Below, piece by piece: positions 1 to 64,000 of a stretch of 64,000 bases of DNA. The DNA is taken from contig JBBRPR010000004.1 in the NCBI GenBank assembly GCA_038227875.1, positions 64,001 to 128,000 on the forward strand. The letters run 5' to 3'. Source of the DNA: Planctomycetota bacterium. Its GTDB lineage: Bacteria > Planctomycetota > SZUA-567 > H5-PLA8. Position numbers and translations under genes: made by a program. How positions within the stretch are numbered: the first letter of the stretch is position 1; the number at the start of each line of letters is the position of its first letter. Below the pieces are notes generated by a model. It made no database searches, was not told the origin of the DNA, and worked only from the letters and a program-made list of their open reading frames with translations.

Positions 1-99
1 GATGATCGTGTAGTCTCCGGTGACCTCCAACGCGCGTGCGTCGCAGGACATGAATTGGGCGCTGAAAGTCAGGGCGAAAGCCAGAAACAGAAAACGCAA
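1..99 (-). CDS. 5' end of a secreted protein (partial, runs off window start)
   Basis: AGGAGG RBS then TTG start; reads MRFLFLAFALTFSAQFMSCDARALEVTGDYTII (signal-peptide-like); not in the ORF track. Confidence 0.6.
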   Translation of the reverse strand, partial: MRFLFLAFALTFSAQFMSCDARALEVTGDYTII

Positions 100-225
100 A
101 ATCGTGATCCTCCTAAGAGACGATGCCACGGCGGCTGCTACTGAGTTCAGGCGAAGACGGAGTTTACCACACCGCGCGACTTCAGCACAGCCGCCGGTTG
201 ATAAATTCCGCGGCCAGAGCCAGGT

Positions 226-1713
226 TCACAAGGAGGTCAGAACTTTCCGGACTTCGACGGCGTTGGCGACTGTCGACGGCACGCAAATCGGCGTGCCCGT
301 GACGACCGCGACATCTTCTCCGGCGATGGCCAGTCCGAGCTTCTGCGCTTCGCGGAATGTGGCCGCCAGAAATTCTTCCTTGGAAATGCCCGCTTCCTTC
401 ACGCACAGCGCCGGCACGACGCCCCAGAACAGGCTCATGCGCCGGAAGGCTATCTCGTTGTTGGTCGCGCCGAGGATCATCGCCCGCGTGCGGCTCTTGG
501 AAAGAAACAACGCCGTCTCGCCGGTCGACGAGCTGGTGATCAGCAGGCGCAGATCCAGGTCTTCGACGATGCGGAACGCCGCGCGGCCGATCACATCCAG
601 CAGGCGGTTGTGCGAATTGGCGGGCTTCGGCAGCGTATCGAGATGCGTGAGCAGGAACTGTTCGGCCTGCAGCGCGATCTTGTTCATCATCTGGATCGCT
701 TCGGCCGGGTAGCGGCCGCTGGCGGTTTCCCCGGAGAGCATCACCGCGTCGGTGCCGTCCAGAATCGCGTTGGCGATGTCGGAGACTTCCGCGCGGTTGG
801 GCGTCAGATTGCTCATCATGCTTTCCAGCATCTGCGTGGCCACGATCACGGGGCGGTCGAGCGTGTTGCAGATGCTGATGATTTTCTTCTGCAGCATCGG
901 AATTTCTTCCGGCGGCATTTCCACGCCCAGGTCGCCGCGCGCGACCATGATGCCGTCGGACGCTTCGATGATCTCTTCGATTTTCGCGACCGCTTCCGGC
1001 TTCTCGATCTTCGCGATCACGCGCACTTCCGAACCAACCTTCTGGATGAGCTGCTTGACGCGCAGAATGTCCGCCGGGTCGCGCACGAACGAGAGCGCCA
1101 CGTAGTCCACCTGGGCGTCGAGCCCCGCGCGCAGATCGGCCATGTCTTTTTCCGTCACCGACGGCGTCGAGAGCGTCAGGCCCGGAAGATTCATGCCCTT
1201 CTTCGATTTCAACACGCCGCCGCGCAGCACCGTGCAGTGGACGTCCCAGCCTTTGACCGAATCCACGCGCAATTCCATCTTGCCGTCGTCGAGCAGGATG
1301 TGCGCGCCGGGAGAGACGTCGCCGGGCAGCGCGGAGTAGATCGTCGAAAAGCGTTCGGCCGTGCCTTCGATATCGTCGGTGGTGACGATGGTTTTCTGGC
1401 CTTCAACCAGCAGCGCCTCATCGCCTTTCATCGTTCGCGTGCGGATTTTCGGCCCGCAGAGGTCCTGCAGAATCGCGACGGGTTTGCCCAGCTCCTTGCT
1501 GACGGCCCGGATTCGTTCGATCGTGGCGACGTTCACTTTTACATCGCCGTGCGAGAAGTTGACGCGGGCGACGTCCATCCCTGCGAGCATCAACGTGCGC
1601 AGCATTTCCTTGCTTTCGCAGGCGGGACCAATCGTGGCCACGATCTTGGTGCGGCGGCGCGGTTCAATTTTTCGCGTTGCTTCCATGATTCTCGATTTAC
1701 CGGCGCTGGCCAC
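226..1713 (-). CDS. pyk: pyruvate kinase
   Basis: RRTKIVATIGP, RVNFSHG, DLCGPKIR, IAKIEK, MVARGDLGVE, ATQMLESM, DAVMLSGETA motifs. Confidence 0.97.
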   Translation of the reverse strand: MASAGKSRIMEATRKIEPRRRTKIVATIGPACESKEMLRTLMLAGMDVARVNFSHGDVKVNVATIERIRAVSKELGKPVAILQDLCGPKIRTRTMKGDEALLVEGQKTIVTTDDIEGTAERFSTIYSALPGDVSPGAHILLDDGKMELRVDSVKGWDVHCTVLRGGVLKSKKGMNLPGLTLSTPSVTEKDMADLRAGLDAQVDYVALSFVRDPADILRVKQLIQKVGSEVRVIAKIEKPEAVAKIEEIIEASDGIMVARGDLGVEMPPEEIPMLQKKIISICNTLDRPVIVATQMLESMMSNLTPNRAEVSDIANAILDGTDAVMLSGETASGRYPAEAIQMMNKIALQAEQFLLTHLDTLPKPANSHNRLLDVIGRAAFRIVEDLDLRLLITSSSTGETALFLSKSRTRAMILGATNNEIAFRRMSLFWGVVPALCVKEAGISKEEFLAATFREAQKLGLAIAGEDVAVVTGTPICVPSTVANAVEVRKVLTSL

Positions 1714-1915
1714 GGATGATCCCCCTTTTTCAGAACATTTGGTTTACTTTTGACTCAGTGTAGCGCACGAGCCTCAAAATCCACGCGCCATTGCCATTTT
1801 TGGCACTACAGTGTGGGTACAGAAAGCGTCAGTACCATTAAGGTGGAACAGGTCTCCCGTTGACTATCCGCGCAAAAACCAGAATAATACGTACTTGAAA
1901 AAACCGGAGTGACCC

Positions 1916-4537
1916 GTGGCTAAGATCGTCATCAAAGCCGGCCGAAACACAGGCGCCGAGTTCAAGCTCGCGGGCGATCACCTCGTCATTGGCCGCCGTT
2001 CGGCCTGTCCGATTCCCATCGCTGACGCGAAAGCTTCTCGCGAACACGCGGCCATTAACATCCGCAACAGCATCTATTTCGTCCAGGATCTCTCCCGCAA
2101 CGGCACGCTGCTTAACGGCAAACCCGCCGACAAGGCCGACCCCGGCACGTTGATGAAATACGGCGACCAGATCCGCATTGGCGACACCATTTTGGAGCTC
2201 GTCGACCAGGCCTCCGAGGTGATCGACATTGGCATTCCCGGCTACACGGTTCTCGAGAAAATCGGAACCGGCGGCATGGGCATCGTTTACAAAGCGCGCC
2301 AGCTATCCATGGACCGCGTCGTCGCGCTCAAGGTGCTCAACGAACGCTATTCGTCCAACGCGGAGTTCCAGGACCGCTTCATTCGCGAAGCACGGGCCGC
2401 GGGCCGCTTGAACCATCCGAACGTGATTCACGTCCACGACATCTCGCGCGCCAACGGGCGACACTACTTTTCCATGGAGTTCATCGACGGGTCGTCGGTG
2501 AAAGATGTTCTGCGCATCGAGCGCAAGCTCGATGTGAACAAAGCGCTCGATATTGTACTCCAGGCCGCCAAAGCGCTCGAATTTGCACACGAGAACCGCA
2601 TCGTCCACCGCGATATCAAGCCTGACAATATCATGCTGACCCGTGAAGGCATCGTGAAGATCGCCGATCTGGGCATCGCGAAAACGTTCGAAGAGGCCGC
2701 GCCTTCGGCCAAGGAACACCGCCGCATCATGGGCACGCCCCATTATATGGCGCCCGAACAGGCGCTGGGCAAGGCCATCGACCACCGCGTCGACATCTAT
2801 TCGCTGGGCGCGACGTTCTACCACATGGTCACCGGCAGCACGCCTTTTACCGGCAGCACCGCGCATGAAGTGCTGAAGGCCCACATTCAAGAATCGCTGC
2901 CGCCGATCCAGGATCTCAATTCGAACGTGCCCGATCCGGTCTGCTTCATCATCGAACGCATGATGGCCAAGCTTCCGGAAAAGCGCTACCCGGACATGTC
3001 GAAGGTGATCGAAGACATCGAGCGCGTGCAGCGCGGCGTGGTTGCGGGCATTCATCGCATCGAAGCCGGCGACTCGACGATCATGCGCGCGATCAAGGCC
3101 AAGTCTTCGGCCAAGCGCGCGAAGTCTCCGGAAGAAGAGGAAGACAACGCCGCGACTGGTGCGCAGACGCCGATTACGTCGGGAAAGCTGGCGCTGATTG
3201 TGTCGCTGGTTTTCGCTGTAGGCGTGGCCCTGGTCATGGTTGTGGCGCACAACCGGGACAACGCCGCCGTTGAAAACACCGCGACGAAAACCGGGACGTC
3301 CGTGGCCGTGACGACCAACACGTCCACCGGCACCGACACGCAGCCCAAGGGCCCGCGCAGCGATCCGGCCGCCAAGAAGCTGCTCGACGAAGCCACGGCC
3401 GCCGAGGCCGCGAACAATCGCGCCGACGCCAAGACCAAGCTCAACACCATCCGCACGCAGTACGGAGCAAGCATCGAAGCGATCGAGGCGGAGAAGCGAC
3501 TCAAGGCGATCGCTGAAACGGAACTGAAGGAACTGAAAGCCAGCGTCGAAGCCCAGGCGGCGAAGGCGAAGGAATTCGACGACGCCAATCCGGGTAAGTA
3601 CGCGGAAGTTCTCGCCAAGTACGACGAAGCAGCCAAGCAGGCGGCCGTGGCCAATATGCAGGAACTTCACACCACGATTTCAACCCGCATCGAAGCCCTG
3701 CGCAAGCAGATGAACGACGAGCAGGCCAAGCAACTGGAAGGCGAATACAAGACCGCGCTCGACGCCACCAACGACGCCAAGGGCAAGCAGGACTTCGATA
3801 CCGCGCGCAAATCCCTGCAGGACTTCATCGCCTCGCACCAGGCCGCGAAGCAGAAGGACGATGCGCAGAAGGCGCTCGACCAGGTCAACGCCGACGCCAA
3901 GGCGCGCTTTGCCGATGTCCAGAAAAAAGCCGAAGGCTCTGAAATCCCCGACGCGCTGCGCACCTGGGACGACTACGCCAAGGAAGTCAAAGACGCAGTC
4001 AACGCGCCGGAAGTCGAAAAGGCGCGCGCGGCTTTGAAGCAGAAAGCCGACGACCTGACCAAGGCCAAGACCGACGAGGCCTCCAAGAAGGCGCACGATT
4101 ACCGCTACGACGAAGCCATTCAGCTCATGGACGCGCTGGAGCAGAAAGTCAAGACGACGGAATTCGAAGTCGCCGCAAAAGCGCGCCGCGAATCGTTCAC
4201 CGCGCAGAAGGCGCTCCACGAAAAAGCGTTGAAGTCCGCGCTCGATAAGATCAAGACCGACGGCCCGCAGTTGCTCGACTTTTACGAAGACCCGAAGTTG
4301 AAGGAAATGAAGTGGGCGCTGACCGGCATCACCGGCGAAATGCTGCAGCTGGATTCGACCTCAAAGGAAAAGGCCGGCACCTCCAAGAAGCTGCCGCTGA
4401 TGACGCCGACCGCGCAGTACCTGTTCCACAAGCTCTTCCAGCCCGATGATCACCGGGGCCTGCTGGAACTGTGCAAAGAGCTGAATCTCGCCAAGGAAGC
4501 CGAAGCCGAACAGCTGCTCGCCGCCAAGCCGAAGTAA
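1916..4537 (+). CDS. FHA-domain Hanks-type Ser/Thr protein kinase with TM helix and helical extracytoplasmic region
   Basis: N-terminal GRR..ASREHA..SRNGT (FHA); GTGGMG, VALK, HRDIKPDN, DLG, GTPHYMAPEQ; TM LALIVSLVFAVGVALVMVV; Ala/Lys/Glu-rich C-terminus. Confidence 0.93.
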   Translation: MAKIVIKAGRNTGAEFKLAGDHLVIGRRSACPIPIADAKASREHAAINIRNSIYFVQDLSRNGTLLNGKPADKADPGTLMKYGDQIRIGDTILELVDQASEVIDIGIPGYTVLEKIGTGGMGIVYKARQLSMDRVVALKVLNERYSSNAEFQDRFIREARAAGRLNHPNVIHVHDISRANGRHYFSMEFIDGSSVKDVLRIERKLDVNKALDIVLQAAKALEFAHENRIVHRDIKPDNIMLTREGIVKIADLGIAKTFEEAAPSAKEHRRIMGTPHYMAPEQALGKAIDHRVDIYSLGATFYHMVTGSTPFTGSTAHEVLKAHIQESLPPIQDLNSNVPDPVCFIIERMMAKLPEKRYPDMSKVIEDIERVQRGVVAGIHRIEAGDSTIMRAIKAKSSAKRAKSPEEEEDNAATGAQTPITSGKLALIVSLVFAVGVALVMVVAHNRDNAAVENTATKTGTSVAVTTNTSTGTDTQPKGPRSDPAAKKLLDEATAAEAANNRADAKTKLNTIRTQYGASIEAIEAEKRLKAIAETELKELKASVEAQAAKAKEFDDANPGKYAEVLAKYDEAAKQAAVANMQELHTTISTRIEALRKQMNDEQAKQLEGEYKTALDATNDAKGKQDFDTARKSLQDFIASHQAAKQKDDAQKALDQVNADAKARFADVQKKAEGSEIPDALRTWDDYAKEVKDAVNAPEVEKARAALKQKADDLTKAKTDEASKKAHDYRYDEAIQLMDALEQKVKTTEFEVAAKARRESFTAQKALHEKALKSALDKIKTDGPQLLDFYEDPKLKEMKWALTGITGEMLQLDSTSKEKAGTSKKLPLMTPTAQYLFHKLFQPDDHRGLLELCKELNLAKEAEAEQLLAAKPK

Positions 4538-4596
4538 GGCTCCCCGCGCATTTCACATTTCATTGCTGAATCGGACGTTCGCCGCCGGCTATGTCA

Positions 4597-4721
4597 GTCC
4601 GGCTAAAAGTTGTCGGTTGTCGGCATGGGGCTTTCGTCGTCAATTCTGTCGTATGTGAATACTGCGTGTTCCGATTTCGTCTGTATCTGTCCGGCTAAAA
4701 GTGGTCGATACAGCGCTGCCG
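4597..4721 (+). repeat. intergenic repeat, left copy (two GTCCGGCTAAAAGT-GTCG units)
   Basis: units at 4597 and 4689; colinear with 5276-5399. Confidence 0.75.
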
Positions 4722-4804
4722 CTTGCAGAGCTCCGCTTCACCGCCCCATTGCCTTTGAACTGAAAAGCGATACCCTGTTTGTGCTGTGCCTGGAGAATCC
4801 GCCG

Positions 4805-5215
4805 ATGCGCAAATCGTTCCTGGCCGTGACCGTATTCGGATGTCTGCTTTTCGCGGGTGCGTGCGCTGCCGCGGATGCTCCTGCCGCTGGCACCGTCAAG
4901 ATGACGGGCACGTTTGTCTGGGACCATCAGCCTGCTCAGAACCATCCGCTCACCGCCATCTTCACACCCAACGGCGATAAAAAGTGGACGGCGGTCTTCA
5001 CCTTCGATTGGGGTCCCAAGGGCGCGCAGAGCTGGAAGGGCACCGCCGAAGGCGATCTGAAAACGGGCGAAGTCAAAGGCGAAGGCTTCCACCCCGACGG
5101 CCGCCGCAAATTCACCTACAGCGGAAAATTCAAAGACGGCAAGCTGGTCTGCTCCCACAACGAGACGACCAGCGGAGCTCCCGCGGCGACGGGCACGATG
5201 ACGCTGTCGCAGTGA
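4805..5215 (+). CDS. small secreted beta-rich hypothetical protein
   Basis: GGAG RBS, signal peptide MRKSFLAVTVFGCLLFAGACAA; start re-picked within ORF 4610..5215. Confidence 0.8.
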   Translation: MRKSFLAVTVFGCLLFAGACAAADAPAAGTVKMTGTFVWDHQPAQNHPLTAIFTPNGDKKWTAVFTFDWGPKGAQSWKGTAEGDLKTGEVKGEGFHPDGRRKFTYSGKFKDGKLVCSHNETTSGAPAATGTMTLSQ

Positions 5216-5275
5216 GGCAACCCGCCGCAATCAGCGATTATTTGACTGATTGACTTTTTTCCGCCGAACACGGCT

Positions 5276-5460
5276 GTCCGGCGAAAAGTAGTCGGTCGTC
5301 GGTCGGGGGCTCTCTGCGGTAATCAGCCCACCCGTTCTCCGACGCGTTTCGGATCCGTCCGCATCCGTCCGGCTAAAAGTTGTCGGTACATCGCTGTCGC
5401 CGATGTATGGAAACCCAGCACCGAATTCGCGCCCCGTTCACCGACGACTTTTCGCTGGAC
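5276..5460 (+). repeat. intergenic repeat, right copy (two direct units plus one inverted unit)
   Basis: units at 5276 and 5367; inverted unit CCGACGACTTTTCGCTGGAC at 5441-5460. Confidence 0.75.
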
Positions 5461-5486
5461 AGAGAACTGCAATCGCGGCAAACCGC

Positions 5487-6212
5487 TCAGGCCCCAAGCG
5501 CCAGGCGGTCGGCGATTTTCTCAGGCAACCCTGCCGCCTTGAATTCCGCCACTGCGCGTTGGACGTCGTAGCTGACGCGGCGCAATTCGACCTGGCTGGC
5601 GGCTGAATCGAGAATGGCGTAGCACGCGCGCGGATCCTTGTCGCGCGGCTGGCCGACAGAGCCGACGTTCATGATCGCGCGAAGATTTTTCTCCAGCTTC
5701 CAGATCGGTTCGGTGCTGTACGAAATGGGATCGGTTTTGAAATACGCCATGGGCACGTGGGTGTGACCATGGAAGACCCAATTGTGCGTCGCTGCCCCAA
5801 ACGCTTCCTCCGCCGCTTCCACGGTCAGGAGATAACGTTGATTGGAATTGGGTCCCACCGGCGAACCGTGGACCAGCTGAAACTCGTCGGTCGCCAGCGC
5901 CAGTGGAAGTGAGCGCATCCATTCGCGGTCGGACTTGGTCATCGCGCCCATCGAATAATAAAGGCACATCTTTGCAATTGGCGTGAACTGCTCGCCCAGA
6001 GTCGGGTCCAGCAGCGCCCCCTCGTGGTTGCCCAGCAGAGACGGCCAATTCCGCTCGCGCACAAATTGGATGCATTCGTGCGGCTGCGCACCGTAGCCGA
6101 CCACGTCGCCCAGGCAGTAGACGCGGTCGATGCGTTGCGATTCCATGTCACGCGCGACCGCTTCCAGCGCCAGTAAATTGCCGTGAATGCAGCAGACAAA
6201 TCCGGTTCTCAT
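5487..6212 (-). CDS. calcineurin-like metallophosphoesterase
   Basis: xIHGN, LGDVVGYG, GNHE, VHGSP, HGHTH, NVGSVGQPRD motifs. Confidence 0.92.
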   Translation of the reverse strand: MRTGFVCCIHGNLLALEAVARDMESQRIDRVYCLGDVVGYGAQPHECIQFVRERNWPSLLGNHEGALLDPTLGEQFTPIAKMCLYYSMGAMTKSDREWMRSLPLALATDEFQLVHGSPVGPNSNQRYLLTVEAAEEAFGAATHNWVFHGHTHVPMAYFKTDPISYSTEPIWKLEKNLRAIMNVGSVGQPRDKDPRACYAILDSAASQVELRRVSYDVQRAVAEFKAAGLPEKIADRLALGA

Positions 6213-6910
6213 GATTCCATTTCCTTCTTCAATACGATCGGTTTCAGCAGGCGCTGCACCGCGGCCACAAACCGCCGGCGCTCTGCTGTGTCCATGTCTT
6301 CTGTACCCGTGGCAGTCCCCGCCCCGGCTCCAGCCGCATGAGCGCTGGCCGCGACAGCGGCACGCGCTTCAAACAGCCGGCGCTTGACCGTGCCCACGGG
6401 CACTTCCAGAAATCCCGCGATCATCTCGTGCGAGAGTCCGCGCAGGTAAAACAGGGCGAGCACCACTTTCTTGCCTTCACTCAGTTCATCGAGTGTGCGT
6501 TCCAGTTGCTGCAGCCACGGATCGTCGCCTGGGTCCGCGTCTTCAAACAGCGGATCGTACATCGCCGTGGGGGCCGTTTCGGCCAGCGTCTTCTTCACGC
6601 GGCGTGCCGCCTGTTGAGCGCGCACCCAGCCGCGGCATTCGCGCCACGCGATCGACTTGAGCCACCCCGCGAAACGCGCGGGATCGCGCAGCGTATGCAA
6701 CTCTTGAAACGCGCGGAGAAAAACCTCCTGCGCCACGTCTTCCGCTTCCGGAATATGTTCGAGCAACTGGTCCGTGTACGCCGAAACCAGCCGCTCATAA
6801 CGCCCGATCAGCGCTTCAATCGCCTCCGCGTCACCGCGCTGAGCGCGTTTGACGCAATCGATTTCCGCGGTGTCGGCGTTCACGGTAATCTCCAGACAAC
6901 AGTTCCACAC
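6209..6910 (-). CDS. ECF RNA polymerase sigma factor (start may be the GTG near 6883)
   Basis: AEDVAQEVFLRAF..F.GWL (sigma2) and LFYLRGLSHEMIA..VGTVKRRLFEAR (sigma4); ATGA overlap with the downstream gene. Confidence 0.9.
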   Translation of the reverse strand: MWNCCLEITVNADTAEIDCVKRAQRGDAEAIEALIGRYERLVSAYTDQLLEHIPEAEDVAQEVFLRAFQELHTLRDPARFAGWLKSIAWRECRGWVRAQQAARRVKKTLAETAPTAMYDPLFEDADPGDDPWLQQLERTLDELSEGKKVVLALFYLRGLSHEMIAGFLEVPVGTVKRRLFEARAAVAASAHAAGAGAGTATGTEDMDTAERRRFVAAVQRLLKPIVLKKEMES

Positions 6911-7136
6911 GCAGGCGCCACCGCGCCGTCGTTCTGCTCAGTCTAGCAGTTCAATGGTAAGAAACGGAATGTTCGTTCCAAACTCAAGGAAGCATGCCGG
7001 CCTCAAAGGTTCGGTACAATTTGAAGTATTTTTTCCAGCGCAGTGAACTATTGACTTCCTGGCATCTTCTGCCGAACGCGCGCCTATCCCCGTGTTTTCA
7101 ATACCGCTACTTTGAACGCGCCTATACACTTCCGCC

Positions 7137-9518
7137 ATGCGCTGCACGCTCCCCTTATTCGCACTGAGCCTGGCGATTGCCACTGGGCTGGCCGCAGCCG
7201 AGGGGCCTCTTACCCTCGTCGCCGATAAAGACTACCCGCCGCTGATTTATCTCGACCGCGACGTTCCCAAGGGCATGTTCGTTGACCTGACCCGCGCGTT
7301 GTCAAAAAAGATGGGCCGGGAAATTCGAATCGAATTAATGGCCTGGGACCAGGCTCAGAAAGAAACCGTCGATGGCCATGCCGATATCGTCGGGCCCATG
7401 GCCCATTCCAAACAGCGCGACGAGCTCTTCGATTTCTCGCAGTCGTGCCTGACGTGCGAATACTCCCTGTTTGTGCGCGACAATGAAATGTCCATTCGCA
7501 GCGTCGACGATCTGGCCGGCGTGCAGGTGGGTGTGACGACCGGTGGTTATCCCCGCCAGCTGCTGGCTGAAAAGTCCGGGGTCGAGCTTGTCCTGGTGGA
7601 GAACTACGGTGAAGGCATCGAACTGCTGCGGCAGGGCAAGATCCGCGTGCTCGCCGCCGATCGCTGGGTCGGTGCGTATTACATCCAGGAGCGCGGAGTT
7701 CAGGGCATTTCGATTCTCGACAAGCCCATGGCCGTGCGCGAGCTGGCCTACGCCGTCAAAAAGGGCAACACGGCGCTGCTCAACAAGCTGAACCGCGGCC
7801 TGAGCGAACTTCGCGCCGAAGGCGCCACCGATGCCATCGCCGGAAACTGGGAGCCGAAGAAGGTTGTGATCCTCACCCAGGAAAACATGCGGCGATCGCT
7901 GCTGCTGGGGGGATGCGTCCTGGCTGCGCTGCTGATCGCGGCCTTGTCGATCTGGATCCACCTGCTGCGGCGCGAAGTCCGGCAGCGGCGGCGCGCCGAA
8001 GCGGAGCTCGCCGGTTACCGCGGCCAGCTGGAAGACCTCGTGCGCCAGCGCACCGACGCGCTCGAAAAGGAAATCACGGAACGCAAACGGATCGAAGAAG
8101 CGCTGCGGCTGGCCAAGGACGGCGCGGACGCGGCCAGCAATGCCAAGAGCGCGTTTCTAGCCAGCATGTCGCACGAGATTCGCACGCCGCTCAACGCCAT
8201 TCTCGGCTACGCGCATCTCCTCAAGCGCGACATCGAGCTCTCGAAGAAGCACACGCAGGCGCTGGCCTCGATTTCCAGCAGCGGCGAACACCTGCTCGAT
8301 CTGCTCAGCGACATCCTGGCCATGTCCAGCATCGAAGCCGGCCGCACCACGCTGGACGAAGATGTCTTCGATCTCCACGAACTGCTGCGCACGCTGGAAA
8401 GCATGTTCAGTCTGCGCGTGCGCGAGAAGGGCCTGGTCTTCTCGGTGGAAATGGAGCCCGGGCTGCCGCGCCATGTCAGCGCCGATCAGCGCAAGTTGCG
8501 GCAGATCCTGTTCAACCTGCTCTCGAATGCCGTCCGTTTTTCTGATCGTGGAACGGTCACGTTGCGCGTGCGTGCGCGGGATGGCGTGCTTGAATTCGAC
8601 GTCGAAGACTCCGGACCGGGCATGTCGCCGGCCGAACAAGCGGCGCTGTTCAGGCCGTTCTCGCAGACCGAATCCGGACGCCGTAAATACGGTGGTGCGG
8701 GGTTGGGTCTGGCGATCAGCCGGGGGTTCGTTGAGTTAATGGGCGGACACATCGGGGTGCGCAGCGAGCCGGGCAAGGGGAGTTGTTTCCAGTTCTCCGT
8801 CCGCGCCCGGCGCGTGGAAAAGGAGCCATCTCTGCGAGAGCCGGATCAGATCGTCCGCCTCCGGTCCACGTTGAAACCGCCGCGCGTGCTGGTAGTGGAA
8901 GACCATCCCGAAAGCCGGAAACTTCTGATCGAGCTGCAACGCTCCGCCGGTTTTGATGTACGCGGCGCAGGCGATGGCCGGGAGGCCATCCGCATCTGGG
9001 ACGAATGGCGGCCGCATTTCATCTGGATGGATATGAATCTGCCAGTCCTGGACGGTTACCAGTCGACGCGCGAAATTCTCGCCAAGGACGCGACGAAGCA
9101 GACGGTGATCGTCGCGCTGACCGCCAGCGTTTTCGAAGAAGACCGCGCGCGTATTCTCGCCAGCGGCTGCGCCGACTTCATGACCAAGCCCTTCAGCGAG
9201 CAGGCCATCTTCGCGTGCCTGGAGAAACATCTGCACGTCGAATACGAACGGGAAGCGACGCCGCCATCCGGCAACGAATCGCTGGAGACCATCGCCGCAA
9301 AAATGGAGGCCTTGCCCAAAGAACTTTTCGACCGCATCCGACGCCACACGCGAATGCTCGACGCCGCCGCGCTGACGGATCTGGCCGACAACCTTGCCGC
9401 TGAGCACCCGGTCGTTTCGCAATTTCTAAAACACAGCGCGGAGCAACTGGACTTCGCCGCGTTGGAAGCGGTAATCAGCAGCCACGAGCAGCGCGCGTCA
9501 GATTCTTTTCAGCCTTAA
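7137..9518 (+). CDS. hybrid sensor histidine kinase with periplasmic solute-binding (family 3) input domain and receiver
   Basis: signal peptide, DYPP SBP-like domain, TM, MSHEIRTPLN, NLLSNA, DSGPG, GAGLGL, receiver with WMDMNLP and KP. Confidence 0.93.
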   Translation: MRCTLPLFALSLAIATGLAAAEGPLTLVADKDYPPLIYLDRDVPKGMFVDLTRALSKKMGREIRIELMAWDQAQKETVDGHADIVGPMAHSKQRDELFDFSQSCLTCEYSLFVRDNEMSIRSVDDLAGVQVGVTTGGYPRQLLAEKSGVELVLVENYGEGIELLRQGKIRVLAADRWVGAYYIQERGVQGISILDKPMAVRELAYAVKKGNTALLNKLNRGLSELRAEGATDAIAGNWEPKKVVILTQENMRRSLLLGGCVLAALLIAALSIWIHLLRREVRQRRRAEAELAGYRGQLEDLVRQRTDALEKEITERKRIEEALRLAKDGADAASNAKSAFLASMSHEIRTPLNAILGYAHLLKRDIELSKKHTQALASISSSGEHLLDLLSDILAMSSIEAGRTTLDEDVFDLHELLRTLESMFSLRVREKGLVFSVEMEPGLPRHVSADQRKLRQILFNLLSNAVRFSDRGTVTLRVRARDGVLEFDVEDSGPGMSPAEQAALFRPFSQTESGRRKYGGAGLGLAISRGFVELMGGHIGVRSEPGKGSCFQFSVRARRVEKEPSLREPDQIVRLRSTLKPPRVLVVEDHPESRKLLIELQRSAGFDVRGAGDGREAIRIWDEWRPHFIWMDMNLPVLDGYQSTREILAKDATKQTVIVALTASVFEEDRARILASGCADFMTKPFSEQAIFACLEKHLHVEYEREATPPSGNESLETIAAKMEALPKELFDRIRRHTRMLDAAALTDLADNLAAEHPVVSQFLKHSAEQLDFAALEAVISSHEQRASDSFQP

Positions 9519-9745
9519 ACGCTCGGCGTACGACGGCATATTTGCTGAGTATAGCGACTCGTGATTATCGGACCCGCTGAGATCGGAAAAATTCGCACGG
9601 CCAATGCGGCAGATTTTTCTGTCTCGGCGGTAATTTGACGATAAACTTTTAATTTCGATCATGCACCTTGCCATTCATGTCGCCCACCGGAATAAACCTC
9701 TGCACGCGCGCAATTGTATCAATGACACTTTGGAGACATTCCGCC

Positions 9746-12700
9746 ATGCCCGCCGCTCTGCTGCGTCCTTTTGTCGTGCTGTTCGTCCTCACCGCGCTTC
9801 CGCTTTGGGCTGCTGACTATTACGTTGACATCGCGATCGGCAGTAATGCGTTCGACGGTGTGAGCCCTACCGTCGGCGGGGGGCACGGCCCCAAGTTGAC
9901 CGTCAATGCCGCTATTGGCATCGCGACAGGCGGAGATACGATTCACATCGCCGCCGGCACGTATGTTGAACAAGTGTCGCTGACCACCAATCTCACTCTG
10001 CTGGGCGCCGGCAGCGGCAGCACGACCTTGAAACTGCCCGCCGCGCCGACGACCAATGTTCTGGGTACCGACTACGCCGTCGTCTTCGCCGGAGCCTCCG
10101 GCGCGAATGTGACGCTGCAATCGCTCACGATCCAGGGACCCGGCCCGAACGGCGGTCCGGCGCTCTACGGAATTTTCGCGGGTAACACGACCCACCTGAT
10201 CGTCACCGATTGCATCGTCCGTGACATCACCGACAACCCGTTCGGCGGCGTGCAGCACGGCAATGCCATTCAAGTCGGCCGCAACGCGCTGGCGCAAGCG
10301 GCCACGGCGACAATCACAAATGTGCAGGTCATCAATTATCAGAAGACCGGCATCATCGTCGACGGCCCGGGCAGTAACGCGTCCATCATCAATTGCCAGA
10401 TCACCGGCGTTGGTCCGACCGGCGCCATCGCTCAGAATGGAATTCAAATCAGCCGCACCGCCACGGCGACAATCAGTGGCACGACGGTGACGGGCAACTA
10501 CTACACCAACGGCGTCGCTTCGTGCGACGTTCTGCTTTTCCAGAACGGCGCAGTCTCCATCGATACCAGCACATTTACGGGCTCGAACGTCGCCGTGGAT
10601 GTCACCCAGAGTTCCGCCACCGGCACCGTCGGCCTGACCGGATGCACGCTCGGCACGTCGCTCAGCGGCAACGATGAAGGCTTGGCGACCGATCAAGCGG
10701 GCGCGGCAGTGACCGTTACCGGCTCCACCTTCACCAACAACAGCATCCAGAACATTGATATCACCGATACAGCCGGTAAGGGGATCACCTTCTCCGGCGG
10801 CAATACCATCACCGGCGGCGCGTCGGGTATTTCAGTCAGCGGCAGTCCCGTATTGAGTCTGGGCGATACGTCTTTCAACGGACAGTCCGGCAATGTGATT
10901 ACCTTGGCCGCTGGCGCGCTCGCCACTAAGACACTCGACGCCACCGGCATCAGCGTGAATGGCGCAGCAGTCTCCGGCCTCACCACTACTCAGCTTCTGG
11001 CGCTCGAAGACCGCATTTCTCACGGCGTCGATACACTCGGCGAAGGTCTCGTGCGCGTGAAGGCTGCGCAGCTTTTCGTCACGCAGGCCAGCGGCAGCAT
11101 TCAGCGCGCAATTGACCTCGCCAGCGCCGGCGATTCCGTCTTCGTCGGGCCGGGCACGTTCAACGAAAACGTCACCGTCAACAAACTCCTGACGCTCCAG
11201 GGCTCCGGCGCGGGCAGCGATCCAACCACCAACACCGTCGTCTCGAATGGCGGCAATGTCATCACCGTCACCGCTGGCGGCACAGACAGTACTCACCAGA
11301 CCACGCTGCGAGCGCTGTACATTACGGGCGGCGCGTACGGCGTCGTCGTCAACAGCACGCTCGGCTTTCTGACGCTGGATACGATCACCGCCACGAAGCT
11401 CGGCCAGTACGGCGTCTTCGTGGGGCCCAATGCCATTCTCAACGCCGTCACGCTGCTTAATTGTAATCTCTCGGCGAACAACACCAATCTGCAGGCCGAA
11501 CAGGCCGGCCTCTGGATCGACGGCGCCATCGACGGCCTGACGATCACCAACGGCCACTTCGACAGCAACACTTATGGTCTGTACACGCGCCAGTTGCCCG
11601 TACCAGCCAATCCGCTCCGCCCGCTAACCAACGTGCTGATCACCAACACCACGTTCAGCACCAATTTCTCCAAAGGCATCTACGCCGAAAAGCTCGATCA
11701 CGCCACGCTCACCAACATCGTCGTCGACGGCAGCGGCTACAGCAGACCGCAGTCGGCCGCACCCGATCCGCTGGCCTTCTTCGTGCCGCCGGCCGGAATC
11801 GACATCAACCTGAAGTACTCGACCTACACCTCTATCGTGCTGAACAACGCGACGGTGACCAACTGCGGCGCCAACAATCCCACGCAGGCCAGCGCGGTGG
11901 CGATCAAGGGCCGCGATGACCCCAGCAATTACAACACCAACCCCGCGCTGCTCAACGGCGTTCAGATCGTCGGCGGCACGTTCCAGACTCCGCCGTACGC
12001 TGCCCGTCCCGCGTTTTCGTTCGGAAACAACGCGACCAACATCGTCTTCTCCGGCGGCGTGAATGTCACCGGCACCGGCGTCGGCGTCAGCAGCTACATC
12101 AACAGCGGCGGCACGATCGACCTGGGCAACACCAGCCTCGCCAACACGCTGGCTCAGTATATTCAAAGCCTCACCACCGCCACGATCACCGCCAGCGGCG
12201 TGAACTTCAACGTCAGCGACGATTTCGCGATCGAAGACAAGATCCTCCACGCCGTCGACGCCCCGGGCCTGGGCGTCGTGCGCTGGAAGTCGGGGAACAT
12301 CTTCGTCACCGTCAATTCGTTCTCCGCGCCCACCACGACCACGCCCAGCCTGCAGCGCGCGGTCGATGCCGCGCTCAGCGGCGACACCGTCCACGTTCAG
12401 GCCGGCACCTACGGCGCGCAGAGCGTCACCTTCTCCGCCAAGGCCGTGACGTTGAGCGGCCCCAACGCCGGCGTGGATCCCAACGTCGGCTCGCGCGGCG
12501 CGGAAGCCATCGTCAACGGTGCGTCCCTCTTTACACTTTCCAATGGCAGCAGCGCGGCCGTGACCATCGATGGCCTCACCTTCGATCAAGTCACCGGCAG
12601 CACCGGCGTCATCACCGCCAGCGGTAGCGCCGACAGCGTGACCGTGCGCTGCAACCGCTTCCTCTCTCCGGCGCCCGCCGCGGTAAATCTCTCTGGCGCC

Positions 12701-14728
12701 ACGCGGTCGAACTGGACCATCACCCAGAATCGCATCACCACCGTTCAAGGCACGTCCGCCGGCGCGTTCTCCGCCAGCGGTCCGTCGGGCCTGCAGCTCT
12801 CCAACCTGAACGGCCTGACCTGCAGCTACAATTTCATCAGCGGCACGCCCAACAGCGGCATTCTGGCGGATGCTCTCGTCAGCAGCGCGATCACGGGAAA
12901 TCGCGTCCTCAACGTTCCGCAGGCCGGCATCCAGTTAAGCGGCACGTCCAACACCGTGAACGTCGCCTTCAACGAGATCAGCAACGCGAACATCAATCAG
13001 AGCACCGCCGACATGGGCGGCATCCGCCTGAACGCGCAGACGTTCACCGGAGCCGTCACCGTGCAGAACAACATCGTCGCCGGTTCGGTCAACGCCGTCG
13101 CCATCGCCGACGCGGGTAACAACGTCTCCAACGGTTTCACGACTGTCCGCAACAACAACCTCTCCGCCAATACGCGCGGCGTCTACCGCGCCGCCGGCGG
13201 CACTGGCACGCTGAACGCGCAATCCAATTGGTGGGGCAGCCCGCAGGGCCCTGTTGACCCGTCGAATCCCTCCGGCCAGGGCGTTGCCGTCAGCCCCGGC
13301 GTCACGTTCAGTCCGTTCCTGATCGACGGCACCGACACCGCGCCGCTGGATCCGACGACCTTCACCAGCCTCCAGAACAGCGTCGGCTTCCAGCCCAACA
13401 CCGGCCTCAGCGGCTCGGCGCAGCGCCTGGTCTTCACCACGCAGCCTGTTGGCAGCCTCGCCGGTTCGCCGTTGACCACCCAGCCGGTCGTGCAGGTGCA
13501 GGACGTCAACGGTAACGTCGCCACCAGCTTTACTGGGTTCATCGCCGTCTTCCTCGCCACAAATCCTTCGGGAGCCACGTTGACCGGCACGACGGTGCTC
13601 ACCGTTACCTCCGGCACCGCCACATTCACGAACTTGAATCTCGATCAGCCCGGCACCGGCTACCAGCTGCTGGCGATGTCCAGCGGCAATCTTGCCGCGT
13701 CGCTCAGCGCCACGTTTAACGTGCAAGCCGTCTTCAATCCCCTCCCGACCCTCACCAGCCTCTCGCCCAACAGCACCACCGCCGGCAGCCAGCCGCTGGC
13801 CCTGACCGTGACCGGCACGAACTTCATGTCCGCCTCAAAGGTACTCTTCGGAGGCCAGCCGCGCCCCACGATTTATTTGAGCTCCACGCAGCTGATCGCC
13901 GTGCTGCCCGACACCGACCTGGCCACCGCCGGCACGTTCACCATTGCTGTGAATTCCCCTGCACCCGGCGGCGGCACGACTGCGACGCTGGCATTCACTG
14001 TGAATCCTGTGACGGTACCCAACGCGCCGCCGCTGATGATCAGCCCCGCCAGCGCGACGCCCAATCCCGCCGCGCCCGGCCAGCTGGTGACGCTCAGCGC
14101 CGCCGCGGTTGATCCGGAAAATCAGTCGATGACCTACGCCTGGAATTTCGGCGACGGCGTCGCTGCCGGGGGTTCAACAGTCACCCACACCTTTACGGCG
14201 CCCGGCATCTACACCGTGAAAGTGATCGTCACCGATTCCGCCGGCGGCACGACCAATAGCCTCGTAACCGTAACGGTGGCTGCTGCTGCCACGGCGCCCA
14301 ACGAGACGATGACGCTGAAGTCCGCGAAGTTCAAGACCGTCACGCTCGCGCCGGCCAAAGGCACCGCGCAGGTCGCCGGCTCGTTCATCATGCCCACCGG
14401 AGTCACCACGCTTGCCGGCTCCGCGACGATCCTGATCAACGGCAAAACGCAGACATTCACCGTCGGAGCGACGGGCAAAGCCAAGGTCGGCAAGACGACA
14501 CTGACGATCAAGGGCAAACTGAAGAAAGGCGTGTTGAGCTCGTCGAGCGTCACGTTCGCGTTCAAGGATTTCGGCGACTACAGCACAGTGCTGATCAACG
14601 GAGGCCGCCCCGCGGGGACCTCCGGTGCGTCACTGATCGATGTCCAGCTGACCTACGCCGGCAAGACCTACGAAGGCACGCTCCAAGTCACCGTCACCGT
14701 GGGTAAAACGGGCAGCGCTGCGAAATAA
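9746..14728 (+). CDS. large secreted protein: repeated right-handed beta-helix modules, Ig/IPT-like and PKD domains, basic C-terminal domain
   Basis: signal peptide MPAALLRPFVVLFVLTALPLWA; repeated IQRAID.A..GD.V.V..GT; NWWGS; LTSLSP (IPT); WNFGDG (PKD); start re-picked within ORF 9668. Confidence 0.85.
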   Translation: MPAALLRPFVVLFVLTALPLWAADYYVDIAIGSNAFDGVSPTVGGGHGPKLTVNAAIGIATGGDTIHIAAGTYVEQVSLTTNLTLLGAGSGSTTLKLPAAPTTNVLGTDYAVVFAGASGANVTLQSLTIQGPGPNGGPALYGIFAGNTTHLIVTDCIVRDITDNPFGGVQHGNAIQVGRNALAQAATATITNVQVINYQKTGIIVDGPGSNASIINCQITGVGPTGAIAQNGIQISRTATATISGTTVTGNYYTNGVASCDVLLFQNGAVSIDTSTFTGSNVAVDVTQSSATGTVGLTGCTLGTSLSGNDEGLATDQAGAAVTVTGSTFTNNSIQNIDITDTAGKGITFSGGNTITGGASGISVSGSPVLSLGDTSFNGQSGNVITLAAGALATKTLDATGISVNGAAVSGLTTTQLLALEDRISHGVDTLGEGLVRVKAAQLFVTQASGSIQRAIDLASAGDSVFVGPGTFNENVTVNKLLTLQGSGAGSDPTTNTVVSNGGNVITVTAGGTDSTHQTTLRALYITGGAYGVVVNSTLGFLTLDTITATKLGQYGVFVGPNAILNAVTLLNCNLSANNTNLQAEQAGLWIDGAIDGLTITNGHFDSNTYGLYTRQLPVPANPLRPLTNVLITNTTFSTNFSKGIYAEKLDHATLTNIVVDGSGYSRPQSAAPDPLAFFVPPAGIDINLKYSTYTSIVLNNATVTNCGANNPTQASAVAIKGRDDPSNYNTNPALLNGVQIVGGTFQTPPYAARPAFSFGNNATNIVFSGGVNVTGTGVGVSSYINSGGTIDLGNTSLANTLAQYIQSLTTATITASGVNFNVSDDFAIEDKILHAVDAPGLGVVRWKSGNIFVTVNSFSAPTTTTPSLQRAVDAALSGDTVHVQAGTYGAQSVTFSAKAVTLSGPNAGVDPNVGSRGAEAIVNGASLFTLSNGSSAAVTIDGLTFDQVTGSTGVITASGSADSVTVRCNRFLSPAPAAVNLSGATRSNWTITQNRITTVQGTSAGAFSASGPSGLQLSNLNGLTCSYNFISGTPNSGILADALVSSAITGNRVLNVPQAGIQLSGTSNTVNVAFNEISNANINQSTADMGGIRLNAQTFTGAVTVQNNIVAGSVNAVAIADAGNNVSNGFTTVRNNNLSANTRGVYRAAGGTGTLNAQSNWWGSPQGPVDPSNPSGQGVAVSPGVTFSPFLIDGTDTAPLDPTTFTSLQNSVGFQPNTGLSGSAQRLVFTTQPVGSLAGSPLTTQPVVQVQDVNGNVATSFTGFIAVFLATNPSGATLTGTTVLTVTSGTATFTNLNLDQPGTGYQLLAMSSGNLAASLSATFNVQAVFNPLPTLTSLSPNSTTAGSQPLALTVTGTNFMSASKVLFGGQPRPTIYLSSTQLIAVLPDTDLATAGTFTIAVNSPAPGGGTTATLAFTVNPVTVPNAPPLMISPASATPNPAAPGQLVTLSAAAVDPENQSMTYAWNFGDGVAAGGSTVTHTFTAPGIYTVKVIVTDSAGGTTNSLVTVTVAAAATAPNETMTLKSAKFKTVTLAPAKGTAQVAGSFIMPTGVTTLAGSATILINGKTQTFTVGATGKAKVGKTTLTIKGKLKKGVLSSSSVTFAFKDFGDYSTVLINGGRPAGTSGASLIDVQLTYAGKTYEGTLQVTVTVGKTGSAAK

Positions 14729-14748
14729 AGACGACGACACACTGTGAA

Positions 14749-14764
14749 TGTTCCACGTGGAACG
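14749..14764. promoter_or_regulatory. parS centromere-like site
   Basis: TGTTCCACGTGGAACG matches the widespread parS palindrome GTT(T/C)CACGTG(A/G)AAC; inside a hairpin at 14731-14781. Confidence 0.8.
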
Positions 14765-14861
14765 TTCGCAGTGTGCGTCGTGGATTCGCAAAACCGTGAT
14801 GGAAAATTTTCCACCTCTCGAATGTGTACCGCTCCGAATGTCGTGGTCAGCACGCTGCTGC

Positions 14862-18629
<3,768 letters not shown>

Positions 18630-18827
18630 GAATGGGCCTCCGTGGAGCGATCTATGCGGATTGAACTGCGATCACCGTTCTGTTCCACACCGGTGCCGAA
18701 CCTCACGCTGAAAATAGTAAAAAGTTCCACACTCCTGTTGTGTAATCGTAAGTACTTGATAATTATGATATTTATGATTTTATTCTTAGAGGTGACGGCA
18801 TCGTGGCGGGGTGATTGGCTAATGAAA

Positions 18828-18853
18828 TCGCCGCGCCATTCCCTGGCGCGGCG
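18828..18853 (-). terminator. probable intrinsic terminator downstream of the FecR-like gene
   Basis: TCGCCGCGCCA-ttccc-TGGCGCGGCGA stem followed by TTTCATT on the minus strand. Confidence 0.65.
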
Positions 18854-18883
18854 AGCATAAAGAGTGTCGAAAAGAAGAATGCG

Positions 18884-19942
18884 TTAGCGGGAATTCTTGG
18901 CCTTGAAGACGGTCTTGGCAACGAGGTGACCATCGACTTCGGCGACCGTCAGGTAGACATTGTCGCCAGCCTTCAGTTCCGGAAGATCTTTGACGTCTTT
19001 GACGACGACATCGACTTCTTTGTCGTTGAGTCCCATCTTCTTGAACGCGATGGATAGCTTGAGCACGATCGAATCGGTGCCGGCTTTCACGACGGAACCG
19101 TTCATGGTGCCGCTGTAGCCTTTCAATTCCGTGGGCAAGGTGGCGGGCGTTGCGGCCACCGCAGGTGCGGCGTCTTTGTCGTCGCCGAACGCCTGGCTCT
19201 GCCCCATCGTCAAGACCGAGCGCGAACCGTTGAAATCCACGCTGACACTGCCGGCCAGCACGCTCACTGCCATGATCATTGCAGCACGCTTCATCGTCGT
19301 TTCTCCTTGAGTGTTTTGTCCTTTGGGTTGAAGTTCAACGGAGAACTGCGTGCCCAGGACAGTGATCAGACCGACTTCCGTACTCACACGAAATGCGTGT
19401 TCCGCATCTGGTGCCTTTTGAATCTGAAAGCTCGCCTTGCCTGATTTCAGTTCCACGCTGCGGGAATGCAGAATGCTGGAACTCGACGATGCCAGATCCA
19501 TCATCGAGCCGTCGGGAAAGCGGATCGTGGCCGCGTTGCCGGCGTCGCAGGCCACGACTGAACTGTCGCTGATCGAGCCATCCCGCTTCTCATTCACCAG
19601 CGCCGAGCCGGACACCAGCTCAAATCCGCCGTGCGGTTTCACGGCCATGTTCGCCAGATAGAAGTAGGTCGCGCCGGCGCAGAAAAGCAGCACCGCCGCC
19701 GCCGACCAGGCCAGATACCGCCGCGCCGGCAACGGCGTGACGCGGGGCGGAGCAGAGCGGGGGAGTTCCGGCGCCGCTGCGCTGACTTTCAGCGCTTCGA
19801 CCAGCGTCGCCGTGCCCACGAACTCGTCGTAGAGGCGTTCGCGGTTGGCCGGTTCGGCCAGCAGGCGTTCGAGTTCCTTCAACTCGTCGGCGGTGATGGA
19901 TTCGTCGCGCCAGGCCAGCAGCAGTTCGTCGAGGGATTTCAT
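18884..19942 (-). CDS. FecR-family anti-sigma factor with small beta-rich C-terminal domain
   Basis: N-terminal anti-sigma helices, TM, F.DGS, FRVST..G.ITVLGT.FSV; start MKSLDELL overlaps the sigma stop (ATGA). Confidence 0.88.
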   Translation of the reverse strand: MKSLDELLLAWRDESITADELKELERLLAEPANRERLYDEFVGTATLVEALKVSAAAPELPRSAPPRVTPLPARRYLAWSAAAVLLFCAGATYFYLANMAVKPHGGFELVSGSALVNEKRDGSISDSSVVACDAGNAATIRFPDGSMMDLASSSSSILHSRSVELKSGKASFQIQKAPDAEHAFRVSTEVGLITVLGTQFSVELQPKGQNTQGETTMKRAAMIMAVSVLAGSVSVDFNGSRSVLTMGQSQAFGDDKDAAPAVAATPATLPTELKGYSGTMNGSVVKAGTDSIVLKLSIAFKKMGLNDKEVDVVVKDVKDLPELKAGDNVYLTVAEVDGHLVAKTVFKAKNSR

Positions 19943-20472
19943 ACGGTTCGATTCTCCCCCTGGATCCGGCGGGCCACACACTCGCGCAGGCCTTTGCGCA
20001 CGCGGCTGAGCAGCATCAGCACGGCTCCGTACGTCTGGCCCGACTGGCCGGCGATGACCGTCAACTGCACGCCCCGCTCGTAAACTTCCACCAGAAGCTG
20101 GCGCGATTTTTCGGGAAGGGCGCGCACGCATTCCAGCAGCGCGTTGCGGCGCGCCGTCCAGACGTTGTGCGAACCGGCCTGTTCATCAAACGCCTGCTCA
20201 ACGAGATCCAGCATGGAACTGTCGGGGATCACGCGGCTGGAGCGTTTCTCGCGCCAGTAATGGAGCACGAGATTGCGCGCCGTACCGCGGCACCAGGCGG
20301 CGAGGTCCTCGATCGCCACGCCGGTGCGGGAAGCTTCGGATAGTCGCAGCCAGACTTCCTGGAGAATGTCTTCGGCGGCATCCGGATCGCGGATCAATCC
20401 GGAGATGAAGGCCATCAGCACGTGGCGTTGAGCCAGGAACTGTGCGCCGAGGTTTTCAAGCTTTTCGGTCAT
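19939..20472 (-). CDS. ECF sigma factor
   Basis: AEDILQEVWL, AWCRGTARN, LSRVRKGLRECV; coupled to the FecR-like gene. Confidence 0.92.
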   Translation of the reverse strand: MTEKLENLGAQFLAQRHVLMAFISGLIRDPDAAEDILQEVWLRLSEASRTGVAIEDLAAWCRGTARNLVLHYWREKRSSRVIPDSSMLDLVEQAFDEQAGSHNVWTARRNALLECVRALPEKSRQLLVEVYERGVQLTVIAGQSGQTYGAVLMLLSRVRKGLRECVARRIQGENRTV

Positions 20473-20759
20473 TCTCTCATGCTCTCCACCCGTTCTGTTC
20501 CGCGTGGGGAACGAACCTAACAGGAATTCTCAGAATTAATGTCCTCGGCGTGGCACTTGATGCCTTTTTGCACGGATTGAGGTGCACAGATTTTTATGGT
20601 CTTTCACACTACACCGTGGCTGGGTTGCGCCGGTTTAGTTCAATACCCGATGAAGCACACTCGAACAAGATTCCCCGTCCACCTTGCCCAATCGTTTCAT
20701 CTACTATTGAAATGACGTTTTGCGTATATTCTGCAGGCCAGCCACCTCGAAATTGAAGT

Positions 20760-21710
20760 GTGGCTCGGCCGGTCGAACATGTGGGTGACACAGGCGACAC
20801 ATTTATGGCAGGCACACGATTCAACGCTCCGCGCAATGCAATGCAGATGTACCGCTACACGCCGCATGACCGCGGCGCCTGGACGTTTCTGACCGACCGC
20901 GGCCCCGATTTCAAAATGAAAGCGCATTGTCACGAGGACCACGAGATCAACGTCTGTGTCCGCGGCGCGGGACGTTATGTGTTGGGAACCGGGGAGTCCT
21001 GCCCGCTGAGCGCCGGACAAATTCTCTATCTGCCCGGCGGTATCGCGCATGAATTGAAAGTCGATGAGCGCATCGTCATCCGCGGGATCTGCATCCATCC
21101 CAGCGAATTCGAATCCATTCCCAACGACGCGGTGGCGCGAGGCCTTGCAAACTCGCCGCAGATCAAGAGGTGGCGCGCGAAGCCGGCATTGCTCCCGGCC
21201 CGGCTCGCGATCGATGCGCTGCTTTATGCAACCTTGTTGGGACTTTACGAACAGCTGCGGACGGAGCAGACCGCCAAGGACGCCTTCTGCTCGCGGAGTA
21301 TCGCGCATCTTTCGCAGTTGGCGGCCATGCAGGTGCTCCGTATCTTCGCGAGACCGGAGCCGTCGGCGCAACCGGGGTTGGCCGAGCAGCGCGTGCTCAA
21401 CACGCGCGCGTGGATGGATCACAACTTCGCCACGGAGATCACGCTGGACCGGCTGGCGGAGCTCAGCGAACTGTCGCCCTCCCATTTCACATATCTGTTC
21501 AAGAAATGCGTGGGCCGTGCGCCCAAGCAATATGTCCTTGAACGGCGTCTGGAATATGCGGCTGGATTGCTCGCTCAGACGGGCATGCCGGTGCTGGAGG
21601 TTTCGCTGGAGTCGGGATTTTCGCATCTGGCTCACTTCAATCGCTGCTTCAAGCATTTCACCGGCGCGACGCCCACGGGATATCGTAAGAAACATCAAAG
21701 AAATCGTTGA
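20760..21710 (+). CDS. AraC-family transcriptional regulator (start uncertain)
   Basis: cupin HCHEDHE; C-terminal LSPSHF..LFK..G, SGFSHLAHFNRCFK..G.TP.GYR. Confidence 0.92.
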   Translation: MARPVEHVGDTGDTFMAGTRFNAPRNAMQMYRYTPHDRGAWTFLTDRGPDFKMKAHCHEDHEINVCVRGAGRYVLGTGESCPLSAGQILYLPGGIAHELKVDERIVIRGICIHPSEFESIPNDAVARGLANSPQIKRWRAKPALLPARLAIDALLYATLLGLYEQLRTEQTAKDAFCSRSIAHLSQLAAMQVLRIFARPEPSAQPGLAEQRVLNTRAWMDHNFATEITLDRLAELSELSPSHFTYLFKKCVGRAPKQYVLERRLEYAAGLLAQTGMPVLEVSLESGFSHLAHFNRCFKHFTGATPTGYRKKHQRNR

Positions 21711-21784
21711 ATCCCGTAGGCTTCAACCGGGCCTTTCTCGTTATGTTCTGCAGCGTGACCAGAACCCGCTGAGGAATCGCCCAA

Positions 21785-22699
21785 ATGAGCATCGAATTAA
21801 AAGACACCCACGGTGTCGCGCATGTGATCAGCAGTGAGCAGGAAGAATTCTTTCGCCAGCACGGTTACCTGCTGATTGAAAATGTGCTGAGCCGCGCCGA
21901 ACTGGAGGCGCTTGATGCCGGGGCCAATGCGCTGATCGCCAAAAGCGCGGAGCAGCCGCCGCCGGCGCATTTCAATTTCAGCAACGGGCATCGGTCTGGC
22001 AAGCCGGTGCTGCGGCGCATCGACTATCCCATCGACATGAGTGAACCGTTCCGCGCGCTGCTGGGCCACCCGTTTATTTTGCGCTCAGTGGAACGCCTGC
22101 AGGGGCGATCGTTCATTCCCACGTGGGATGCGATGGTGCTCAAGATGCCGTTTGAAGGCATCCAGGTGACGTGGCATCAGGACGCGTGCGTTCACTGCGC
22201 CGGCGACGAGCCCATTTTCAATGTCGATTTTTATCTCGACGACTCCGACCAGGATACCGCCGTGTGGGTGATTCCGGGAAGTCACCGCTGGACGCCAGAG
22301 CAATTGAAAGCTGTGCTTGCCAATCCCACGCAGTTCCCACAGGCCGGCGCATTTCCAGTTCCGGTCAAAGCTGGCAGCGTTTTATTCCATAACATCAAAC
22401 TGCTCCACGGCTCACCGGCCAGCACCGGGCCGAACATGCGTCGCGTGATCTATTACGAATTTCGTCCCGCCTCAGTGGAGTTCGAACGCGGACCGCACGT
22501 GCCCGAATACATTCCATTAAAGCAGCGCGTCTTGCGCGCCTGTCTCGAACGCCGGGCTGCGGCTGCGTACGTGCCAGAGGACGAAGTGCCGTTTGAGTAT
22601 CGTCCGGCAGTGCCATTCAACGGCGCGGATGGGATTCCAAGCGGTCCCATGGAGACATACAAATACGAGCACAAGGACTATCTCCGCAAGAAGAACTAA
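21785..22699 (+). CDS. phytanoyl-CoA dioxygenase (PhyH) family Fe(II)/2OG dioxygenase
   Basis: F...GYL, WHQD, IPGSH, AGSVLFH..LLHGS..N..RR. Confidence 0.9.
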   Translation: MSIELKDTHGVAHVISSEQEEFFRQHGYLLIENVLSRAELEALDAGANALIAKSAEQPPPAHFNFSNGHRSGKPVLRRIDYPIDMSEPFRALLGHPFILRSVERLQGRSFIPTWDAMVLKMPFEGIQVTWHQDACVHCAGDEPIFNVDFYLDDSDQDTAVWVIPGSHRWTPEQLKAVLANPTQFPQAGAFPVPVKAGSVLFHNIKLLHGSPASTGPNMRRVIYYEFRPASVEFERGPHVPEYIPLKQRVLRACLERRAAAAYVPEDEVPFEYRPAVPFNGADGIPSGPMETYKYEHKDYLRKKN

Positions 22700-22812
22700 T
22701 CGGCCCGGACCTATTCCTGCAGCCAGCGTCCGGTTCGTCCGCTGGGCGTGATTCTACTGGCGGTGGTGCTGCATAAACTGGGCGGATAACCCGCCTCGCC
22801 TTGATTTTCACT

Positions 22813-22828
22813 TTATCACTAATGATAA
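22813..22828. promoter_or_regulatory. candidate operator (possibly IclR)
   Basis: TTATCA-ctaa-TGATAA palindrome in the AT-rich region upstream of the beta-helix gene and IclR gene. Confidence 0.4.
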
Positions 22829-22922
22829 TTCAAAATATCGACTCCGTCAGCGTCGCTCCAGCGGGGTAGTCATCAGCACGGATGTAAAAGACGCGTGTTG
22901 CGCCCCCTGGTGAGGACTTCCT

Positions 22923-24734
22923 ATGCATCGGCAGAACAACTGGCTCGCGACGGTCTTGACGCTCATCGTTCCGTTACTTTCGGCGCGAGCTTCCGACGAC
23001 GGCAACGCTGTCGTCCCCGCCGAATTGCGCGCGACGCCCACGATTCTCTGCATCGGCCTGTATTGGCCGCTGCATGGCGATGCCAATGGCAACGCCAGCG
23101 CCAGCGTCGAATACCAGGAAGCCGGCACCGACGCGTGGAAACCCGCCTTGCCGCTCTTTCGCGTCTCTCCGCAGACCGTCGATGTTCAGGGCAACACCAT
23201 CGGCAAGATTCCCGTCTCGTTCCGCAACGGCATCAAAAACTGGGGCGGGATGAAAGAGTACGCGATCGAGCGGTACGCGCAGAATTACATCGCCGGTTCG
23301 ATCTTCAATCTCAAACCCGCGACGCATTATCTCGTGCGCGTCAAACTCACCGACCCCGACGGCGGCGGCACAACACAAACCGTGGAAACCACCACGCGAG
23401 CAGTGCCCGTGATCCCCACGCAAGGCAACGTGATCGCCGTCTCCGGCGGCGGCACGGCCCTCAACGATGCCGTCGCCAAGGCGCAGCCCGGCGACATCTT
23501 CAAAGTCAGCGCCGGCGTCTACGGCAACGTGATGGTCACCGCCAGCGGCACGGCCGAAAAGCCGATCGTGATCCAGTCCGCCGGCGACGGCGACGTCGTG
23601 ATCCAGTGCCCATCGCCGGTGCAGAATTTTGAAGACGGCTCGGGCAACGGCATCGAACTGACCGGGTCGTATGTCCACATGCACGGACTGACCATCAAGG
23701 AATTCCGCGTCGGCATCCGCATGCGCACCAAAACGGCAACCGGCCTCAGCGTCACGCGCTGTACGTTCGTGAAGAATTGGACGGCGATCGAATACGGCGG
23801 AAGCAACGGTTACTTCGCCGACAATTCCATCTCCGGCATCAAAGGCCCTGGCGAAGCCGGCGGCGACGTCACCGAAGGCCACGCCTTCGACAACAATCCC
23901 GATCGCACCGGCGGCGGAAACGTGATCTGCTACAACACGATCACGCGCGTCTCCGACGCCCTGCGCCTGCACTGTTCTGACGCCGACGCCTACGGCAACG
24001 ACGTCCTCTTCGGCTCCGACGACGCCGTAGAATTCGACGACGGCGGCGCCAACGCGCGGCTCTGGGGCAATCGCTTCACGCACCCCGGCAACAACGGCAT
24101 CAGTTTTCAGCCCTACATCGGCGGTCCGGCCTACGTCATCCGCAACCTGGTTTTTGTCGGCACCGAGGACGTGATCAAGGACCGCTACAAATCCTGCGGC
24201 GCGATCTTGATCAACAACACGTTCGTGGAGGCCGGCCCGAAAAACGCCGAATCCGTCACGCCGCCGGAACACACTTTCGCCCGCAACAATCTCTTCATCG
24301 GTTACGGCCGCACCTCCATGAAATACCACGCCGAAGATTTCCTCCGCACCCCCGCGACGCTGGATCTGGATTTTAACGGCTACAACAAACCCCTCGGAGC
24401 CCCCGGGTGGAAGGCCTTCAATCTTCCCAAGCACGAAATCCGCCCGCTGGCCGAAATCCGCGACGCCACCGGCCTGGAAGCGCACGGCGTACAGCTCGAT
24501 CCCGCCGCGTGTTTCAAACAGCCCCTGCCCACGCGGGAGGAAATCGATCAGGCGCTGAAAACCTGGACCGGCGCGCACCCCGACCTGAGCCTCAAGGCCG
24601 ACTCCCCCGCCATCGACAAAGGCGTCAGCCTGCCCAACGTCGCCGACGTCTTCGAAGGCGCCGCGCCGGACCTGGGCGCGCTGGAATTCGGCGCGCCCCT
24701 GCCGCAGTGGGGCGTTCGTCCCGAAGGAAAATAA
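22923..24734 (+). CDS. secreted right-handed beta-helix protein with N-terminal FN3-like domain (polysaccharide lyase-like)
   Basis: signal peptide; GSIFNLKPATHY; AQPGD...GVY..SGTAEKPI; SPAIDKG..APDLGALE. Confidence 0.8.
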   Translation: MHRQNNWLATVLTLIVPLLSARASDDGNAVVPAELRATPTILCIGLYWPLHGDANGNASASVEYQEAGTDAWKPALPLFRVSPQTVDVQGNTIGKIPVSFRNGIKNWGGMKEYAIERYAQNYIAGSIFNLKPATHYLVRVKLTDPDGGGTTQTVETTTRAVPVIPTQGNVIAVSGGGTALNDAVAKAQPGDIFKVSAGVYGNVMVTASGTAEKPIVIQSAGDGDVVIQCPSPVQNFEDGSGNGIELTGSYVHMHGLTIKEFRVGIRMRTKTATGLSVTRCTFVKNWTAIEYGGSNGYFADNSISGIKGPGEAGGDVTEGHAFDNNPDRTGGGNVICYNTITRVSDALRLHCSDADAYGNDVLFGSDDAVEFDDGGANARLWGNRFTHPGNNGISFQPYIGGPAYVIRNLVFVGTEDVIKDRYKSCGAILINNTFVEAGPKNAESVTPPEHTFARNNLFIGYGRTSMKYHAEDFLRTPATLDLDFNGYNKPLGAPGWKAFNLPKHEIRPLAEIRDATGLEAHGVQLDPAACFKQPLPTREEIDQALKTWTGAHPDLSLKADSPAIDKGVSLPNVADVFEGAAPDLGALEFGAPLPQWGVRPEGK

Positions 24735-24748
24735 GGTTTGACCACTGC

Positions 24749-25546
24749 ATGAAAAACGACGCCCGCGCCGCAACCTCTCCCACTCCCGCGCTCGACCGCG
24801 GGATTGCAATTCTGGAGATGCTGACCGGGCCGCTGCGCGACGGCGCCACGCGCCACGACATTCAAAAGCGCCTGGCCATCCCGCAAGCCTCCACTTACCG
24901 CTTGTTAAAAACGCTGACCGACGCGCGCCTGATCAGTGAAGACCCGTCGACGGGAAAATTCCGCCTCGGCGCGCGCAGCATGCGCCTGGGTTTCTGGGCG
25001 CGCCACGTCTCGCCGGTGGTGAAAGCCGTGCAACCCCTCCTGCGCGAGTTGTCGCTGCTCACGCACCAGATGAGCACCCTGATCGTCCACGATCACCGCT
25101 GGAAATTAATGGTGCTCGAAACCTGGCAGACAGAAGGCACGCCGCTGCGCGTGCCCGTTCGTCCCGGCATGTTTTTCGGGCTCGACCAGTCCACCGCGCC
25201 GGGCCTCTGCTACCTGACGTTTGAACCGTCGCTCCGCGCCGAAAAATTCCTCCACCAGATCGCGATCCCCGAACGCCGCGAGCTGATGGACCTGCAGGTC
25301 GAGCCGCCGGACAAAAGTATTCTCGACGTCTGCCAGAATTTCCGCCGACTGGGCTATGCCGTGCAGTCGGTAAATCCAGTAAACTCCGGCCTGGCCGTAC
25401 CGGTCTACGATCGGCGCGCCAAAGGCGTGCGCGTGGCCGCCGCGCTGAGCATCGTCTGCGACGCCAAATTCCTCACCCCCCGCCACGTGGAAAAGTGGAG
25501 CTCCGCCGCGCGCCGCCTGGCAAAAGAATTGGAAGCCGCCATCTGA
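24749..25546 (+). CDS. IclR-family transcriptional regulator
   Basis: PALDRGIAILE..IPQASTYRLLKTL HTH; TAPG, GYA, LAVPV, AALSI; start re-picked within ORF 24407. Confidence 0.88.
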   Translation: MKNDARAATSPTPALDRGIAILEMLTGPLRDGATRHDIQKRLAIPQASTYRLLKTLTDARLISEDPSTGKFRLGARSMRLGFWARHVSPVVKAVQPLLRELSLLTHQMSTLIVHDHRWKLMVLETWQTEGTPLRVPVRPGMFFGLDQSTAPGLCYLTFEPSLRAEKFLHQIAIPERRELMDLQVEPPDKSILDVCQNFRRLGYAVQSVNPVNSGLAVPVYDRRAKGVRVAAALSIVCDAKFLTPRHVEKWSSAARRLAKELEAAI

Positions 25547-25556
25547 CCCTGCCCAT

Positions 25557-25588
25557 CCCTCTCCCCCTGAGGAAGAGTTACTCATAGG
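25557..25588 (+). repeat. left inverted repeat bounding the low-GC island
   Basis: 26/32 identical to the reverse complement of 28873-28904. Confidence 0.7.
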
Positions 25589-25760
25589 TAGAGCGGAAAA
25601 TATTTAGACACTTATAGTGATCCAGCGAATTCGGAATGCTGTGATAGATTTTTCCGCTTCGGATTTTCCGTTTTTCATAGGAGGTCGGAACGGAGTATCC
25701 AATAGCGGGATTGAACTTCAGTGTCGAGTTGGTTCCCGAAATAGTTCCTGGAGGAAAGCC

Positions 25761-26264
25761 ATGATTAGTAAACCAGGCATTTTTAATTTATTGGATAAAT
25801 TGAAGATGATTCTACAAAAAAATAATGTTACGCATGGCGATTCTTTCAGTATCTGTCCTCGCCCTAATTTGAAAACAGGATGGCGAATACCCGCCATTGA
25901 AAAAGGGGTTTACCTTGAACCGTCGCCAATGTTAAAATGTCGATTTGAATATGCTGGAACTTGGGTTAATGCCGAGCCCGGCAAGTCCTGGCTTGACCTA
26001 GTGGAACTTGAATCGGTATGGGATAATACGCGCGTACTTAGGCAATTGGAAATTCGAGAGAAGCATTTTGAAAACTCCATACTTTCAATGGTTCCTAAAA
26101 CTCATCTTTCGATTTTGGGATTAGATATGGACGGGAGGGAGGAGTCTTACCTACATTGGAAGTCGGACGCCATTGAACCACGTATAATTCAGTACTATGG
26201 CGGTAATGAGAACATATTCGACAACTTTTACCAATTTCTTGTCTGGCTCACGACTGAAAAGTAG
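25761..26264 (+). CDS. low-GC hypothetical protein, possibly SMI1/KNR4(SUKH)-like immunity protein
   Basis: GGAGG RBS; AT-rich codons; C-terminal YLHW..EPRIIQY..FDNFYQFL.W resembles the SUKH tail. Confidence 0.55.
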   Translation: MISKPGIFNLLDKLKMILQKNNVTHGDSFSICPRPNLKTGWRIPAIEKGVYLEPSPMLKCRFEYAGTWVNAEPGKSWLDLVELESVWDNTRVLRQLEIREKHFENSILSMVPKTHLSILGLDMDGREESYLHWKSDAIEPRIIQYYGGNENIFDNFYQFLVWLTTEK

Positions 26265-26310
26265 ATCTATTCGATTACGCGCCAACTGAAACCCGAAATC
26301 CGCGCGATCC

Positions 26311-27021
26311 AGGGCCGAAGGCCCGCCGCTATACCAGCCCAGGGCAACGCCCTGGGAAAAATCCCCCCCATCGCCACAAGGGCTGAAAGCCCGAACTATC
26401 AACCCTCTCGAGCGCGCCGCCCCGCCGTCGCTGAAGAAGCGCCCGCCTCAGAGACCTCACGTCGCATGCGTTCCGCCGCCTCGCCCCGCCTCACAACCTC
26501 GAAGAGGTTGCGTCTACAAAGCCCAGGGTTGCGCCGCGAGGCGCTACCCTGGGTTCACGATCATGAATCGAAACCAACCCTGAAAGGGTTGCGGCTTCAA
26601 ACTGAAGCGCGCCGGGAATAGCGCCACGTCGTCCCAACCGCCGCCGCACGTTCGCCGCACGCGGCCCGCCGAGTCTCACGCGCGCACCGCCCCGAGTTCC
26701 GAACCCGGAGGGTTCACAACCATTAGCCGGCGGTTGAGCGCAGCGACACCGCCGGACCCGCGCCCCCCAATTGCTCCACATCCCGGAGGGATGCCAGACG
26801 AGCCGCACGTCCCACGCCAGAACTCCCTGCCCCCAGCGCGCCGCCCCACCGTCGCTGAAGAAGCGCCCGCCTCAGAGACCTCACGTCGCATGCGTTCCGC
26901 CGCCACGCACCGCCTCACAACCTCGAAGAGGTTGCGCTACAAAGCCCAGGGTTGCGCCGCGAGGCGCTACCCTGGGTTCGCGATCATGAATCGAAACCAA
27001 CCCTGAAAGGGTTGCGGCTTC
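26311..27021. repeat. array of REP-like multi-hairpin elements including an ~187-bp direct duplication
   Basis: hairpins CCCAGGGC-aac-GCCCTGGG, CCCAGGGTTGCGCC-gcga-GGCGCTACCCTGGG (x2), CCGGCGGT..ACCGCCGG; 26411-26598 is repeated at 26835-27021. Confidence 0.9.
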
Positions 27022-27159
27022 GAACTAGCGACTAAGCGCAAGTTCCATCGTTGCTATATCGTCCAAAGAAGCCTTCGTAGGGCTCAGGTCCCTCGAGAAA
27101 ATTCACAATCAAGCTGTTGTGTTGCGGCGTGGCGCAAGTATTGGCGAAATTGTTTAGCC

Positions 27160-28500
27160 TTACCGGTCTCGCCTTAGGCTCCGGGTCGCTAACTGTTGTA
27201 CTCTACTGTCTCCATGCGAGGTCAGCTGCTGAACTAAAGGCAAAAACTCTGGATGCCAATTCCCCGCTTGTGCTATGTTACTCAATACTAGGAGACTCTC
27301 AGGATTCTTAACCTTTCCATAATATTCGAGAATTCGCTTGAAGATTTCGACTCGATGACGTGCCAATCGATCATAAATTGCCGGCTCCAGAACTATGTTT
27401 TGGTATACAACTAAAAATTGGTCGTTGACTCGGAAAGCAGATTTCAAAACAGAGTCGAGGCGCTCGGGATCTGTGCAGATATTTGAAAAAATCCAAAGAG
27501 CAGTGCTGCTTGTGTTTGGGTCTTTCTCCATCGCAATTTTCTCTAAATCGTCAATACGTCTTTGAAGTTCAATCCTGTGCGTACTGCAAAAGTTATTCTC
27601 CATGATTATTTCAAGAGCTGAACGCCTGACGGGCGTGTCGTGATCATTGAATGCGACTGCAATAATACGCGCGGCATACTTGTCAGGGTCTAACTTTCCC
27701 AGAGCTTTCACTGCTCCTACTCGGAGTTCTAATTTCTCAGAGGTAAGAGCAGATTCCAATAGGCTGTAGCAATTTTCGGCAATTTGCGTTTCTCCCAATG
27801 AGTATAAGACCGCCATTTTAACTTCCATTGATGCTTCATTGAAAGCTCCTTGAAGATCAGCACAAATGTCAGGACCGACATCATGAAAGGCCTGCAGCGA
27901 GTATGCGGCAAGTTCTTGATCCTTTAAGGACTTTGAACAAAGTTGCCCTCTTAGAAGTGCAAGTTCATTCGATCCGTCACTAAGAGCGTCGGGTAGAAAG
28001 CGACACTGCGGGATTGGATTCCCCCAAGCATCATCTTCGCCATCTGTTATGTCTAGAAAGCGCTCAACAGGCTGAAAGGGGATATTGAGTTTAGACATTG
28101 TTGTCAAGACGTCGCTCAAAGCATCCCGAAAGGTCTTCTCGTTTCCCTGCGCGTAAAGGTTAGTGCGTGCAAAGTTAGCGATTGACCTAATGGAATTGTA
28201 CAATTTGTCTGCTTCATTCTTTCTTAGAGAACTGATTCCTGTCGAGCCGTTTTGCCACTGCATAATTTGTGAAGGGGATTCGGGCAGCCTAGACAACATC
28301 AAATCTTCCCATTTGCTGAGATCCCGAAAACTCGTGAAGGACCACAGGATAGTTATTGCATGGTCAATTTTTGGAGACACTTGCAATGTCGAGTGTGCAT
28401 ATGCGTCAAGGCATGAAACGAGGTACGCCACGCGCGTTCGTTGTAAAACACCGCAAAGATTTTCATACAATTCTTCAAAATTTAAACTCTGTTGGTCCAT
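27160..28500 (-). CDS. low-GC HEAT-repeat protein
   Basis: EVKMAVLYSLG, LRVGAVKALGKL, VRRSALE, DSRVQQLATRSL repeats; AT-rich. Confidence 0.8.
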   Translation of the reverse strand: MDQQSLNFEELYENLCGVLQRTRVAYLVSCLDAYAHSTLQVSPKIDHAITILWSFTSFRDLSKWEDLMLSRLPESPSQIMQWQNGSTGISSLRKNEADKLYNSIRSIANFARTNLYAQGNEKTFRDALSDVLTTMSKLNIPFQPVERFLDITDGEDDAWGNPIPQCRFLPDALSDGSNELALLRGQLCSKSLKDQELAAYSLQAFHDVGPDICADLQGAFNEASMEVKMAVLYSLGETQIAENCYSLLESALTSEKLELRVGAVKALGKLDPDKYAARIIAVAFNDHDTPVRRSALEIIMENNFCSTHRIELQRRIDDLEKIAMEKDPNTSSTALWIFSNICTDPERLDSVLKSAFRVNDQFLVVYQNIVLEPAIYDRLARHRVEIFKRILEYYGKVKNPESLLVLSNIAQAGNWHPEFLPLVQQLTSHGDSRVQQLATRSLRRDR

Positions 28501-28872
28501 TTAGTATCCGCCGCGAGGCCAAGTCTTGGTTTTTCCTGTCGCCGCAATTTGTTCGCCAACTTTCTGCGGTAGGGGCTCTAATCTTTAGGCTACTTGATGA
28601 GGTAGTTATAGTACCTGCGATTAAGGAAACTCTTGAGAAGAAAGTACGGGCTGAAGGTAAACACGTTTCAAATGTGGTCGCTGAGGCGCTATTGAAATAG
28701 GGCTTTAAGGTTTTAAACCTGAATGTGGGTTAAATGATTTTCTTACCTAAAGGTTTGTCCCTCTAGGCTTGTGCTTATGCGGGATTTTCACTAGAAGTAA
28801 TGGCTCATAGTTGCAGAGCACTTTTGAGTATCCCGATAGAGTATTCCAGAAGTGTTTAAGTTTTCCTCTTTC

Positions 28873-28904
28873 CCCCTGAGTGACTATCCCTCATGGGGAG
28901 AGGG
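28873..28904 (-). repeat. right inverted repeat bounding the low-GC island
   Basis: see 25557-25588; itself palindromic (CCCCTGAG..CTCATGGGG). Confidence 0.7.
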
Positions 28905-28925
28905 GACGCGCGCATAGATCGGCCT

Positions 28926-28983
28926 AACCCAGGGTAGCGCTGCGGCGCAACCCTGGGCTTTGTCGCCATTAGCCCGTTGGGCT
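28926..28983 (-). repeat. inverted copy of the REP-like element found at 26516 and 26939
   Basis: AACCCAGGGTAGCGCTGCGGCGCAACCCTGGGCTTTGT is nearly the reverse complement of the array element. Confidence 0.85.
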
Positions 28984-29045
28984 AAGCGAACGGCGAGCGC
29001 ATCAACCGGTCCTTTCCGGCCGCCCGTCCGCTCCGCGGAAATGAA

Positions 29046-29081
29046 AAATGACCGATGACCAATGCCCACTGACCAATGACT
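29046..29081 (+). repeat. heptamer tandem repeat (AATGACC-like, about 5 degenerate copies)
   Basis: aaatgacc gatgacc aatgccc actgacc aatgact. Confidence 0.65.
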
Positions 29082-29598
29082 CCGTTAAATGGGCGCGATC
29101 CCGTCGCGAATGGGCGTGAACGCACCGGGATGAGACCGCGCGTCTTTTTGCAGATGGACACCGCGTCTTCGTCTTTCACGAGAATGATGTTGCAGCCGTG
29201 GGAATACTCACGGGAAGTCCTTCGGTCTCACGACGGAGCATTTCGGCGTACGGAGCCAGGCCAGGCCGGATTTGAACATGTGCGAGTCGGGCAGTTTGCA
29301 AACGCCGCGTTCGCAAGTCCGCGTTTCCGGACAAAAATGCTTCTCACCCTGCACCGTTTGCCGGAGGCCGAATCGAGTCGCGCGGCGGACGCAAGCGGCG
29401 CCCGCGACTCCGGATTTGGCATGACGTTCGCCATTACTCCTCTCGTCCTGACTGGGGGGCGCAGACATGAGTCGAATCTCCAATTCATTTCTTACCGCGA
29501 CGGAAAGCCGCAAGACGCGCCGCGTTGAGATCCTGCCCGACGTGGCCGACGTCACACCCACGCCGTCGTCGTTGTGGCGCGCGGTGGATGAGTCGTCG

Positions 29599-30096
29599 AT
29601 GAGCCCCGCCAATATTACGTTGCTGTTTATCGCCGGGGATTCGATGCACACCAAATTGGTGCGCATGGTTCTGAACTCCGCCGGATTTGTCACGCGGGAG
29701 ACGGCCGGAACGCTTGACGTCGCTGGAGCCGCAGTGCCGTCGCTGGTGCTGCTGGATTGGGACGCCGAAGGCGTCGATGGCCACGCCATTCTCAACGCAC
29801 TCCGCACGGATCCCCAACTGCGCCAGGTTCCGGTGATCGTGCTGACCAACCGCAGCGTCTCGCAGGGCTGGTGTTGTGAACTGGCGAAGTATTTCGTGAG
29901 TTGGGTGCTGGAAAAACCGATCGTCGTGCTCAGCCTGCCGCAGCTGATCCAGCGCACGATCGCCGCGCGGGGCCACGCGCTCCAAGGCTGCCAGATCGAA
30001 CGCTCCGCCTTGCTCGTCGAGAACGGCCTGACCGCCTCCGGAGCGCTCTACAAATCCGTGATCCTCCCGTGTCTGGCGAGCGAGAGAAGTGAGTAG
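29599..30096 (+). CDS. single-domain atypical response regulator receiver (start may be 29467)
   Basis: PSLVLLDWD..VDG..L..LR.DP.L..VPVIVLT..KP. Confidence 0.75.
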   Translation: MSPANITLLFIAGDSMHTKLVRMVLNSAGFVTRETAGTLDVAGAAVPSLVLLDWDAEGVDGHAILNALRTDPQLRQVPVIVLTNRSVSQGWCCELAKYFVSWVLEKPIVVLSLPQLIQRTIAARGHALQGCQIERSALLVENGLTASGALYKSVILPCLASERSE

Positions 30097-30231
30097 AGGT
30101 CTCACAAGAAACACATCTTTGAAAAGGTGGCAGGCCCCGGTCCTGTAACATTGGGTAACATTTTGCCACATCGCTCATAGGTGAGCCCGAATTTGACCGA
30201 GTCCGCGAATTTATGTCAAAAAACGAATAAC

Positions 30232-30255
30232 CGTGGTTGCAAATTTGCAACCACG
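30232..30255. terminator. perfect 24-bp palindrome between convergent genes
   Basis: CGTGGTTGCAAATTTGCAACCACG. Confidence 0.5.
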
Positions 30256-30274
30256 AATTCACGCACACTGCGAA

Positions 30275-30290
30275 CGTTCCACGTGGAACA
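30275..30290. promoter_or_regulatory. parS centromere-like site
   Basis: CGTTCCACGTGGAACA, reverse complement of the 14749 site. Confidence 0.8.
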
Positions 30291-30309
30291 TTCACACTGT
30301 GGCGTAACC

Positions 30310-32796
30310 TCAAGGACGTGCGGCGAGGAAGCCCCAGAAATAGACCGCCGTCAGCGTCGTGGTGTCGAGACAGTTCTCGTTCATCATCGGGTAGATCCCG
30401 AAGTCGATGTACTGCTCGTTGGCCGGCCACGCGAAGAAATCCGGAACCATCTTCGGAGGCTGAAAATTCAGGTACCACTGCTGCACCCAGCCGCTCATGC
30501 CCCGCGCCATTTTGCTGGACTCATCGCCCTGCCCAAACGGGATATAGCCGACAGGCTGGTTCGGAAACTGCCCCGAAATCGCGGAATCCACTTTGAACGG
30601 AAAGTGCACGAACTTCTTCCCGATACCCGGGCAGTACGAAAGATTGTCCGGGTTCGCCCCGAGGCTGTAGTTGCACGCTTGGACGGCCGCGGCCAGATGC
30701 GAGCTCTTCTTCGAGAGCACATACGCCCGGATCAGATTGTACCCCCGCACGCCCGGCGCAGCGAAGTACGTGCACGGCCCGATCACCGGCAAATCCGTGC
30801 GCGCGCCGTTGATGATCTCAAACGCGTTCTTGTGGCTGAAGTCGATGGCGTAGTCGGCGTACGCGGAGAACATCTCGACGGCGCGCTTCTTTAACGCCGC
30901 GTCGGCCAGCTCATCAGGCAGCCGCGCATAGGTAAAATCGGCATCCGGCTGATCGAGGTACCGCGGCGCTTCCGGCTTGGTGAGCTCCGTGAGCTGCTTG
31001 AAGGCCTCGTGGTACGCAGGCTTCTTGGTGGTGGCGAAGAGTTCCAACGCGGCCCGGCAGCGCGAGCCCTTGATCGAGTTGCCGAAGTTCGGCCACATGT
31101 CTTTCTTGGCGATGAGGCGCTTGTAGACGGGGTCGCTGACGTTGCTGTGGCTCTCGGCCCAGTCGTAGGCTTTGATGGCCGACTCGAGGTACTCGGCGGA
31201 CTGCTTCTTGTCGAAGGCGCTAAGAATACGCGAAGCCTTCGCGGCGCACGCGGTGTAGTCGTAGCTGGTGACCTGATCGGGCGCGTAGACGCCGGCGGCT
31301 TTCACCATCGGGCTTGTCTGCGCTTTGCGGCAGCCCCAGCCTTCGCCGTATCCGCCGCGGACGCCGCCATCGGGCATCTGCAGGCGCTTGAAACAGGGCA
31401 GCTGCCACAGGGCTTCGTCGAGAAGATCGGGAATGGCGTTGGCCTGCTCGTCCTTGGGCAAAGACAGCTTCAGATTCGCGAAGTACTCGGGCGCGAGTTC
31501 GTACAGTTCGAGCATGATCGACGTGACGGCAAGATGGTGGCCGAGCGTATCCCAATCGCCGGCGTCCTGGTAGCCGCCCCAAACTCCCGTGACGCGCTCG
31601 AGTTTGCCGGCCTTCGCCAACTCGGCGAGATTGGCGCCGCGCTCGCCTTCCTGGCCTTCGTGGACGGACATGGTGAGCTGGTAGAACTCCACGCCATCGT
31701 CGGGATGGAACGCCCGCGCGCGTTTGAAGGCGCACATCGGCGGTCCGAGTTCGATGCCCTGGCGCTGGGTGAGAATGCCGAGCATCACGGTCTTGAACGG
31801 CGTCTCCCAGACGTCGCGCTTGAGGCTGAATTTTTCGCTGATGCCGATGCCGGGAACGTAGACGACGTAATCCCCGGGCGTGTTGAAGGCGCTGAAATCG
31901 AGGCGCTGCACGGCGGTGTTCGTGTAGTCCTTTTCCTCGTGGACACAGAGGCGCTCAACGGCGTCTTGAGCCTTGGTCAGTTCCGGTTTTCCGGTGAAGA
32001 CGCTTTTCCCGCTCGTGGCGTCGAGGAGTTCGAAGCTGTCAACGTGGTGCGTGTAGCCGACGCTTTTTCCAGCCTGCGCGCCGAGCCAGATTGAAAGATA
32101 CGCACGCTTGAACGGATCGTCAGGACGGTACCCGGTCTGGATCGCGTGGATGGCGTCGCTGCGCGTGGTCTTCGGCGCGTGGGTGTAGGTGACGGATTCC
32201 TTGTTGGTGTTGACGCCGGGGAAGTGGAGCGTGTAGGTCGCGCCGTCTTTCAGCGGTGCGGGGAGCTTCAACGAAATCGTGTAAATGAACGGCGCGGGGT
32301 GCGCGTTGTTGCCGTCGGGCTTGCCTTTGCGGTAGACGGTCGTCGGCGCGGTGGGCTGCGCGAAGGCCGTGTCGTCGGCCGATTGAATCGAATACGCGGC
32401 GGGTGTGTCGACGGCGGATTCGTCGAGGATCTTGCCGGCCATCTTGCTTTCCACGAACAGATGGGCGCCGTCGGGCGAGACGGCGGCGACGCGCGTGCGC
32501 TGGCCGTTGACGGAACGGAAGAGCGCCTTGTCGTGTTCCTCGACCAGCGCACCATTCTTCACGGTGTAGTGCACTTCCTTCACGTTCTCGTCGACGATCT
32601 CGTCGCCGGGCTGGGACGTGTACGACGTGAGCTGATTGGGGACGTACGTGCCGGCTTGCAGGGTGATCGACAGTATGTCCGGCGCGACAGCGCAGACGTG
32701 GTCGATGGCGGGGCCGTCGGCCGGATGATCCATCGCCAGCGCGAGGGGGCTCACAAAAAGTGCGAGGGTGAAAAGCGCGGTGCGGTGGGTCATCAT
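30310..32796 (-). CDS. secreted glycoside hydrolase family 9-like protein with Ig-like N-terminal domain
   Basis: signal peptide; QTGY.P...K.A and DFSAFNTPG.Y (CelD_N-like); GGYQDAGDWD; PDLLDEA.W; LGANP; C-terminal NE. Confidence 0.85.
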   Translation of the reverse strand: MMTHRTALFTLALFVSPLALAMDHPADGPAIDHVCAVAPDILSITLQAGTYVPNQLTSYTSQPGDEIVDENVKEVHYTVKNGALVEEHDKALFRSVNGQRTRVAAVSPDGAHLFVESKMAGKILDESAVDTPAAYSIQSADDTAFAQPTAPTTVYRKGKPDGNNAHPAPFIYTISLKLPAPLKDGATYTLHFPGVNTNKESVTYTHAPKTTRSDAIHAIQTGYRPDDPFKRAYLSIWLGAQAGKSVGYTHHVDSFELLDATSGKSVFTGKPELTKAQDAVERLCVHEEKDYTNTAVQRLDFSAFNTPGDYVVYVPGIGISEKFSLKRDVWETPFKTVMLGILTQRQGIELGPPMCAFKRARAFHPDDGVEFYQLTMSVHEGQEGERGANLAELAKAGKLERVTGVWGGYQDAGDWDTLGHHLAVTSIMLELYELAPEYFANLKLSLPKDEQANAIPDLLDEALWQLPCFKRLQMPDGGVRGGYGEGWGCRKAQTSPMVKAAGVYAPDQVTSYDYTACAAKASRILSAFDKKQSAEYLESAIKAYDWAESHSNVSDPVYKRLIAKKDMWPNFGNSIKGSRCRAALELFATTKKPAYHEAFKQLTELTKPEAPRYLDQPDADFTYARLPDELADAALKKRAVEMFSAYADYAIDFSHKNAFEIINGARTDLPVIGPCTYFAAPGVRGYNLIRAYVLSKKSSHLAAAVQACNYSLGANPDNLSYCPGIGKKFVHFPFKVDSAISGQFPNQPVGYIPFGQGDESSKMARGMSGWVQQWYLNFQPPKMVPDFFAWPANEQYIDFGIYPMMNENCLDTTTLTAVYFWGFLAARP

Positions 32797-32871
32797 GATT
32801 TGCCTCGGATGATAAAGAAGCTTAGTGCCCCGGGGCACTAAGCTAAATTTACGATATCTACACTGTGGCGT

Positions 32872-33933
32872 TTACGCGAATTCTTCGCGGCGGATTTCGC
32901 GGCCTTGTTCGGCGGAGCGATAGGCCATCTGCGTCAGCGCGTTGATGGCGAGCGCTTCGCGCGGGGTCGTACCACATCCCGGATCGTTGCCGCGGATGGC
33001 CTGATTGAGCGCGGTGTACGCGTGGTCGCTGCCAGCGGTGCCGTCACGCCACGTGGAGGTGTGGGCCATCTGGCGCCACGGTCCGCCTTTTTCGGCGAAG
33101 TACGTGAAGTAGTTTTCGTCGTCCATCAGGATGCCGCCCTTGGTGCCGAGAATGGTGATCCGGCGCACGGGTTTGTGGTTGGAGATGTTGGCGAAATCGA
33201 ACGTGTACGTCGTCTTCGCCGAGCGCGCGAAAATCGTGGCGTGTTCTTCGACGTCGTAAACGGTGCCGGCGGGGACATCGTGTGGGAAGCCCTGGAAGGT
33301 CGTCGCCGAGACCGTGGTGATCGGCGGCCATCCGGTGAGATTCAAGACCAGGTCCATGAAGTACTGGCCCATGTCCATGAGCATGCCGCCGCCGGCGAGC
33401 TTCTTGTTGGCGAACCAGCGCGCGTCTTTGATGATGTCGACGCCCGGGCGGCCGCGGCTGCGGTAGTGCGTGACATCCACGCGGTAGATGTCGCCGACGT
33501 CGCCGTCCTTAATGTACTGGCGCGCAAGCGCCGCTGAACCCCAGCGCATGCGCGAGCTGAAAAAGATCACGTGCTTGGCGGCCTTGTCGGCGGCGGTGAT
33601 GATCTGCTTGTTCTCTTCGACGTCGAGCGTGCTCGGCTTTTCGCAGGCGACGTGCTTGCCGGCCTGGAGCGCGGCGATGGTGATCGGCGCGTGGAAGGCG
33701 ACGGGCGTGGCGACGGTCACCAGCTCGATGTCGCTGCGCTTCAGCAGTTCGTGGTGGTCGGTGAGGACTTCGGTCTTGTCGAGATTGTATTCCTTCTTGC
33801 GCTTCTCGGCGCGTTCGCGGCTGATGTCGCAGAGCGCCACGACGTTCATACCGAGCGTCTGATACGTCTTCAAGTGTTCGCGGCTGATGTCGCCGCAGCC
33901 GATCAGTCCAACGTTGACGGGTTTATCGCTCAT
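32872..33933 (-). CDS. Gfo/Idh/MocA-family oxidoreductase
   Basis: GLIGCGDI, AGKHVACEKP, GGGMLMDMGQY. Confidence 0.92.
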   Translation of the reverse strand: MSDKPVNVGLIGCGDISREHLKTYQTLGMNVVALCDISRERAEKRKKEYNLDKTEVLTDHHELLKRSDIELVTVATPVAFHAPITIAALQAGKHVACEKPSTLDVEENKQIITAADKAAKHVIFFSSRMRWGSAALARQYIKDGDVGDIYRVDVTHYRSRGRPGVDIIKDARWFANKKLAGGGMLMDMGQYFMDLVLNLTGWPPITTVSATTFQGFPHDVPAGTVYDVEEHATIFARSAKTTYTFDFANISNHKPVRRITILGTKGGILMDDENYFTYFAEKGGPWRQMAHTSTWRDGTAGSDHAYTALNQAIRGNDPGCGTTPREALAINALTQMAYRSAEQGREIRREEFA

Positions 33934-33952
33934 GATTTTTTCAAGCTCCAGG

Positions 33953-34810
33953 TTAGCGGTTGAGGTTGGCAAAGGCGGCTTCGACGACTTCGCGGGCGGA
34001 CTTTAAAGGGGCGAGGAGGTCGCCCTCGCCGATCGATTCAAAAGCGATGCCGCCGGTGTAGCCGGCATCGCGGTAGGATTTCAGCAGGCGCGGAAGGTCG
34101 TCGCCGAAGCCGGCGAGTTTCCCGCCAACTGGCGCACCCTTGATCTTGAGGTGCGATTGCGTGGCCTTCGGCGCGAGCTTGGCGGCACTGACGTAGACTT
34201 TTTCTTTGATCTCGCGGGGCGCGTCGGCGTTCCAGAATTCGCTGGCGGCCCAGTTGCTCGGATCGGGACACGCGGTGAGGCGCTTGCTGCCGAGCGTGTT
34301 GATCAAGTTCAAAATGTCGTCGGCTTCGACGAAGATCGAGTTGTGATTCTCGATCGCCATGTTGACGCCGGCGCGTTCAGCGTACGGGATACATTCGATG
34401 ATGCCTTCGCGTGTCAGCTGCTCGAGCTTTTCGCGCGGGGCCTTGTCGTTGTAGTAGCCGGTGAGCATGCGGATGTTGGGCACGCCGAGAGAGCCTGCGA
34501 TGCCGAGCCATTCTTTAATGTAAGCGATGTTGGCCAGGCGCCACTCTTCGTTGGCGACGAAGGCGAAGTCGTTGTACGTGGAGAGCGAGAGCACCTTCAC
34601 GCCGACCTTGCTGGCGTGGCGCATGACTTTTTCGAGATGCGCGGGTTGGCTGGAGCCGAGATCGCCGGCGGGATTGCCCGCGGCGCCGGCCATGATTTCG
34701 ATGCCGGAAAATCCCATCGCGGCGGTGGCGTCGAGGCAATCGAAGATTGTGAAAGCCGTATCGTTTTTGAAGCGGTCGCGGAAGCTCCAGGAATGCATGG
34801 CGGCGAACAT
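33953..34810 (-). CDS. sugar phosphate isomerase/epimerase (xylose isomerase-like TIM barrel)
   Basis: GFSGIE, AIENH, D.SN, HLK, GYTGGIAFE. Confidence 0.88.
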   Translation of the reverse strand: MFAAMHSWSFRDRFKNDTAFTIFDCLDATAAMGFSGIEIMAGAAGNPAGDLGSSQPAHLEKVMRHASKVGVKVLSLSTYNDFAFVANEEWRLANIAYIKEWLGIAGSLGVPNIRMLTGYYNDKAPREKLEQLTREGIIECIPYAERAGVNMAIENHNSIFVEADDILNLINTLGSKRLTACPDPSNWAASEFWNADAPREIKEKVYVSAAKLAPKATQSHLKIKGAPVGGKLAGFGDDLPRLLKSYRDAGYTGGIAFESIGEGDLLAPLKSAREVVEAAFANLNR

Positions 34811-34947
34811 GGCGCGGGTGGCTCCTTGCGGGACTAGGTTTACCAGAATTTAACAGTCGTCAATCAAAGGACACATGAAAGATACTCCGTCCTACAGTGG
34901 GATTCTGCGGGAAAAACGTACCTTCTATTGATATAAGTTACCAAAAA

Positions 34948-35016
34948 GTCGCCTTAGCGCGCGTTGCGCGCTAAGGCGACAGGGGTTAGTTCGCTCGCAA
35001 ACAGCCGCGAGCGAAC
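34948..35016. repeat. two adjacent strong palindromes in a divergent intergenic region
   Basis: GTCGCCTTAGCGCGC-gtt-GCGCGCTAAGGCGAC and GTTCGCTCGC-N8-GCGAGCGAAC. Confidence 0.7.
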
Positions 35017-35155
35017 CAACGGGGTCAGGGGCCAAGGGTCAGAATAGAGTGTGCGCAGGGAAGGGGTGGGCGGGGTTTTGCTTTTGGGTGGAGTTAAAAA
35101 GAAGTGAAGTTTGGCGAGAAGCTTCGCTCTCGCCTTGAGAATTTTGGGGAGGTAC

Positions 35156-36010
35156 GTGGTGGGCTTCTATGCTTCTCCGTCGGAGCTGGATCGGAAGTGT
35201 TTCTCGCTCGATAGCACGGGGCGTTCGCGGATGGCGCAGGTGCCGGTGCGATTTCGGCGGGATCACGGGTGGCGGTCGTGGCAGTTCATGTACACGCTGC
35301 GCGGGGAAGGTGTGGTGGACATTGAAGGCTCGCCGTTTCACGCGCAGGAGCACACCGTCACGTTGATGCCGCCGGACAAGAGCCACGGGTATCAGCCGGC
35401 GAAAGGATGCAAGCTCTGGGAATACCAATGGATCGAATTCAGTGGCGCGATGTCGGCCGATTTGCTCAACATGTTCGGACTGCTCGGGCGCTCGCACATC
35501 CACGGTTGCCGCGAGGCGTGGCCGGCGGTGGAGGACGTCGTCACGCGGCTGGAGACCGGCGGCAACGCGGCGCTGCATGAAGCGATGGCGCTTTTTCTGC
35601 GCGTGCTGGCGATCGTGGAATGGCGCGTGCGCCCCGAACGGACCCGCACACCGCTGGTGCAGCAGGTCGACCTGGCGGCCAAACGCTTTATCGCCGATCA
35701 CCTCGAGGCGGAGATCGATCTCGACGCGGTCGCGCAGGCGGTGCGGACCAGCCCGCATCACCTCATCCGCGTCTTCAAGCGCAACAATAATCTGACGCCG
35801 ATGGCATATCTGCGACAACTGCGCGCGGAGCGGGCGAAAGTGCTACTATCGCGGGGCGACTTGAGCATCAAGCAGGTCGGGCAGCGCGTGGGGTATCCGG
35901 TGCTGCAGCATTTTTCGCGCATGTTCCGAGCGGAGACGGGTAAGTCGCCGCGCGCGTGGCGTGGCGCTGGCGCGCAGGGGTCAGGGGTGGGGGCAGGCAC
36001 GGTGGAGTAA
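35156..36010 (+). CDS. AraC-family transcriptional regulator
   Basis: GGAGG before GTG; YTLRGEG; SPHHLIRVFK, VGY..QHFSRMFR..G.SP.AWR. Confidence 0.9.
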   Translation: MVGFYASPSELDRKCFSLDSTGRSRMAQVPVRFRRDHGWRSWQFMYTLRGEGVVDIEGSPFHAQEHTVTLMPPDKSHGYQPAKGCKLWEYQWIEFSGAMSADLLNMFGLLGRSHIHGCREAWPAVEDVVTRLETGGNAALHEAMALFLRVLAIVEWRVRPERTRTPLVQQVDLAAKRFIADHLEAEIDLDAVAQAVRTSPHHLIRVFKRNNNLTPMAYLRQLRAERAKVLLSRGDLSIKQVGQRVGYPVLQHFSRMFRAETGKSPRAWRGAGAQGSGVGAGTVE

Positions 36011-36081
36011 GCGGATTTTTTGCGCGGGCGGGCTAGAAGGCAGAAGCAGTCGGCAGGATCGCAGGCGTTGGGAATCGATTC

Positions 36082-36555
36082 ATGGCGGAAGCTGAAAAGT
36101 CAGAGCGGCTACAGTTTTCATTGCTGACAATGTTTGTCGTCGCTCTTCTTGCCGGCGGCGTTCTGGGAATTTCAGTGGCCATATATAAAGTGATTCAGGA
36201 TGACGGCAACGCTGCACAAACACGTCATGCGACCGATAGCGCTTTTCGAGTTGTCGAGCGCTTCATGGAGGCGCATCCAGGCCAGTGGCCTCAATCCTGG
36301 CGCGAACTGGAAACCGTAAAGGATCCAAGCACCGGAAAACCAATGGATTTGTATACTATTCAAAGACGTGTCAAAATTGACTTCACGCTCGGACTTGAAG
36401 ATCTGGAAAAGCAGTCGGAAAGCACTTTCACTGCAATTCAAGCCATTGGTCCCACGTATTCTGATTCGGAGAGCGCCAACCAAGCCAACCAGATCATTGA
36501 GTTGGCGAAGAAGTACGTCAAACTTCAGGCTCATGCGCCAGTATCGCAAAAATAG
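36082..36555 (+). CDS. membrane-anchored hypothetical protein with N-terminal RLQFSL motif
   Basis: RLQFSLLTMFVVALLAGGVLG; lower-GC codon usage than neighbours. Confidence 0.75.
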   Translation: MAEAEKSERLQFSLLTMFVVALLAGGVLGISVAIYKVIQDDGNAAQTRHATDSAFRVVERFMEAHPGQWPQSWRELETVKDPSTGKPMDLYTIQRRVKIDFTLGLEDLEKQSESTFTAIQAIGPTYSDSESANQANQIIELAKKYVKLQAHAPVSQK

Positions 36556-36688
36556 CGTTTGGACGCGCCGGGGTCGTTCCGAAGTCTGGTTTGGGACGCT
36601 AATTACCCGAAATGTGTGCAACGAATGCCGGGGTGCGGGGTCTAAAGTCGCAAATCGTCTGACGGGATTACTAAAAGGGAGCACCATC

Positions 36689-39600
36689 ATGTCAAATTCG
36701 CGAATACCTCTGGTTCTGTTCGTGGCGCTGCTGGCGGGGGCGGCGCGGGGGAACGAAGTCGGGTACGTGGAGGATTTTGCGCTTTCGGCCAACCGCGGGG
36801 ATACGCTCAAGCAGCTCATTCCCGGATCTGAAGATTACTACTATTACACCTGCCTGACGTACCAGCAGACCGGCGCGTTCGACAAGGTCGACGAGCTGCT
36901 CAAGCTGTGGATTGAACGCCACGGGCGCACGGCGCGCGTCGAAGAGATCGTCAACCGCAACGCGCTGCTGGCGTACGAAAAGGACCCGAAGAAGTCGCTC
37001 GACTTTCTGCGCTGGCGGCTGGGCTTGAACTTCGATCACCGCAAGGAAATCATCGACCAGAAGCCCAACCAACCCACGCGCCTGGATCCCGCCGTGATCG
37101 CGAGCGAGACGATGACCCGCGACGCGCTCAATCATTACGGCAACCTGCAGGGCATCGAAGATTCGGCGCTGGAACTGCTTTCGCAGCAGAAGCTGACCGG
37201 CGAACAGCGCCGCGAACTGCTCGGCCGATTGCATCGCCCGGACCTGACCAACATGGTCCAGCTGGTGATGGAAGATTTGCGCTACAAGTACAGCTCGGGT
37301 TTCGGTTCGATGGAAATCCACAGACAGATGACGCTCGCGCAATTGGACGAACTGGTGAAGGCCATGCCGGAGCTGGCCAACCAGGTGAATTTCATCGGCG
37401 CCTACCTGACCAAGCTGCAGCCGACGCCGGACGTCGACGCGCAGTTGAACGCGAAGGAGCGGCTGGCGTGGTTCGACCGCGTCTGGGCGTTTGTGGCGAA
37501 GTTGCAGCCGGCGCACAATTCTCTGAAGGCGCACGTCCTCTTCCACCGCCTGGAATTCGACCGCACGCAGGGCGTGTACGACAAGGACCGCTTCATGGAA
37601 TACCTGAAGCTTCCGCGCCCCACCGCTTACATGCGGCCGGAGTACCTGCAGCGCACGTACCAGATCAATGGCGGCCAGGCGCAGGCGAATTTGAATCAGG
37701 ATTTCTCGGCGTCGACGCTGATGGTCGTGGTCAACACCGACGACGAATTGGTCCGCGATTACCTGCTCCACTTCTTTCAGAAGGAAGAGGACTTCGCGCC
37801 GTACCTGGTCTACGTTCGCGACGATTATATCAAGGATATCTTCGCGGAAGCCAAGATCGTCAACGGCATCGGCGACATGGAGAAGTGGTATTCGCTGCTG
37901 AACAACCCCACGCGCTACCAGGCGCTGAAAGACCGCGTCGACATCGATTTCGCGCCGGAGAACAAGCACTTCTTCACGGCCAACGACGCGGTGAGCCTCG
38001 ACGCCGACGTCAAGAACGTGAAGACGCTGATCGTGAAAGTGTTTGAAATCAACGCGCTCAATTATTACCGCGAGAAGAACCGCGAAGTCGACACGTCCAT
38101 TAATCTCGACGGACTGGTCGCCAACGACGAGAAGACCTTTACCTACGACGAAGCGCCGCTCCATCGCGTGCGCCGCCATTTCGATTTTCCGACGCTGAAG
38201 AAGCCCGGCGTGTACGTCGTAGAATTCATCGGCAACGGCACCAGCAGCCGCGCGCTGATCCACAAGGGGAAGCTGCGATTCATCGAGCACACCGGCACGG
38301 CCGGGCACGTCTTCAGCGTGATGGATGAAGAGAACAAGCCGGTGAAGGACGCCAGCATCTGGATGGCCGGGCGGGATTACACGGCCGACAAGGACGGCGA
38401 GATCCACATTCCCTTCAGCACCGCGCCGGGACAGCAGACGATCGTGCTGCATCAGGGCGAGTTTGCGAGCTTCGACACGTTCGACCACAAGGGCGAAGTC
38501 TACACTCTGAACGCCGGGTTCCACGTCGACCGCGAAGCGCTGCTCAAGCGGCAGAAAGCCAGCGTGCTGGTGCGGCCGGAGCTGACGCTGACGGGCAATC
38601 TCGCCACGGTGGGATTGCTGGAAGAAGTGACGTTGCAGATCCAGACGACCGATCGCGATGGCGTGGGGACGACCAAGGAAATTCCCGACTTCAAGCTTTT
38701 TGACGACAAGGAATCGGTCTACGAATTCTCGACGCCCGACAACATCATCCAGATCGGCTTCACACTGCGGGCACGGGTGAAGAGCCTGACGCTGCAGAAG
38801 AAGATCGACCTGGCCACGTCGCGTACGTTCGGCCTCAACCGCATTGACCTGTCGGAGAAGATCGAAGCACTGCATCTCAATCGCACGGCTGACGGGTACT
38901 TCCTGCAGCTGCTGGGCAAGACCGGCGAGACCAAGGCCGACCGGCCCGTGTCGCTGAACTTCAAGCACGTCGATTTCCGCGAACCAGCGCACGCGGCGCT
39001 GCAGACCGATGCCGACGGCAAGATCGTGCTGGGCCAGCTGCCCGACATTATGCTCGTGAGCGCCACGCTGCAGGACGGGCAGGCGTACTCGTGGATCCTG
39101 CCGCGCGACAATCACAATTATCTTTCGACCGTGCACGGCAAGCCCGCGCAGGCGATCCATCTGCCGTACATGGGCAGCGAAAAAGCGCCGACGCGCGCGG
39201 AGTTCTCGCTGCTGGAGCTGCGCGGTTCGCAGGCCGACGGCACGGGTACGTTTGTGCGCGATTGCTTCGAGAATCTGGCGATCGCCGACGGCTTCGTGGA
39301 GATCAAGGGCCTGACGGCCGGCGACTACTCGCTGCTGCTGAAGAAAGCCAACGAGCTCGTGTTGATCCGCATCACTGATGGCGAAATCCGCGACGGCTAC
39401 GCGCTGGGCGACGTCCGCACGCTGGAAATCAACAACGCCGAACCGCTCCAGATCACCAGTGTCGACGCCAACGCCGACACGCTCAAGGTTCAGCTCAAGA
39501 ACGTGACGAAGTACACGCGCGTGCATGTCGTCGCCGACCGCTTTCTGCCGGCGTATTCGATCTTCACGCAGCTCTCGACGCCCGGCCTGCAGGAACCGGA

Positions 39601-42600
39601 GAGCGTGGTCTGGACGAAGATGATTTCGCATTACCTGACCGGCCGCAACATTGGCGATGAGTACCGTTACATTCTGGAACGGCGCTACGCGCCGAAGTTC
39701 GCCGGCAACATGCTGGCGCGGCCGAACCTGCTGCTCAATCCGTTCACGCTGCGCACGACCGACACGGCGCAGGACGATCTGAACGGCCAGGGCAATTTCG
39801 GTTCGCGTTCCGGCGGCGGACGGCGAGCGATGATCACGCGCCACGGTGGAACCCGCGCCGACGAGACCGATTCGGCGCCGTGGGCGAATCTGGATTTCCT
39901 GCCCGAGCCGTCGACGCTGCTGGCCAATCTGGTGCCGGACAAGGACGGCGTGGTGAACATTTCGCGCAAGGACCTCGGCGCGCACCAGAACGTCCGCATC
40001 GTGGCCGTCGACACGCAGAACACGGTCGTGCGCGACGTCGCGCTGCAGGAAGTTGCGCTGAAGCCCAAGGACCTGCGCCTGGCGACGGGCCTGGACCCGG
40101 CCAAGCACTTCACCGAGCAGAAGGAAATCACGCTGCTCAACGCGGGGCAGTCGCTGGTGATGGACGACATCACCACGTCGAGCCTGGAGTCGTTCGACAC
40201 GCTGCGCAAGGTCTATGGACTCTACACGACGCTCAGCCGTGACCCGCGCCTGAGCGAGTTCGCGTTCATTCTGGAATGGCCGAAGCTGAAAGACGACGAG
40301 AAGCGCGCGGCGTATTCCAAGTACGCGTGCCATGAATTGAATTTCTTCATCTACAAGAAAGATCCGGACTTCTTCAAGGCGGCGCTGCTGCCGTACCTGA
40401 AGAACAAGAAAGACAAGACGTTCATGGACCACTACCTGATCGGCGACGACATGACGGCATACACGCAGCCGTGGAATTACGATCGCTTGAACACGGTCGA
40501 ACAGATCCTGCTCGCGCACCGCGTTCAGGCGGAGCTGAATCCGGCCGTGCGCCACGCGAAGGAAATTTACGATCTGATGCCGCCGGACATCGAGCGCTTC
40601 AATTTCCTCTTCAAGACGGCGCTGCAGGGGAATGCGCTTGAGACGGCTGATGGCGTCGGCTTCCGCGAAGCGACGGGGAAGATTGTCGACAACAACCGCA
40701 AGTTGAACGACGCCCGCGATCAATTGAGGGCGAGTAATGAGGAGGGCAAGGCGGATGCTGCGCCCGCCGCCAACGGATTTGCGCTTGGTGGCGCTGCCGG
40801 ACAGCCCAGCAACGGGCCTGCGTCGCCACCGCCCCCGGCCGTTGCCGCCGCGAGACCCGCCGCACCCGCGAAAACCGAGCAGTTGGCCAAAAAGCTGGCT
40901 GACCAACGTTCCGACAAGAATAAGAGCGGCGAATTTAAAGAGCGTGAAAAGTTGAAGGACGCCGCCAAGAAGCCGATGGCGCAGGCGGCTCAAAGAGCTG
41001 CGGAGGCGGACGACGCCAAGGCGGACAAGCAGCAATTGGAGGGCTTGGCCGTCGATCTCGAAAGCCGCGACCAGGCGCAGCAACAGATGCTCTACCGGAA
41101 GCTCGACAAGACCGAGGAGCTTGCTGAGAACAATTACTTCAAGCTGCCGATCGAACAGCAGCTCGCGTCACTGGTGACGGTCAACGCGTTCTGGAAGGAC
41201 TTCGCGGCCAACGCCAACAAGGGACCGTTCCTTTCGGGGAACCTGGCCGAAGCGTCGCGCAACTTCACGGAAATCATGTTCGCGATGTCGGTGCTGGACC
41301 TGCCTTTCGAAGCCGGCAAGCACGCTTCGGAATTCGCGGCGCAGAAGATGACGCTCAACGCCAAGAGCCCGATCGTGGCGTACCACAAGGAGATCAAGGA
41401 AAGTCCCGCGGCGGAGAAGACGCCGGTGCTGGTCAGCCAGAATTTCTACCGCGCCGACGACCGCTTCCGCTTCGAGAACAACGAACGCTTCGACAAGTAC
41501 GTCACCGACGAATTCCTGGTGCATGTCGTCTACGGCTGCCAGGTGGTGCTGACCAATCCGACGTCCTCACCGCAGAAACTGGATCTGCTGCTGCAGATCC
41601 CGCGCGGAGCGATGCCGGCGACCAACGGTTTTTACACCAAGGGGCCGTTCGTGCAGTTGGCGCCGTATTCGACGACGACGTTCGATTACCACTTCTACTT
41701 CCCGCTGCCGGGCGAGTTCACGCACTATCCCGTCCACGTTTCACGCAACGGCAAGATGATCGCGTCGGCCGCGCCGGTGATTTTGAAGGCCGTCGCCAAG
41801 CTGACGAAGATCGACACCGAGTCGTGGGATTACATCTCGCAGAACGGCACGGACGAGCAGGTGATCACCTACCTGGATGCCAACAACATCCACCGCATCA
41901 ATCTCGATCGCATCGCCTGGCGCATGGGCAACGCGGCGATGTTCAAGAAGGTCACCGAGCTGCTGACCCGCCGCCACGATTACAACAATACGCTCTGGTC
42001 GTACGCGATCGTGCACAACGACGTCCCGGCGATCCGTGAATTCCTGGCGCACGCCGATGGCTTCGTGGCGCAGACGGGGCTGTGGCTGGAAAGTCCGCTG
42101 CTGGCGATCGATCCGGTGGCGCGCAATTTCTATCAGCACCTGGAGTACAGCCCGCTGGTCAACGCGCGCGCACACCGGCTGGGCAAAGAGAACAAGATCC
42201 TCAACGACCGATTCTACGAGCAGTACGAACGGATCCTGCATGTCCTGAAGTACAAGCCGGAACTCAGCGACGCCGACCGGCTCTCGGTCTCCTGCTACAT
42301 GCTGCTGCAGGACCGCGTCGCCGACGGACTGGCGATGTTCGCGAAGGTCAATCCGGAAAAGATCGCGACGAAGATCCAGTACGATTACGTAAAGGCGTTC
42401 GGCGACTTCTATTCCGACGAACACAAGACGGCGCGCGAAGTGGCGGCGACGTACAAGGACTATCCGATCGACCGCTGGAAGAACCGCTTCGCCGATATCG
42501 TCGCGCAGCTGGACGAAGCGGCGGGCAAGAACGCCGTGGCCATCGACAAGGAAGACCGGACGCAGGCGATGGGCCAGCTGGCGGCCGGCGAGCCGAGCTT

Positions 42601-43165
42601 TGAGTTCAAGATCGACGGCAAGAAGGTGCACGTGAACTTCCAGAACCTGCAGGGTGCCGAGGTCAATTTCTACCCGATGGACATCGAGCTGCTCTTCTCG
42701 AGCAACCCGTTTGTGCATGACGTCAACGATCAGTTCTCGTTCGTGAAGCCGGTGAAGACTACGACGCTGAAGTTCCCGGAGAAGACGAAGGAGTTCGAAT
42801 TCGACGTGCCGCCAGAGTTCCTCAATTCGAACGTGATGATCGAGCTGAATGCCGCCGGCACGCGGAAGTCGCAGGCGTATTACGCCAACGCGATGACCGT
42901 GCAGACGATTGAGAACTACGGGCAGGTCAAGGTCGTCAACCCAAAGACCGAGGCGCCGATGCCGAAGGTGTACGTGAAGGTTTACAGCAAGATGAAGGAC
43001 GGCGAGGTGCGCTTCTACAAGGACGGCTACACGGACCTGCGCGGCCGCTTCGATTACGCGTCGCTGAGTACCAACGAACTGGACAACGTAGCGCGGTTTG
43101 CGGTGCTGGTGATGAGCGACACCGACGGCGCGATCGTGCGCGAGGCGAATCCGCCGAAGCGGTAA
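36689..43165 (+). CDS. very large secreted hypothetical protein (2158 aa), macroglobulin-like domain pattern
   Basis: signal peptide MSNSRIPLVLFVALLAGAARG; strong codon bias; repeated TD.DG motifs; YFP.PG.F..YP; C-terminal VYVKVY..FYKDGYTDLRGRFDY. Confidence 0.85.
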   Translation: MSNSRIPLVLFVALLAGAARGNEVGYVEDFALSANRGDTLKQLIPGSEDYYYYTCLTYQQTGAFDKVDELLKLWIERHGRTARVEEIVNRNALLAYEKDPKKSLDFLRWRLGLNFDHRKEIIDQKPNQPTRLDPAVIASETMTRDALNHYGNLQGIEDSALELLSQQKLTGEQRRELLGRLHRPDLTNMVQLVMEDLRYKYSSGFGSMEIHRQMTLAQLDELVKAMPELANQVNFIGAYLTKLQPTPDVDAQLNAKERLAWFDRVWAFVAKLQPAHNSLKAHVLFHRLEFDRTQGVYDKDRFMEYLKLPRPTAYMRPEYLQRTYQINGGQAQANLNQDFSASTLMVVVNTDDELVRDYLLHFFQKEEDFAPYLVYVRDDYIKDIFAEAKIVNGIGDMEKWYSLLNNPTRYQALKDRVDIDFAPENKHFFTANDAVSLDADVKNVKTLIVKVFEINALNYYREKNREVDTSINLDGLVANDEKTFTYDEAPLHRVRRHFDFPTLKKPGVYVVEFIGNGTSSRALIHKGKLRFIEHTGTAGHVFSVMDEENKPVKDASIWMAGRDYTADKDGEIHIPFSTAPGQQTIVLHQGEFASFDTFDHKGEVYTLNAGFHVDREALLKRQKASVLVRPELTLTGNLATVGLLEEVTLQIQTTDRDGVGTTKEIPDFKLFDDKESVYEFSTPDNIIQIGFTLRARVKSLTLQKKIDLATSRTFGLNRIDLSEKIEALHLNRTADGYFLQLLGKTGETKADRPVSLNFKHVDFREPAHAALQTDADGKIVLGQLPDIMLVSATLQDGQAYSWILPRDNHNYLSTVHGKPAQAIHLPYMGSEKAPTRAEFSLLELRGSQADGTGTFVRDCFENLAIADGFVEIKGLTAGDYSLLLKKANELVLIRITDGEIRDGYALGDVRTLEINNAEPLQITSVDANADTLKVQLKNVTKYTRVHVVADRFLPAYSIFTQLSTPGLQEPESVVWTKMISHYLTGRNIGDEYRYILERRYAPKFAGNMLARPNLLLNPFTLRTTDTAQDDLNGQGNFGSRSGGGRRAMITRHGGTRADETDSAPWANLDFLPEPSTLLANLVPDKDGVVNISRKDLGAHQNVRIVAVDTQNTVVRDVALQEVALKPKDLRLATGLDPAKHFTEQKEITLLNAGQSLVMDDITTSSLESFDTLRKVYGLYTTLSRDPRLSEFAFILEWPKLKDDEKRAAYSKYACHELNFFIYKKDPDFFKAALLPYLKNKKDKTFMDHYLIGDDMTAYTQPWNYDRLNTVEQILLAHRVQAELNPAVRHAKEIYDLMPPDIERFNFLFKTALQGNALETADGVGFREATGKIVDNNRKLNDARDQLRASNEEGKADAAPAANGFALGGAAGQPSNGPASPPPPAVAAARPAAPAKTEQLAKKLADQRSDKNKSGEFKEREKLKDAAKKPMAQAAQRAAEADDAKADKQQLEGLAVDLESRDQAQQQMLYRKLDKTEELAENNYFKLPIEQQLASLVTVNAFWKDFAANANKGPFLSGNLAEASRNFTEIMFAMSVLDLPFEAGKHASEFAAQKMTLNAKSPIVAYHKEIKESPAAEKTPVLVSQNFYRADDRFRFENNERFDKYVTDEFLVHVVYGCQVVLTNPTSSPQKLDLLLQIPRGAMPATNGFYTKGPFVQLAPYSTTTFDYHFYFPLPGEFTHYPVHVSRNGKMIASAAPVILKAVAKLTKIDTESWDYISQNGTDEQVITYLDANNIHRINLDRIAWRMGNAAMFKKVTELLTRRHDYNNTLWSYAIVHNDVPAIREFLAHADGFVAQTGLWLESPLLAIDPVARNFYQHLEYSPLVNARAHRLGKENKILNDRFYEQYERILHVLKYKPELSDADRLSVSCYMLLQDRVADGLAMFAKVNPEKIATKIQYDYVKAFGDFYSDEHKTAREVAATYKDYPIDRWKNRFADIVAQLDEAAGKNAVAIDKEDRTQAMGQLAAGEPSFEFKIDGKKVHVNFQNLQGAEVNFYPMDIELLFSSNPFVHDVNDQFSFVKPVKTTTLKFPEKTKEFEFDVPPEFLNSNVMIELNAAGTRKSQAYYANAMTVQTIENYGQVKVVNPKTEAPMPKVYVKVYSKMKDGEVRFYKDGYTDLRGRFDYASLSTNELDNVARFAVLVMSDTDGAIVREANPPKR

Positions 43166-43175
43166 GCGACACCTT

Positions 43176-43311
43176 GTGCCACGGATGCGCAGACGCTCGA
43201 GCGTAGCGAAAGCGTCTGTTCATCCGTGCGGGACGCTTTGAAATGGCGGTACGTAACGCACGGATGAACGGCTGCTTTCGCTGCGCTCAAGCATCCGCGC
43301 ATCCGTGGCAC
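43176..43311. repeat. inverted doublet of a 54-bp REP-like hairpin between convergent genes
   Basis: GTGCCACGGATGCGC...GTTCATCCGTGC at 43176-43229 and inverted at 43258-43311. Confidence 0.85.
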
Positions 43312-43318
43312 CGGAAAA

Positions 43319-45091
43319 TCACGGGGCGCTGAGGGCGCCGATATCGAGCACGGATTTTTTGGCGCGGGCGCGGCTATTCATCGGGAAAACCTGCTCGCGG
43401 TCGATCACGGCTTTCTGCGACTTGCCCGCGCCGTCGACGAACGTCAGCGCATCGCCGGTCGCGCCGTTGCCCAGGCAGGGCGACGCGGCCTGCAGGTGGT
43501 AATCGTGCGCGGCGGCGTTGACGAAAAGCGGATCGGCGTTGAGCGTCTTGGCCAGTTCCGGCGCGGCGCCGCTGCGGATGCAATTGTTCGTGCCTTTGAT
43601 TTTGCCGCTCGCGACATTGAACAGCTTCGGTGAACCGATGAAGATGTTGTTGCTGGCGAAGAGCGCTTCGTCGGGCTTCTCGACCCACACGAATTGGATG
43701 CGCTCGGTCGCGGCGAAGAAGGTGTTGTTGAAGAGATAGAGGTCGCCTTTGCGCGAGCCTTTTTCAGCGCCGAAATCGAGGTACTTCGACGGATTTCCTT
43801 TGCGGTCGGCTTTGCTCTTCACCACGTTGCCAATCATCACGACATTGGAATTCGGCTTGGCGGTGTCTTCGCTTTCCTGAAAGCCGAGTTCTCCTTCTTC
43901 GGAATCGGCGATGAAGTTGTACCAGAGCTCCGTGTAGTGGCCGCGCGTTTTGAAATTCTGCCCGAAGAGCGAGCTGTGGATGTAGCACTCGCGGATGATC
44001 ATGGCGTTGGCGTTGAGATAGAAGTTGTGGCTGTAGCCGTCGAAGTCCTTCGTGCCGTTGAAGGCGATCTCGCAGCGTTCGATCACGCCGGTGTCGAGAT
44101 CGCCGCCCATGATGCCCATGTCGCAATACGTGACCTTGCAGTTGCGCAGGATGCCGAAGTGGCTGTTGATGAAGCGCACGCCCGTGCCGTTGTTGCCGTT
44201 GCGCGCGTTCTTGATCTCGAACGAATCGACGATGCAGTACGAGCCTTCGATCTGCACCGCCGCTCGCGGGGTCGGACCGGCGCCGCTGACGGACACGCCC
44301 GTGCAGTCGATCACCGGTCGTTCGCCCTTCGGGCCGACCATGCCGCGCAGCGTCACTGGCGCGTTGGGCTGGCCGGCGCACTTCATCTTGAACGCTTCCT
44401 TGTAGACGCCGGGATCGACGAGCACCGTGTCGCCGGCCTTTGCTTTGGCCAATCCAGCGGTGATGGTGGCCAGCGGCCGCGTCGGGCCCACGTTGATCAC
44501 CGGCCCGCTGATCTGCGTCTGGTTCGGAGGCGGCGTGTAGACTGTGCCGGTCGCGGAGGAGACGGGCTGAGGTTCGGGCGCCTTGGACTTGGCTGTCGTC
44601 GCCGGCGCCGGATCGGCGGGCTTCTGCGTTTTCTGAGTCTGCAGAATGCGCTGCGAGAGATTGAGAATCTTCTCTTTCAGCTCGTCGCTGGGACTGCTGA
44701 TTTTCGCGAGGATGTCGCAGGCCTTGTCGTGAAAGCCGAGCATGTTCGCGACTTCCGCCGCGACGACGAGACGTTCGCCCTTGTCGGAAGCGATCGACTT
44801 GGCGATGCCGGCGAGGTCTTCGGCGGAGATTTCCTTCCACTTCACCGGAAACGGATTGCCTTGCACGTCGACCGTGAGCAGCGCGTCGGTGCAGCTTAAA
44901 ATTTTGTACGTCTTACGTTCACCCAAAACGGTCAGCCACACCGGCGGCTGCTCGCCGGCTTGCAGGACGGTGTCGAGCTGCTCCGAGAGATACGACGCGG
45001 TTTCCAGGCGCGTGGATTCTTCGACCGCATGCGCCGTCAGCGGCGCGAGCAGAGTCAGGAAAAGAATCACGCAGCCGAAAAGTCGATGCAC
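43319..45091 (-). CDS. secreted right-handed beta-helix protein (pectate lyase-like fold) with N-terminal accessory domain
   Basis: signal peptide; AKAGDTVLVDPGVY; SHNFY; DPLFVN....DYHLQAASPC; DIGA. Confidence 0.82.
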   Translation of the reverse strand: MHRLFGCVILFLTLLAPLTAHAVEESTRLETASYLSEQLDTVLQAGEQPPVWLTVLGERKTYKILSCTDALLTVDVQGNPFPVKWKEISAEDLAGIAKSIASDKGERLVVAAEVANMLGFHDKACDILAKISSPSDELKEKILNLSQRILQTQKTQKPADPAPATTAKSKAPEPQPVSSATGTVYTPPPNQTQISGPVINVGPTRPLATITAGLAKAKAGDTVLVDPGVYKEAFKMKCAGQPNAPVTLRGMVGPKGERPVIDCTGVSVSGAGPTPRAAVQIEGSYCIVDSFEIKNARNGNNGTGVRFINSHFGILRNCKVTYCDMGIMGGDLDTGVIERCEIAFNGTKDFDGYSHNFYLNANAMIIRECYIHSSLFGQNFKTRGHYTELWYNFIADSEEGELGFQESEDTAKPNSNVVMIGNVVKSKADRKGNPSKYLDFGAEKGSRKGDLYLFNNTFFAATERIQFVWVEKPDEALFASNNIFIGSPKLFNVASGKIKGTNNCIRSGAAPELAKTLNADPLFVNAAAHDYHLQAASPCLGNGATGDALTFVDGAGKSQKAVIDREQVFPMNSRARAKKSVLDIGALSAP

Positions 45092-45916
45092 GGATTAGAT
45101 CCTGGGAAGTCGCGTCGTCGTTGCTTCCTTGAATACACCGTTGACGATACCGGGAGGGGCATCTGAGTGCCATTTTGTTGTATTATTTACAACTCGTTAA
45201 CTCTAACGAAATCAAGTCTATGCAACCGCAGCTCTAAAGGAACTATGTCAATAGCGCTCCAGCTCCTTAAAATAAATGATCTGGATGTTGCCTTGCCGTG
45301 CGCATCTCAAACAGTGCGGTGGGTTAAAATCGCGTTGACTGCGCCTCCACAGTCACGCGGTTCTTCTACATCAGCAGCGGATACTTTGAGAGTTTCCATG
45401 CGATGCTGCGTGACGATCCTGGTGATGTTTCGCCCTACGAGACGGAGAAGGCTGCGCGCAGAGTTCTGATCGCCCTTTTCTACAATTGCATAAAGTATAA
45501 CATTGACTTAAGATGGCTTTAATCCTGAATCAAAGGCCCGCCCGAATGCGCTCCCCCACGTGCAGCGCTATGCTTTTCTAATACAAAACCAAGTTGCACA
45601 TGGGCGCCATTAAGGTTTTACACACCATGTGGTTGTGGATTTTGTACAGGATGTGCAGTTGATCGGACGCAGATTGAGACATGAATCGCGGAAAAATATG
45701 TCGCGATTTACGAAATCTAAACTACAGTTATGTCGAATGTTTTAGTAACGGCTACATACGCGCGAACTTCCAAAAGGTGGCAGAGAAAAAGCGAGAAAAA
45801 TTCGCACAGTGCCCCGTGCAATTTTCGCGGCGCTGGAAGTTTTGAAATGTGGTCCACGCATTGCATTCTCGGGCGTCGAGTCATTCATTTGAACGTTGCA
45901 CGTGGGAGTCGCAAAA

Positions 45917-46726
45917 ATGAGATTCAATCGCTTCGCTCATTTGAATCGGTCGCGCGGCTTCACGCTGATCGAATTGATTCTTGTCATCTTCATCATGGCG
46001 CTTCTGACGGCCATGACCACGCCGATGCTCTTCCAGTTTGTGAAGACGACAAAAGTACAACAGACGGTGAAGGCAATCTCCACGTCGCTCTACCGCGCCC
46101 GCACGGAAGCGATGCGGACACGAAAAATGGTGGGCGTGTATTTCGGTGAAGATCCGACCAGCTGCAAAACCCCACCGCTGCCCGGCGTGCTGCCGAGCAA
46201 GGGTCGCATTGAAGTTTGGACCGTGCGGGATTCCTACGACAGTGGCGACTTTCAGAACGAAGGCGGCTGCATGGGCAGCACAACGCCCTACAATCTTCCG
46301 TTCGATGGAGCCAACTGGTATCCGTACCGCCACCCCGACCGCTGCCTGACGCCCGAACCCATCTCTTATCCCGATGGCGTGCGCATTCTCGCGGGCAAGT
46401 TCAGCAACAACGCGACCGCGCCCAAATACGTGTTCGGCTGGCCAAAAGACTACATGGCCACGGCCGAAGGCGAAATCAAACGCCACAACATCACGTTCGC
46501 CTCGACCGGCGCGATGGCGATGCCCATCGACGGTGTGAACAGTTGGTGGAATCTTTTGATTTTCGATGAACAGACCGGCGAATACACCCTGCTCTCCTGT
46601 GGCGAATGGCTCACTTCGGCCCGACCGCGGGTGCTGAACTTTCAGTTGAGCGGACTGTATGGCCCGTCGGGCACGTACTACCCGCTGACCAACAAGCTGG
46701 ACATTCCGAAGCTCGTCGAACAGTAA
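45917..46726 (+). CDS. minor (pseudo)pilin, FimT/GspH-like
   Basis: G|FTLIELILVIFIM prepilin site; L.RAR.EA. Confidence 0.88.
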   Translation: MRFNRFAHLNRSRGFTLIELILVIFIMALLTAMTTPMLFQFVKTTKVQQTVKAISTSLYRARTEAMRTRKMVGVYFGEDPTSCKTPPLPGVLPSKGRIEVWTVRDSYDSGDFQNEGGCMGSTTPYNLPFDGANWYPYRHPDRCLTPEPISYPDGVRILAGKFSNNATAPKYVFGWPKDYMATAEGEIKRHNITFASTGAMAMPIDGVNSWWNLLIFDEQTGEYTLLSCGEWLTSARPRVLNFQLSGLYGPSGTYYPLTNKLDIPKLVEQ

Positions 46727-46743
46727 ACGCAAAGAGGAACGCC

Positions 46744-47349
46744 GTGCGCACCACGCTTGAAACACCGATCCTTTCCATCCGCAGCAGAGCGCGCCGGCCG
46801 CGCGGTTTGACGTTGCTGGAAGTGATCATCGCGATGTTCATCTTCCTGATCGGCATCGTGGGCGTGCTGGCGGCGATGCCGACGGGCATCAATTCCGCGA
46901 CGTGGGTGATCTTTCAGGATTCGGCGATCCATCTGGCGCATTCGAAATTCGCGGAATTCCGGCGCGACCGCGTCGATCCGGCCGTGCAGCTGAATCCCAC
47001 TCCCGGCGGTTACCTGCCGACGACAACACCTTATATGGCGGGGAATCAGGAACCGTTCAACAGCGAGGGCGATCCGTGGCGCGATTTCGCGCACAACGCT
47101 GGTGATCCGTACCAGTACTTCGAAGACATCGACCGCTACGAATGGTGTGTCGATGCGACGCACGCCATCGACAACGGCATTGGCTCCACCGATGTTCCGC
47201 TTCCGGCGAATTTCTTTTTTCCCACGAACGTCGCCCCGGGCGGCGTCTCGCGGATTCAACTCTACCGCGTCGACATCACCATCCGCATGAAGAGCACCAC
47301 GCGGCAGATGCGCTTTACGCAATACCTGTACTCGTACGGCCAGCTGTAA
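46744..47349 (+). CDS. minor (pseudo)pilin, PilV/GspI-like
   Basis: G|LTLLEVIIAMFIFLIG; LYRVDITI; start re-picked. Confidence 0.85.
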   Translation: MRTTLETPILSIRSRARRPRGLTLLEVIIAMFIFLIGIVGVLAAMPTGINSATWVIFQDSAIHLAHSKFAEFRRDRVDPAVQLNPTPGGYLPTTTPYMAGNQEPFNSEGDPWRDFAHNAGDPYQYFEDIDRYEWCVDATHAIDNGIGSTDVPLPANFFFPTNVAPGGVSRIQLYRVDITIRMKSTTRQMRFTQYLYSYGQL

Positions 47350-47368
47350 AAACGGGGATCGGAAGTTC

Positions 47369-48604
47369 ATGAAGGATACGCATCACAACCCGCTGAGACC
47401 GCGCGCCTTCACTCTGGTGGAGATGATGGTGGTGCTGACCGTCAGCCTGCTGCTGATGACGATGATCGTGCCGGTCTTCCGGCTCTCGACGAAAACCGTG
47501 CAGGTGGTCGAACGGAAGCTGGCTGTCTACGAATCGGCGCGCAACATCCTCGACCTGGTCGAATCGGAACTGCAGCTGGCCATCACCAATGAAAAGGGCG
47601 AACACTTCTCGATCAAGCACGTGTCGTGGATGGACACCGATCCGTTCACGCCGCCGTTTACCGGTCCAGTGATTTTGCCTGGAACGATGGACACCGGAAA
47701 CATCGCGTACAAGCACGACCGGCGCATCAGTGACGCGGTGAACTACCTGCGACTGGAAGGCCACGGCACCAATTCGAATTACGTGCCGTCCATGCGCCAG
47801 TTTCCCGGCGGCAAATTCTTTCCACTCAGCTATCCGATTCTTGAGGCCACGTTTCCTGAAGCGTGGAAATGCTCGATGCGTTCCACGCTGCTGTACCAGC
47901 ACGATTTCGAACTCGGCGAAGAAGCGGACTCCGACGCCGGCCAGAAACGCTGGAGCCGTTCCGAACAGCTCGGCGACGTGGGCCAGGTGGAACTCGCTTT
48001 TATTTTTGAAACGGTTGCCAATCAATGGGAAGGCATCCAGGCGGCCAAGACCATGTACGACCAGACCGCCAATTACCTGGGACCCGGGCGCGAGATCAAG
48101 GTACCGCATCTGGTTGGAGGATCGGGCGGACCCGGCCAATTGGAATTCCAGCGCCAGCGCCGCGGAGGCCAGGTCAAGATTATGGACCTTGCTGTTTCCT
48201 ACTGGGACGACACCCAGAAAAAATACATGGATTTGCCGGAAAATACGGTGATCTACTTCTTCCCCATGCCCAAGGCCGTGCGCACGACCATCACGGTCTG
48301 CGATGTCGACAAGCGCACCACGCTGACGCTCAGCCGCATCGTCCATCTGCCCTGCGGCTCCGGCGATGGCAACGCGCTGTTGAACCCAGGTGTCGTGGCA
48401 GACACGGCCTACTTCACTGACCTGAAGCAGCCCAACAACACGATGCACGCGGTCTACAACCGGACCAAGTACCTGCCGTCGCTGCCCAACGCGTTCAATG
48501 GCGACGGTTCGCGCGGTGACCTCACCACCACGTCCGATTTTTCGTCCGCGACCGAAAACAGCATCATCACGCAGGATGGCGTCAAACCGTATCAATGGCC
48601 GTAG
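47369..48604 (+). CDS. minor (pseudo)pilin, PilW/GspJ-like
   Basis: A|FTLVEMMVVL; AR.ILD.V..EL..A; C-terminal P.AVR.TI. Confidence 0.85.
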   Translation: MKDTHHNPLRPRAFTLVEMMVVLTVSLLLMTMIVPVFRLSTKTVQVVERKLAVYESARNILDLVESELQLAITNEKGEHFSIKHVSWMDTDPFTPPFTGPVILPGTMDTGNIAYKHDRRISDAVNYLRLEGHGTNSNYVPSMRQFPGGKFFPLSYPILEATFPEAWKCSMRSTLLYQHDFELGEEADSDAGQKRWSRSEQLGDVGQVELAFIFETVANQWEGIQAAKTMYDQTANYLGPGREIKVPHLVGGSGGPGQLEFQRQRRGGQVKIMDLAVSYWDDTQKKYMDLPENTVIYFFPMPKAVRTTITVCDVDKRTTLTLSRIVHLPCGSGDGNALLNPGVVADTAYFTDLKQPNNTMHAVYNRTKYLPSLPNAFNGDGSRGDLTTTSDFSSATENSIITQDGVKPYQWP

Positions 48605-48638
48605 AGCGTTTTGGGAATCGGATTTGGAACTGCAGCAC

Positions 48639-51600
48639 ATGAAGCAGCGCACCACACGAAACAATGCTACTGCAACGGGGCCTGGTGCCGTTTCCAGCCG
48701 GGGCTTTTTGTTGCTGGTCGTAATCGGCATCCTGGCCGTGCTGTTGACCGTCTGCATCGGTTTCCTGTCATACACACGCGGTGAGATCCTGGCCGTCTCC
48801 GCGCAGCGCAACAAGAGCGACGTGGTGGACGTGATGCACACGGCGCTGGACTACACGCTGGCCAATATCTGCACCGACCAGATGTCCGGCACCGGCAGCA
48901 TGGACGAGAAGGTACCCTGCGCGTATACGCTTACTCCCGGTGCGACCGGCCTTACCGGCTCGCCGTGGTGGTTCCGGACGCTTCAAAACGGAACGTGCGA
49001 CTTTCTGCCCCGGAACGACAGCATCGTGGGCGGCGGCTGGGGATTTTCATTGAAGCCGGCGACTCAGCCGGGCGTGGAGACCAATTGGATTTATCTTCCC
49101 GCCGACTACTTCCCGGGTGGCGCCATCCGCGGACGCGCGCAAGTCCAGGTGATGGACACCAATTGCTGCATCAATGTCAACGACTGGAACGAAGACGGCA
49201 TGCCCTCGCAGGCCCAGATGGCGCACATGATTGCGGACGGCTACGGACCTCTTTATCTCGAAAGTCTGCGCCGCGGGCGCGATGTCGCCAGCCCCAACGG
49301 CGTGCCCTATAATCCGTTGCGCTACCATGAAGCGTGGCGCGTCGCCAGCCACTCCGCGCGCTACATGGCCTGGCCGGATTGGGACTATCACAGCGACGGT
49401 GCTCCGATCAACAACACCGCAAGTTTCTGCTTTGCAACGAAGAACTCGTCGTGGCTGAGCATGTATGGGCCGCAGTACAGCTGCATCTCGTCGATCATTC
49501 AGTCCGATGGCATTCCGCTGGGACAGACTACAGCCGCCACGGTTTATCTTGGCTCCCAGCTGTACGCAACGGTGAACCCGTGTCCGGCACCTAAACAGTA
49601 CGACCGAACTCCGCCGACCAATCCGTCGGGCTTCACCTGGGGCAATCCGCAGAGCGCGGGGTTCCTGCCATGGGGCATGGCGGGATTTTTCACCACGGGC
49701 TACACGGACCCCGACACTGGCCGCAGCCCGGTCAACGTCAACACCTGTTACAATTCCGGTGAGATTCTCCCTTTCGACTACTGGAGCAATCCTCCCTGCT
49801 ACACGATGGAAGGCGTCTGGAACGTCGAATCGCTGCGGCGCATCATCAAGGTCGGCTGGTTCAACGATCCGTGGTCGACGTACTGCATGATCGGTGGAGT
49901 CAAAACGTTGCGTACTGCGGTGCCAGCGGCGAGTGGCGGGACGACGTGGTCGAATGCGCAGCGCGATTGGTGCGTGCTCGATCCCAGAGCGAAGATACTC
50001 GTCGAGACGCTGAAATTGCAGCTCGCCTACCAGTACCAGGAAACGCTCTGCCGTTACTTTACTGGAACGTACTCTCATGGCGGAGTGAACCAGAAGTTCA
50101 AGCCCTTCAGTGCCACTGCCATCAAGACCTACCCGTCGACGTACACACCGGCTACTACACCGCTGCCTGCGCCGACGCATCCGTGTCTGGTCACGAATTA
50201 CAGCGCGCCGCGGTTCCCGGTATCGCTCACGGATTTTCGCAATCATGTGCGAGACGACCTCGTCAATTGTCTGAGCAAGAATTTCACCAATCCCGCCTAC
50301 ACGACAGCGGTGGCCGGGCTGCCGCCGGGAACGCCGCTTCCGCCGCGCCCGGCGGGTCAGCTCGATGCCACGTACACGGATGGCACCGTGAACTTTGTCT
50401 TCGTGGGCCCGGGTTTCGTCCCGGAGATCGCTCCGGGAAAACTGGACGTGCGCACCGCTTGCGCGTGCTATGACAACATGGTCCCCGGCAAGCCGGTTGA
50501 CATTACTGTGTTCAACGGTTGCACAGCCTACGGCGCTGGCGATCCGATTTACGAACTCTACGCGCTACAGGTTGGTCGCCAGGAAGACATGGACGACGCC
50601 TATCAGATCGATGCCAGCATCATTCATGATTCCGCAATCAATGGCATCAACGGTACGGACGTCCGTCCTTCCCGCAAAAAGCTGGGAGCCACAAACAACG
50701 GCAATCCCACGTTCAATCTGGGTACCGTACCCAGTCCCGCGGTTTACCCCTTCTCGCTGGTGACGTGGCCGCTTCCCGCGCTGACCGCGGCCACGAAGAT
50801 CGGCAACATCTCGTCACGCTGGGTGGACAATCCTCAACTGAGCGCCACGTCGTACTACTCAAGCTTCAATGGACCCGATCCGGCGTGGGAAGCACATTTG
50901 TATGACCATCACACCCGCATGATGACGCTGCTGCCCAAGGGCAACGACATCTGCTCGCGAAACGCGTTCGATCCCGCGGACGGCCGGAAGTTCAATGGCA
51001 CGGTTGTCACCGGAAGTCCCGAAATTCCCACCGGACCGTGGTTGGATGACATGGTCCTGGGCTCAGGGGGCACGATCGTCAGTACCGGTTACAACCAGAT
51101 GAATCGTTCAGGATCCAATCAGCATGACGTTCCGTTCCGCCAGCTGTGTTTCACGCCCGATTCGTTCTCGACAGAATTGACGACGACGTCGACGACCTTT
51201 CTGATCATCGTCAACGCGCAGTTGGTCGATCAGGCCTCAGTCGTCGCCAATCCGGGCAATCCCGCTCTGCATTTGGATCAGTCGTGGAATCAGTGGGGCT
51301 GTGTCGTGCAGATCGCTCCCGATGTCAAGGTGGAGACGTCTGTGAGCGAACCGGCAACCAAGAACATGCTCAAGACCGTTCCTCCTGATCCGAACATGCA
51401 GACGCCCAATGGCCCCGCAGCGCCGGACGCTCAATTCTGGCAGTGGTACAAAAACGAAATGCCTCGCCGCGTCAAGACCTATCAGGGCACACTGCCGATG
51501 ACCAGCAATGGCTGGCTGGATGATTCCTACTTGGATGACGCCTGCCCCAGTCTGTACGCCCGCAATCGCGGTAACACGGGTGCCTACACCACGCCGTTTG

Positions 51601-51911
51601 GGCGCACGTCGAATCAGCCCCGCATGCCGTGGAAGGGAGTTGGCGGATACAACCCAGCGATGAGCGGCGGTGTGGCGGAATTGGAAAACTCGAACTCCAC
51701 CCACATCCGCGACTGGAAACGGGCCCTCAACCCCGGCGAGATCACCACCGGCTGCGATATCAACCAGGTGCCGCCGGCGGGCGTACCCAGCGGGCGCGGC
51801 GCGGACGTCATCTATACGCCAGCCAATCAGATCAAGAAGCGCATCATCATCCGCTCGATCTGGTGTCTGAATCAGGGCATTGAGCAACAACGGGCCACGC
51901 AGGGAGATTGA
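48639..51911 (+). CDS. giant PilX/GspK-like minor pilin
   Basis: G|FLLLVVIGILAVL lacking Glu5; INVN and PVNVNT motifs; last gene of the cassette. Confidence 0.8.
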   Translation: MKQRTTRNNATATGPGAVSSRGFLLLVVIGILAVLLTVCIGFLSYTRGEILAVSAQRNKSDVVDVMHTALDYTLANICTDQMSGTGSMDEKVPCAYTLTPGATGLTGSPWWFRTLQNGTCDFLPRNDSIVGGGWGFSLKPATQPGVETNWIYLPADYFPGGAIRGRAQVQVMDTNCCINVNDWNEDGMPSQAQMAHMIADGYGPLYLESLRRGRDVASPNGVPYNPLRYHEAWRVASHSARYMAWPDWDYHSDGAPINNTASFCFATKNSSWLSMYGPQYSCISSIIQSDGIPLGQTTAATVYLGSQLYATVNPCPAPKQYDRTPPTNPSGFTWGNPQSAGFLPWGMAGFFTTGYTDPDTGRSPVNVNTCYNSGEILPFDYWSNPPCYTMEGVWNVESLRRIIKVGWFNDPWSTYCMIGGVKTLRTAVPAASGGTTWSNAQRDWCVLDPRAKILVETLKLQLAYQYQETLCRYFTGTYSHGGVNQKFKPFSATAIKTYPSTYTPATTPLPAPTHPCLVTNYSAPRFPVSLTDFRNHVRDDLVNCLSKNFTNPAYTTAVAGLPPGTPLPPRPAGQLDATYTDGTVNFVFVGPGFVPEIAPGKLDVRTACACYDNMVPGKPVDITVFNGCTAYGAGDPIYELYALQVGRQEDMDDAYQIDASIIHDSAINGINGTDVRPSRKKLGATNNGNPTFNLGTVPSPAVYPFSLVTWPLPALTAATKIGNISSRWVDNPQLSATSYYSSFNGPDPAWEAHLYDHHTRMMTLLPKGNDICSRNAFDPADGRKFNGTVVTGSPEIPTGPWLDDMVLGSGGTIVSTGYNQMNRSGSNQHDVPFRQLCFTPDSFSTELTTTSTTFLIIVNAQLVDQASVVANPGNPALHLDQSWNQWGCVVQIAPDVKVETSVSEPATKNMLKTVPPDPNMQTPNGPAAPDAQFWQWYKNEMPRRVKTYQGTLPMTSNGWLDDSYLDDACPSLYARNRGNTGAYTTPFGRTSNQPRMPWKGVGGYNPAMSGGVAELENSNSTHIRDWKRALNPGEITTGCDINQVPPAGVPSGRGADVIYTPANQIKKRIIIRSIWCLNQGIEQQRATQGD

Positions 51912-51986
51912 ACGCCAGCATGCAGTTGATCGACGATGTAACGACGGGCCGCAGTGCGGAGGATGACGTTCGTGTTGGAGACCACA

Positions 51987-53591
51987 ATGTCGGGTGAAAA
52001 GGCGAACGTTCCGTCCGGCGACGCTGCCGAACCGGAAAAAACCGTTCGCAATCCTCAGCCTCCCCGCACGCCCACGCCGCCGAGCGTCCCGCTGGCCGCT
52101 CAGCCTCCGCGTCTTTCCACGGCCAAATATGTGCCCATCGGCAGCAGTAGTGGAATTGGACCGTCAGCTGCATCAGGAACCGGAACACGAGCAGGTACCG
52201 GACGGTTTATGCCGATCGGCGGCCGCCGCGCGACGGATCCCAAGCCTTCCAATCCGGCGCGTGGGACTTTCACTCCCGCATCGGGCGGAGCGCCCGGCGG
52301 CGTCCGCACGCCCAGTAAGTTTACGCCTGTCCCCCCCGCGTCCTCACTCAGTGGCGGCTCGGCGGCTGGATTGCGCCCCCAGTCGCGCCCAGGCCAGGCG
52401 GGCCAGATGAGCCAGCCGGCGCGCTCAGCCAACCAGCCCACCTCCAACAGCATCAATCCCTTCGGCAATCTGACCGTCAATGCGCCGGCAAAATCGGGGA
52501 TCAACAAAGCACCGGGAGCAACCGCCACGTCCGCCACGTCCGCCACGTCAGCGGGGTCGGGGCATTGGAGCTGTTCGAAGTGCGCCAAAGCGCTGGGACC
52601 GCGCAGTGTCAACCAGGGCACGGCGATTTTCCTTGAAGGCAATCTCATCTGCGTCGAATGCGTGAAAGGCAACCGCCGCAACCAGGCGCAGTTGCCCGTG
52701 GCCACGCTCGCGATTTTCGGCGTCGTAACCCTCGCGATCCTCGGCGTCGTCGGATTTTTTCTGCCCAGCCAGGCACTGCTGATCGGGCTGTTGCTCGGCG
52801 TGTCGCTGCTGCTCGTCGGTACCATTGGATTCACGCTGGATGGAAAATCGCGGCTGGGGACGGTGGCCGCCGGACTGCTGGTGATCGCGCTGACCTCCTA
52901 CGGCCTGATCGTCACCGGTGAACACAAGGAAGAGAAGGCGGCGTTCAGCGAGATCGCCACGCAGGCCGACGAAGTCAAAACGCTGCTGGCGAAGGATTGC
53001 CTGCTGGAAGCCGAAGCCCGCATCAACACCGTCGAAACGCAGATGGACAAAAAGTACGGCGGCCAGCCGCCTCCCAATGTCACCACTGCCATCGTCGCGC
53101 TGCGCAAGTCGACGCAGGAGTGGAAGGAAGCGCATTTCGGCAAGCTGCAAACCACCGAACAGAAATTGCTCTCGGAACTCTACCACCGCGTCGGCTCCCT
53201 GACGCCGTACACGCAAACGCCGCGCATTCAGCAGTACAAGATCGAAGAAGGCAAACACCTGCTGGTCACAGTCGCCACCGACGTTAAGCCGCCGGAGGTT
53301 CAGAACTCCTCCGACGACGGCACGACGATCAACAAAGAGACCGACGACCCGATCGGCGCGGAAGCCTCGCGCGTGGCGATGCTGGCGATCAAGCAGGACC
53401 GCGCACTGGAAACGATCACCGTCCGGATCGTCTCCGGCGGACCCAACAGCTCTGAATTGCTGACCCGCACCTACGACGCCACGCGCGTCGCCGAAATCCG
53501 CAACAACCTAAACGCCCCCGCGCGCGCCCGCACGCGGACCGCGGAATCCAGCACCGCGCCACGGTTTGAACGTCCGCCAGAACACCCGTGA
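51987..53591 (+). CDS. membrane protein with Pro-rich disordered N-terminus, CxxC..CxxC zinc ribbon and three TM helices
   Basis: CSKC-N19-CVEC; three hydrophobic segments. Confidence 0.75.
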   Translation: MSGEKANVPSGDAAEPEKTVRNPQPPRTPTPPSVPLAAQPPRLSTAKYVPIGSSSGIGPSAASGTGTRAGTGRFMPIGGRRATDPKPSNPARGTFTPASGGAPGGVRTPSKFTPVPPASSLSGGSAAGLRPQSRPGQAGQMSQPARSANQPTSNSINPFGNLTVNAPAKSGINKAPGATATSATSATSAGSGHWSCSKCAKALGPRSVNQGTAIFLEGNLICVECVKGNRRNQAQLPVATLAIFGVVTLAILGVVGFFLPSQALLIGLLLGVSLLLVGTIGFTLDGKSRLGTVAAGLLVIALTSYGLIVTGEHKEEKAAFSEIATQADEVKTLLAKDCLLEAEARINTVETQMDKKYGGQPPPNVTTAIVALRKSTQEWKEAHFGKLQTTEQKLLSELYHRVGSLTPYTQTPRIQQYKIEEGKHLLVTVATDVKPPEVQNSSDDGTTINKETDDPIGAEASRVAMLAIKQDRALETITVRIVSGGPNSSELLTRTYDATRVAEIRNNLNAPARARTRTAESSTAPRFERPPEHP

Positions 53592-53617
53592 AGAATTCAA
53601 AACGCATGTGGCCGATG

Positions 53618-53673
53618 GTGCCACGGATGCGCGAAATTCCTTCGTGAAGCGAAGGAGTTTCGTTCATCCCTGC
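53618..53673 (+). repeat. third copy of the GTGCCACGGATGCGC hairpin repeat
   Basis: same outer arms as 43176 with a different inner stem. Confidence 0.75.
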
Positions 53674-53870
53674 GTGATGCATTACCGATCTGGGGCGTGA
53701 TCTTGGGCTTCGCGACTTTGCGTGGAGAGAAAGAAGGGTCGGCCTCCACCGCAACGTGCAGCACGAAATGATCACATTTCGCAATACTGACGAGCAGACG
53801 TCACCCCACTCCTGCAGATAGAGTGCTCCGGTCAGCTTCCACTCACTCTTTTTGATAGGAACGCTTATCC

Positions 53871-54797
53871 ATGCTCACCCAACAGCAGGTCGATCAGTTT
53901 CACCGCGAAGGATTTCTGATTCTGCGTGGCATGTTCGCCGGCAAAGAGCTCGAATTGCTCCGCGCTGCCGCCACGCGCGTGCAGGAGGAAGGCGTCGCGA
54001 ATCTGGGCGCCGATCACCTCTACACCAACATACCCGGCAAGGGCAAAGTCTACTTCCGCAGCGAACGAATGTGGGAACGCGACCCGATCTTCCAGGCCGT
54101 CACCGTCAAGCCGGAACTGCTGGAATGCATCGGCCAATGCGTCGGCCATCCGTTCCTGCCGATCAACGATTCCTTTGTCTGCAAACTTCCTGAAGGCAAC
54201 GTGCCGATCACGTGGCATCAGGATCCGCCGTATGGTTCGACCAAACAAGAATACGCGTCGACCTTCGAAGTGCCGAATTTCGACGTCGACATTTACCTCG
54301 ACGACTCCACGATCGAAAATGGCTGCGTCTGGGGAATTCCCGGCCATCACCTCGTCGGCCATATCGACCTCAAACGTTTTACCGAAGACGAACTCTTCTC
54401 GAAATTTGGCGCGGTGCCGATGCTGATGGCGCCCGGCGATGTGCTCTTCCACAGCTTGTCGGCGCCGCACGGTTCGCGTGGCAATCTCACCAAGACGATG
54501 CGCCGCATTTTCTACGTCCATTACATGGCGCGCGAAGTCCTGGAATACTGCTACCCCGGCTGGGGCAAGAAGAGCGGCTTTACTGAATCCGGAATGGCGT
54601 TCGCCGGAAACATGCTCAACGTTCGCAAGTCCTTCGGCTTTGAGGGCATCGAGAACAGCAAGGTGATCTTCACGCCGGAAGGCTACGCCTTCACTGGGCA
54701 GCCAGGAACTCCGCCGCGCCACTGGGGCGCGTTGCTGGCGGCGATGAGCGACGAGGAGAAAGCGCGCAAGCGGATGCTGGAGTCGGTGCTGGCCTAG
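53871..54797 (+). CDS. PhyH-family Fe(II)/2OG dioxygenase
   Basis: F.REGF, WHQD, IPGHH, PGDVLFH...PHGS..N..RR. Confidence 0.9.
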   Translation: MLTQQQVDQFHREGFLILRGMFAGKELELLRAAATRVQEEGVANLGADHLYTNIPGKGKVYFRSERMWERDPIFQAVTVKPELLECIGQCVGHPFLPINDSFVCKLPEGNVPITWHQDPPYGSTKQEYASTFEVPNFDVDIYLDDSTIENGCVWGIPGHHLVGHIDLKRFTEDELFSKFGAVPMLMAPGDVLFHSLSAPHGSRGNLTKTMRRIFYVHYMAREVLEYCYPGWGKKSGFTESGMAFAGNMLNVRKSFGFEGIENSKVIFTPEGYAFTGQPGTPPRHWGALLAAMSDEEKARKRMLESVLA

Positions 54798-54831
54798 AAT
54801 TTCATCAGCAACAGCATCAATGTTGAAAACG

Positions 54832-54861
54832 TAACGACTCGGGCCACGTGGCCCGAGTCGT
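54832..54861 (+). terminator. probable terminator (perfect 30-bp palindrome)
   Basis: AACGACTCGGGCCACGTGGCCCGAGTCGTT followed by TTT. Confidence 0.7.
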
Positions 54862-54911
54862 TTTCATGTCAGAATTCGAATGACAAGCGTCAGCGCTGAT
54901 GTATTAATAAT

Positions 54912-54951
54912 GTTAGCATTTTAAAAGTACGTTAGTCATTTTAAAAATGAC
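54912..54951. promoter_or_regulatory. candidate operator upstream of the oxidoreductase
   Basis: GTTAG(T)CATTTTAAAA direct repeat x2; palindrome GTCATTTT-a-AAAATGAC. Confidence 0.5.
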
Positions 54952-54972
54952 CATCAATACGGAGATTAACTC

Positions 54973-55989
54973 ATGAAAGTCGGAATCATCGGTGCTGGGG
55001 GCATCGCCCACACGCACGCAAAGGCCATCAAAGCCGCCGGACACGAACTGGTTGCGGTGACCGATGTTGACGCCGCGCGCGCCAACGCCTTCGCCACGAC
55101 GCATACGACGCTCGCGTTGGGTTCCGTCGGGCAACTGCTGGAGCAGGACCTGCAGCTCGTAACCATCGCCGCACCCAACCGTTTTCATTTCGAGCTCTCA
55201 GCTCAAGCCTTGAAAGCCAAACGCGCGGTGCTCTGCGAAAAGCCGCTCACGGCCAACGCTGAACAATCGCAGAAGCTGATTGAACTCGCCCGCCACGAGC
55301 GCCAGCCGCTCTTCGTGGGCTTCATGAAACGCGCTCATCCGGTGATGCAGAAGTTTCACGCGTACGCGCAGCAGATCGGGCCGCTGACCAGCGGGCTGGT
55401 CCGCGTGCACATGCATTGCGACGTGAAAGTCTGGGAGAACATCGCGTCCGCGATGAAAAATCCCAAAGACCCGCGGCACGAAGCGGGCTGCGGCATGCTC
55501 GCCATGGTCGACAGCCACATGCTCGATTTGCTGCTCTGGGCCGCCGGCCCGGTCAAGCGGGTCGTCGGCGCGCGCTTGCAATACCGCGCCGGTTGCGCGC
55601 CGATGGACTGCGCCGCGCACGCGTTGCTGGAGATGGAAAACGGCGCGTCGATCCTGCTCGACAGTTCCTTCTCGCCCCTGACCGGCGTCGGCCGTCGCGA
55701 AAACGGGCGCGACGAGTTGATCGAACTGCGCGGGGACGCGGGACTCGCGCGCATCTTCACACCCGTCGCCGACCGCCCGGAAACCGACGCGCCCGTCGCC
55801 GAACACTGGGACGAAGCGAGCAAAGGCTGGGAAGGTTCGACGATCAATGGCGTCAACTACTACACGCGGGAATTCGAATATATTGCGCTGGCGCTGCGCG
55901 GCGAAACGGTGCCCCTCGCGACCGGCGAGGATGGCGCGCGCGTCGACGCGTTGATCGACGACATCGTCCGCGCTTCCAGCGAGTGCTGA
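54973..55989 (+). CDS. Gfo/Idh/MocA-family oxidoreductase
   Basis: KVGIIGAGGIA, VLCEKP, VGFMKR, SHMLD. Confidence 0.9.
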   Translation: MKVGIIGAGGIAHTHAKAIKAAGHELVAVTDVDAARANAFATTHTTLALGSVGQLLEQDLQLVTIAAPNRFHFELSAQALKAKRAVLCEKPLTANAEQSQKLIELARHERQPLFVGFMKRAHPVMQKFHAYAQQIGPLTSGLVRVHMHCDVKVWENIASAMKNPKDPRHEAGCGMLAMVDSHMLDLLLWAAGPVKRVVGARLQYRAGCAPMDCAAHALLEMENGASILLDSSFSPLTGVGRRENGRDELIELRGDAGLARIFTPVADRPETDAPVAEHWDEASKGWEGSTINGVNYYTREFEYIALALRGETVPLATGEDGARVDALIDDIVRASSEC

Positions 55990-56114
55990 TCGCAGGCGGA
56001 AAGACCCCAAAATGCAGCGTTTTAGCCATGGGACAAAATTGTCCCAGGGTTAGAATTCAACCCAGAATCGATCGTCGCCTTTCAACGGAACGATCTCTCG
56101 GATGTAAAACCATC

Positions 56115-57620
56115 GTGACGCTGCTGCCGCTGAATCCGCACCCGACCTGCGCCCTCCGCGCCCTTGTTGCGTGTGCGGCGTTGTCACTTGCGGGTTGTGG
56201 GCAGACGCAGAAGCCGGCCGCGACACTCACGCTCGTTGCTCCACAGCCTGAACCAATCGTCAAAACCAGCGCCGTCGAATCCGCGCCTCCGGTAAAAGCA
56301 GAGCCTCAGCCGGACGTCGCGATTACACCGAAGAAGGCACCGAGCGATCCGAAGGACTTCGAACCGGCGGTGCAACAGGTTCGCGCCTTGGAACAGAGCG
56401 CCGATTTTTCGCGCGCGCTGGAGCTCGTCAAAAGCATTCAGGTGAACTTCAACGACCATCCGGAGTTTGCCGAAACCGTGTACGACCTCTCGACGCGCGT
56501 GGCCGTCGAAAAAAATCAGGCCGACGCGCTGGGCTTCGCCGCCAGCAGCCTGGCCGACCCCGGCTGCGCGGAACTCGCCTCGCAGGCGTTTCAGGAAGCC
56601 GGCGATGCCGGCCGGCTGGTGCTGCGCAATTCGTACGCGGGCAGCAGTGATGAAATGAAACTTCTCATCTTGAAAAAACTTCAGGCCATGGGCGACGAGC
56701 ACGTTCCGGAATTGGTGGCCGAACGCCTCGCCCACGACATCTCGCCTGAATTGGAACACACGTTCGTTGAGATGCTGCAGCTGTCGCTCAGCCGATTGTA
56801 TCGGCCGAGCCTTCCGGCGCTCTTCGCGGTAGCGAAGACCAATCCGGGCAAGCACGTGGAACTGATCGGATTCCTCTATGCCGCCGCGCGCCGGGCCAAC
56901 GCCGATCAGCCGCCGGATTTTGAAAAGCTCTTTCAGGACGCCGGCGCGTATGAGTTTTTCAGGGCGCAGAATCTGCTCGGCACGGTTTCGAAGGACGGAC
57001 TGGCGGTCTGTTTCAATTTCGACGAGGGCTCCGGCACCAGCGCCACGAATTCCGGCACCCGCGGCGGGAAGGCCGACGTGAAAGCCACGTGGATTCCCGG
57101 CAGGAAAGACGGCGCGTTAAAGTTCAACGGCAACGACGAAATGGTCACCTACAACGACCCGCTGCTGAACGTCGGCCGCGACGACGCCGACTTCACGCTC
57201 GCCTTCTGGTTCTACCTCGAAAAAAGCGCGACCGGCGGCTGGCGGAACATCACGCACCGAGGCACGTCCGATGATCAGCGCACGTTCGCGCTGTGGATGA
57301 AGCCGGATTCCGATTCCATCCACTGCCGCATTTCCACGCTCGGTAACGGCAACGACGGCGTCGAAGCGACCAACGCCAAAATCGCGCTGAATGCGTGGAC
57401 GCACGTCGCCTACGTCAAGCGCGGCAAAATGCTGAAGATTTTTATCAACGGACAACCGGATTCCGAAGCGCAGCTGGGGGGCCGCGTCATGTCCAATTGC
57501 GGTCCGGTCTACATCGGCAAGGACCCGTGGTACGCCGGCCCCGCCTGCGCCATCGACGAATACCGCATCTATCTACGCGCACTCACCGATGGGGAAGTGC
57601 GGCTGCTGTCCAATCCGTAA
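56115..57620 (+). CDS. lipoprotein with C-terminal LamG/concanavalin-like domain
   Basis: lipobox LAGC; FDEGSG, FT.AFW, WTHVA, IDEYRIY.RAL; start re-picked within ORF 55416. Confidence 0.82.
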   Translation: MTLLPLNPHPTCALRALVACAALSLAGCGQTQKPAATLTLVAPQPEPIVKTSAVESAPPVKAEPQPDVAITPKKAPSDPKDFEPAVQQVRALEQSADFSRALELVKSIQVNFNDHPEFAETVYDLSTRVAVEKNQADALGFAASSLADPGCAELASQAFQEAGDAGRLVLRNSYAGSSDEMKLLILKKLQAMGDEHVPELVAERLAHDISPELEHTFVEMLQLSLSRLYRPSLPALFAVAKTNPGKHVELIGFLYAAARRANADQPPDFEKLFQDAGAYEFFRAQNLLGTVSKDGLAVCFNFDEGSGTSATNSGTRGGKADVKATWIPGRKDGALKFNGNDEMVTYNDPLLNVGRDDADFTLAFWFYLEKSATGGWRNITHRGTSDDQRTFALWMKPDSDSIHCRISTLGNGNDGVEATNAKIALNAWTHVAYVKRGKMLKIFINGQPDSEAQLGGRVMSNCGPVYIGKDPWYAGPACAIDEYRIYLRALTDGEVRLLSNP

Positions 57621-57640
57621 CAGTCGTCGTTCGACATTCC

Positions 57641-58765
57641 TCACAACGATCCGCGCTTCGCCTGCTCGCGTTCGATCGCTTCGAATAGCGCGCGGAAATT
57701 GCCTTCGCCGAAGCCGACGGAATTACCACGGCGCTGGATGATTTCGTGGAACAACGTCGGGCGGCCGAAGACCGGATGCGTGAACAACTGCAGCAGATAC
57801 CCATCCGGCCGGTCGCGGTCGACGAGAATCTTCAGGTCCTTCAGGCTCTGCAGTTCTTCGCGAATGTCGCCGACGCGCTTGATGAACTCCGCGTCGTAGT
57901 ACGTGTCCGGCACGTCCATGAAACTCACGCCCTGGGCGCGCATTTCGCGGACGGTGGAAATGATGTTGGGAGTCAGCAGCGCGATGTGCTGGACGCCGGG
58001 GCCTTTGAATTCGTCGAGGAACTCCTGGATTTGCGAGTTCTTGCTCGAGGGTTCGTTGATCGGAAGCTTGATGTAGCCGTCGTCGTCGCCGACGACTTTG
58101 CTCATCAGCGCGCTGCGGCCGGTGTTGATGTCGAAGTGCGCCGTCTGATCGAAACCGAAGACGCGCGCGTAAAACGCGACCCATTCGTCCATGTTCTCGA
58201 CGTTGGCGACGATGTGGTCGATCATCGCGAGCTGAATCTCGCCGTCTTCGATGCCGCCGCCGCAGTCCACGTACCCCGGCGCAAACGCGCCGTGGCGTTT
58301 GCGCTGAATAAAGGTGTGAATCGTGTCGCCGTACGCCGCAATCGAACCGCCGATGAAAATGTCGTGCTCGTCCAGTTTCCGCACAATCTTCGCGCCCTGA
58401 GCTTCCGCGTGCTTCAAGGCCACTGCCGTATCGCGGACGCGGAAGGCGACGTCGCGCACGCCCGGTCCGTGCTTGGCGACGAAGTCGCGAATGAAATCCG
58501 CGTCGCTGCCCTGTCCGGCGGCTTGCGCGAAGAGAAAGTTGATGCGCCCCTGGCCGACAACAATCGCGCGCCGGCCGTTCAGGCCCGTCGACGGATCGCC
58601 ATGCGCGCGGCGGTACATGCCGTAACCGTTGATGTAATAGTTCGCCCATTTGTCGACGTCGTCGACGAAGAATTCGATGTGATCGATCGACTTCACGCCC
58701 AGCGGATTGTGGTGCTTGGGATGTTGGATGACGGGGGTACCCGCTGCTTCTGAATGCGTGTCCAT
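57641..58765 (-). CDS. hppD: 4-hydroxyphenylpyruvate dioxygenase
   Basis: IDHIV.NV, PINEP, SQIQEFL, GPGVQHIAL, GYLLQLFT, GFGEGNFRALFEAIEREQ. Confidence 0.95.
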   Translation of the reverse strand: MDTHSEAAGTPVIQHPKHHNPLGVKSIDHIEFFVDDVDKWANYYINGYGMYRRAHGDPSTGLNGRRAIVVGQGRINFLFAQAAGQGSDADFIRDFVAKHGPGVRDVAFRVRDTAVALKHAEAQGAKIVRKLDEHDIFIGGSIAAYGDTIHTFIQRKRHGAFAPGYVDCGGGIEDGEIQLAMIDHIVANVENMDEWVAFYARVFGFDQTAHFDINTGRSALMSKVVGDDDGYIKLPINEPSSKNSQIQEFLDEFKGPGVQHIALLTPNIISTVREMRAQGVSFMDVPDTYYDAEFIKRVGDIREELQSLKDLKILVDRDRPDGYLLQLFTHPVFGRPTLFHEIIQRRGNSVGFGEGNFRALFEAIEREQAKRGSL

Positions 58766-58767
58766 GT

Positions 58768-59328
58768 TTAGCTCCTGCCGCTGGTCTTCGTGAGCGAGCG
58801 TGTGCCTTCCGTTTTTCCAGACGCGACGGCGACTTCCGCCGGTGGATTGCCAAAGGGAACATCGAGGGTGTGCTTGCTGGTCGCGAGCACCAGCGTGGTG
58901 TGAATCTTGGAGACGCCCGGCAGCGTGCTGAGCCGATCGACGAGCACCGACCGCAGCGCGCCAACATCGCGCGCGAGCAGTTTGAGCAGAAAATCGAATT
59001 CGCCGGCGACGTGGTGGCACTCCAGCACGTCGGAGAGTTCCGAGACCGCCTTTTCGAAACGCAGCAGTGCCTTCTGATCGTGATCGTGAAGATTGACGGA
59101 GACAAAGACGACGACCTGATGCCCCAGCGCGCGCGGATCGATGCGTGCCGTGTACCCTTCGATCACGCCGCTGCGTTCCAGCCGCCGCACGCGCTCAAGG
59201 GTGCTCGACGGCGAAAGTCCGCAGCTTTCCGCGAGTTCCACGTTGGCCATCCGCCCATCGTTCTGCAGCGCCCTGAGGATCGCGAGATCAATGGCGTCGA
59301 GCACGGGTAATTCTGCATCCAGCGGCAT
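58768..59328 (-). CDS. Lrp/AsnC-family regulator
   Basis: LDAIDLAILRALQNDGR..LSPSSTLERVRRLE..GVI.GY; AGEFDFLLK. Confidence 0.93.
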   Translation of the reverse strand: MPLDAELPVLDAIDLAILRALQNDGRMANVELAESCGLSPSSTLERVRRLERSGVIEGYTARIDPRALGHQVVVFVSVNLHDHDQKALLRFEKAVSELSDVLECHHVAGEFDFLLKLLARDVGALRSVLVDRLSTLPGVSKIHTTLVLATSKHTLDVPFGNPPAEVAVASGKTEGTRSLTKTSGRS

Positions 59329-59362
59329 TTTCAGAACCTCGTCCTGAAAATTGTGTATAACA

Positions 59363-59401
59363 CAGAATATTATGCGTTCAATAGTCGGAATGCAGAATAT
59401 T
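59363..59401. promoter_or_regulatory. candidate Lrp-family binding sites
   Basis: CAGAATATT at 59363 and 59393 (30-bp spacing) upstream of lrp-hppD. Confidence 0.5.
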
Positions 59402-59420
59402 GCATGGCGGCGGCTTTTTA

Positions 59421-59449
59421 TCTCGCGCAAAGACGCAAAGACGCAAAGA
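59421..59449 (+). repeat. octamer tandem repeat (CGCAAAGA x3)
   Basis: TCTCG CGCAAAGA CGCAAAGA CGCAAAGA; degenerate inverted relative at about 53702-53730. Confidence 0.7.
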
Positions 59450-59484
59450 ACGGCGCGGGAAAGGTGGGTCGAAGTGGTGCGGAC

Positions 59485-60198
59485 TCAATAGTCCAGCAAC
59501 ATTGGCAAGTGATGTTCCACTGAAAGTTTGGATAACTCATAGAACACTGCGAAGGCGAAGCGTGCACCACTCTCCAGCGGACTGCCATGGTCAGGGCAAC
59601 TTCGTCGCCAGTTAGAAATCGAAGTTGAATCCACGTTCCATGTCCGGGAATTGAGTACCTGAAGTTCTTTGTGTAGCGCCACGCTGGAGCCTAAGAAGAT
59701 TTCCTTTCCACTCAGACAGGGCGCCGCGAACGTAAAATCGAAATTGGCGGGTAGCCACCATTCGGCACCCGATAAAAGTTGCTTGTACTTTGTTCCCGAA
59801 TTTGCACTCGCCCTTTGTAAATAAATTGGATCTTCATGCCAATCTTTTACGAACCCTTTAGGACATGGTTTCTCGGTTTGTTCGGAATACGCCGTCCAAA
59901 GCAGCAGGTGGCCGTAACAATCCCACGCCGGTTTATCAGTAAAGTAAGGACGTTCGCCTTGTTCGCTCCAGTCAACATCAGACACTCCGTGCGGTTTTAA
60001 CGCCGCCGCCAAGTCGTTGCGCCATTGCTCCGCAGCGCTCCTGATAACCGCCGGATCTGTAATGGCGTCCGCAGGCTCATTCGCGCGTACAACCGTGACC
60101 TGAGGAATAGCTCCAGCCTTCGCCGCCTGCTGTACAACATTGAGCCAATCGTGAAGGTAATACCGAGTCAGAGTGCCGACATACACATCAAGCCCCAT
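59485..60198 (-). CDS. hypothetical protein, lower GC than neighbours
   Basis: GGAGG RBS, MGLDVYVGTLTRYY...PMLLDY. Confidence 0.8.
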   Translation of the reverse strand: MGLDVYVGTLTRYYLHDWLNVVQQAAKAGAIPQVTVVRANEPADAITDPAVIRSAAEQWRNDLAAALKPHGVSDVDWSEQGERPYFTDKPAWDCYGHLLLWTAYSEQTEKPCPKGFVKDWHEDPIYLQRASANSGTKYKQLLSGAEWWLPANFDFTFAAPCLSGKEIFLGSSVALHKELQVLNSRTWNVDSTSISNWRRSCPDHGSPLESGARFAFAVFYELSKLSVEHHLPMLLDY

Positions 60199-60315
60199 GT
60201 CGCCTCCCATATTAGAAGTGAATTGGAGACTGCACGCTAAAGAGCCACCAAAAATCCGCAGAGACGGATTCGGTCACCTTTACAAGGTAAAAGATTCATC
60301 AATCATAGTTCATCG

Positions 60316-61374
60316 TTATTTTTTAAGCAGCAGCTCGCGCACCGCCGCTACCAGCGCGTCGGGGCTCACCGGCTTGACGAGGTATTTGAGCTTCGGGTGC
60401 GTCTGGACGACGAACTCGTTTTCCAACTGGTCGTAGGCGGAGCAGACGATGACGGGGATGTTGATCTGCTTGTCGACCATCCGCGACAGCACTTCCAGGC
60501 CGTGCAGGCCGGGCATCTTCATGTCGAGGACCACCAGGTCGATGCCGCCTTCCTGCAGGCGGTTCCACGCTTCCTGGCCGTCGCCGAGTTCGATCACGAT
60601 GTAACCGGACGCTTCAAGCCGCAGACGGAACACGAGACGAATACGCTTGTCGTCGTCGGCCACGAGCACCGTCGGTCGCACCGCGGCGTTGGCGGCCGTG
60701 CCGGGCGCGGCGGGGGTCGCCGTCGGCGGCGTGACGCCCGGCGGAATGATCGAGGGAGAAACCTTGCCAAACGCCAGATCGTGGCGGATCAGACTTTTCT
60801 GACCGGCCGGCTGCATCGGTTCGGACGGCACAGTCGGCAGGCTCGGGTTGCTTCCCGTGCGCATCGCGGCGGGAGCGGCCGGGACCGTGGGAGGAATAAT
60901 GGGGCGGGGCACGCTGGCCACCGTGCCCCGCGGCATCGCCGGCGCGGGAATTGGAGCGGGATGGATCGCCGTGGCGCGCGTCGGAGGATTCGTGCGCGGA
61001 ATGAAACTGACGTCCGGTGGCGGCGGCGCCTGAGCGGCGGCGTCCGCAGCAGATTCGAAACCCATCGCAAATGGCGAGCGTAGCCGACGGGTGCTCTGCA
61101 CCGATGCATCCATGTTGGCCGGTACCGGCTGCACCCCGCCCGAGGCCAGCAGATCGGTCAGAAACGTGCCGACTTGCTGATCGGCGTAACCGGTGGCGCG
61201 AAGATCTTTTTCGACCAGGTCGATGATGCTCTTGCGTTCTTCGTCGTCACGGATGATGGCGGCGAAGACGGCGCGCATTTGAAACATGGGCATGCGTCGA
61301 GCTTCAAATTCGCTGACGATAATCAGCGCCTTTGTCTCGAGACTCAATGCTTTGAGTGGTGCCCCGTCGCTCAC
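60316..61374 (-). CDS. response regulator: N-terminal helical domain, Pro-rich linker, C-terminal receiver
   Basis: VLVADDD, VVLDMKMPGLHG, CSAY, KP. Confidence 0.88.
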   Translation of the reverse strand: MSDGAPLKALSLETKALIIVSEFEARRMPMFQMRAVFAAIIRDDEERKSIIDLVEKDLRATGYADQQVGTFLTDLLASGGVQPVPANMDASVQSTRRLRSPFAMGFESAADAAAQAPPPPDVSFIPRTNPPTRATAIHPAPIPAPAMPRGTVASVPRPIIPPTVPAAPAAMRTGSNPSLPTVPSEPMQPAGQKSLIRHDLAFGKVSPSIIPPGVTPPTATPAAPGTAANAAVRPTVLVADDDKRIRLVFRLRLEASGYIVIELGDGQEAWNRLQEGGIDLVVLDMKMPGLHGLEVLSRMVDKQINIPVIVCSAYDQLENEFVVQTHPKLKYLVKPVSPDALVAAVRELLLKK

Positions 61375-61581
61375 GTGCAGGTCGTCCCCACTAGTCCGCC
61401 AATACTCCCGGCTCAGTATAGAGCAATTTACGCACCGATACCAATACCGTCAATCGGATTCACACTTGGAGGTACTTATGTGTCTACTAGTAGAGACCTA
61501 ACAGCAAGGCGTGTCCAGCAGGGATGTCCGGCCTGAAAGAGTACCGCTAGTAGCCAGCCTGCTTTTCGATATACTTCAGAC

Positions 61582-63111
61582 ATGAAAGTTCTGCTGGTCG
61601 ACGACGAACGCAGCATCCGCCTGACCCTCGGCGATGCCCTGGAAGATCAGGGCCACTCCGTCACGCGCTGTGAGAACCTGGCGCTGGGCAAGCAGGCGCT
61701 GAAAGACAGCGCTTATGATTGCGTCGTCACCGATCTGCAACTTCCTGACGGCTCCGGACTGGATCTGCTCTCCGCGGCGCGCGAACAGAAATCCGACGCG
61801 TCGCTGCTGGTGATCACGGCGCATCAGTCGATCGAGACGGCAATCGAGGCGACGAAATTCGGCGCCGACTATCTGATCAAACCGTTCCTGAACGAAGAAG
61901 TCATCGCGCGCCTGCAGAAAATTGACGAACTGCGGCTGCTGCGCGCGGAATTGAAAGAGCTGCGCACGCAGGCCACCGGCCGCGAACGCATCGACAAGAT
62001 CGTCGGCAAAACCAAGACGATGCAGGACCTCTACAAGACCATCGAAGCCATTGGACCGTCCGACGCGTCGGTGCTGATCACGGGCGAATCCGGGACCGGG
62101 AAGGAACTGGCCGCCGAGGCGATTCACCGCTGCTCGCAGCGCTGCGACAAGCGCATGATTAAACTCTCCTGCGCCGCGCTGCCCGACAACCTGCTCGAAG
62201 ATGAACTTTTCGGCCACGAAAAAGGCGCCTTCACCGACGCGCGCGAACGGAAAGCCGGCCGCTTCGAACTGGCCGACGGTGGCTCGATCTTCCTCGACGA
62301 CATCGACGACATGAGCGTGCAGACGCAGGTGAAGCTGCTGCGCGTGCTCCAGGAACGCGAGTTCGAACGCATCGGCGGGACGAAGACGATCAAGATCAAC
62401 GTTCGCGTGATCGCCGCGACGAAAGTCGATCTGTCGCTGCTCGTCCGCCAGGGCCGGTTCCGCGACGACTTGTATTTCCGCCTGCGGGTGATCGAACTGC
62501 GCCTGCCGCCACTGCGCGAACGCGCCGCGGATCTGCCGCTGCTGATTCAGCACTTCATCGAACGCCACGGCCGCGGCCGGCCGTACTTTGCCGGCGCCGA
62601 AGCGCTGCAGGCGATGTCGGAGTATTCGTGGCCGGGCAACATCCGCGAGCTGGAAAACGCGGTGATGCGCGCGATCGCAATGTCCGGTGCGTCGGAGCAC
62701 CTGGACGAACGTTACCTCCTGCAGAAACCCGCCGGGATGAGCCAGAATGCCGGCGAAATGAGCATCCCGTCGCTGGGCGGAACGCTGCTGTCGCCGCATT
62801 CCAACACGACGGCCGCACCGTCGGCATCGACGTCCGGCCGGGGCAACGCGGTCGCGACGCCGCCACCGGTCCAGGCGCCTGCAACCACAGCTCCAAGTTC
62901 CGCGTTGGCGCCGGCAGTGAATCCGGCCGACGCGATGACCGAACAGAATTTCCGCGCGCTGCGCGAGATTGTGGCGGAGACGGAACGCGCGTATATTCTG
63001 CGCGCGCTGCAATTGAGCGGCGGGAGCAAGACGCGCGCCGCCGAACTGCTCGACATTTCGCGCAAGAATCTCTGGGAAAAAATGCGCGACCTGGGCATCA
63101 ACAACACGTGA
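61582..63111 (+). CDS. sigma-54-dependent NtrC/AtoC-family response regulator
   Basis: receiver, GESGTGKE, ELFGHEKGAFTDA, FR.DLYFRL, WPGNIRELEN, Fis-type HTH. Confidence 0.94.
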   Translation: MKVLLVDDERSIRLTLGDALEDQGHSVTRCENLALGKQALKDSAYDCVVTDLQLPDGSGLDLLSAAREQKSDASLLVITAHQSIETAIEATKFGADYLIKPFLNEEVIARLQKIDELRLLRAELKELRTQATGRERIDKIVGKTKTMQDLYKTIEAIGPSDASVLITGESGTGKELAAEAIHRCSQRCDKRMIKLSCAALPDNLLEDELFGHEKGAFTDARERKAGRFELADGGSIFLDDIDDMSVQTQVKLLRVLQEREFERIGGTKTIKINVRVIAATKVDLSLLVRQGRFRDDLYFRLRVIELRLPPLRERAADLPLLIQHFIERHGRGRPYFAGAEALQAMSEYSWPGNIRELENAVMRAIAMSGASEHLDERYLLQKPAGMSQNAGEMSIPSLGGTLLSPHSNTTAAPSASTSGRGNAVATPPPVQAPATTAPSSALAPAVNPADAMTEQNFRALREIVAETERAYILRALQLSGGSKTRAAELLDISRKNLWEKMRDLGINNT

Positions 63112-63125
63112 GACACGAAGCCGTC

Positions 63126-63647
63126 ATGGAAGCACCTCCCGTCACTCCGCCGAAAAAGCACAAGTACGTCCTGCCGTTCATCATTCTCGTGATTCTCTGC
63201 GGGATGGCGTCGCCGCTGGTGCTCTCGGCGTGGAAGCACCGCGAACTGACCTCCAACGAAACCGCCACGCTCGCGCTGATCCGCGAATACACCAAGGCGC
63301 AGGACGAGCGCTTCAAATCGCGCGGCGCCTATGCGACGAACCTCGATGAACTGGCACTCTCCGCGAAGTTGCCGCCGCTGGATAATCCCAAATCGACGCC
63401 GCTGAACGGTTACCGCTTCCGGATCCTCACCGATAGCATTGAAGGCTCGTGGCTGGATGCCGACGGCAAGCTGACGAAAAGTTTCGGCCTGCTCGCCGTT
63501 CCTTCTGATTACATGGTGACGGGTCGCGACACATTTCTGGTGCACGGCCAGGAAATTTTCGTCGTCGACTTCGAAGTCCGCACCGCGCAGCTCACGCGGG
63601 AATTGCGCGCGTTCGGTTTGCCGCCGAGTGCGCAGAAGGTGGAATAA
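63126..63647 (+). CDS. membrane-anchored DUF2950-like protein
   Basis: TM, NE.A...IR.Y..AQ, P.NGYRFRIL, FGLLAVP.DY..TG..TFLV; start re-picked. Confidence 0.7.
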   Translation: MEAPPVTPPKKHKYVLPFIILVILCGMASPLVLSAWKHRELTSNETATLALIREYTKAQDERFKSRGAYATNLDELALSAKLPPLDNPKSTPLNGYRFRILTDSIEGSWLDADGKLTKSFGLLAVPSDYMVTGRDTFLVHGQEIFVVDFEVRTAQLTRELRAFGLPPSAQKVE

Positions 63648-63656
63648 TTCGCCCGT

Positions 63657-64000
63657 CTATATCCCAAGCATATCGTTGACGCCGTCGATGCACTCTTTTG
63701 CGCTCTGCGGATCAGCGGGCGATGCCCAATCGAAGCCCGACCCCGGCGTCCCGTCGTAACTCAGGTACCGCGTGATCCAGCGCCAGACGAGCAGATGATT
63801 GCCAGCCGCTGCGCAGGCGCGATCGACCGTTGTGAGTTTCGCACCGCGCTGCTCTTCCCAGCCTTCGCGGAAAAGCGCCCAGCTGCCGTCATCCTTTTTC
63901 GGGAGAAGGAGTGAAGAGCCCAACTGCATTGAAGCGCAACCGATGCGGCAGGATTCCACATCAAAAAAACCCATGAAGCGCCCGGCCTGAACATGAAAAT
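63657..64000 (-). CDS. hypothetical protein (possibly 5'-truncated by the window end)
   Basis: frame of ORF 63657..63974 stays open to the window edge. Confidence 0.55.
   Translation of the reverse strand, partial: FHVQAGRFMGFFDVESCRIGCASMQLGSSLLLPKKDDGSWALFREGWEEQRGAKLTTVDRACAAAGNHLLVWRWITRYLSYDGTPGSGFDWASPADPQSAKECIDGVNDMLGI

Follow-up and report, generated by a model that had tools for sequence, protein, structure and literature searches.

A family of basic C-terminal beta-sandwich domains on exported proteins of a Planctomycetota bacterium and its possible role in surface localisation

Two convergent genes of a Planctomycetota bacterium encode exported proteins that are otherwise unrelated and that end in copies of one uncatalogued, cysteine-poor and strongly basic beta-sandwich domain of about 145 residues. 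About 110 copies of this domain are present in the genome, one per open reading frame (ORF). A PKD domain and, about 35 residues downstream of it, the basic domain constitute the usual C-terminal cassette on Sec-exported proteins, which we tentatively read, with a probability of roughly 40%, as a module for localisation at the cell surface. The two genes lie in a window of 64,000 nucleotides (assembly GCA_038227875.1, contig JBBRPR010000004.1, positions 64,001 to 128,000 of the forward strand), for which an initial annotation had proposed that the Lys-rich tails of both proteins represent a new sorting or anchoring signal.

The convergent locus and the relationship of its two tails

The features of the locus are collected in Table 1. 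Gene A probably starts with the ATG at 9722, and a heuristic places the end of the ensuing signal peptide at LPLWA/AD. Its product matches Beta_helix, TIG_SUH and PKD_4 in Pfam, as well as CoaZ_rpt_PGGG in NCBIfam (residues 1358-1445). The product of gene B, for which the heuristic gives a signal peptide of 24 letters, contains PKD, He_PIG, PKD, linker and tail in this order (Pfam and NCBIfam) and has weak NCBIfam matches to myxosortase- and rhombosortase-dependent M36 peptidases. Most of its linker corresponds to a tandem repeat at 15346-15686, for which Tandem Repeats Finder gives 18.9 copies of an 18-bp unit with 89% matches. ORFs, translations and Pfam matches bear out the arrangement first described, in which both products end in a beta-rich basic tail that a linker joins to a PKD domain, and the interval then delimited, 14300-15320, covers both tails and the spacer between the stop codons. 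No terminator-like or promoter-like consensus was found in this spacer.

Table 1. Features of the convergent locus (positions within the window)
Feature	Position	Strand	Basis
Gene A: 1686-aa exported beta-helix protein	9668..14728	+	ORF; Pfam and NCBIfam matches; signal-peptide heuristic
PKD domain of A, residues 1464-1537, directly upstream of tail A	14057..14278	+	PF18911, E 9.2e-19
Tail A: about 140-aa Lys-rich all-beta C-terminal domain, ending ...GKTGSAAK-stop	14303..14725	+	Family HMM
Spacer of 133 bp separating the convergent stop codons	14729..14861		ORF positions
Gene B: 1255-aa exported HExxH metalloprotease-like protein	14862..18629	-	ORF, translation, Pfam, NCBIfam
Tail B: 152-aa Lys-rich all-beta C-terminal domain, ending ...AAGFVQK-stop; stop codon 14862-14864	14865..15320	-	Family HMM
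Gly-Thr/Ser low-complexity linker of B, residues 972-1103	15321..15716	-	Translation
Second PKD domain of B, residues 887-971, upstream of linker and tail	15717..15971	-	PF18911, E 1.7e-34, two stretches

Taken as a pair, tails A and B are only 21% identical, and BLASTP of one against the other falls short of significance (E 0.12; 87 columns aligned at 26% identity, with 34% gaps), so that on a pairwise basis the resemblance would be no better than chance. Their relationship is apparent through the family to which both belong. When HMM searches of the 53,153 stop-to-stop ORFs of the genome are iterated from tail A or from tail B, they converge on 104 and 109 ORFs, 103 of which are common to both. 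The family HMM scores 61.3 bits for tail A, with residues 1552-1689 of the ORF aligned, and 115.3 bits for tail B. With a profile made from 60 other copies, the scores are 53.8 bits for tail A (E 5.6e-14) and 122.8 bits for tail B (E 3e-35); with a stricter leave-out profile, from which rows at least 30% identical to the tested tail were also removed, tail A scores 41.5 bits (E 3.4e-10) and tail B 87 bits (E 3.3e-24). Among 1000 shuffled tails the maximum was 11.3 bits. The similarity claimed for the two tails is thus substantiated, and significant, at the level of profiles. A family-guided alignment of both tails, with 29 identities, reproduces the register of the original one, and the motifs singled out there (G..F, K-G, a KK patch and G..Y) correspond to family-conserved columns G47/G48, F53, K58-G59, K73/K76 and Y131. 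Structure prediction, which had been suggested as a check, gives both tails 9-10 strands in identical order (AlphaFold2). The common ASATPNP/ATATPNP motif is also present, but it simply belongs to the beginning of the PKD domain found ahead of the tail in most family members.

Fold, charge and position of the domain

The AlphaFold2 models of the tails comprise 9-11 strands over about 145 residues, with a pLDDT of 91.3 for tail A and 94.6 (pTM 0.87) for tail B. Cysteine is absent from 77 of 96 copies. The domain is markedly basic: pI and net charge are 10.2 and +13 in tail A, 10.7 and +12 in tail B, and have medians of 10.16 and +11 in the family, the pI being above 9 in 93 of 96 copies. By contrast, the passengers, that is, the remainder of the same proteins, have a median pI of 4.73, which is below 7 in all 96. 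The description of Lys-rich tails on Lys-poor passengers extends to these 96 proteins, with 9.6% Lys in the domain and 1.9% in the passengers, compared with 3.6% in the long ORFs of the genome. Within the family alignment, 11 columns hold conserved basic residues, and conservation extends to the final strand, which carries G147 and has a basic end; 61 of 100 copies terminate in K. Conserved aromatic residues alternate within strands, as expected of core residues, and the alignment contains no conserved surface-type Trp.

Searches for a known family or fold returned little. A scan of 62 copies against Pfam and NCBIfam matched no recurrent family; the Pfam matches were single and scattered (best E 5.5e-4, at most two members for any family). 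Similarly, the last 150 or so residues of 42 long relatives matched no Pfam family at E<=1e-8. Comparison of the tail with the genome's PKD profile by hhalign gave a probability of 0.2%, against 100% for a split-family control, so that neither the family scans nor this comparison assigns the tail to a known carbohydrate-binding or Ig family, an identification that the initial annotation had named among the outcomes that would refute it. The PDB yielded no match by sequence (best E 1.9) and, by Foldseek, nothing at E<=1e-3 (best E 3.2e-3 at TM 0.36). The top Foldseek matches were archaellins (TM 0.36-0.42), and a wide VIA-align search and a second look reached best Z scores of 6.1 and 6.3, none being 8 or more. 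To judge from the predicted models, these likenesses are generic sandwich resemblances, and the structure therefore gives no functional clue. A full-text literature search found no description of such a domain in Planctomycetota.

The position of the domain is highly constrained. It ends 14 residues or fewer from the stop codon in 103 of 110 copies, and in the other seven it is followed by a further 168-193 residues. These extensions are basic and beta-rich and form two small groups with no kinship to the tail detectable by hhalign (probability 1.9%). Overall, the tail family is the genome's largest group of related C-terminal 150-residue tails, with 92 members, followed by an AraC-type group with 60. 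The expectation of many hits, nearly always C-terminal, is therefore confirmed in the genome, and also among 1.84 billion representative proteins, where an HMM scan found 2906 matching clusters and the domain was C-terminal in 144 of the best 150; internal copies are rare. As anticipated too, the tail resides on proteins with an N-terminal export signal, since 94 of the 106 ORFs that are complete at their 5' end have a signal-peptide-like start, a count made with a crude home-made heuristic and including at least two false cases. Of 109 family ORFs, 84 have a PKD-like domain upstream of the tail, separated from it by a median of 34.5 residues, and 84 of the 105 ORFs of the genome with that type of PKD domain belong to the tail family.

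The passengers are unrelated to each other and include NHL, GSDH, beta-helix, LamG, cadherin, TIG, Calx-beta, PA14, RCC1, DUF11, Peptidase_C10 and PATR. Some passenger families carry known anchors elsewhere, namely choice-of-anchor Z (protein A), the M36 peptidases weakly matched by protein B, and PATR repeats.

Distribution and candidate partner machinery

Within Planctomycetota the domain is patchy, and it is expanded in this family of genomes. Among 41 related genomes, nine have at least 41 copies and eight have 1-21 copies, and a phylum sample of 301 genomes contains 22 tail-positive genomes outside this family. The family is thus limited to certain lineages, as had been supposed. A related-locus search with one copy as query found a single locus, in a Planctomycetota metagenome-assembled genome (MAG). 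The 11 sequencing runs listed include none of RNA. A word-based homologue search with residues 1104-1255 of protein B produced 1856 candidates, none at E<=0.001, the word index being too insensitive for this family. Orthologues of the protease region of protein B occur in two tail-negative genomes (G017 and G010), in both of which the open frame runs off the contig.

The genome encodes nine secretins and, on contig C60, a complete type II secretion system (T2SS) operon comprising GspE, GspF, pseudopilins, J, K, M and a GspD that has an N0 domain. Full-length orthologues of this GspD (55-64% identity) are found in exactly the nine of 41 related genomes that have at least 41 tail copies, and in none of the eight with 1-21 copies. 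This match within the family may reflect shared ancestry. In the phylum sample, GspD at E<=1e-40 occurs in 0 of the 22 tail-positive genomes outside the family and in 45 tail-negative genomes. Because GspD is without a match in tail-positive genomes elsewhere and present in tail-negative ones, co-occurrence fails phylum-wide and the canonical T2SS is rejected as an obligatory partner of the tail. A passage in a report on a marine strain mentions only T2SS up-regulation during external fucoidan degradation (PMC11685898).

Components of established tag systems were not detected either. Exosortase (PF09721), sortase (PF04203) and autotransporter (PF03797) profiles gave 0 matches in the 88%-complete genome, with positive controls for each (in three genomes for the sortase). 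PF18962 and SprA (TIGR04189) were also not found and PF07589 had 0 matches, but these three profiles were silent in the control genomes too. Genes within three positions on either side of 105 family members belong to large common families only, e.g. kinases, AraC regulators and secreted repeat proteins, and six adjacencies join two family genes. The proposal of an export or anchoring domain has therefore fared unevenly: its sequence-level predictions were confirmed, whereas neither a cognate translocon nor a processing enzyme was found and the T2SS candidate failed the co-occurrence analysis. The role discussed below is suggested by position, copy number and charge.

Surface localisation and competing explanations

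If the cassette localises proteins at the cell surface, the N-terminal signal peptide, as predicted from sequence, would take the protein across the inner membrane, and the protein would then cross the outer membrane. The basic domain, in which about eleven Lys/Arg columns are conserved and the net charge is near +11, would bind non-covalently to an anionic envelope polymer, for which LPS and capsular or extracellular polysaccharides are candidates. The acidic passenger (pI about 4.7) would in this way be kept displayed on the cell, with the PKD domain and low-complexity linkers as a stalk. Charge, position and architecture are the grounds on which we infer the binding step. No dedicated partner co-occurs with the tail in the one case tested, which fits binding to a generic envelope component. 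SLH domains and the GW modules of Gram-positives are basic folded modules that tie exoproteins to anionic envelope polymers, often at the C-terminus and in tandem. The tail resembles them in being basic, folded and C-terminal; in contrast, it is present in single copy in a diderm phylum and has no sequence or fold match to them in the searches. What speaks against a surface anchor is that purely non-covalent attachment needs neither the extreme C-terminus nor a conserved basic last residue, a strict terminal position being more characteristic of signals that a machine recognises.

Such a signal is the substance of a second explanation, which we consider possible, if doubtful: the tail may direct export across the outer membrane by a dedicated translocon, perhaps with later cleavage, as a functional analogue of the C-terminal domain (CTD) in type IX secretion systems (T9SS). 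Several features are shared with the type A CTD of Bacteroidota (PF18962/TIGR04183, e.g. RgpB). Each is a folded beta-sandwich found on Sec-exported proteins at their very C-terminus, occurs on dozens to more than 100 unrelated cargo proteins per genome, follows an Ig-like domain and a flexible linker, and has a conserved final strand, which in the tail carries G147 and the basic end. The tail occurs once per protein. A section of PMC4804311 describes the RgpB CTD as S664-K736, with seven strands, a terminal Lys (K736) and the signal in the last two strands, preceded by an Ig-like domain and flexible linker in an IgSF-CTD arrangement, and PMC12860637 describes CTD-dependent attachment of T9SS cargo to LPS. 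A lineage-restricted distribution with large expansions would also suit a dedicated export route. However, the tail is twice the size of the seven-strand CTD (about 145 residues and 9-11 strands, compared with about 73 residues), none of 62 copies matches PF18962 or TIGR04183 at E<=0.1, and the host belongs to Planctomycetota rather than Bacteroidota, without SprA being found. No T9SS CTD chain is among the Foldseek and VIA-align matches listed, although a shared core may still exist. Further arguments against an export signal are that the neighbours of the 105 family genes include no partner, only common regulators and kinases, that GspD is missing from the eight low-copy relatives and from all 22 tail-positive genomes elsewhere, and that the conserved positive charge is left without a stated role. 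In its boldest form, which we put forward as speculation, the PKD and basic-sandwich cassette would address proteins to an outer-membrane system for secretion and attachment in Planctomycetota that has yet to be discovered, a functional counterpart of T9SS with its own translocon and processing enzyme and more than 100 cargo proteins per genome.

Other known C-terminal signals share the logic of the tail but not its structure. PEP-CTERM/exosortase, GlyGly-CTERM/rhombosortase, MYXO-CTERM and LPXTG/sortase are likewise many-to-one tags on exported proteins, often on the same passenger types, e.g. PKD-containing proteases and choice-of-anchor domains. These signals consist of a motif of about 25-40 residues with a transmembrane helix and a basic tail, whereas the domain described here is a soluble beta domain of 145 residues without a hydrophobic helix. 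It also differs from the 12-strand barrel of autotransporters (type V), the tail model being a sandwich.

We think it unlikely that the tail is a ligand-binding or adhesion module directed at the environment, e.g. at anionic polysaccharides, DNA or mineral surfaces, with no role in sorting. A beta-sandwich with conserved basic columns could serve this purpose, many passengers have adhesin-like repeats (cadherin, Calx-beta, PA14, DUF11), and the label of the best sequencing run, the only one considered, places the genome in sediment-type samples. Nevertheless, binding modules usually occupy varied positions and occur in tandem, whereas the tail is single and nearly always terminal, and it is found equally on proteases, dehydrogenases and propellers. 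The lack of a match to a carbohydrate-binding module (CBM) or Ig family in Pfam and NCBIfam and of conserved surface-type Trp, with conserved aromatics that look core-like, also argues against such a function. Least probable is a structural or folding element without address function (a stalk end, an oligomerisation domain or an intramolecular chaperone), since, even though the domain is predicted to be well folded (pLDDT 91-95) and C-terminal pro-domains are known on secreted proteases (e.g. PPC, PF04151, found on one relative), many passengers are not proteases, the conserved charge contrast would be left unexplained, and neither the extreme copy number nor the single terminal position is expected of a spacer.

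To our knowledge, the delivery and retention of the very large exoprotein complement of Planctomycetota are essentially unknown. If the tail does act as a localisation tag, it would mark the surface and secreted proteome of these bacteria, with about 110 proteins in this one genome and about 2900 public representative clusters, and would improve the annotation of thousands of proteins now labelled 'PKD domain-containing' or 'hypothetical'. A clue to mechanism that can be tested directly is the difference in charge between tail and passenger, which is both extreme and conserved. Tail fusions or pull-downs would also provide a way to identify the machinery for export or anchoring, and the tail is a candidate module for surface display.

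Two convergent genes and their related tails

The two exported-protein genes studied here, A and B, converge on contig C4 of a genome of 9.34 Mb (176 contigs, 88% complete), where they meet at 14728/14862. Their Lys-rich C-terminal domains, tails A and B, had been proposed in the initial annotation to be a single sorting or anchoring domain. Features of the locus and other loci discussed below are collected in the table.

Features of the locus and of related loci in the same genome (window positions unless a contig or residues are named)
Feature	Position	Strand	Description
Hybrid sensor	7137-9518	+	793 aa, just upstream of gene A
Gene A	9668..14728	+	1686 aa, signal-peptide-like start
Gene A passenger (protein without tail)		+	Right-handed beta-helix repeats, from family searches
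Gene A 'choice-of-anchor Z' repeat domain	residues 1358-1445	+	NF058597
Gene A PKD domain	residues 1464-1537	+	Family searches
Tail A		+	~140 residues after the PKD domain; no family assigned
Gene B	14862..18629	-	1255 aa, signal peptide, HExxH protease-like region
Gene B domains after protease-like region	second PKD, residues 887-971	-	PKD, He_PIG and second PKD domains, from family searches
Gene B linker		-	Gly-Thr/Ser, ~130 residues between last PKD and tail B; encoded by 18-bp tandem repeat
18-bp tandem repeat	15346-15686	-	18.9 copies, 89% matches
Tail B		-	152 residues closing gene B; no family assigned
Anti-sigma-like ORF	18884..20131	-	Directly upstream of gene B; overlaps the sigma-like ORF
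ECF sigma factor-like ORF	19939..20472	-	Upstream of gene B, same strand
Split tail match	C100, 8796-10449	-	Adjacent ORFs C100_9097 and C100_8796
Tandem secretin pair	C18, 102367-105842		956 and 1019 aa
T2SS operon	C60, ~34000-44700 (outside the window)		GspE, GspF, pseudopilins, GspJ, GspK, GspM-like gene, GspD with N0 and three N domains
ORFs with post-tail extension			C20_110099, C51_7485, C124_5940, C28_41170, C10_82272, C3_241958, C87_15113

By pairwise comparison the likeness of the two tails is marginal (BLASTP E 0.12, with 26% identity and 34% gaps in an alignment of 87 columns). Searching the genome with tail A gave 10 places at E<1e-3 and with tail B 46, several of them common to both. 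The genome was then cut into 53,153 stop-to-stop ORFs, and HMM searches iterated separately from each tail converged on 104 and 109 ORFs, 103 of them shared, with one domain per ORF. As a leave-out test against circularity, both tails were scored with a profile built from 60 other family copies, which gave 53.8 bits (E 5.6e-14) for tail A and 122.8 bits for tail B. Dropping, in addition, every row that shared 30% identity or more with the tail under test brought the scores to 41.5 bits (E 3.4e-10) for A and 87 bits (E 3.3e-24) for B; the maximum from 1000 shuffles of both tails was 11.3 bits. AlphaFold2 models, computed from an alignment of 62 paralogues, were confident for the two tails (pLDDT 94.6 with pTM 0.87 for tail B, and pLDDT 91.3 with pTM 0.82 for tail A) and have an identical strand order. 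The initial claim of similar tail domains is thus confirmed by leave-out scores far above those of shuffled sequences; a family-guided alignment with 29 identities reproduces the register first proposed, and the motifs noted at the outset fall on conserved columns.

Several neighbouring features were identified by eye. The hybrid sensor seems to combine a periplasmic solute-binding-like domain, a histidine kinase, a receiver and an HPt-like end. The ORFs preceding gene B resemble an ECF sigma factor and an anti-sigma-like membrane protein, and such a putative pair would point to the protease gene being under envelope-stress-type control.

The tail family within and beyond the genome

At a domain E<1e-2 the genome contains 110 family matches, and in 103 of these no more than 14 residues separate the end of the match from the stop codon. 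The other seven continue for 168-193 residues; these extensions are basic and beta-rich, fall into two small groups, have no relation to the tail detectable by hhalign (probability 1.9%) and may represent a second kind of terminal module. The adjacent ORFs on contig C100, each matching part of the profile, are likely one family gene split by a frameshift or an assembly error. The 100 full-length copies form 95 clusters at 70% identity, with a mean column identity of 24%, so the family is both diverse and old; D20, G26 and G59 (tail B numbering) are near-invariant. When C-terminal 150-residue tails of the genome were grouped by relatedness, this family was the largest (92 members), followed by an AraC-type group (60). 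Of the 106 family ORFs whose 5' end is complete, a crude heuristic assigned signal-peptide-like starts to 94, two or more of these wrongly, and none to the other 12.

The two PKDs of the window were used to build a PKD-like profile, which matched 105 ORFs, 84 of which belong to the tail family. Such a PKD precedes the tail in 84 of 109 family ORFs, with a median of 34.5 residues between the two (IQR 12-58), and the PKD-linker-tail order noticed in the two original proteins is therefore a recurrent unit. The tail is not itself a diverged PKD (hhalign probability 0.2%, versus 100% for a split-family control). Low-complexity runs of at least 40 residues within 200 residues upstream of the tail occur in 5 of 109 family ORFs, presumably including gene B; linker-encoding repeats of this kind could differ in length between strains.

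Of 1.84 billion representative proteins scanned with the profile, 2906 reach E<=1e-3; a cut-off of E<=1e-10 leaves 2301 and one of E<=1e-30 leaves 470. Among the best 150 of the 2906, 144 have at most 16 residues left after the match. The passengers of 42 long representatives include NHL and RCC1 propellers, glucose/sorbosone dehydrogenase, beta-helix, LamG, cadherin, TIG, Calx-beta, PA14, DUF11, Peptidase_C10 and PATR repeats; a PKD domain is present in 27 of the 42, mostly just upstream of the tail, and their last ~150 residues match no Pfam family at E<=1e-8.

At the level of the order, the domain was found in 17 of 20 genomes including that of the window; without it, the counts are 14/16 for its own family, 2/2 for a second and 0/1 for a third, whose one genome in this set is 77% complete. 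Related genomes carry between 0 and 113 copies, nine of them at least 41, and the domain is absent from all of the 21 genomes sampled from other families in the class. Across the phylum, 301 genomes with a completeness of 80% or more were sampled, and 29 of them contain the domain at E<=1e-6; 22 of these belong to eight other families and have 1-10 copies among the 13 candidates scored per genome. The occurrence of the family in Planctomycetota is therefore patchy, with a great expansion in this lineage. Orthologues of protein B occur in two tail-negative relatives, in both of which the frame runs off the contig before the C-terminus.

Neither tail matches a family in Pfam or NCBIfam. Across the 62 aligned copies no family recurs (best isolated match E 5.5e-4, at most two members per family), and a PDB sequence search gave nothing (best E 1.9). 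The best Foldseek match was archaellin (E 3.2e-3, TM 0.36) and the best VIA-align scores were Z 6.1 in a wide search and 6.3 in a second look, none reaching 8; for the predicted models, these are generic sandwich resemblances only. The nearest ESM Atlas clusters are named 'hypothetical protein', share no common Pfam family and are mostly from Planctomycetota, and source names of relatives are 'PKD domain-containing protein', 'IPT/TIG domain-containing protein' and 'hypothetical protein'. No account of a domain of this kind came up in full-text searches of the literature.

Sorting systems and the possible role of the tail

Exosortase (PF09721), sortase (PF04203) and the autotransporter barrel (PF03797) were not found in the 88% complete genome, and control genomes gave the expected signals for these three models. 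T9SS CTD (PF18962), PEP-CTERM (PF07589) and SprA (TIGR04189) were not found either, a weak result since the controls were also silent. The genome contains nine secretin genes, which is many for one genome, and the tandem pair on contig C18 encodes unusually long proteins. Neighbourhoods of 105 family genes contain no recurrent specific neighbour.

Contig C60 carries a complete T2SS operon of the canonical type. Full-length orthologues of its GspD (55-64% identity) are present in exactly the nine of 41 related genomes with at least 41 tail copies, and in none of the eight with 1-21 copies. In the phylum sample, none of the 22 tail-positive genomes outside the family of the window's genome has a GspD match at E<=1e-40 and 45 tail-negative genomes do, which refutes the T2SS as an obligatory partner; the match within the family may reflect shared ancestry of a subclade.

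In 96 proteins, the domain has medians of 9.6% Lys, net charge +11 and pI 10.16 (pI >9 in 93), versus 1.9%, -17 and 4.73 for the passengers, all 96 of which have a pI <7; the median Lys content of long ORFs of the genome is 3.6%. Eleven family columns are at least 45% K/R, so basic residues are kept by position. Of 100 copies, 61 end in Lys, and cysteine is absent from 77 of 96.

A single copy at the very end of more than 100 unrelated exported proteins is the distribution of a localisation tag, and we infer that function for the tail; the putative sorting or anchoring role first suggested passed every one of its sequence-level tests. We favour, at roughly 40%, a reading in which the basic tail would be retained non-covalently on an anionic envelope polymer, because positive charge is kept by column, passengers are uniformly acidic and no dedicated machine tracked the domain in the one test made. 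Nearly as likely, though itself tentative, is a T9SS-like export signal for a putative translocon, which better accounts for how strictly the tail is terminal and for the conservation of its last strand, including the basic end. As in the tail, the sandwich of the T9SS CTD follows an Ig-like domain and a linker, and its last two strands hold the signal (PMC4804311). The tail is twice as large and does not belong to the T9SS CTD family by sequence; at most it works like one. A module binding targets in the environment is less likely, and a purely structural role less likely still; binding or spacer modules are not usually distributed in this way. The tails form a new domain family of the C-terminal tag type, so far uncatalogued and marked by an unusually clear charge pattern.

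Follow-up and report, generated by a model that had tools for sequence, protein, structure and literature searches.

A conserved nested start in a planctomycete FecR-domain anti-sigma gene and a segment that probably serves as both beta-strand and export signal

Can a single anti-sigma gene encode both a membrane-tethered sensor and an exported copy of its outer domain? The question is raised by a locus in a 64,000-nucleotide stretch of DNA (the window) from a Planctomycetota bacterium, in which a FecR-domain gene carries an internal Shine-Dalgarno (SD) sequence and an in-frame start codon. As in the FecR/FoxR/PupR regulators (PF04773; 6OVK, 4M0H/4M0N), the gene lies behind an ECF sigma factor and encodes a protein with a single anchor, a FecR beta-domain and a Gly-Thr dipeptide. 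In those regulators, a C-terminal piece separate from the anchor is part of the mechanism, according to the accessible parts of the sources (PMC12036975; PMC9249621).

The regulatory unit lies on the minus strand. It begins with a 177-aa ECF sigma factor (19939..20472; Pfam Sigma70_r2/r4_2) that scores above the cut-off of TIGR02937 and is nearest to TIGR02989, for which its 115.5 bits fall just below the cut-off of 124.55. The sigma stop codon overlaps the start of the anti-sigma gene (ATGA), which encodes a 352-aa protein (18884..19942; P0001) made up of a helical N-domain, one transmembrane helix, the FecR beta-domain, a linker and an OB fold. An intrinsic terminator-like hairpin with an 11-pair stem and a T-rich tail (18828..18854, minus strand) closes the unit; the search behind it found four such sites versus 2.1 expected in shuffles. 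Upstream of the sigma gene stands the motif AGGTTC-N11-GGAACAG (20495..20518, minus strand), a candidate (auto)regulatory promoter or operator. A second copy (18680..18703, minus strand) precedes the gene of a PKD-domain secreted protein (18629-14862) and may be a target promoter. These are the only exact occurrences in the 9.3-Mb genome, and the motif is kept before the orthologous sigma gene in the related genome G010. Judged from its sequence, it is a candidate promoter of this ECF group or, since GTTC...GAAC is an inverted repeat, a dimeric operator. The motif also stands before the sigma gene of L017 and behind the anti-sigma gene of L046.

The PKD-domain protein is likely a target of the ECF sigma factor, and its gene was not found adjoining the G010 ortholog. 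It is a 1255-aa protein of secreted type (14862-18629, minus strand) with a HELGH zinc-peptidase-like motif, PKD and Ig domains and a long Gly-Thr repeat linker. No TonB-dependent transducer was found among the neighbours scanned (seven proteins in positions 10000-30000 of the window, with PKD, AraC, PhyH and beta-helix proteins). The genome, which is 88% complete, holds DUF1559-type (PF07596) matches and gave no match to FtsZ; together with a sigma factor nearest to TIGR02989, these traits agree with a planctomycete origin. An internal promoter in the anti-sigma gene is not supported: 5-mer enrichment against synonymous recoding yielded no aligned motif. It returned T-rich words at a Phe codon some 50 nt ahead of the anchor (TTT in 18/40 versus 8/35, P=0.054). 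The AGGTTC-N11-GGAACAG motif is likewise absent inside the gene.

The long product is a FecR-domain protein, not a FecR ortholog. Residues 131-233 match Pfam FecR (PF04773) with 48.8 bits against a cut-off of 24, and the AlphaFold model (83 sequences, mean pLDDT 86.6) finds 4M0H (E 3.7e-8) and 6OVK (E 3.7e-5) in Foldseek, giving it a fold like those of BDI_1681 and PupR. The NCBIfam FecR equivalog NF007296 reaches 26 bits against a cut-off of 385, and PF04773 is the only Pfam match at E up to 0.1, with none to the FecR N-terminal domain or to FecR_C (STN-like). The membrane anchor (about residues 77-98; 19649..19714, minus strand) is helix 77-99 in the model and is preceded by R74-R75, a possible Tat motif. 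Further along, the sequence contains Gly197-Thr198 (19349..19354, minus strand), the putative autocleavage dipeptide of the FecR/FoxR type. In the model, loop 207-221 is followed by strands 222-230, 233-237, 240-244 and 249-253, the first two of which have a pLDDT of about 94.

The outer OB-fold domain (about residues 268-350; 18893..19141, minus strand) is modelled with pLDDT above 90 and is common to the long and nested products. It has no Pfam match and no usable ESM Atlas match. Its best structural neighbours in Foldseek are CusF and the C-terminal OB domain of SilB, together with other OB folds, at weak scores (E 4e-4 to 3e-3) and with 12-20% identity for CusF and SilB; the periplasmic OB fold of the CusF/SilB type is known both free and fused. 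The metal ligands of CusF are His, Trp and Met-x-Met. In a five-sequence alignment the OB domain described here lacks Trp as well as any conserved His or Met pair, which gives no indication of metal binding. Close homologs P0007 (L046, 389-1033) and P0012 lack the whole FecR domain and pass from the anti-sigma N-domain and membrane helix directly into the same OB domain.

Within the anti-sigma gene the minus strand reads ACTC AAGGAG AAACGACG ATG AAG CGT GCT GCA. The AAGGAG (19303..19308, minus strand; duplex -8.5 kcal/mol) spans the codons Gln-Gly-Glu, with Gly as GGA, and an 8-nt spacer separates it from the ATG at 19294-19292, which is codon 217 of the 352-aa gene. The in-frame ORF that begins there (18884..19294, minus strand; P0002) encodes 136 aa and 14.2 kDa. 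The first-pass annotation had described just this arrangement, an SD 8 nt before an in-frame ATG at 19294 giving a 136-aa product, and it can be read directly from the minus strand. Its placement of the ribosome-binding site in a loop after VLGT agrees with both model and sequence, in which the SD and Met lie within loop 207-221, past G197-T198.

SD initiation is in use in this genome, with GGAG found 5-10 nt before first ATGs. When SD strength is taken as duplex energy, with a threshold of -7 kcal/mol and plus-strand ORFs of the same genome as background, 20.8% of 1,261 first ATGs pass, versus 1.0% of 12,133 deep ATGs. An SD combined with a signal-like start is found at 10 of 23,092 deep ATGs. 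The 16S 3' end was not found in the assembly, so the anti-SD assumed for these energies is the standard sequence. Compared with synonymous recodings of the single gene, the mRNA fold is weak (P=0.006) and the SD is not significant (P=0.07). The weight of evidence comes from relatives.

Four homologs with 52-62% identity keep G-G/E-x-x-M at the same place (Val in one), and the G010 ortholog reads AAAGGAGG, then 6 nt and ATG. A wider sample was drawn with a profile that matched 135 of 401 genomes of the phylum and from which 150 of 326 matches were listed; it was built from 15 FecR domains, 11 of which later scored as site-bearing, and the sample is therefore biased to site-bearing genes. Thirty loci, 80 regions and earlier loci gave 146 distinct domain hits. 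Removal of 14 unanchored hits (mostly short-loop or truncated) and three mis-anchored ones (L002, L123, L152) left 129, of which 106 fall below 60% identity. An SD with ATG or GTG in the loop is present in 49 of these 106 non-redundant relatives (41 ATG, 8 GTG), a share that does not equal prevalence because the sample is profile-biased. Site calling produced one false positive (L118) and left four likely sites (L043, L077, L121, L156) below threshold. In the organism's own genome, one of 13 FecR matches has the site. In canonical FecRs the F-to-G segment is 15 residues long and holds no site: none was found in the 17 anchored loci among 29 Pfam-ranked loci of near-complete genomes (12 unanchored).

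Selection at the DNA level can be seen when the group is defined from protein alone, by a Met that precedes the conserved Gly by 9-22 residues, as it does in 48 of 106. An SD of -7 kcal/mol or stronger precedes this Met in 41 of the 48, versus 26.2 expected when the residues are recoded synonymously according to the codon usage of each gene; among the remaining internal Mets of these genes, 15 of 296 have one. The Gly codons before the Met are GGA in 36 of 47, against a background of 14% (binomial P 7e-22, a value inflated by kinship), and Val after GGAG is GTG in five of six (background 39%). The distance from GGAG to the start stays within 5-9 nt in 43 of 49, in line with the 5-10 nt peak at first ATGs of this genome, even though loops vary in length between 20 and 38 residues. 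Relative to recoded sequence, mRNA folding across the 60 nt that surround the start is weaker in 43 of 48 (mean -11.4 versus -16.9), and at the same place in site-less long loops it is weaker in 18 of 43. All of these counts treat sequences that share kinship and are non-independent. The proposed check of SD and Met conservation thus came out in favour of the nested start, as SD and start codon are kept in very divergent homologs with selection at synonymous sites. At the level of sequence, the nested SD and start are confirmed as real, conserved and under DNA-level selection.

Sites are present at 62 loci in 42 genomes and 22 families (71 genomes and 31 families were sampled), scattered across a poorly resolved tree. 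In a quick tree with 68 of 103 branches open, 26 changes are needed versus a shuffled mean of 35, and at least four are forced; given this poor resolution, no claim is made of a single origin or of the order in which events took place. Two Poribacteria loci from a scan of genome contigs were rejected as not being FecR genes, and none of 41 Poribacteria genomes matched FecR. A metagenome scan gave one locus, without a FecR domain, and a plasmid search gave eight weak FecR matches. Three stand-alone versions of the nested gene were also rejected: P0010 and P0015 do start at the nested Met, yet their contigs are of 524 and 965 nt, and P0151 clusters with a 505-aa member.

The nested product starts with M-K-R and 16 uncharged residues (19238..19294, minus strand), which in the long protein are FecR strands 222-230 and 233-237. 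Its 11-residue Kyte-Doolittle (KD) maximum of 2.45 equals that of the N-terminus encoded by the window's secreted-type gene at 22923; signal-like calls are made here by heuristics of charge, uncharged run and hydropathy. The same character goes with the site among relatives. Residues 2-7 carry a net positive charge in 43 of 49 site-bearing genes, the uncharged run has a median of 16 with the site versus 3 without, and the 11-residue KD maximum is 2.57 versus 1.06. When genes are matched in disjoint nearest pairs, hydrophobicity is higher in the site-bearing member in 47 of 47. The position of the usual FecR Glu is charged or polar in 4 of 49 genes with the site versus 37 of 57 without; as the first-pass annotation had noticed, it is Ala here (Ala230). 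An independent protein set has a charged residue before the Gly in 2 of 84 Met-bearing members versus 26 of 64 others (three unanchored). The invariant Val and Gly positions are retained, and the variable ones between them go from polar to hydrophobic with the site, leaving a Val-rich stretch inherited from beta-strands. Basic residues come before this stretch and acidic ones after it; Lys or Arg is found within it in some site-bearing genes (Lys at -4 in 7 of 49). The segment is thus predicted to be structural in the long protein, and in the short one it has the anatomy of a signal peptide, which supports the earlier claim that the last FecR strands double as a signal peptide. On the model, the same segment probably forms FecR strands in the long protein and an export signal in the short one.

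The candidate signal-peptidase site is A-F-G at the end of the FecR domain (19184..19192, minus strand), with S-V-S and S-R-S as alternatives nearer the hydrophobic stretch. Small residues at -3/-1 are found at the domain end in 69 of 84 Met-bearing versus 29 of 58 other homologs. A-F-G lies 18 residues beyond the hydrophobic stretch, which is unusually far for a signal-peptidase site. Support for the cleavage originally proposed at AFG|DD is modest, with the enrichment of small residues favouring it and the 18-residue distance counting against it. In a WG subgroup, A-W-G-type sites stand right behind the hydrophobic stretch, and the -3 test there is not significant (9/11 versus 2/6, P=0.11). 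No lipobox is available to the nested product of this gene, as it has no Cys. At four other loci (L080, L081, L082, L101) the nested N-termini end in a lipobox-like V-x-A-C, and from their sequence these products could be lipoproteins; Cys is also present at the same strand position in site-less genes.

What the nested products would carry varies widely. Of 52 products searched against Pfam, 17 gave a match at E 0.001, several of them scoring under the curated thresholds. Clear cases are CarboxypepD_reg, FG-GAP, VIT-VWA, EF-hand, DUF3108, DUF3160 and DUF3352, kinds of cargo typical of exported proteins. Such variety suggests that the FecR domain acts as a cassette before different outer domains. 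None of the 49 site-bearing genes has fewer than 60 residues after the Gly, versus 5 of 57 without the site. Nine site-less long-loop homologs (P0030, P0042, P0054, P0071, P0099, P0106, P0133, P0136, P0144) have no cargo domain and end in short acidic, Asn/Gln-rich tails with DDG-x-QNN repeats. The notion of a free copy of the sensory domain must be amended at the present locus: it is the outer domain that would be copied, and the free product would be the OB-fold domain rather than the FecR domain.

Candidate nested starts are also found in ECF sigma genes with membrane extensions. A scan of the organism's own genome (G000) for nested SDs with signal-like starts gave 11 hits in 2,325 ORFs versus 3.9 expected. 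Five ORFs checked from the nested-start scans are ECF sigmas with extensions, and nine of the 64 extended ECF sigma genes of this genome have such a start versus 1.6 expected under independence. Four of them are at C67:31342-34386 (minus strand, L157), C69:3180-4967 (plus strand, L158), C4:236384-237673 (minus strand, L159) and C8:1287-3485 (minus strand, L160); the further ORFs are on C9, C47, C17 and C8 (plus strand), with a doubtful one on C27. Five of the nine starts, which are ATG or GTG, lie just before a membrane helix and three behind it, and the five inflate the signal-like criterion. A Met before the helix may be conserved in planctomycete ECF extensions. The nested cargo of the C67 gene has a paralog in the same genome (L197, contig C24) and four relatives (L193-L196) in frames of 579-610 codons, and these cargo-sized frames fit a fusion to a secreted-protein gene. 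We lean slightly towards the view that in planctomycete-type ECF signalling the membrane-tethered regulators, both FecR-domain anti-sigmas and sigma factors with membrane extensions, generally use a nested start to produce their outer domain a second time in free, exported form, with the dual-use signal of FecR genes repeatedly gained and lost.

For the locus itself, the best reading, held with moderate confidence, is that one gene yields a sensor tethered to the membrane and, separately, the sensor's outer domain as an exported copy. The sigma/anti-sigma transcript would then give three proteins: the ECF sigma factor, the full-length anti-sigma protein and the 136-aa nested product. The full-length protein would be anchored by its N-terminal helix, with residues 222-256 as the last FecR strands and the OB domain outside, and self-cleavage at G197-T198 is probable by analogy with FecR/FoxR. 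If the long protein folded before export, its hydrophobic strands would be concealed; its use of Tat is uncertain. The nested product lacks the N-terminal strands and cannot form the FecR fold, so its basic-hydrophobic N-terminus would be exposed as a Sec-type signal and would export the OB domain, after which signal-peptidase cleavage would leave a free periplasmic copy. Initiation at ATG 19294 appears very likely; export by the product's own signal, should it be initiated, is probable, and cleavage to a free form, should it be exported, is somewhat favoured. Calculated masses are 37.3 kDa for the full-length protein, 16.3 for the Gly-Thr fragment, 14.2 for the nested product and 10.4-11.5 for its processed form. 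If the AGGTTC-N11-GGAACAG motif is the sigma factor's promoter, the unit is autoregulated and activation would also raise the free OB copy. This copy would most likely compete with the tethered domain for a ligand or partner and so damp or buffer signalling, and a decoy or feedback role is proposed tentatively.

One alternative keeps the nested start and departs from this reading at cleavage. The N-terminus would target the membrane and remain uncleaved, producing an anchored OB domain without the anti-sigma part that could be a tethered decoy or co-receptor. This would suit the lack of a convincing peptidase site near the hydrophobic stretch, and the FecR-less homologs P0007/L046 and P0012 indicate that a membrane-anchored OB domain is viable. 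Conversely, small -3/-1 residues stand before an acidic start at the domain end (69/84 versus 29/58), a subgroup has A-W-G-type sites directly behind the stretch, and 16 residues is short for a stable membrane anchor; an uncleaved product is thus unlikely. An improbable alternative is that the nested product complements the autocleaved N-fragment in trans, leaves the cytoplasm with the anti-sigma protein via Tat and re-caps the sensor. Its precedent is E. coli FecR, in which, as the accessible part of the source describes it, cleavage is cytoplasmic and the C-fragment undergoes co-export through Tat and prevents further cleavage (PMC12036975). The nested start lies 19 residues past Gly-Thr, which makes the product nearly equal to the 155-aa C-fragment, all 49 site-bearing genes retain Gly-Thr (as do 47 of 57 other relatives), and RR precedes the transmembrane helix in 29 of 46 site-bearing genes. 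However, RR is equally common without the site (36 of 57; 65 of 103 relatives overall) and no clean RR is seen in the four closest homologs, the nested product lacks strand 199-206 of the C-fragment in the model, and the hydrophobic strands and basic residues, present only with the site, would be left unexplained.

It is more improbable again that no second protein is made, the G-E/G-G..M loop being a protein motif or ribosome pause and the hydrophobic strands an interface or second membrane segment. SD-like sequences do arise by chance in loops rich in Gly, Glu and Lys, as the 26.2 of 48 expected from recoding illustrates. The GGA bias, fixed nucleotide spacing, ATG/GTG interchange and under-folding are nevertheless features of DNA or RNA tied to the start codon, and basic residues before the stretch with acidic ones after it give the wrong orientation for a return membrane pass. 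Least credible is that the site was left behind when a truncated anti-sigma gene recently fused to a downstream secreted-protein gene, or that it is an assembly artefact, without selection for two products. A fusion fits the C67 ECF gene, whose cargo has a paralog and relatives of about 580-610 codons that lack the sigma part. In the FecR genes, conversely, the sequence behind the start can be aligned to strands of canonical FecRs and is modelled as part of the domain, the same arrangement is found with different cargo in 42 genomes and 22 families, and no stop interrupts the gene in any of the matches listed. Conservation largely refutes the relic explanation.

The preferred reading, a tethered sensor and an exported outer-domain copy from one gene, resembles several known systems in part. 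In FecR/FoxR/PupR the second piece arises by autocleavage, whereas here a 15-residue loop insertion holds an SD and a start codon; the strands are signal-like and the C-terminal domain is an OB fold in place of FecR_C/STN. The RSV G glycoprotein likewise exists as a tethered and as a soluble form encoded in one frame, the soluble form coming from a second AUG. It differs in belonging to a eukaryotic virus and in having a signal that derives from its anchor rather than from the strands of an outer, folded domain. Bacterial N-terminal proteoforms (CheA L/S, SpaO, SsaQ, ClpB, SseL, PagC/OmpX) share the plan of one gene and two products with a common stop. Within the accessible portions of two sources, in-frame internal-start proteoforms sometimes differ in location, and the known short forms lose a targeting signal, whereas the short form here would gain one from buried strands (PMC13515050; PMC11005335); the words FecR and anti-sigma do not occur in the main texts of either. 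Two-polypeptide phage endolysins also have a conserved internal SD and start that give a copy of the C-terminal domain, which may partner the full-length protein; there the start belongs to the gene of a lysis enzyme, and the available part of the source describes neither an export signal in the nested product nor a role in signalling (PMC9430671). The available part of the ECF reclassification mentions no such nested start (PMC7826278), and a literature search confined to abstracts and main texts found no description of a nested start in a FecR gene. A conserved nested start with a dual-use, signal-like segment in a FecR gene is apparently undescribed.

FecR-type regulators are a textbook signalling family, and autocleavage is regarded as the sole source of their second fragment. 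With a conserved nested start, the sigma/anti-sigma unit would have a third product, a soluble copy of the sensor domain that could tune signalling. It would also be a rare natural case of a short proteoform that gains an export signal, from residues that also fold as beta-strands. If the design extends to ECF regulators in general, the FecR domain would be a cassette that gives any cargo a matched pair of sensor and secreted effector or decoy. Since gene callers miss nested products, many secreted proteins of the phylum may be unannotated.
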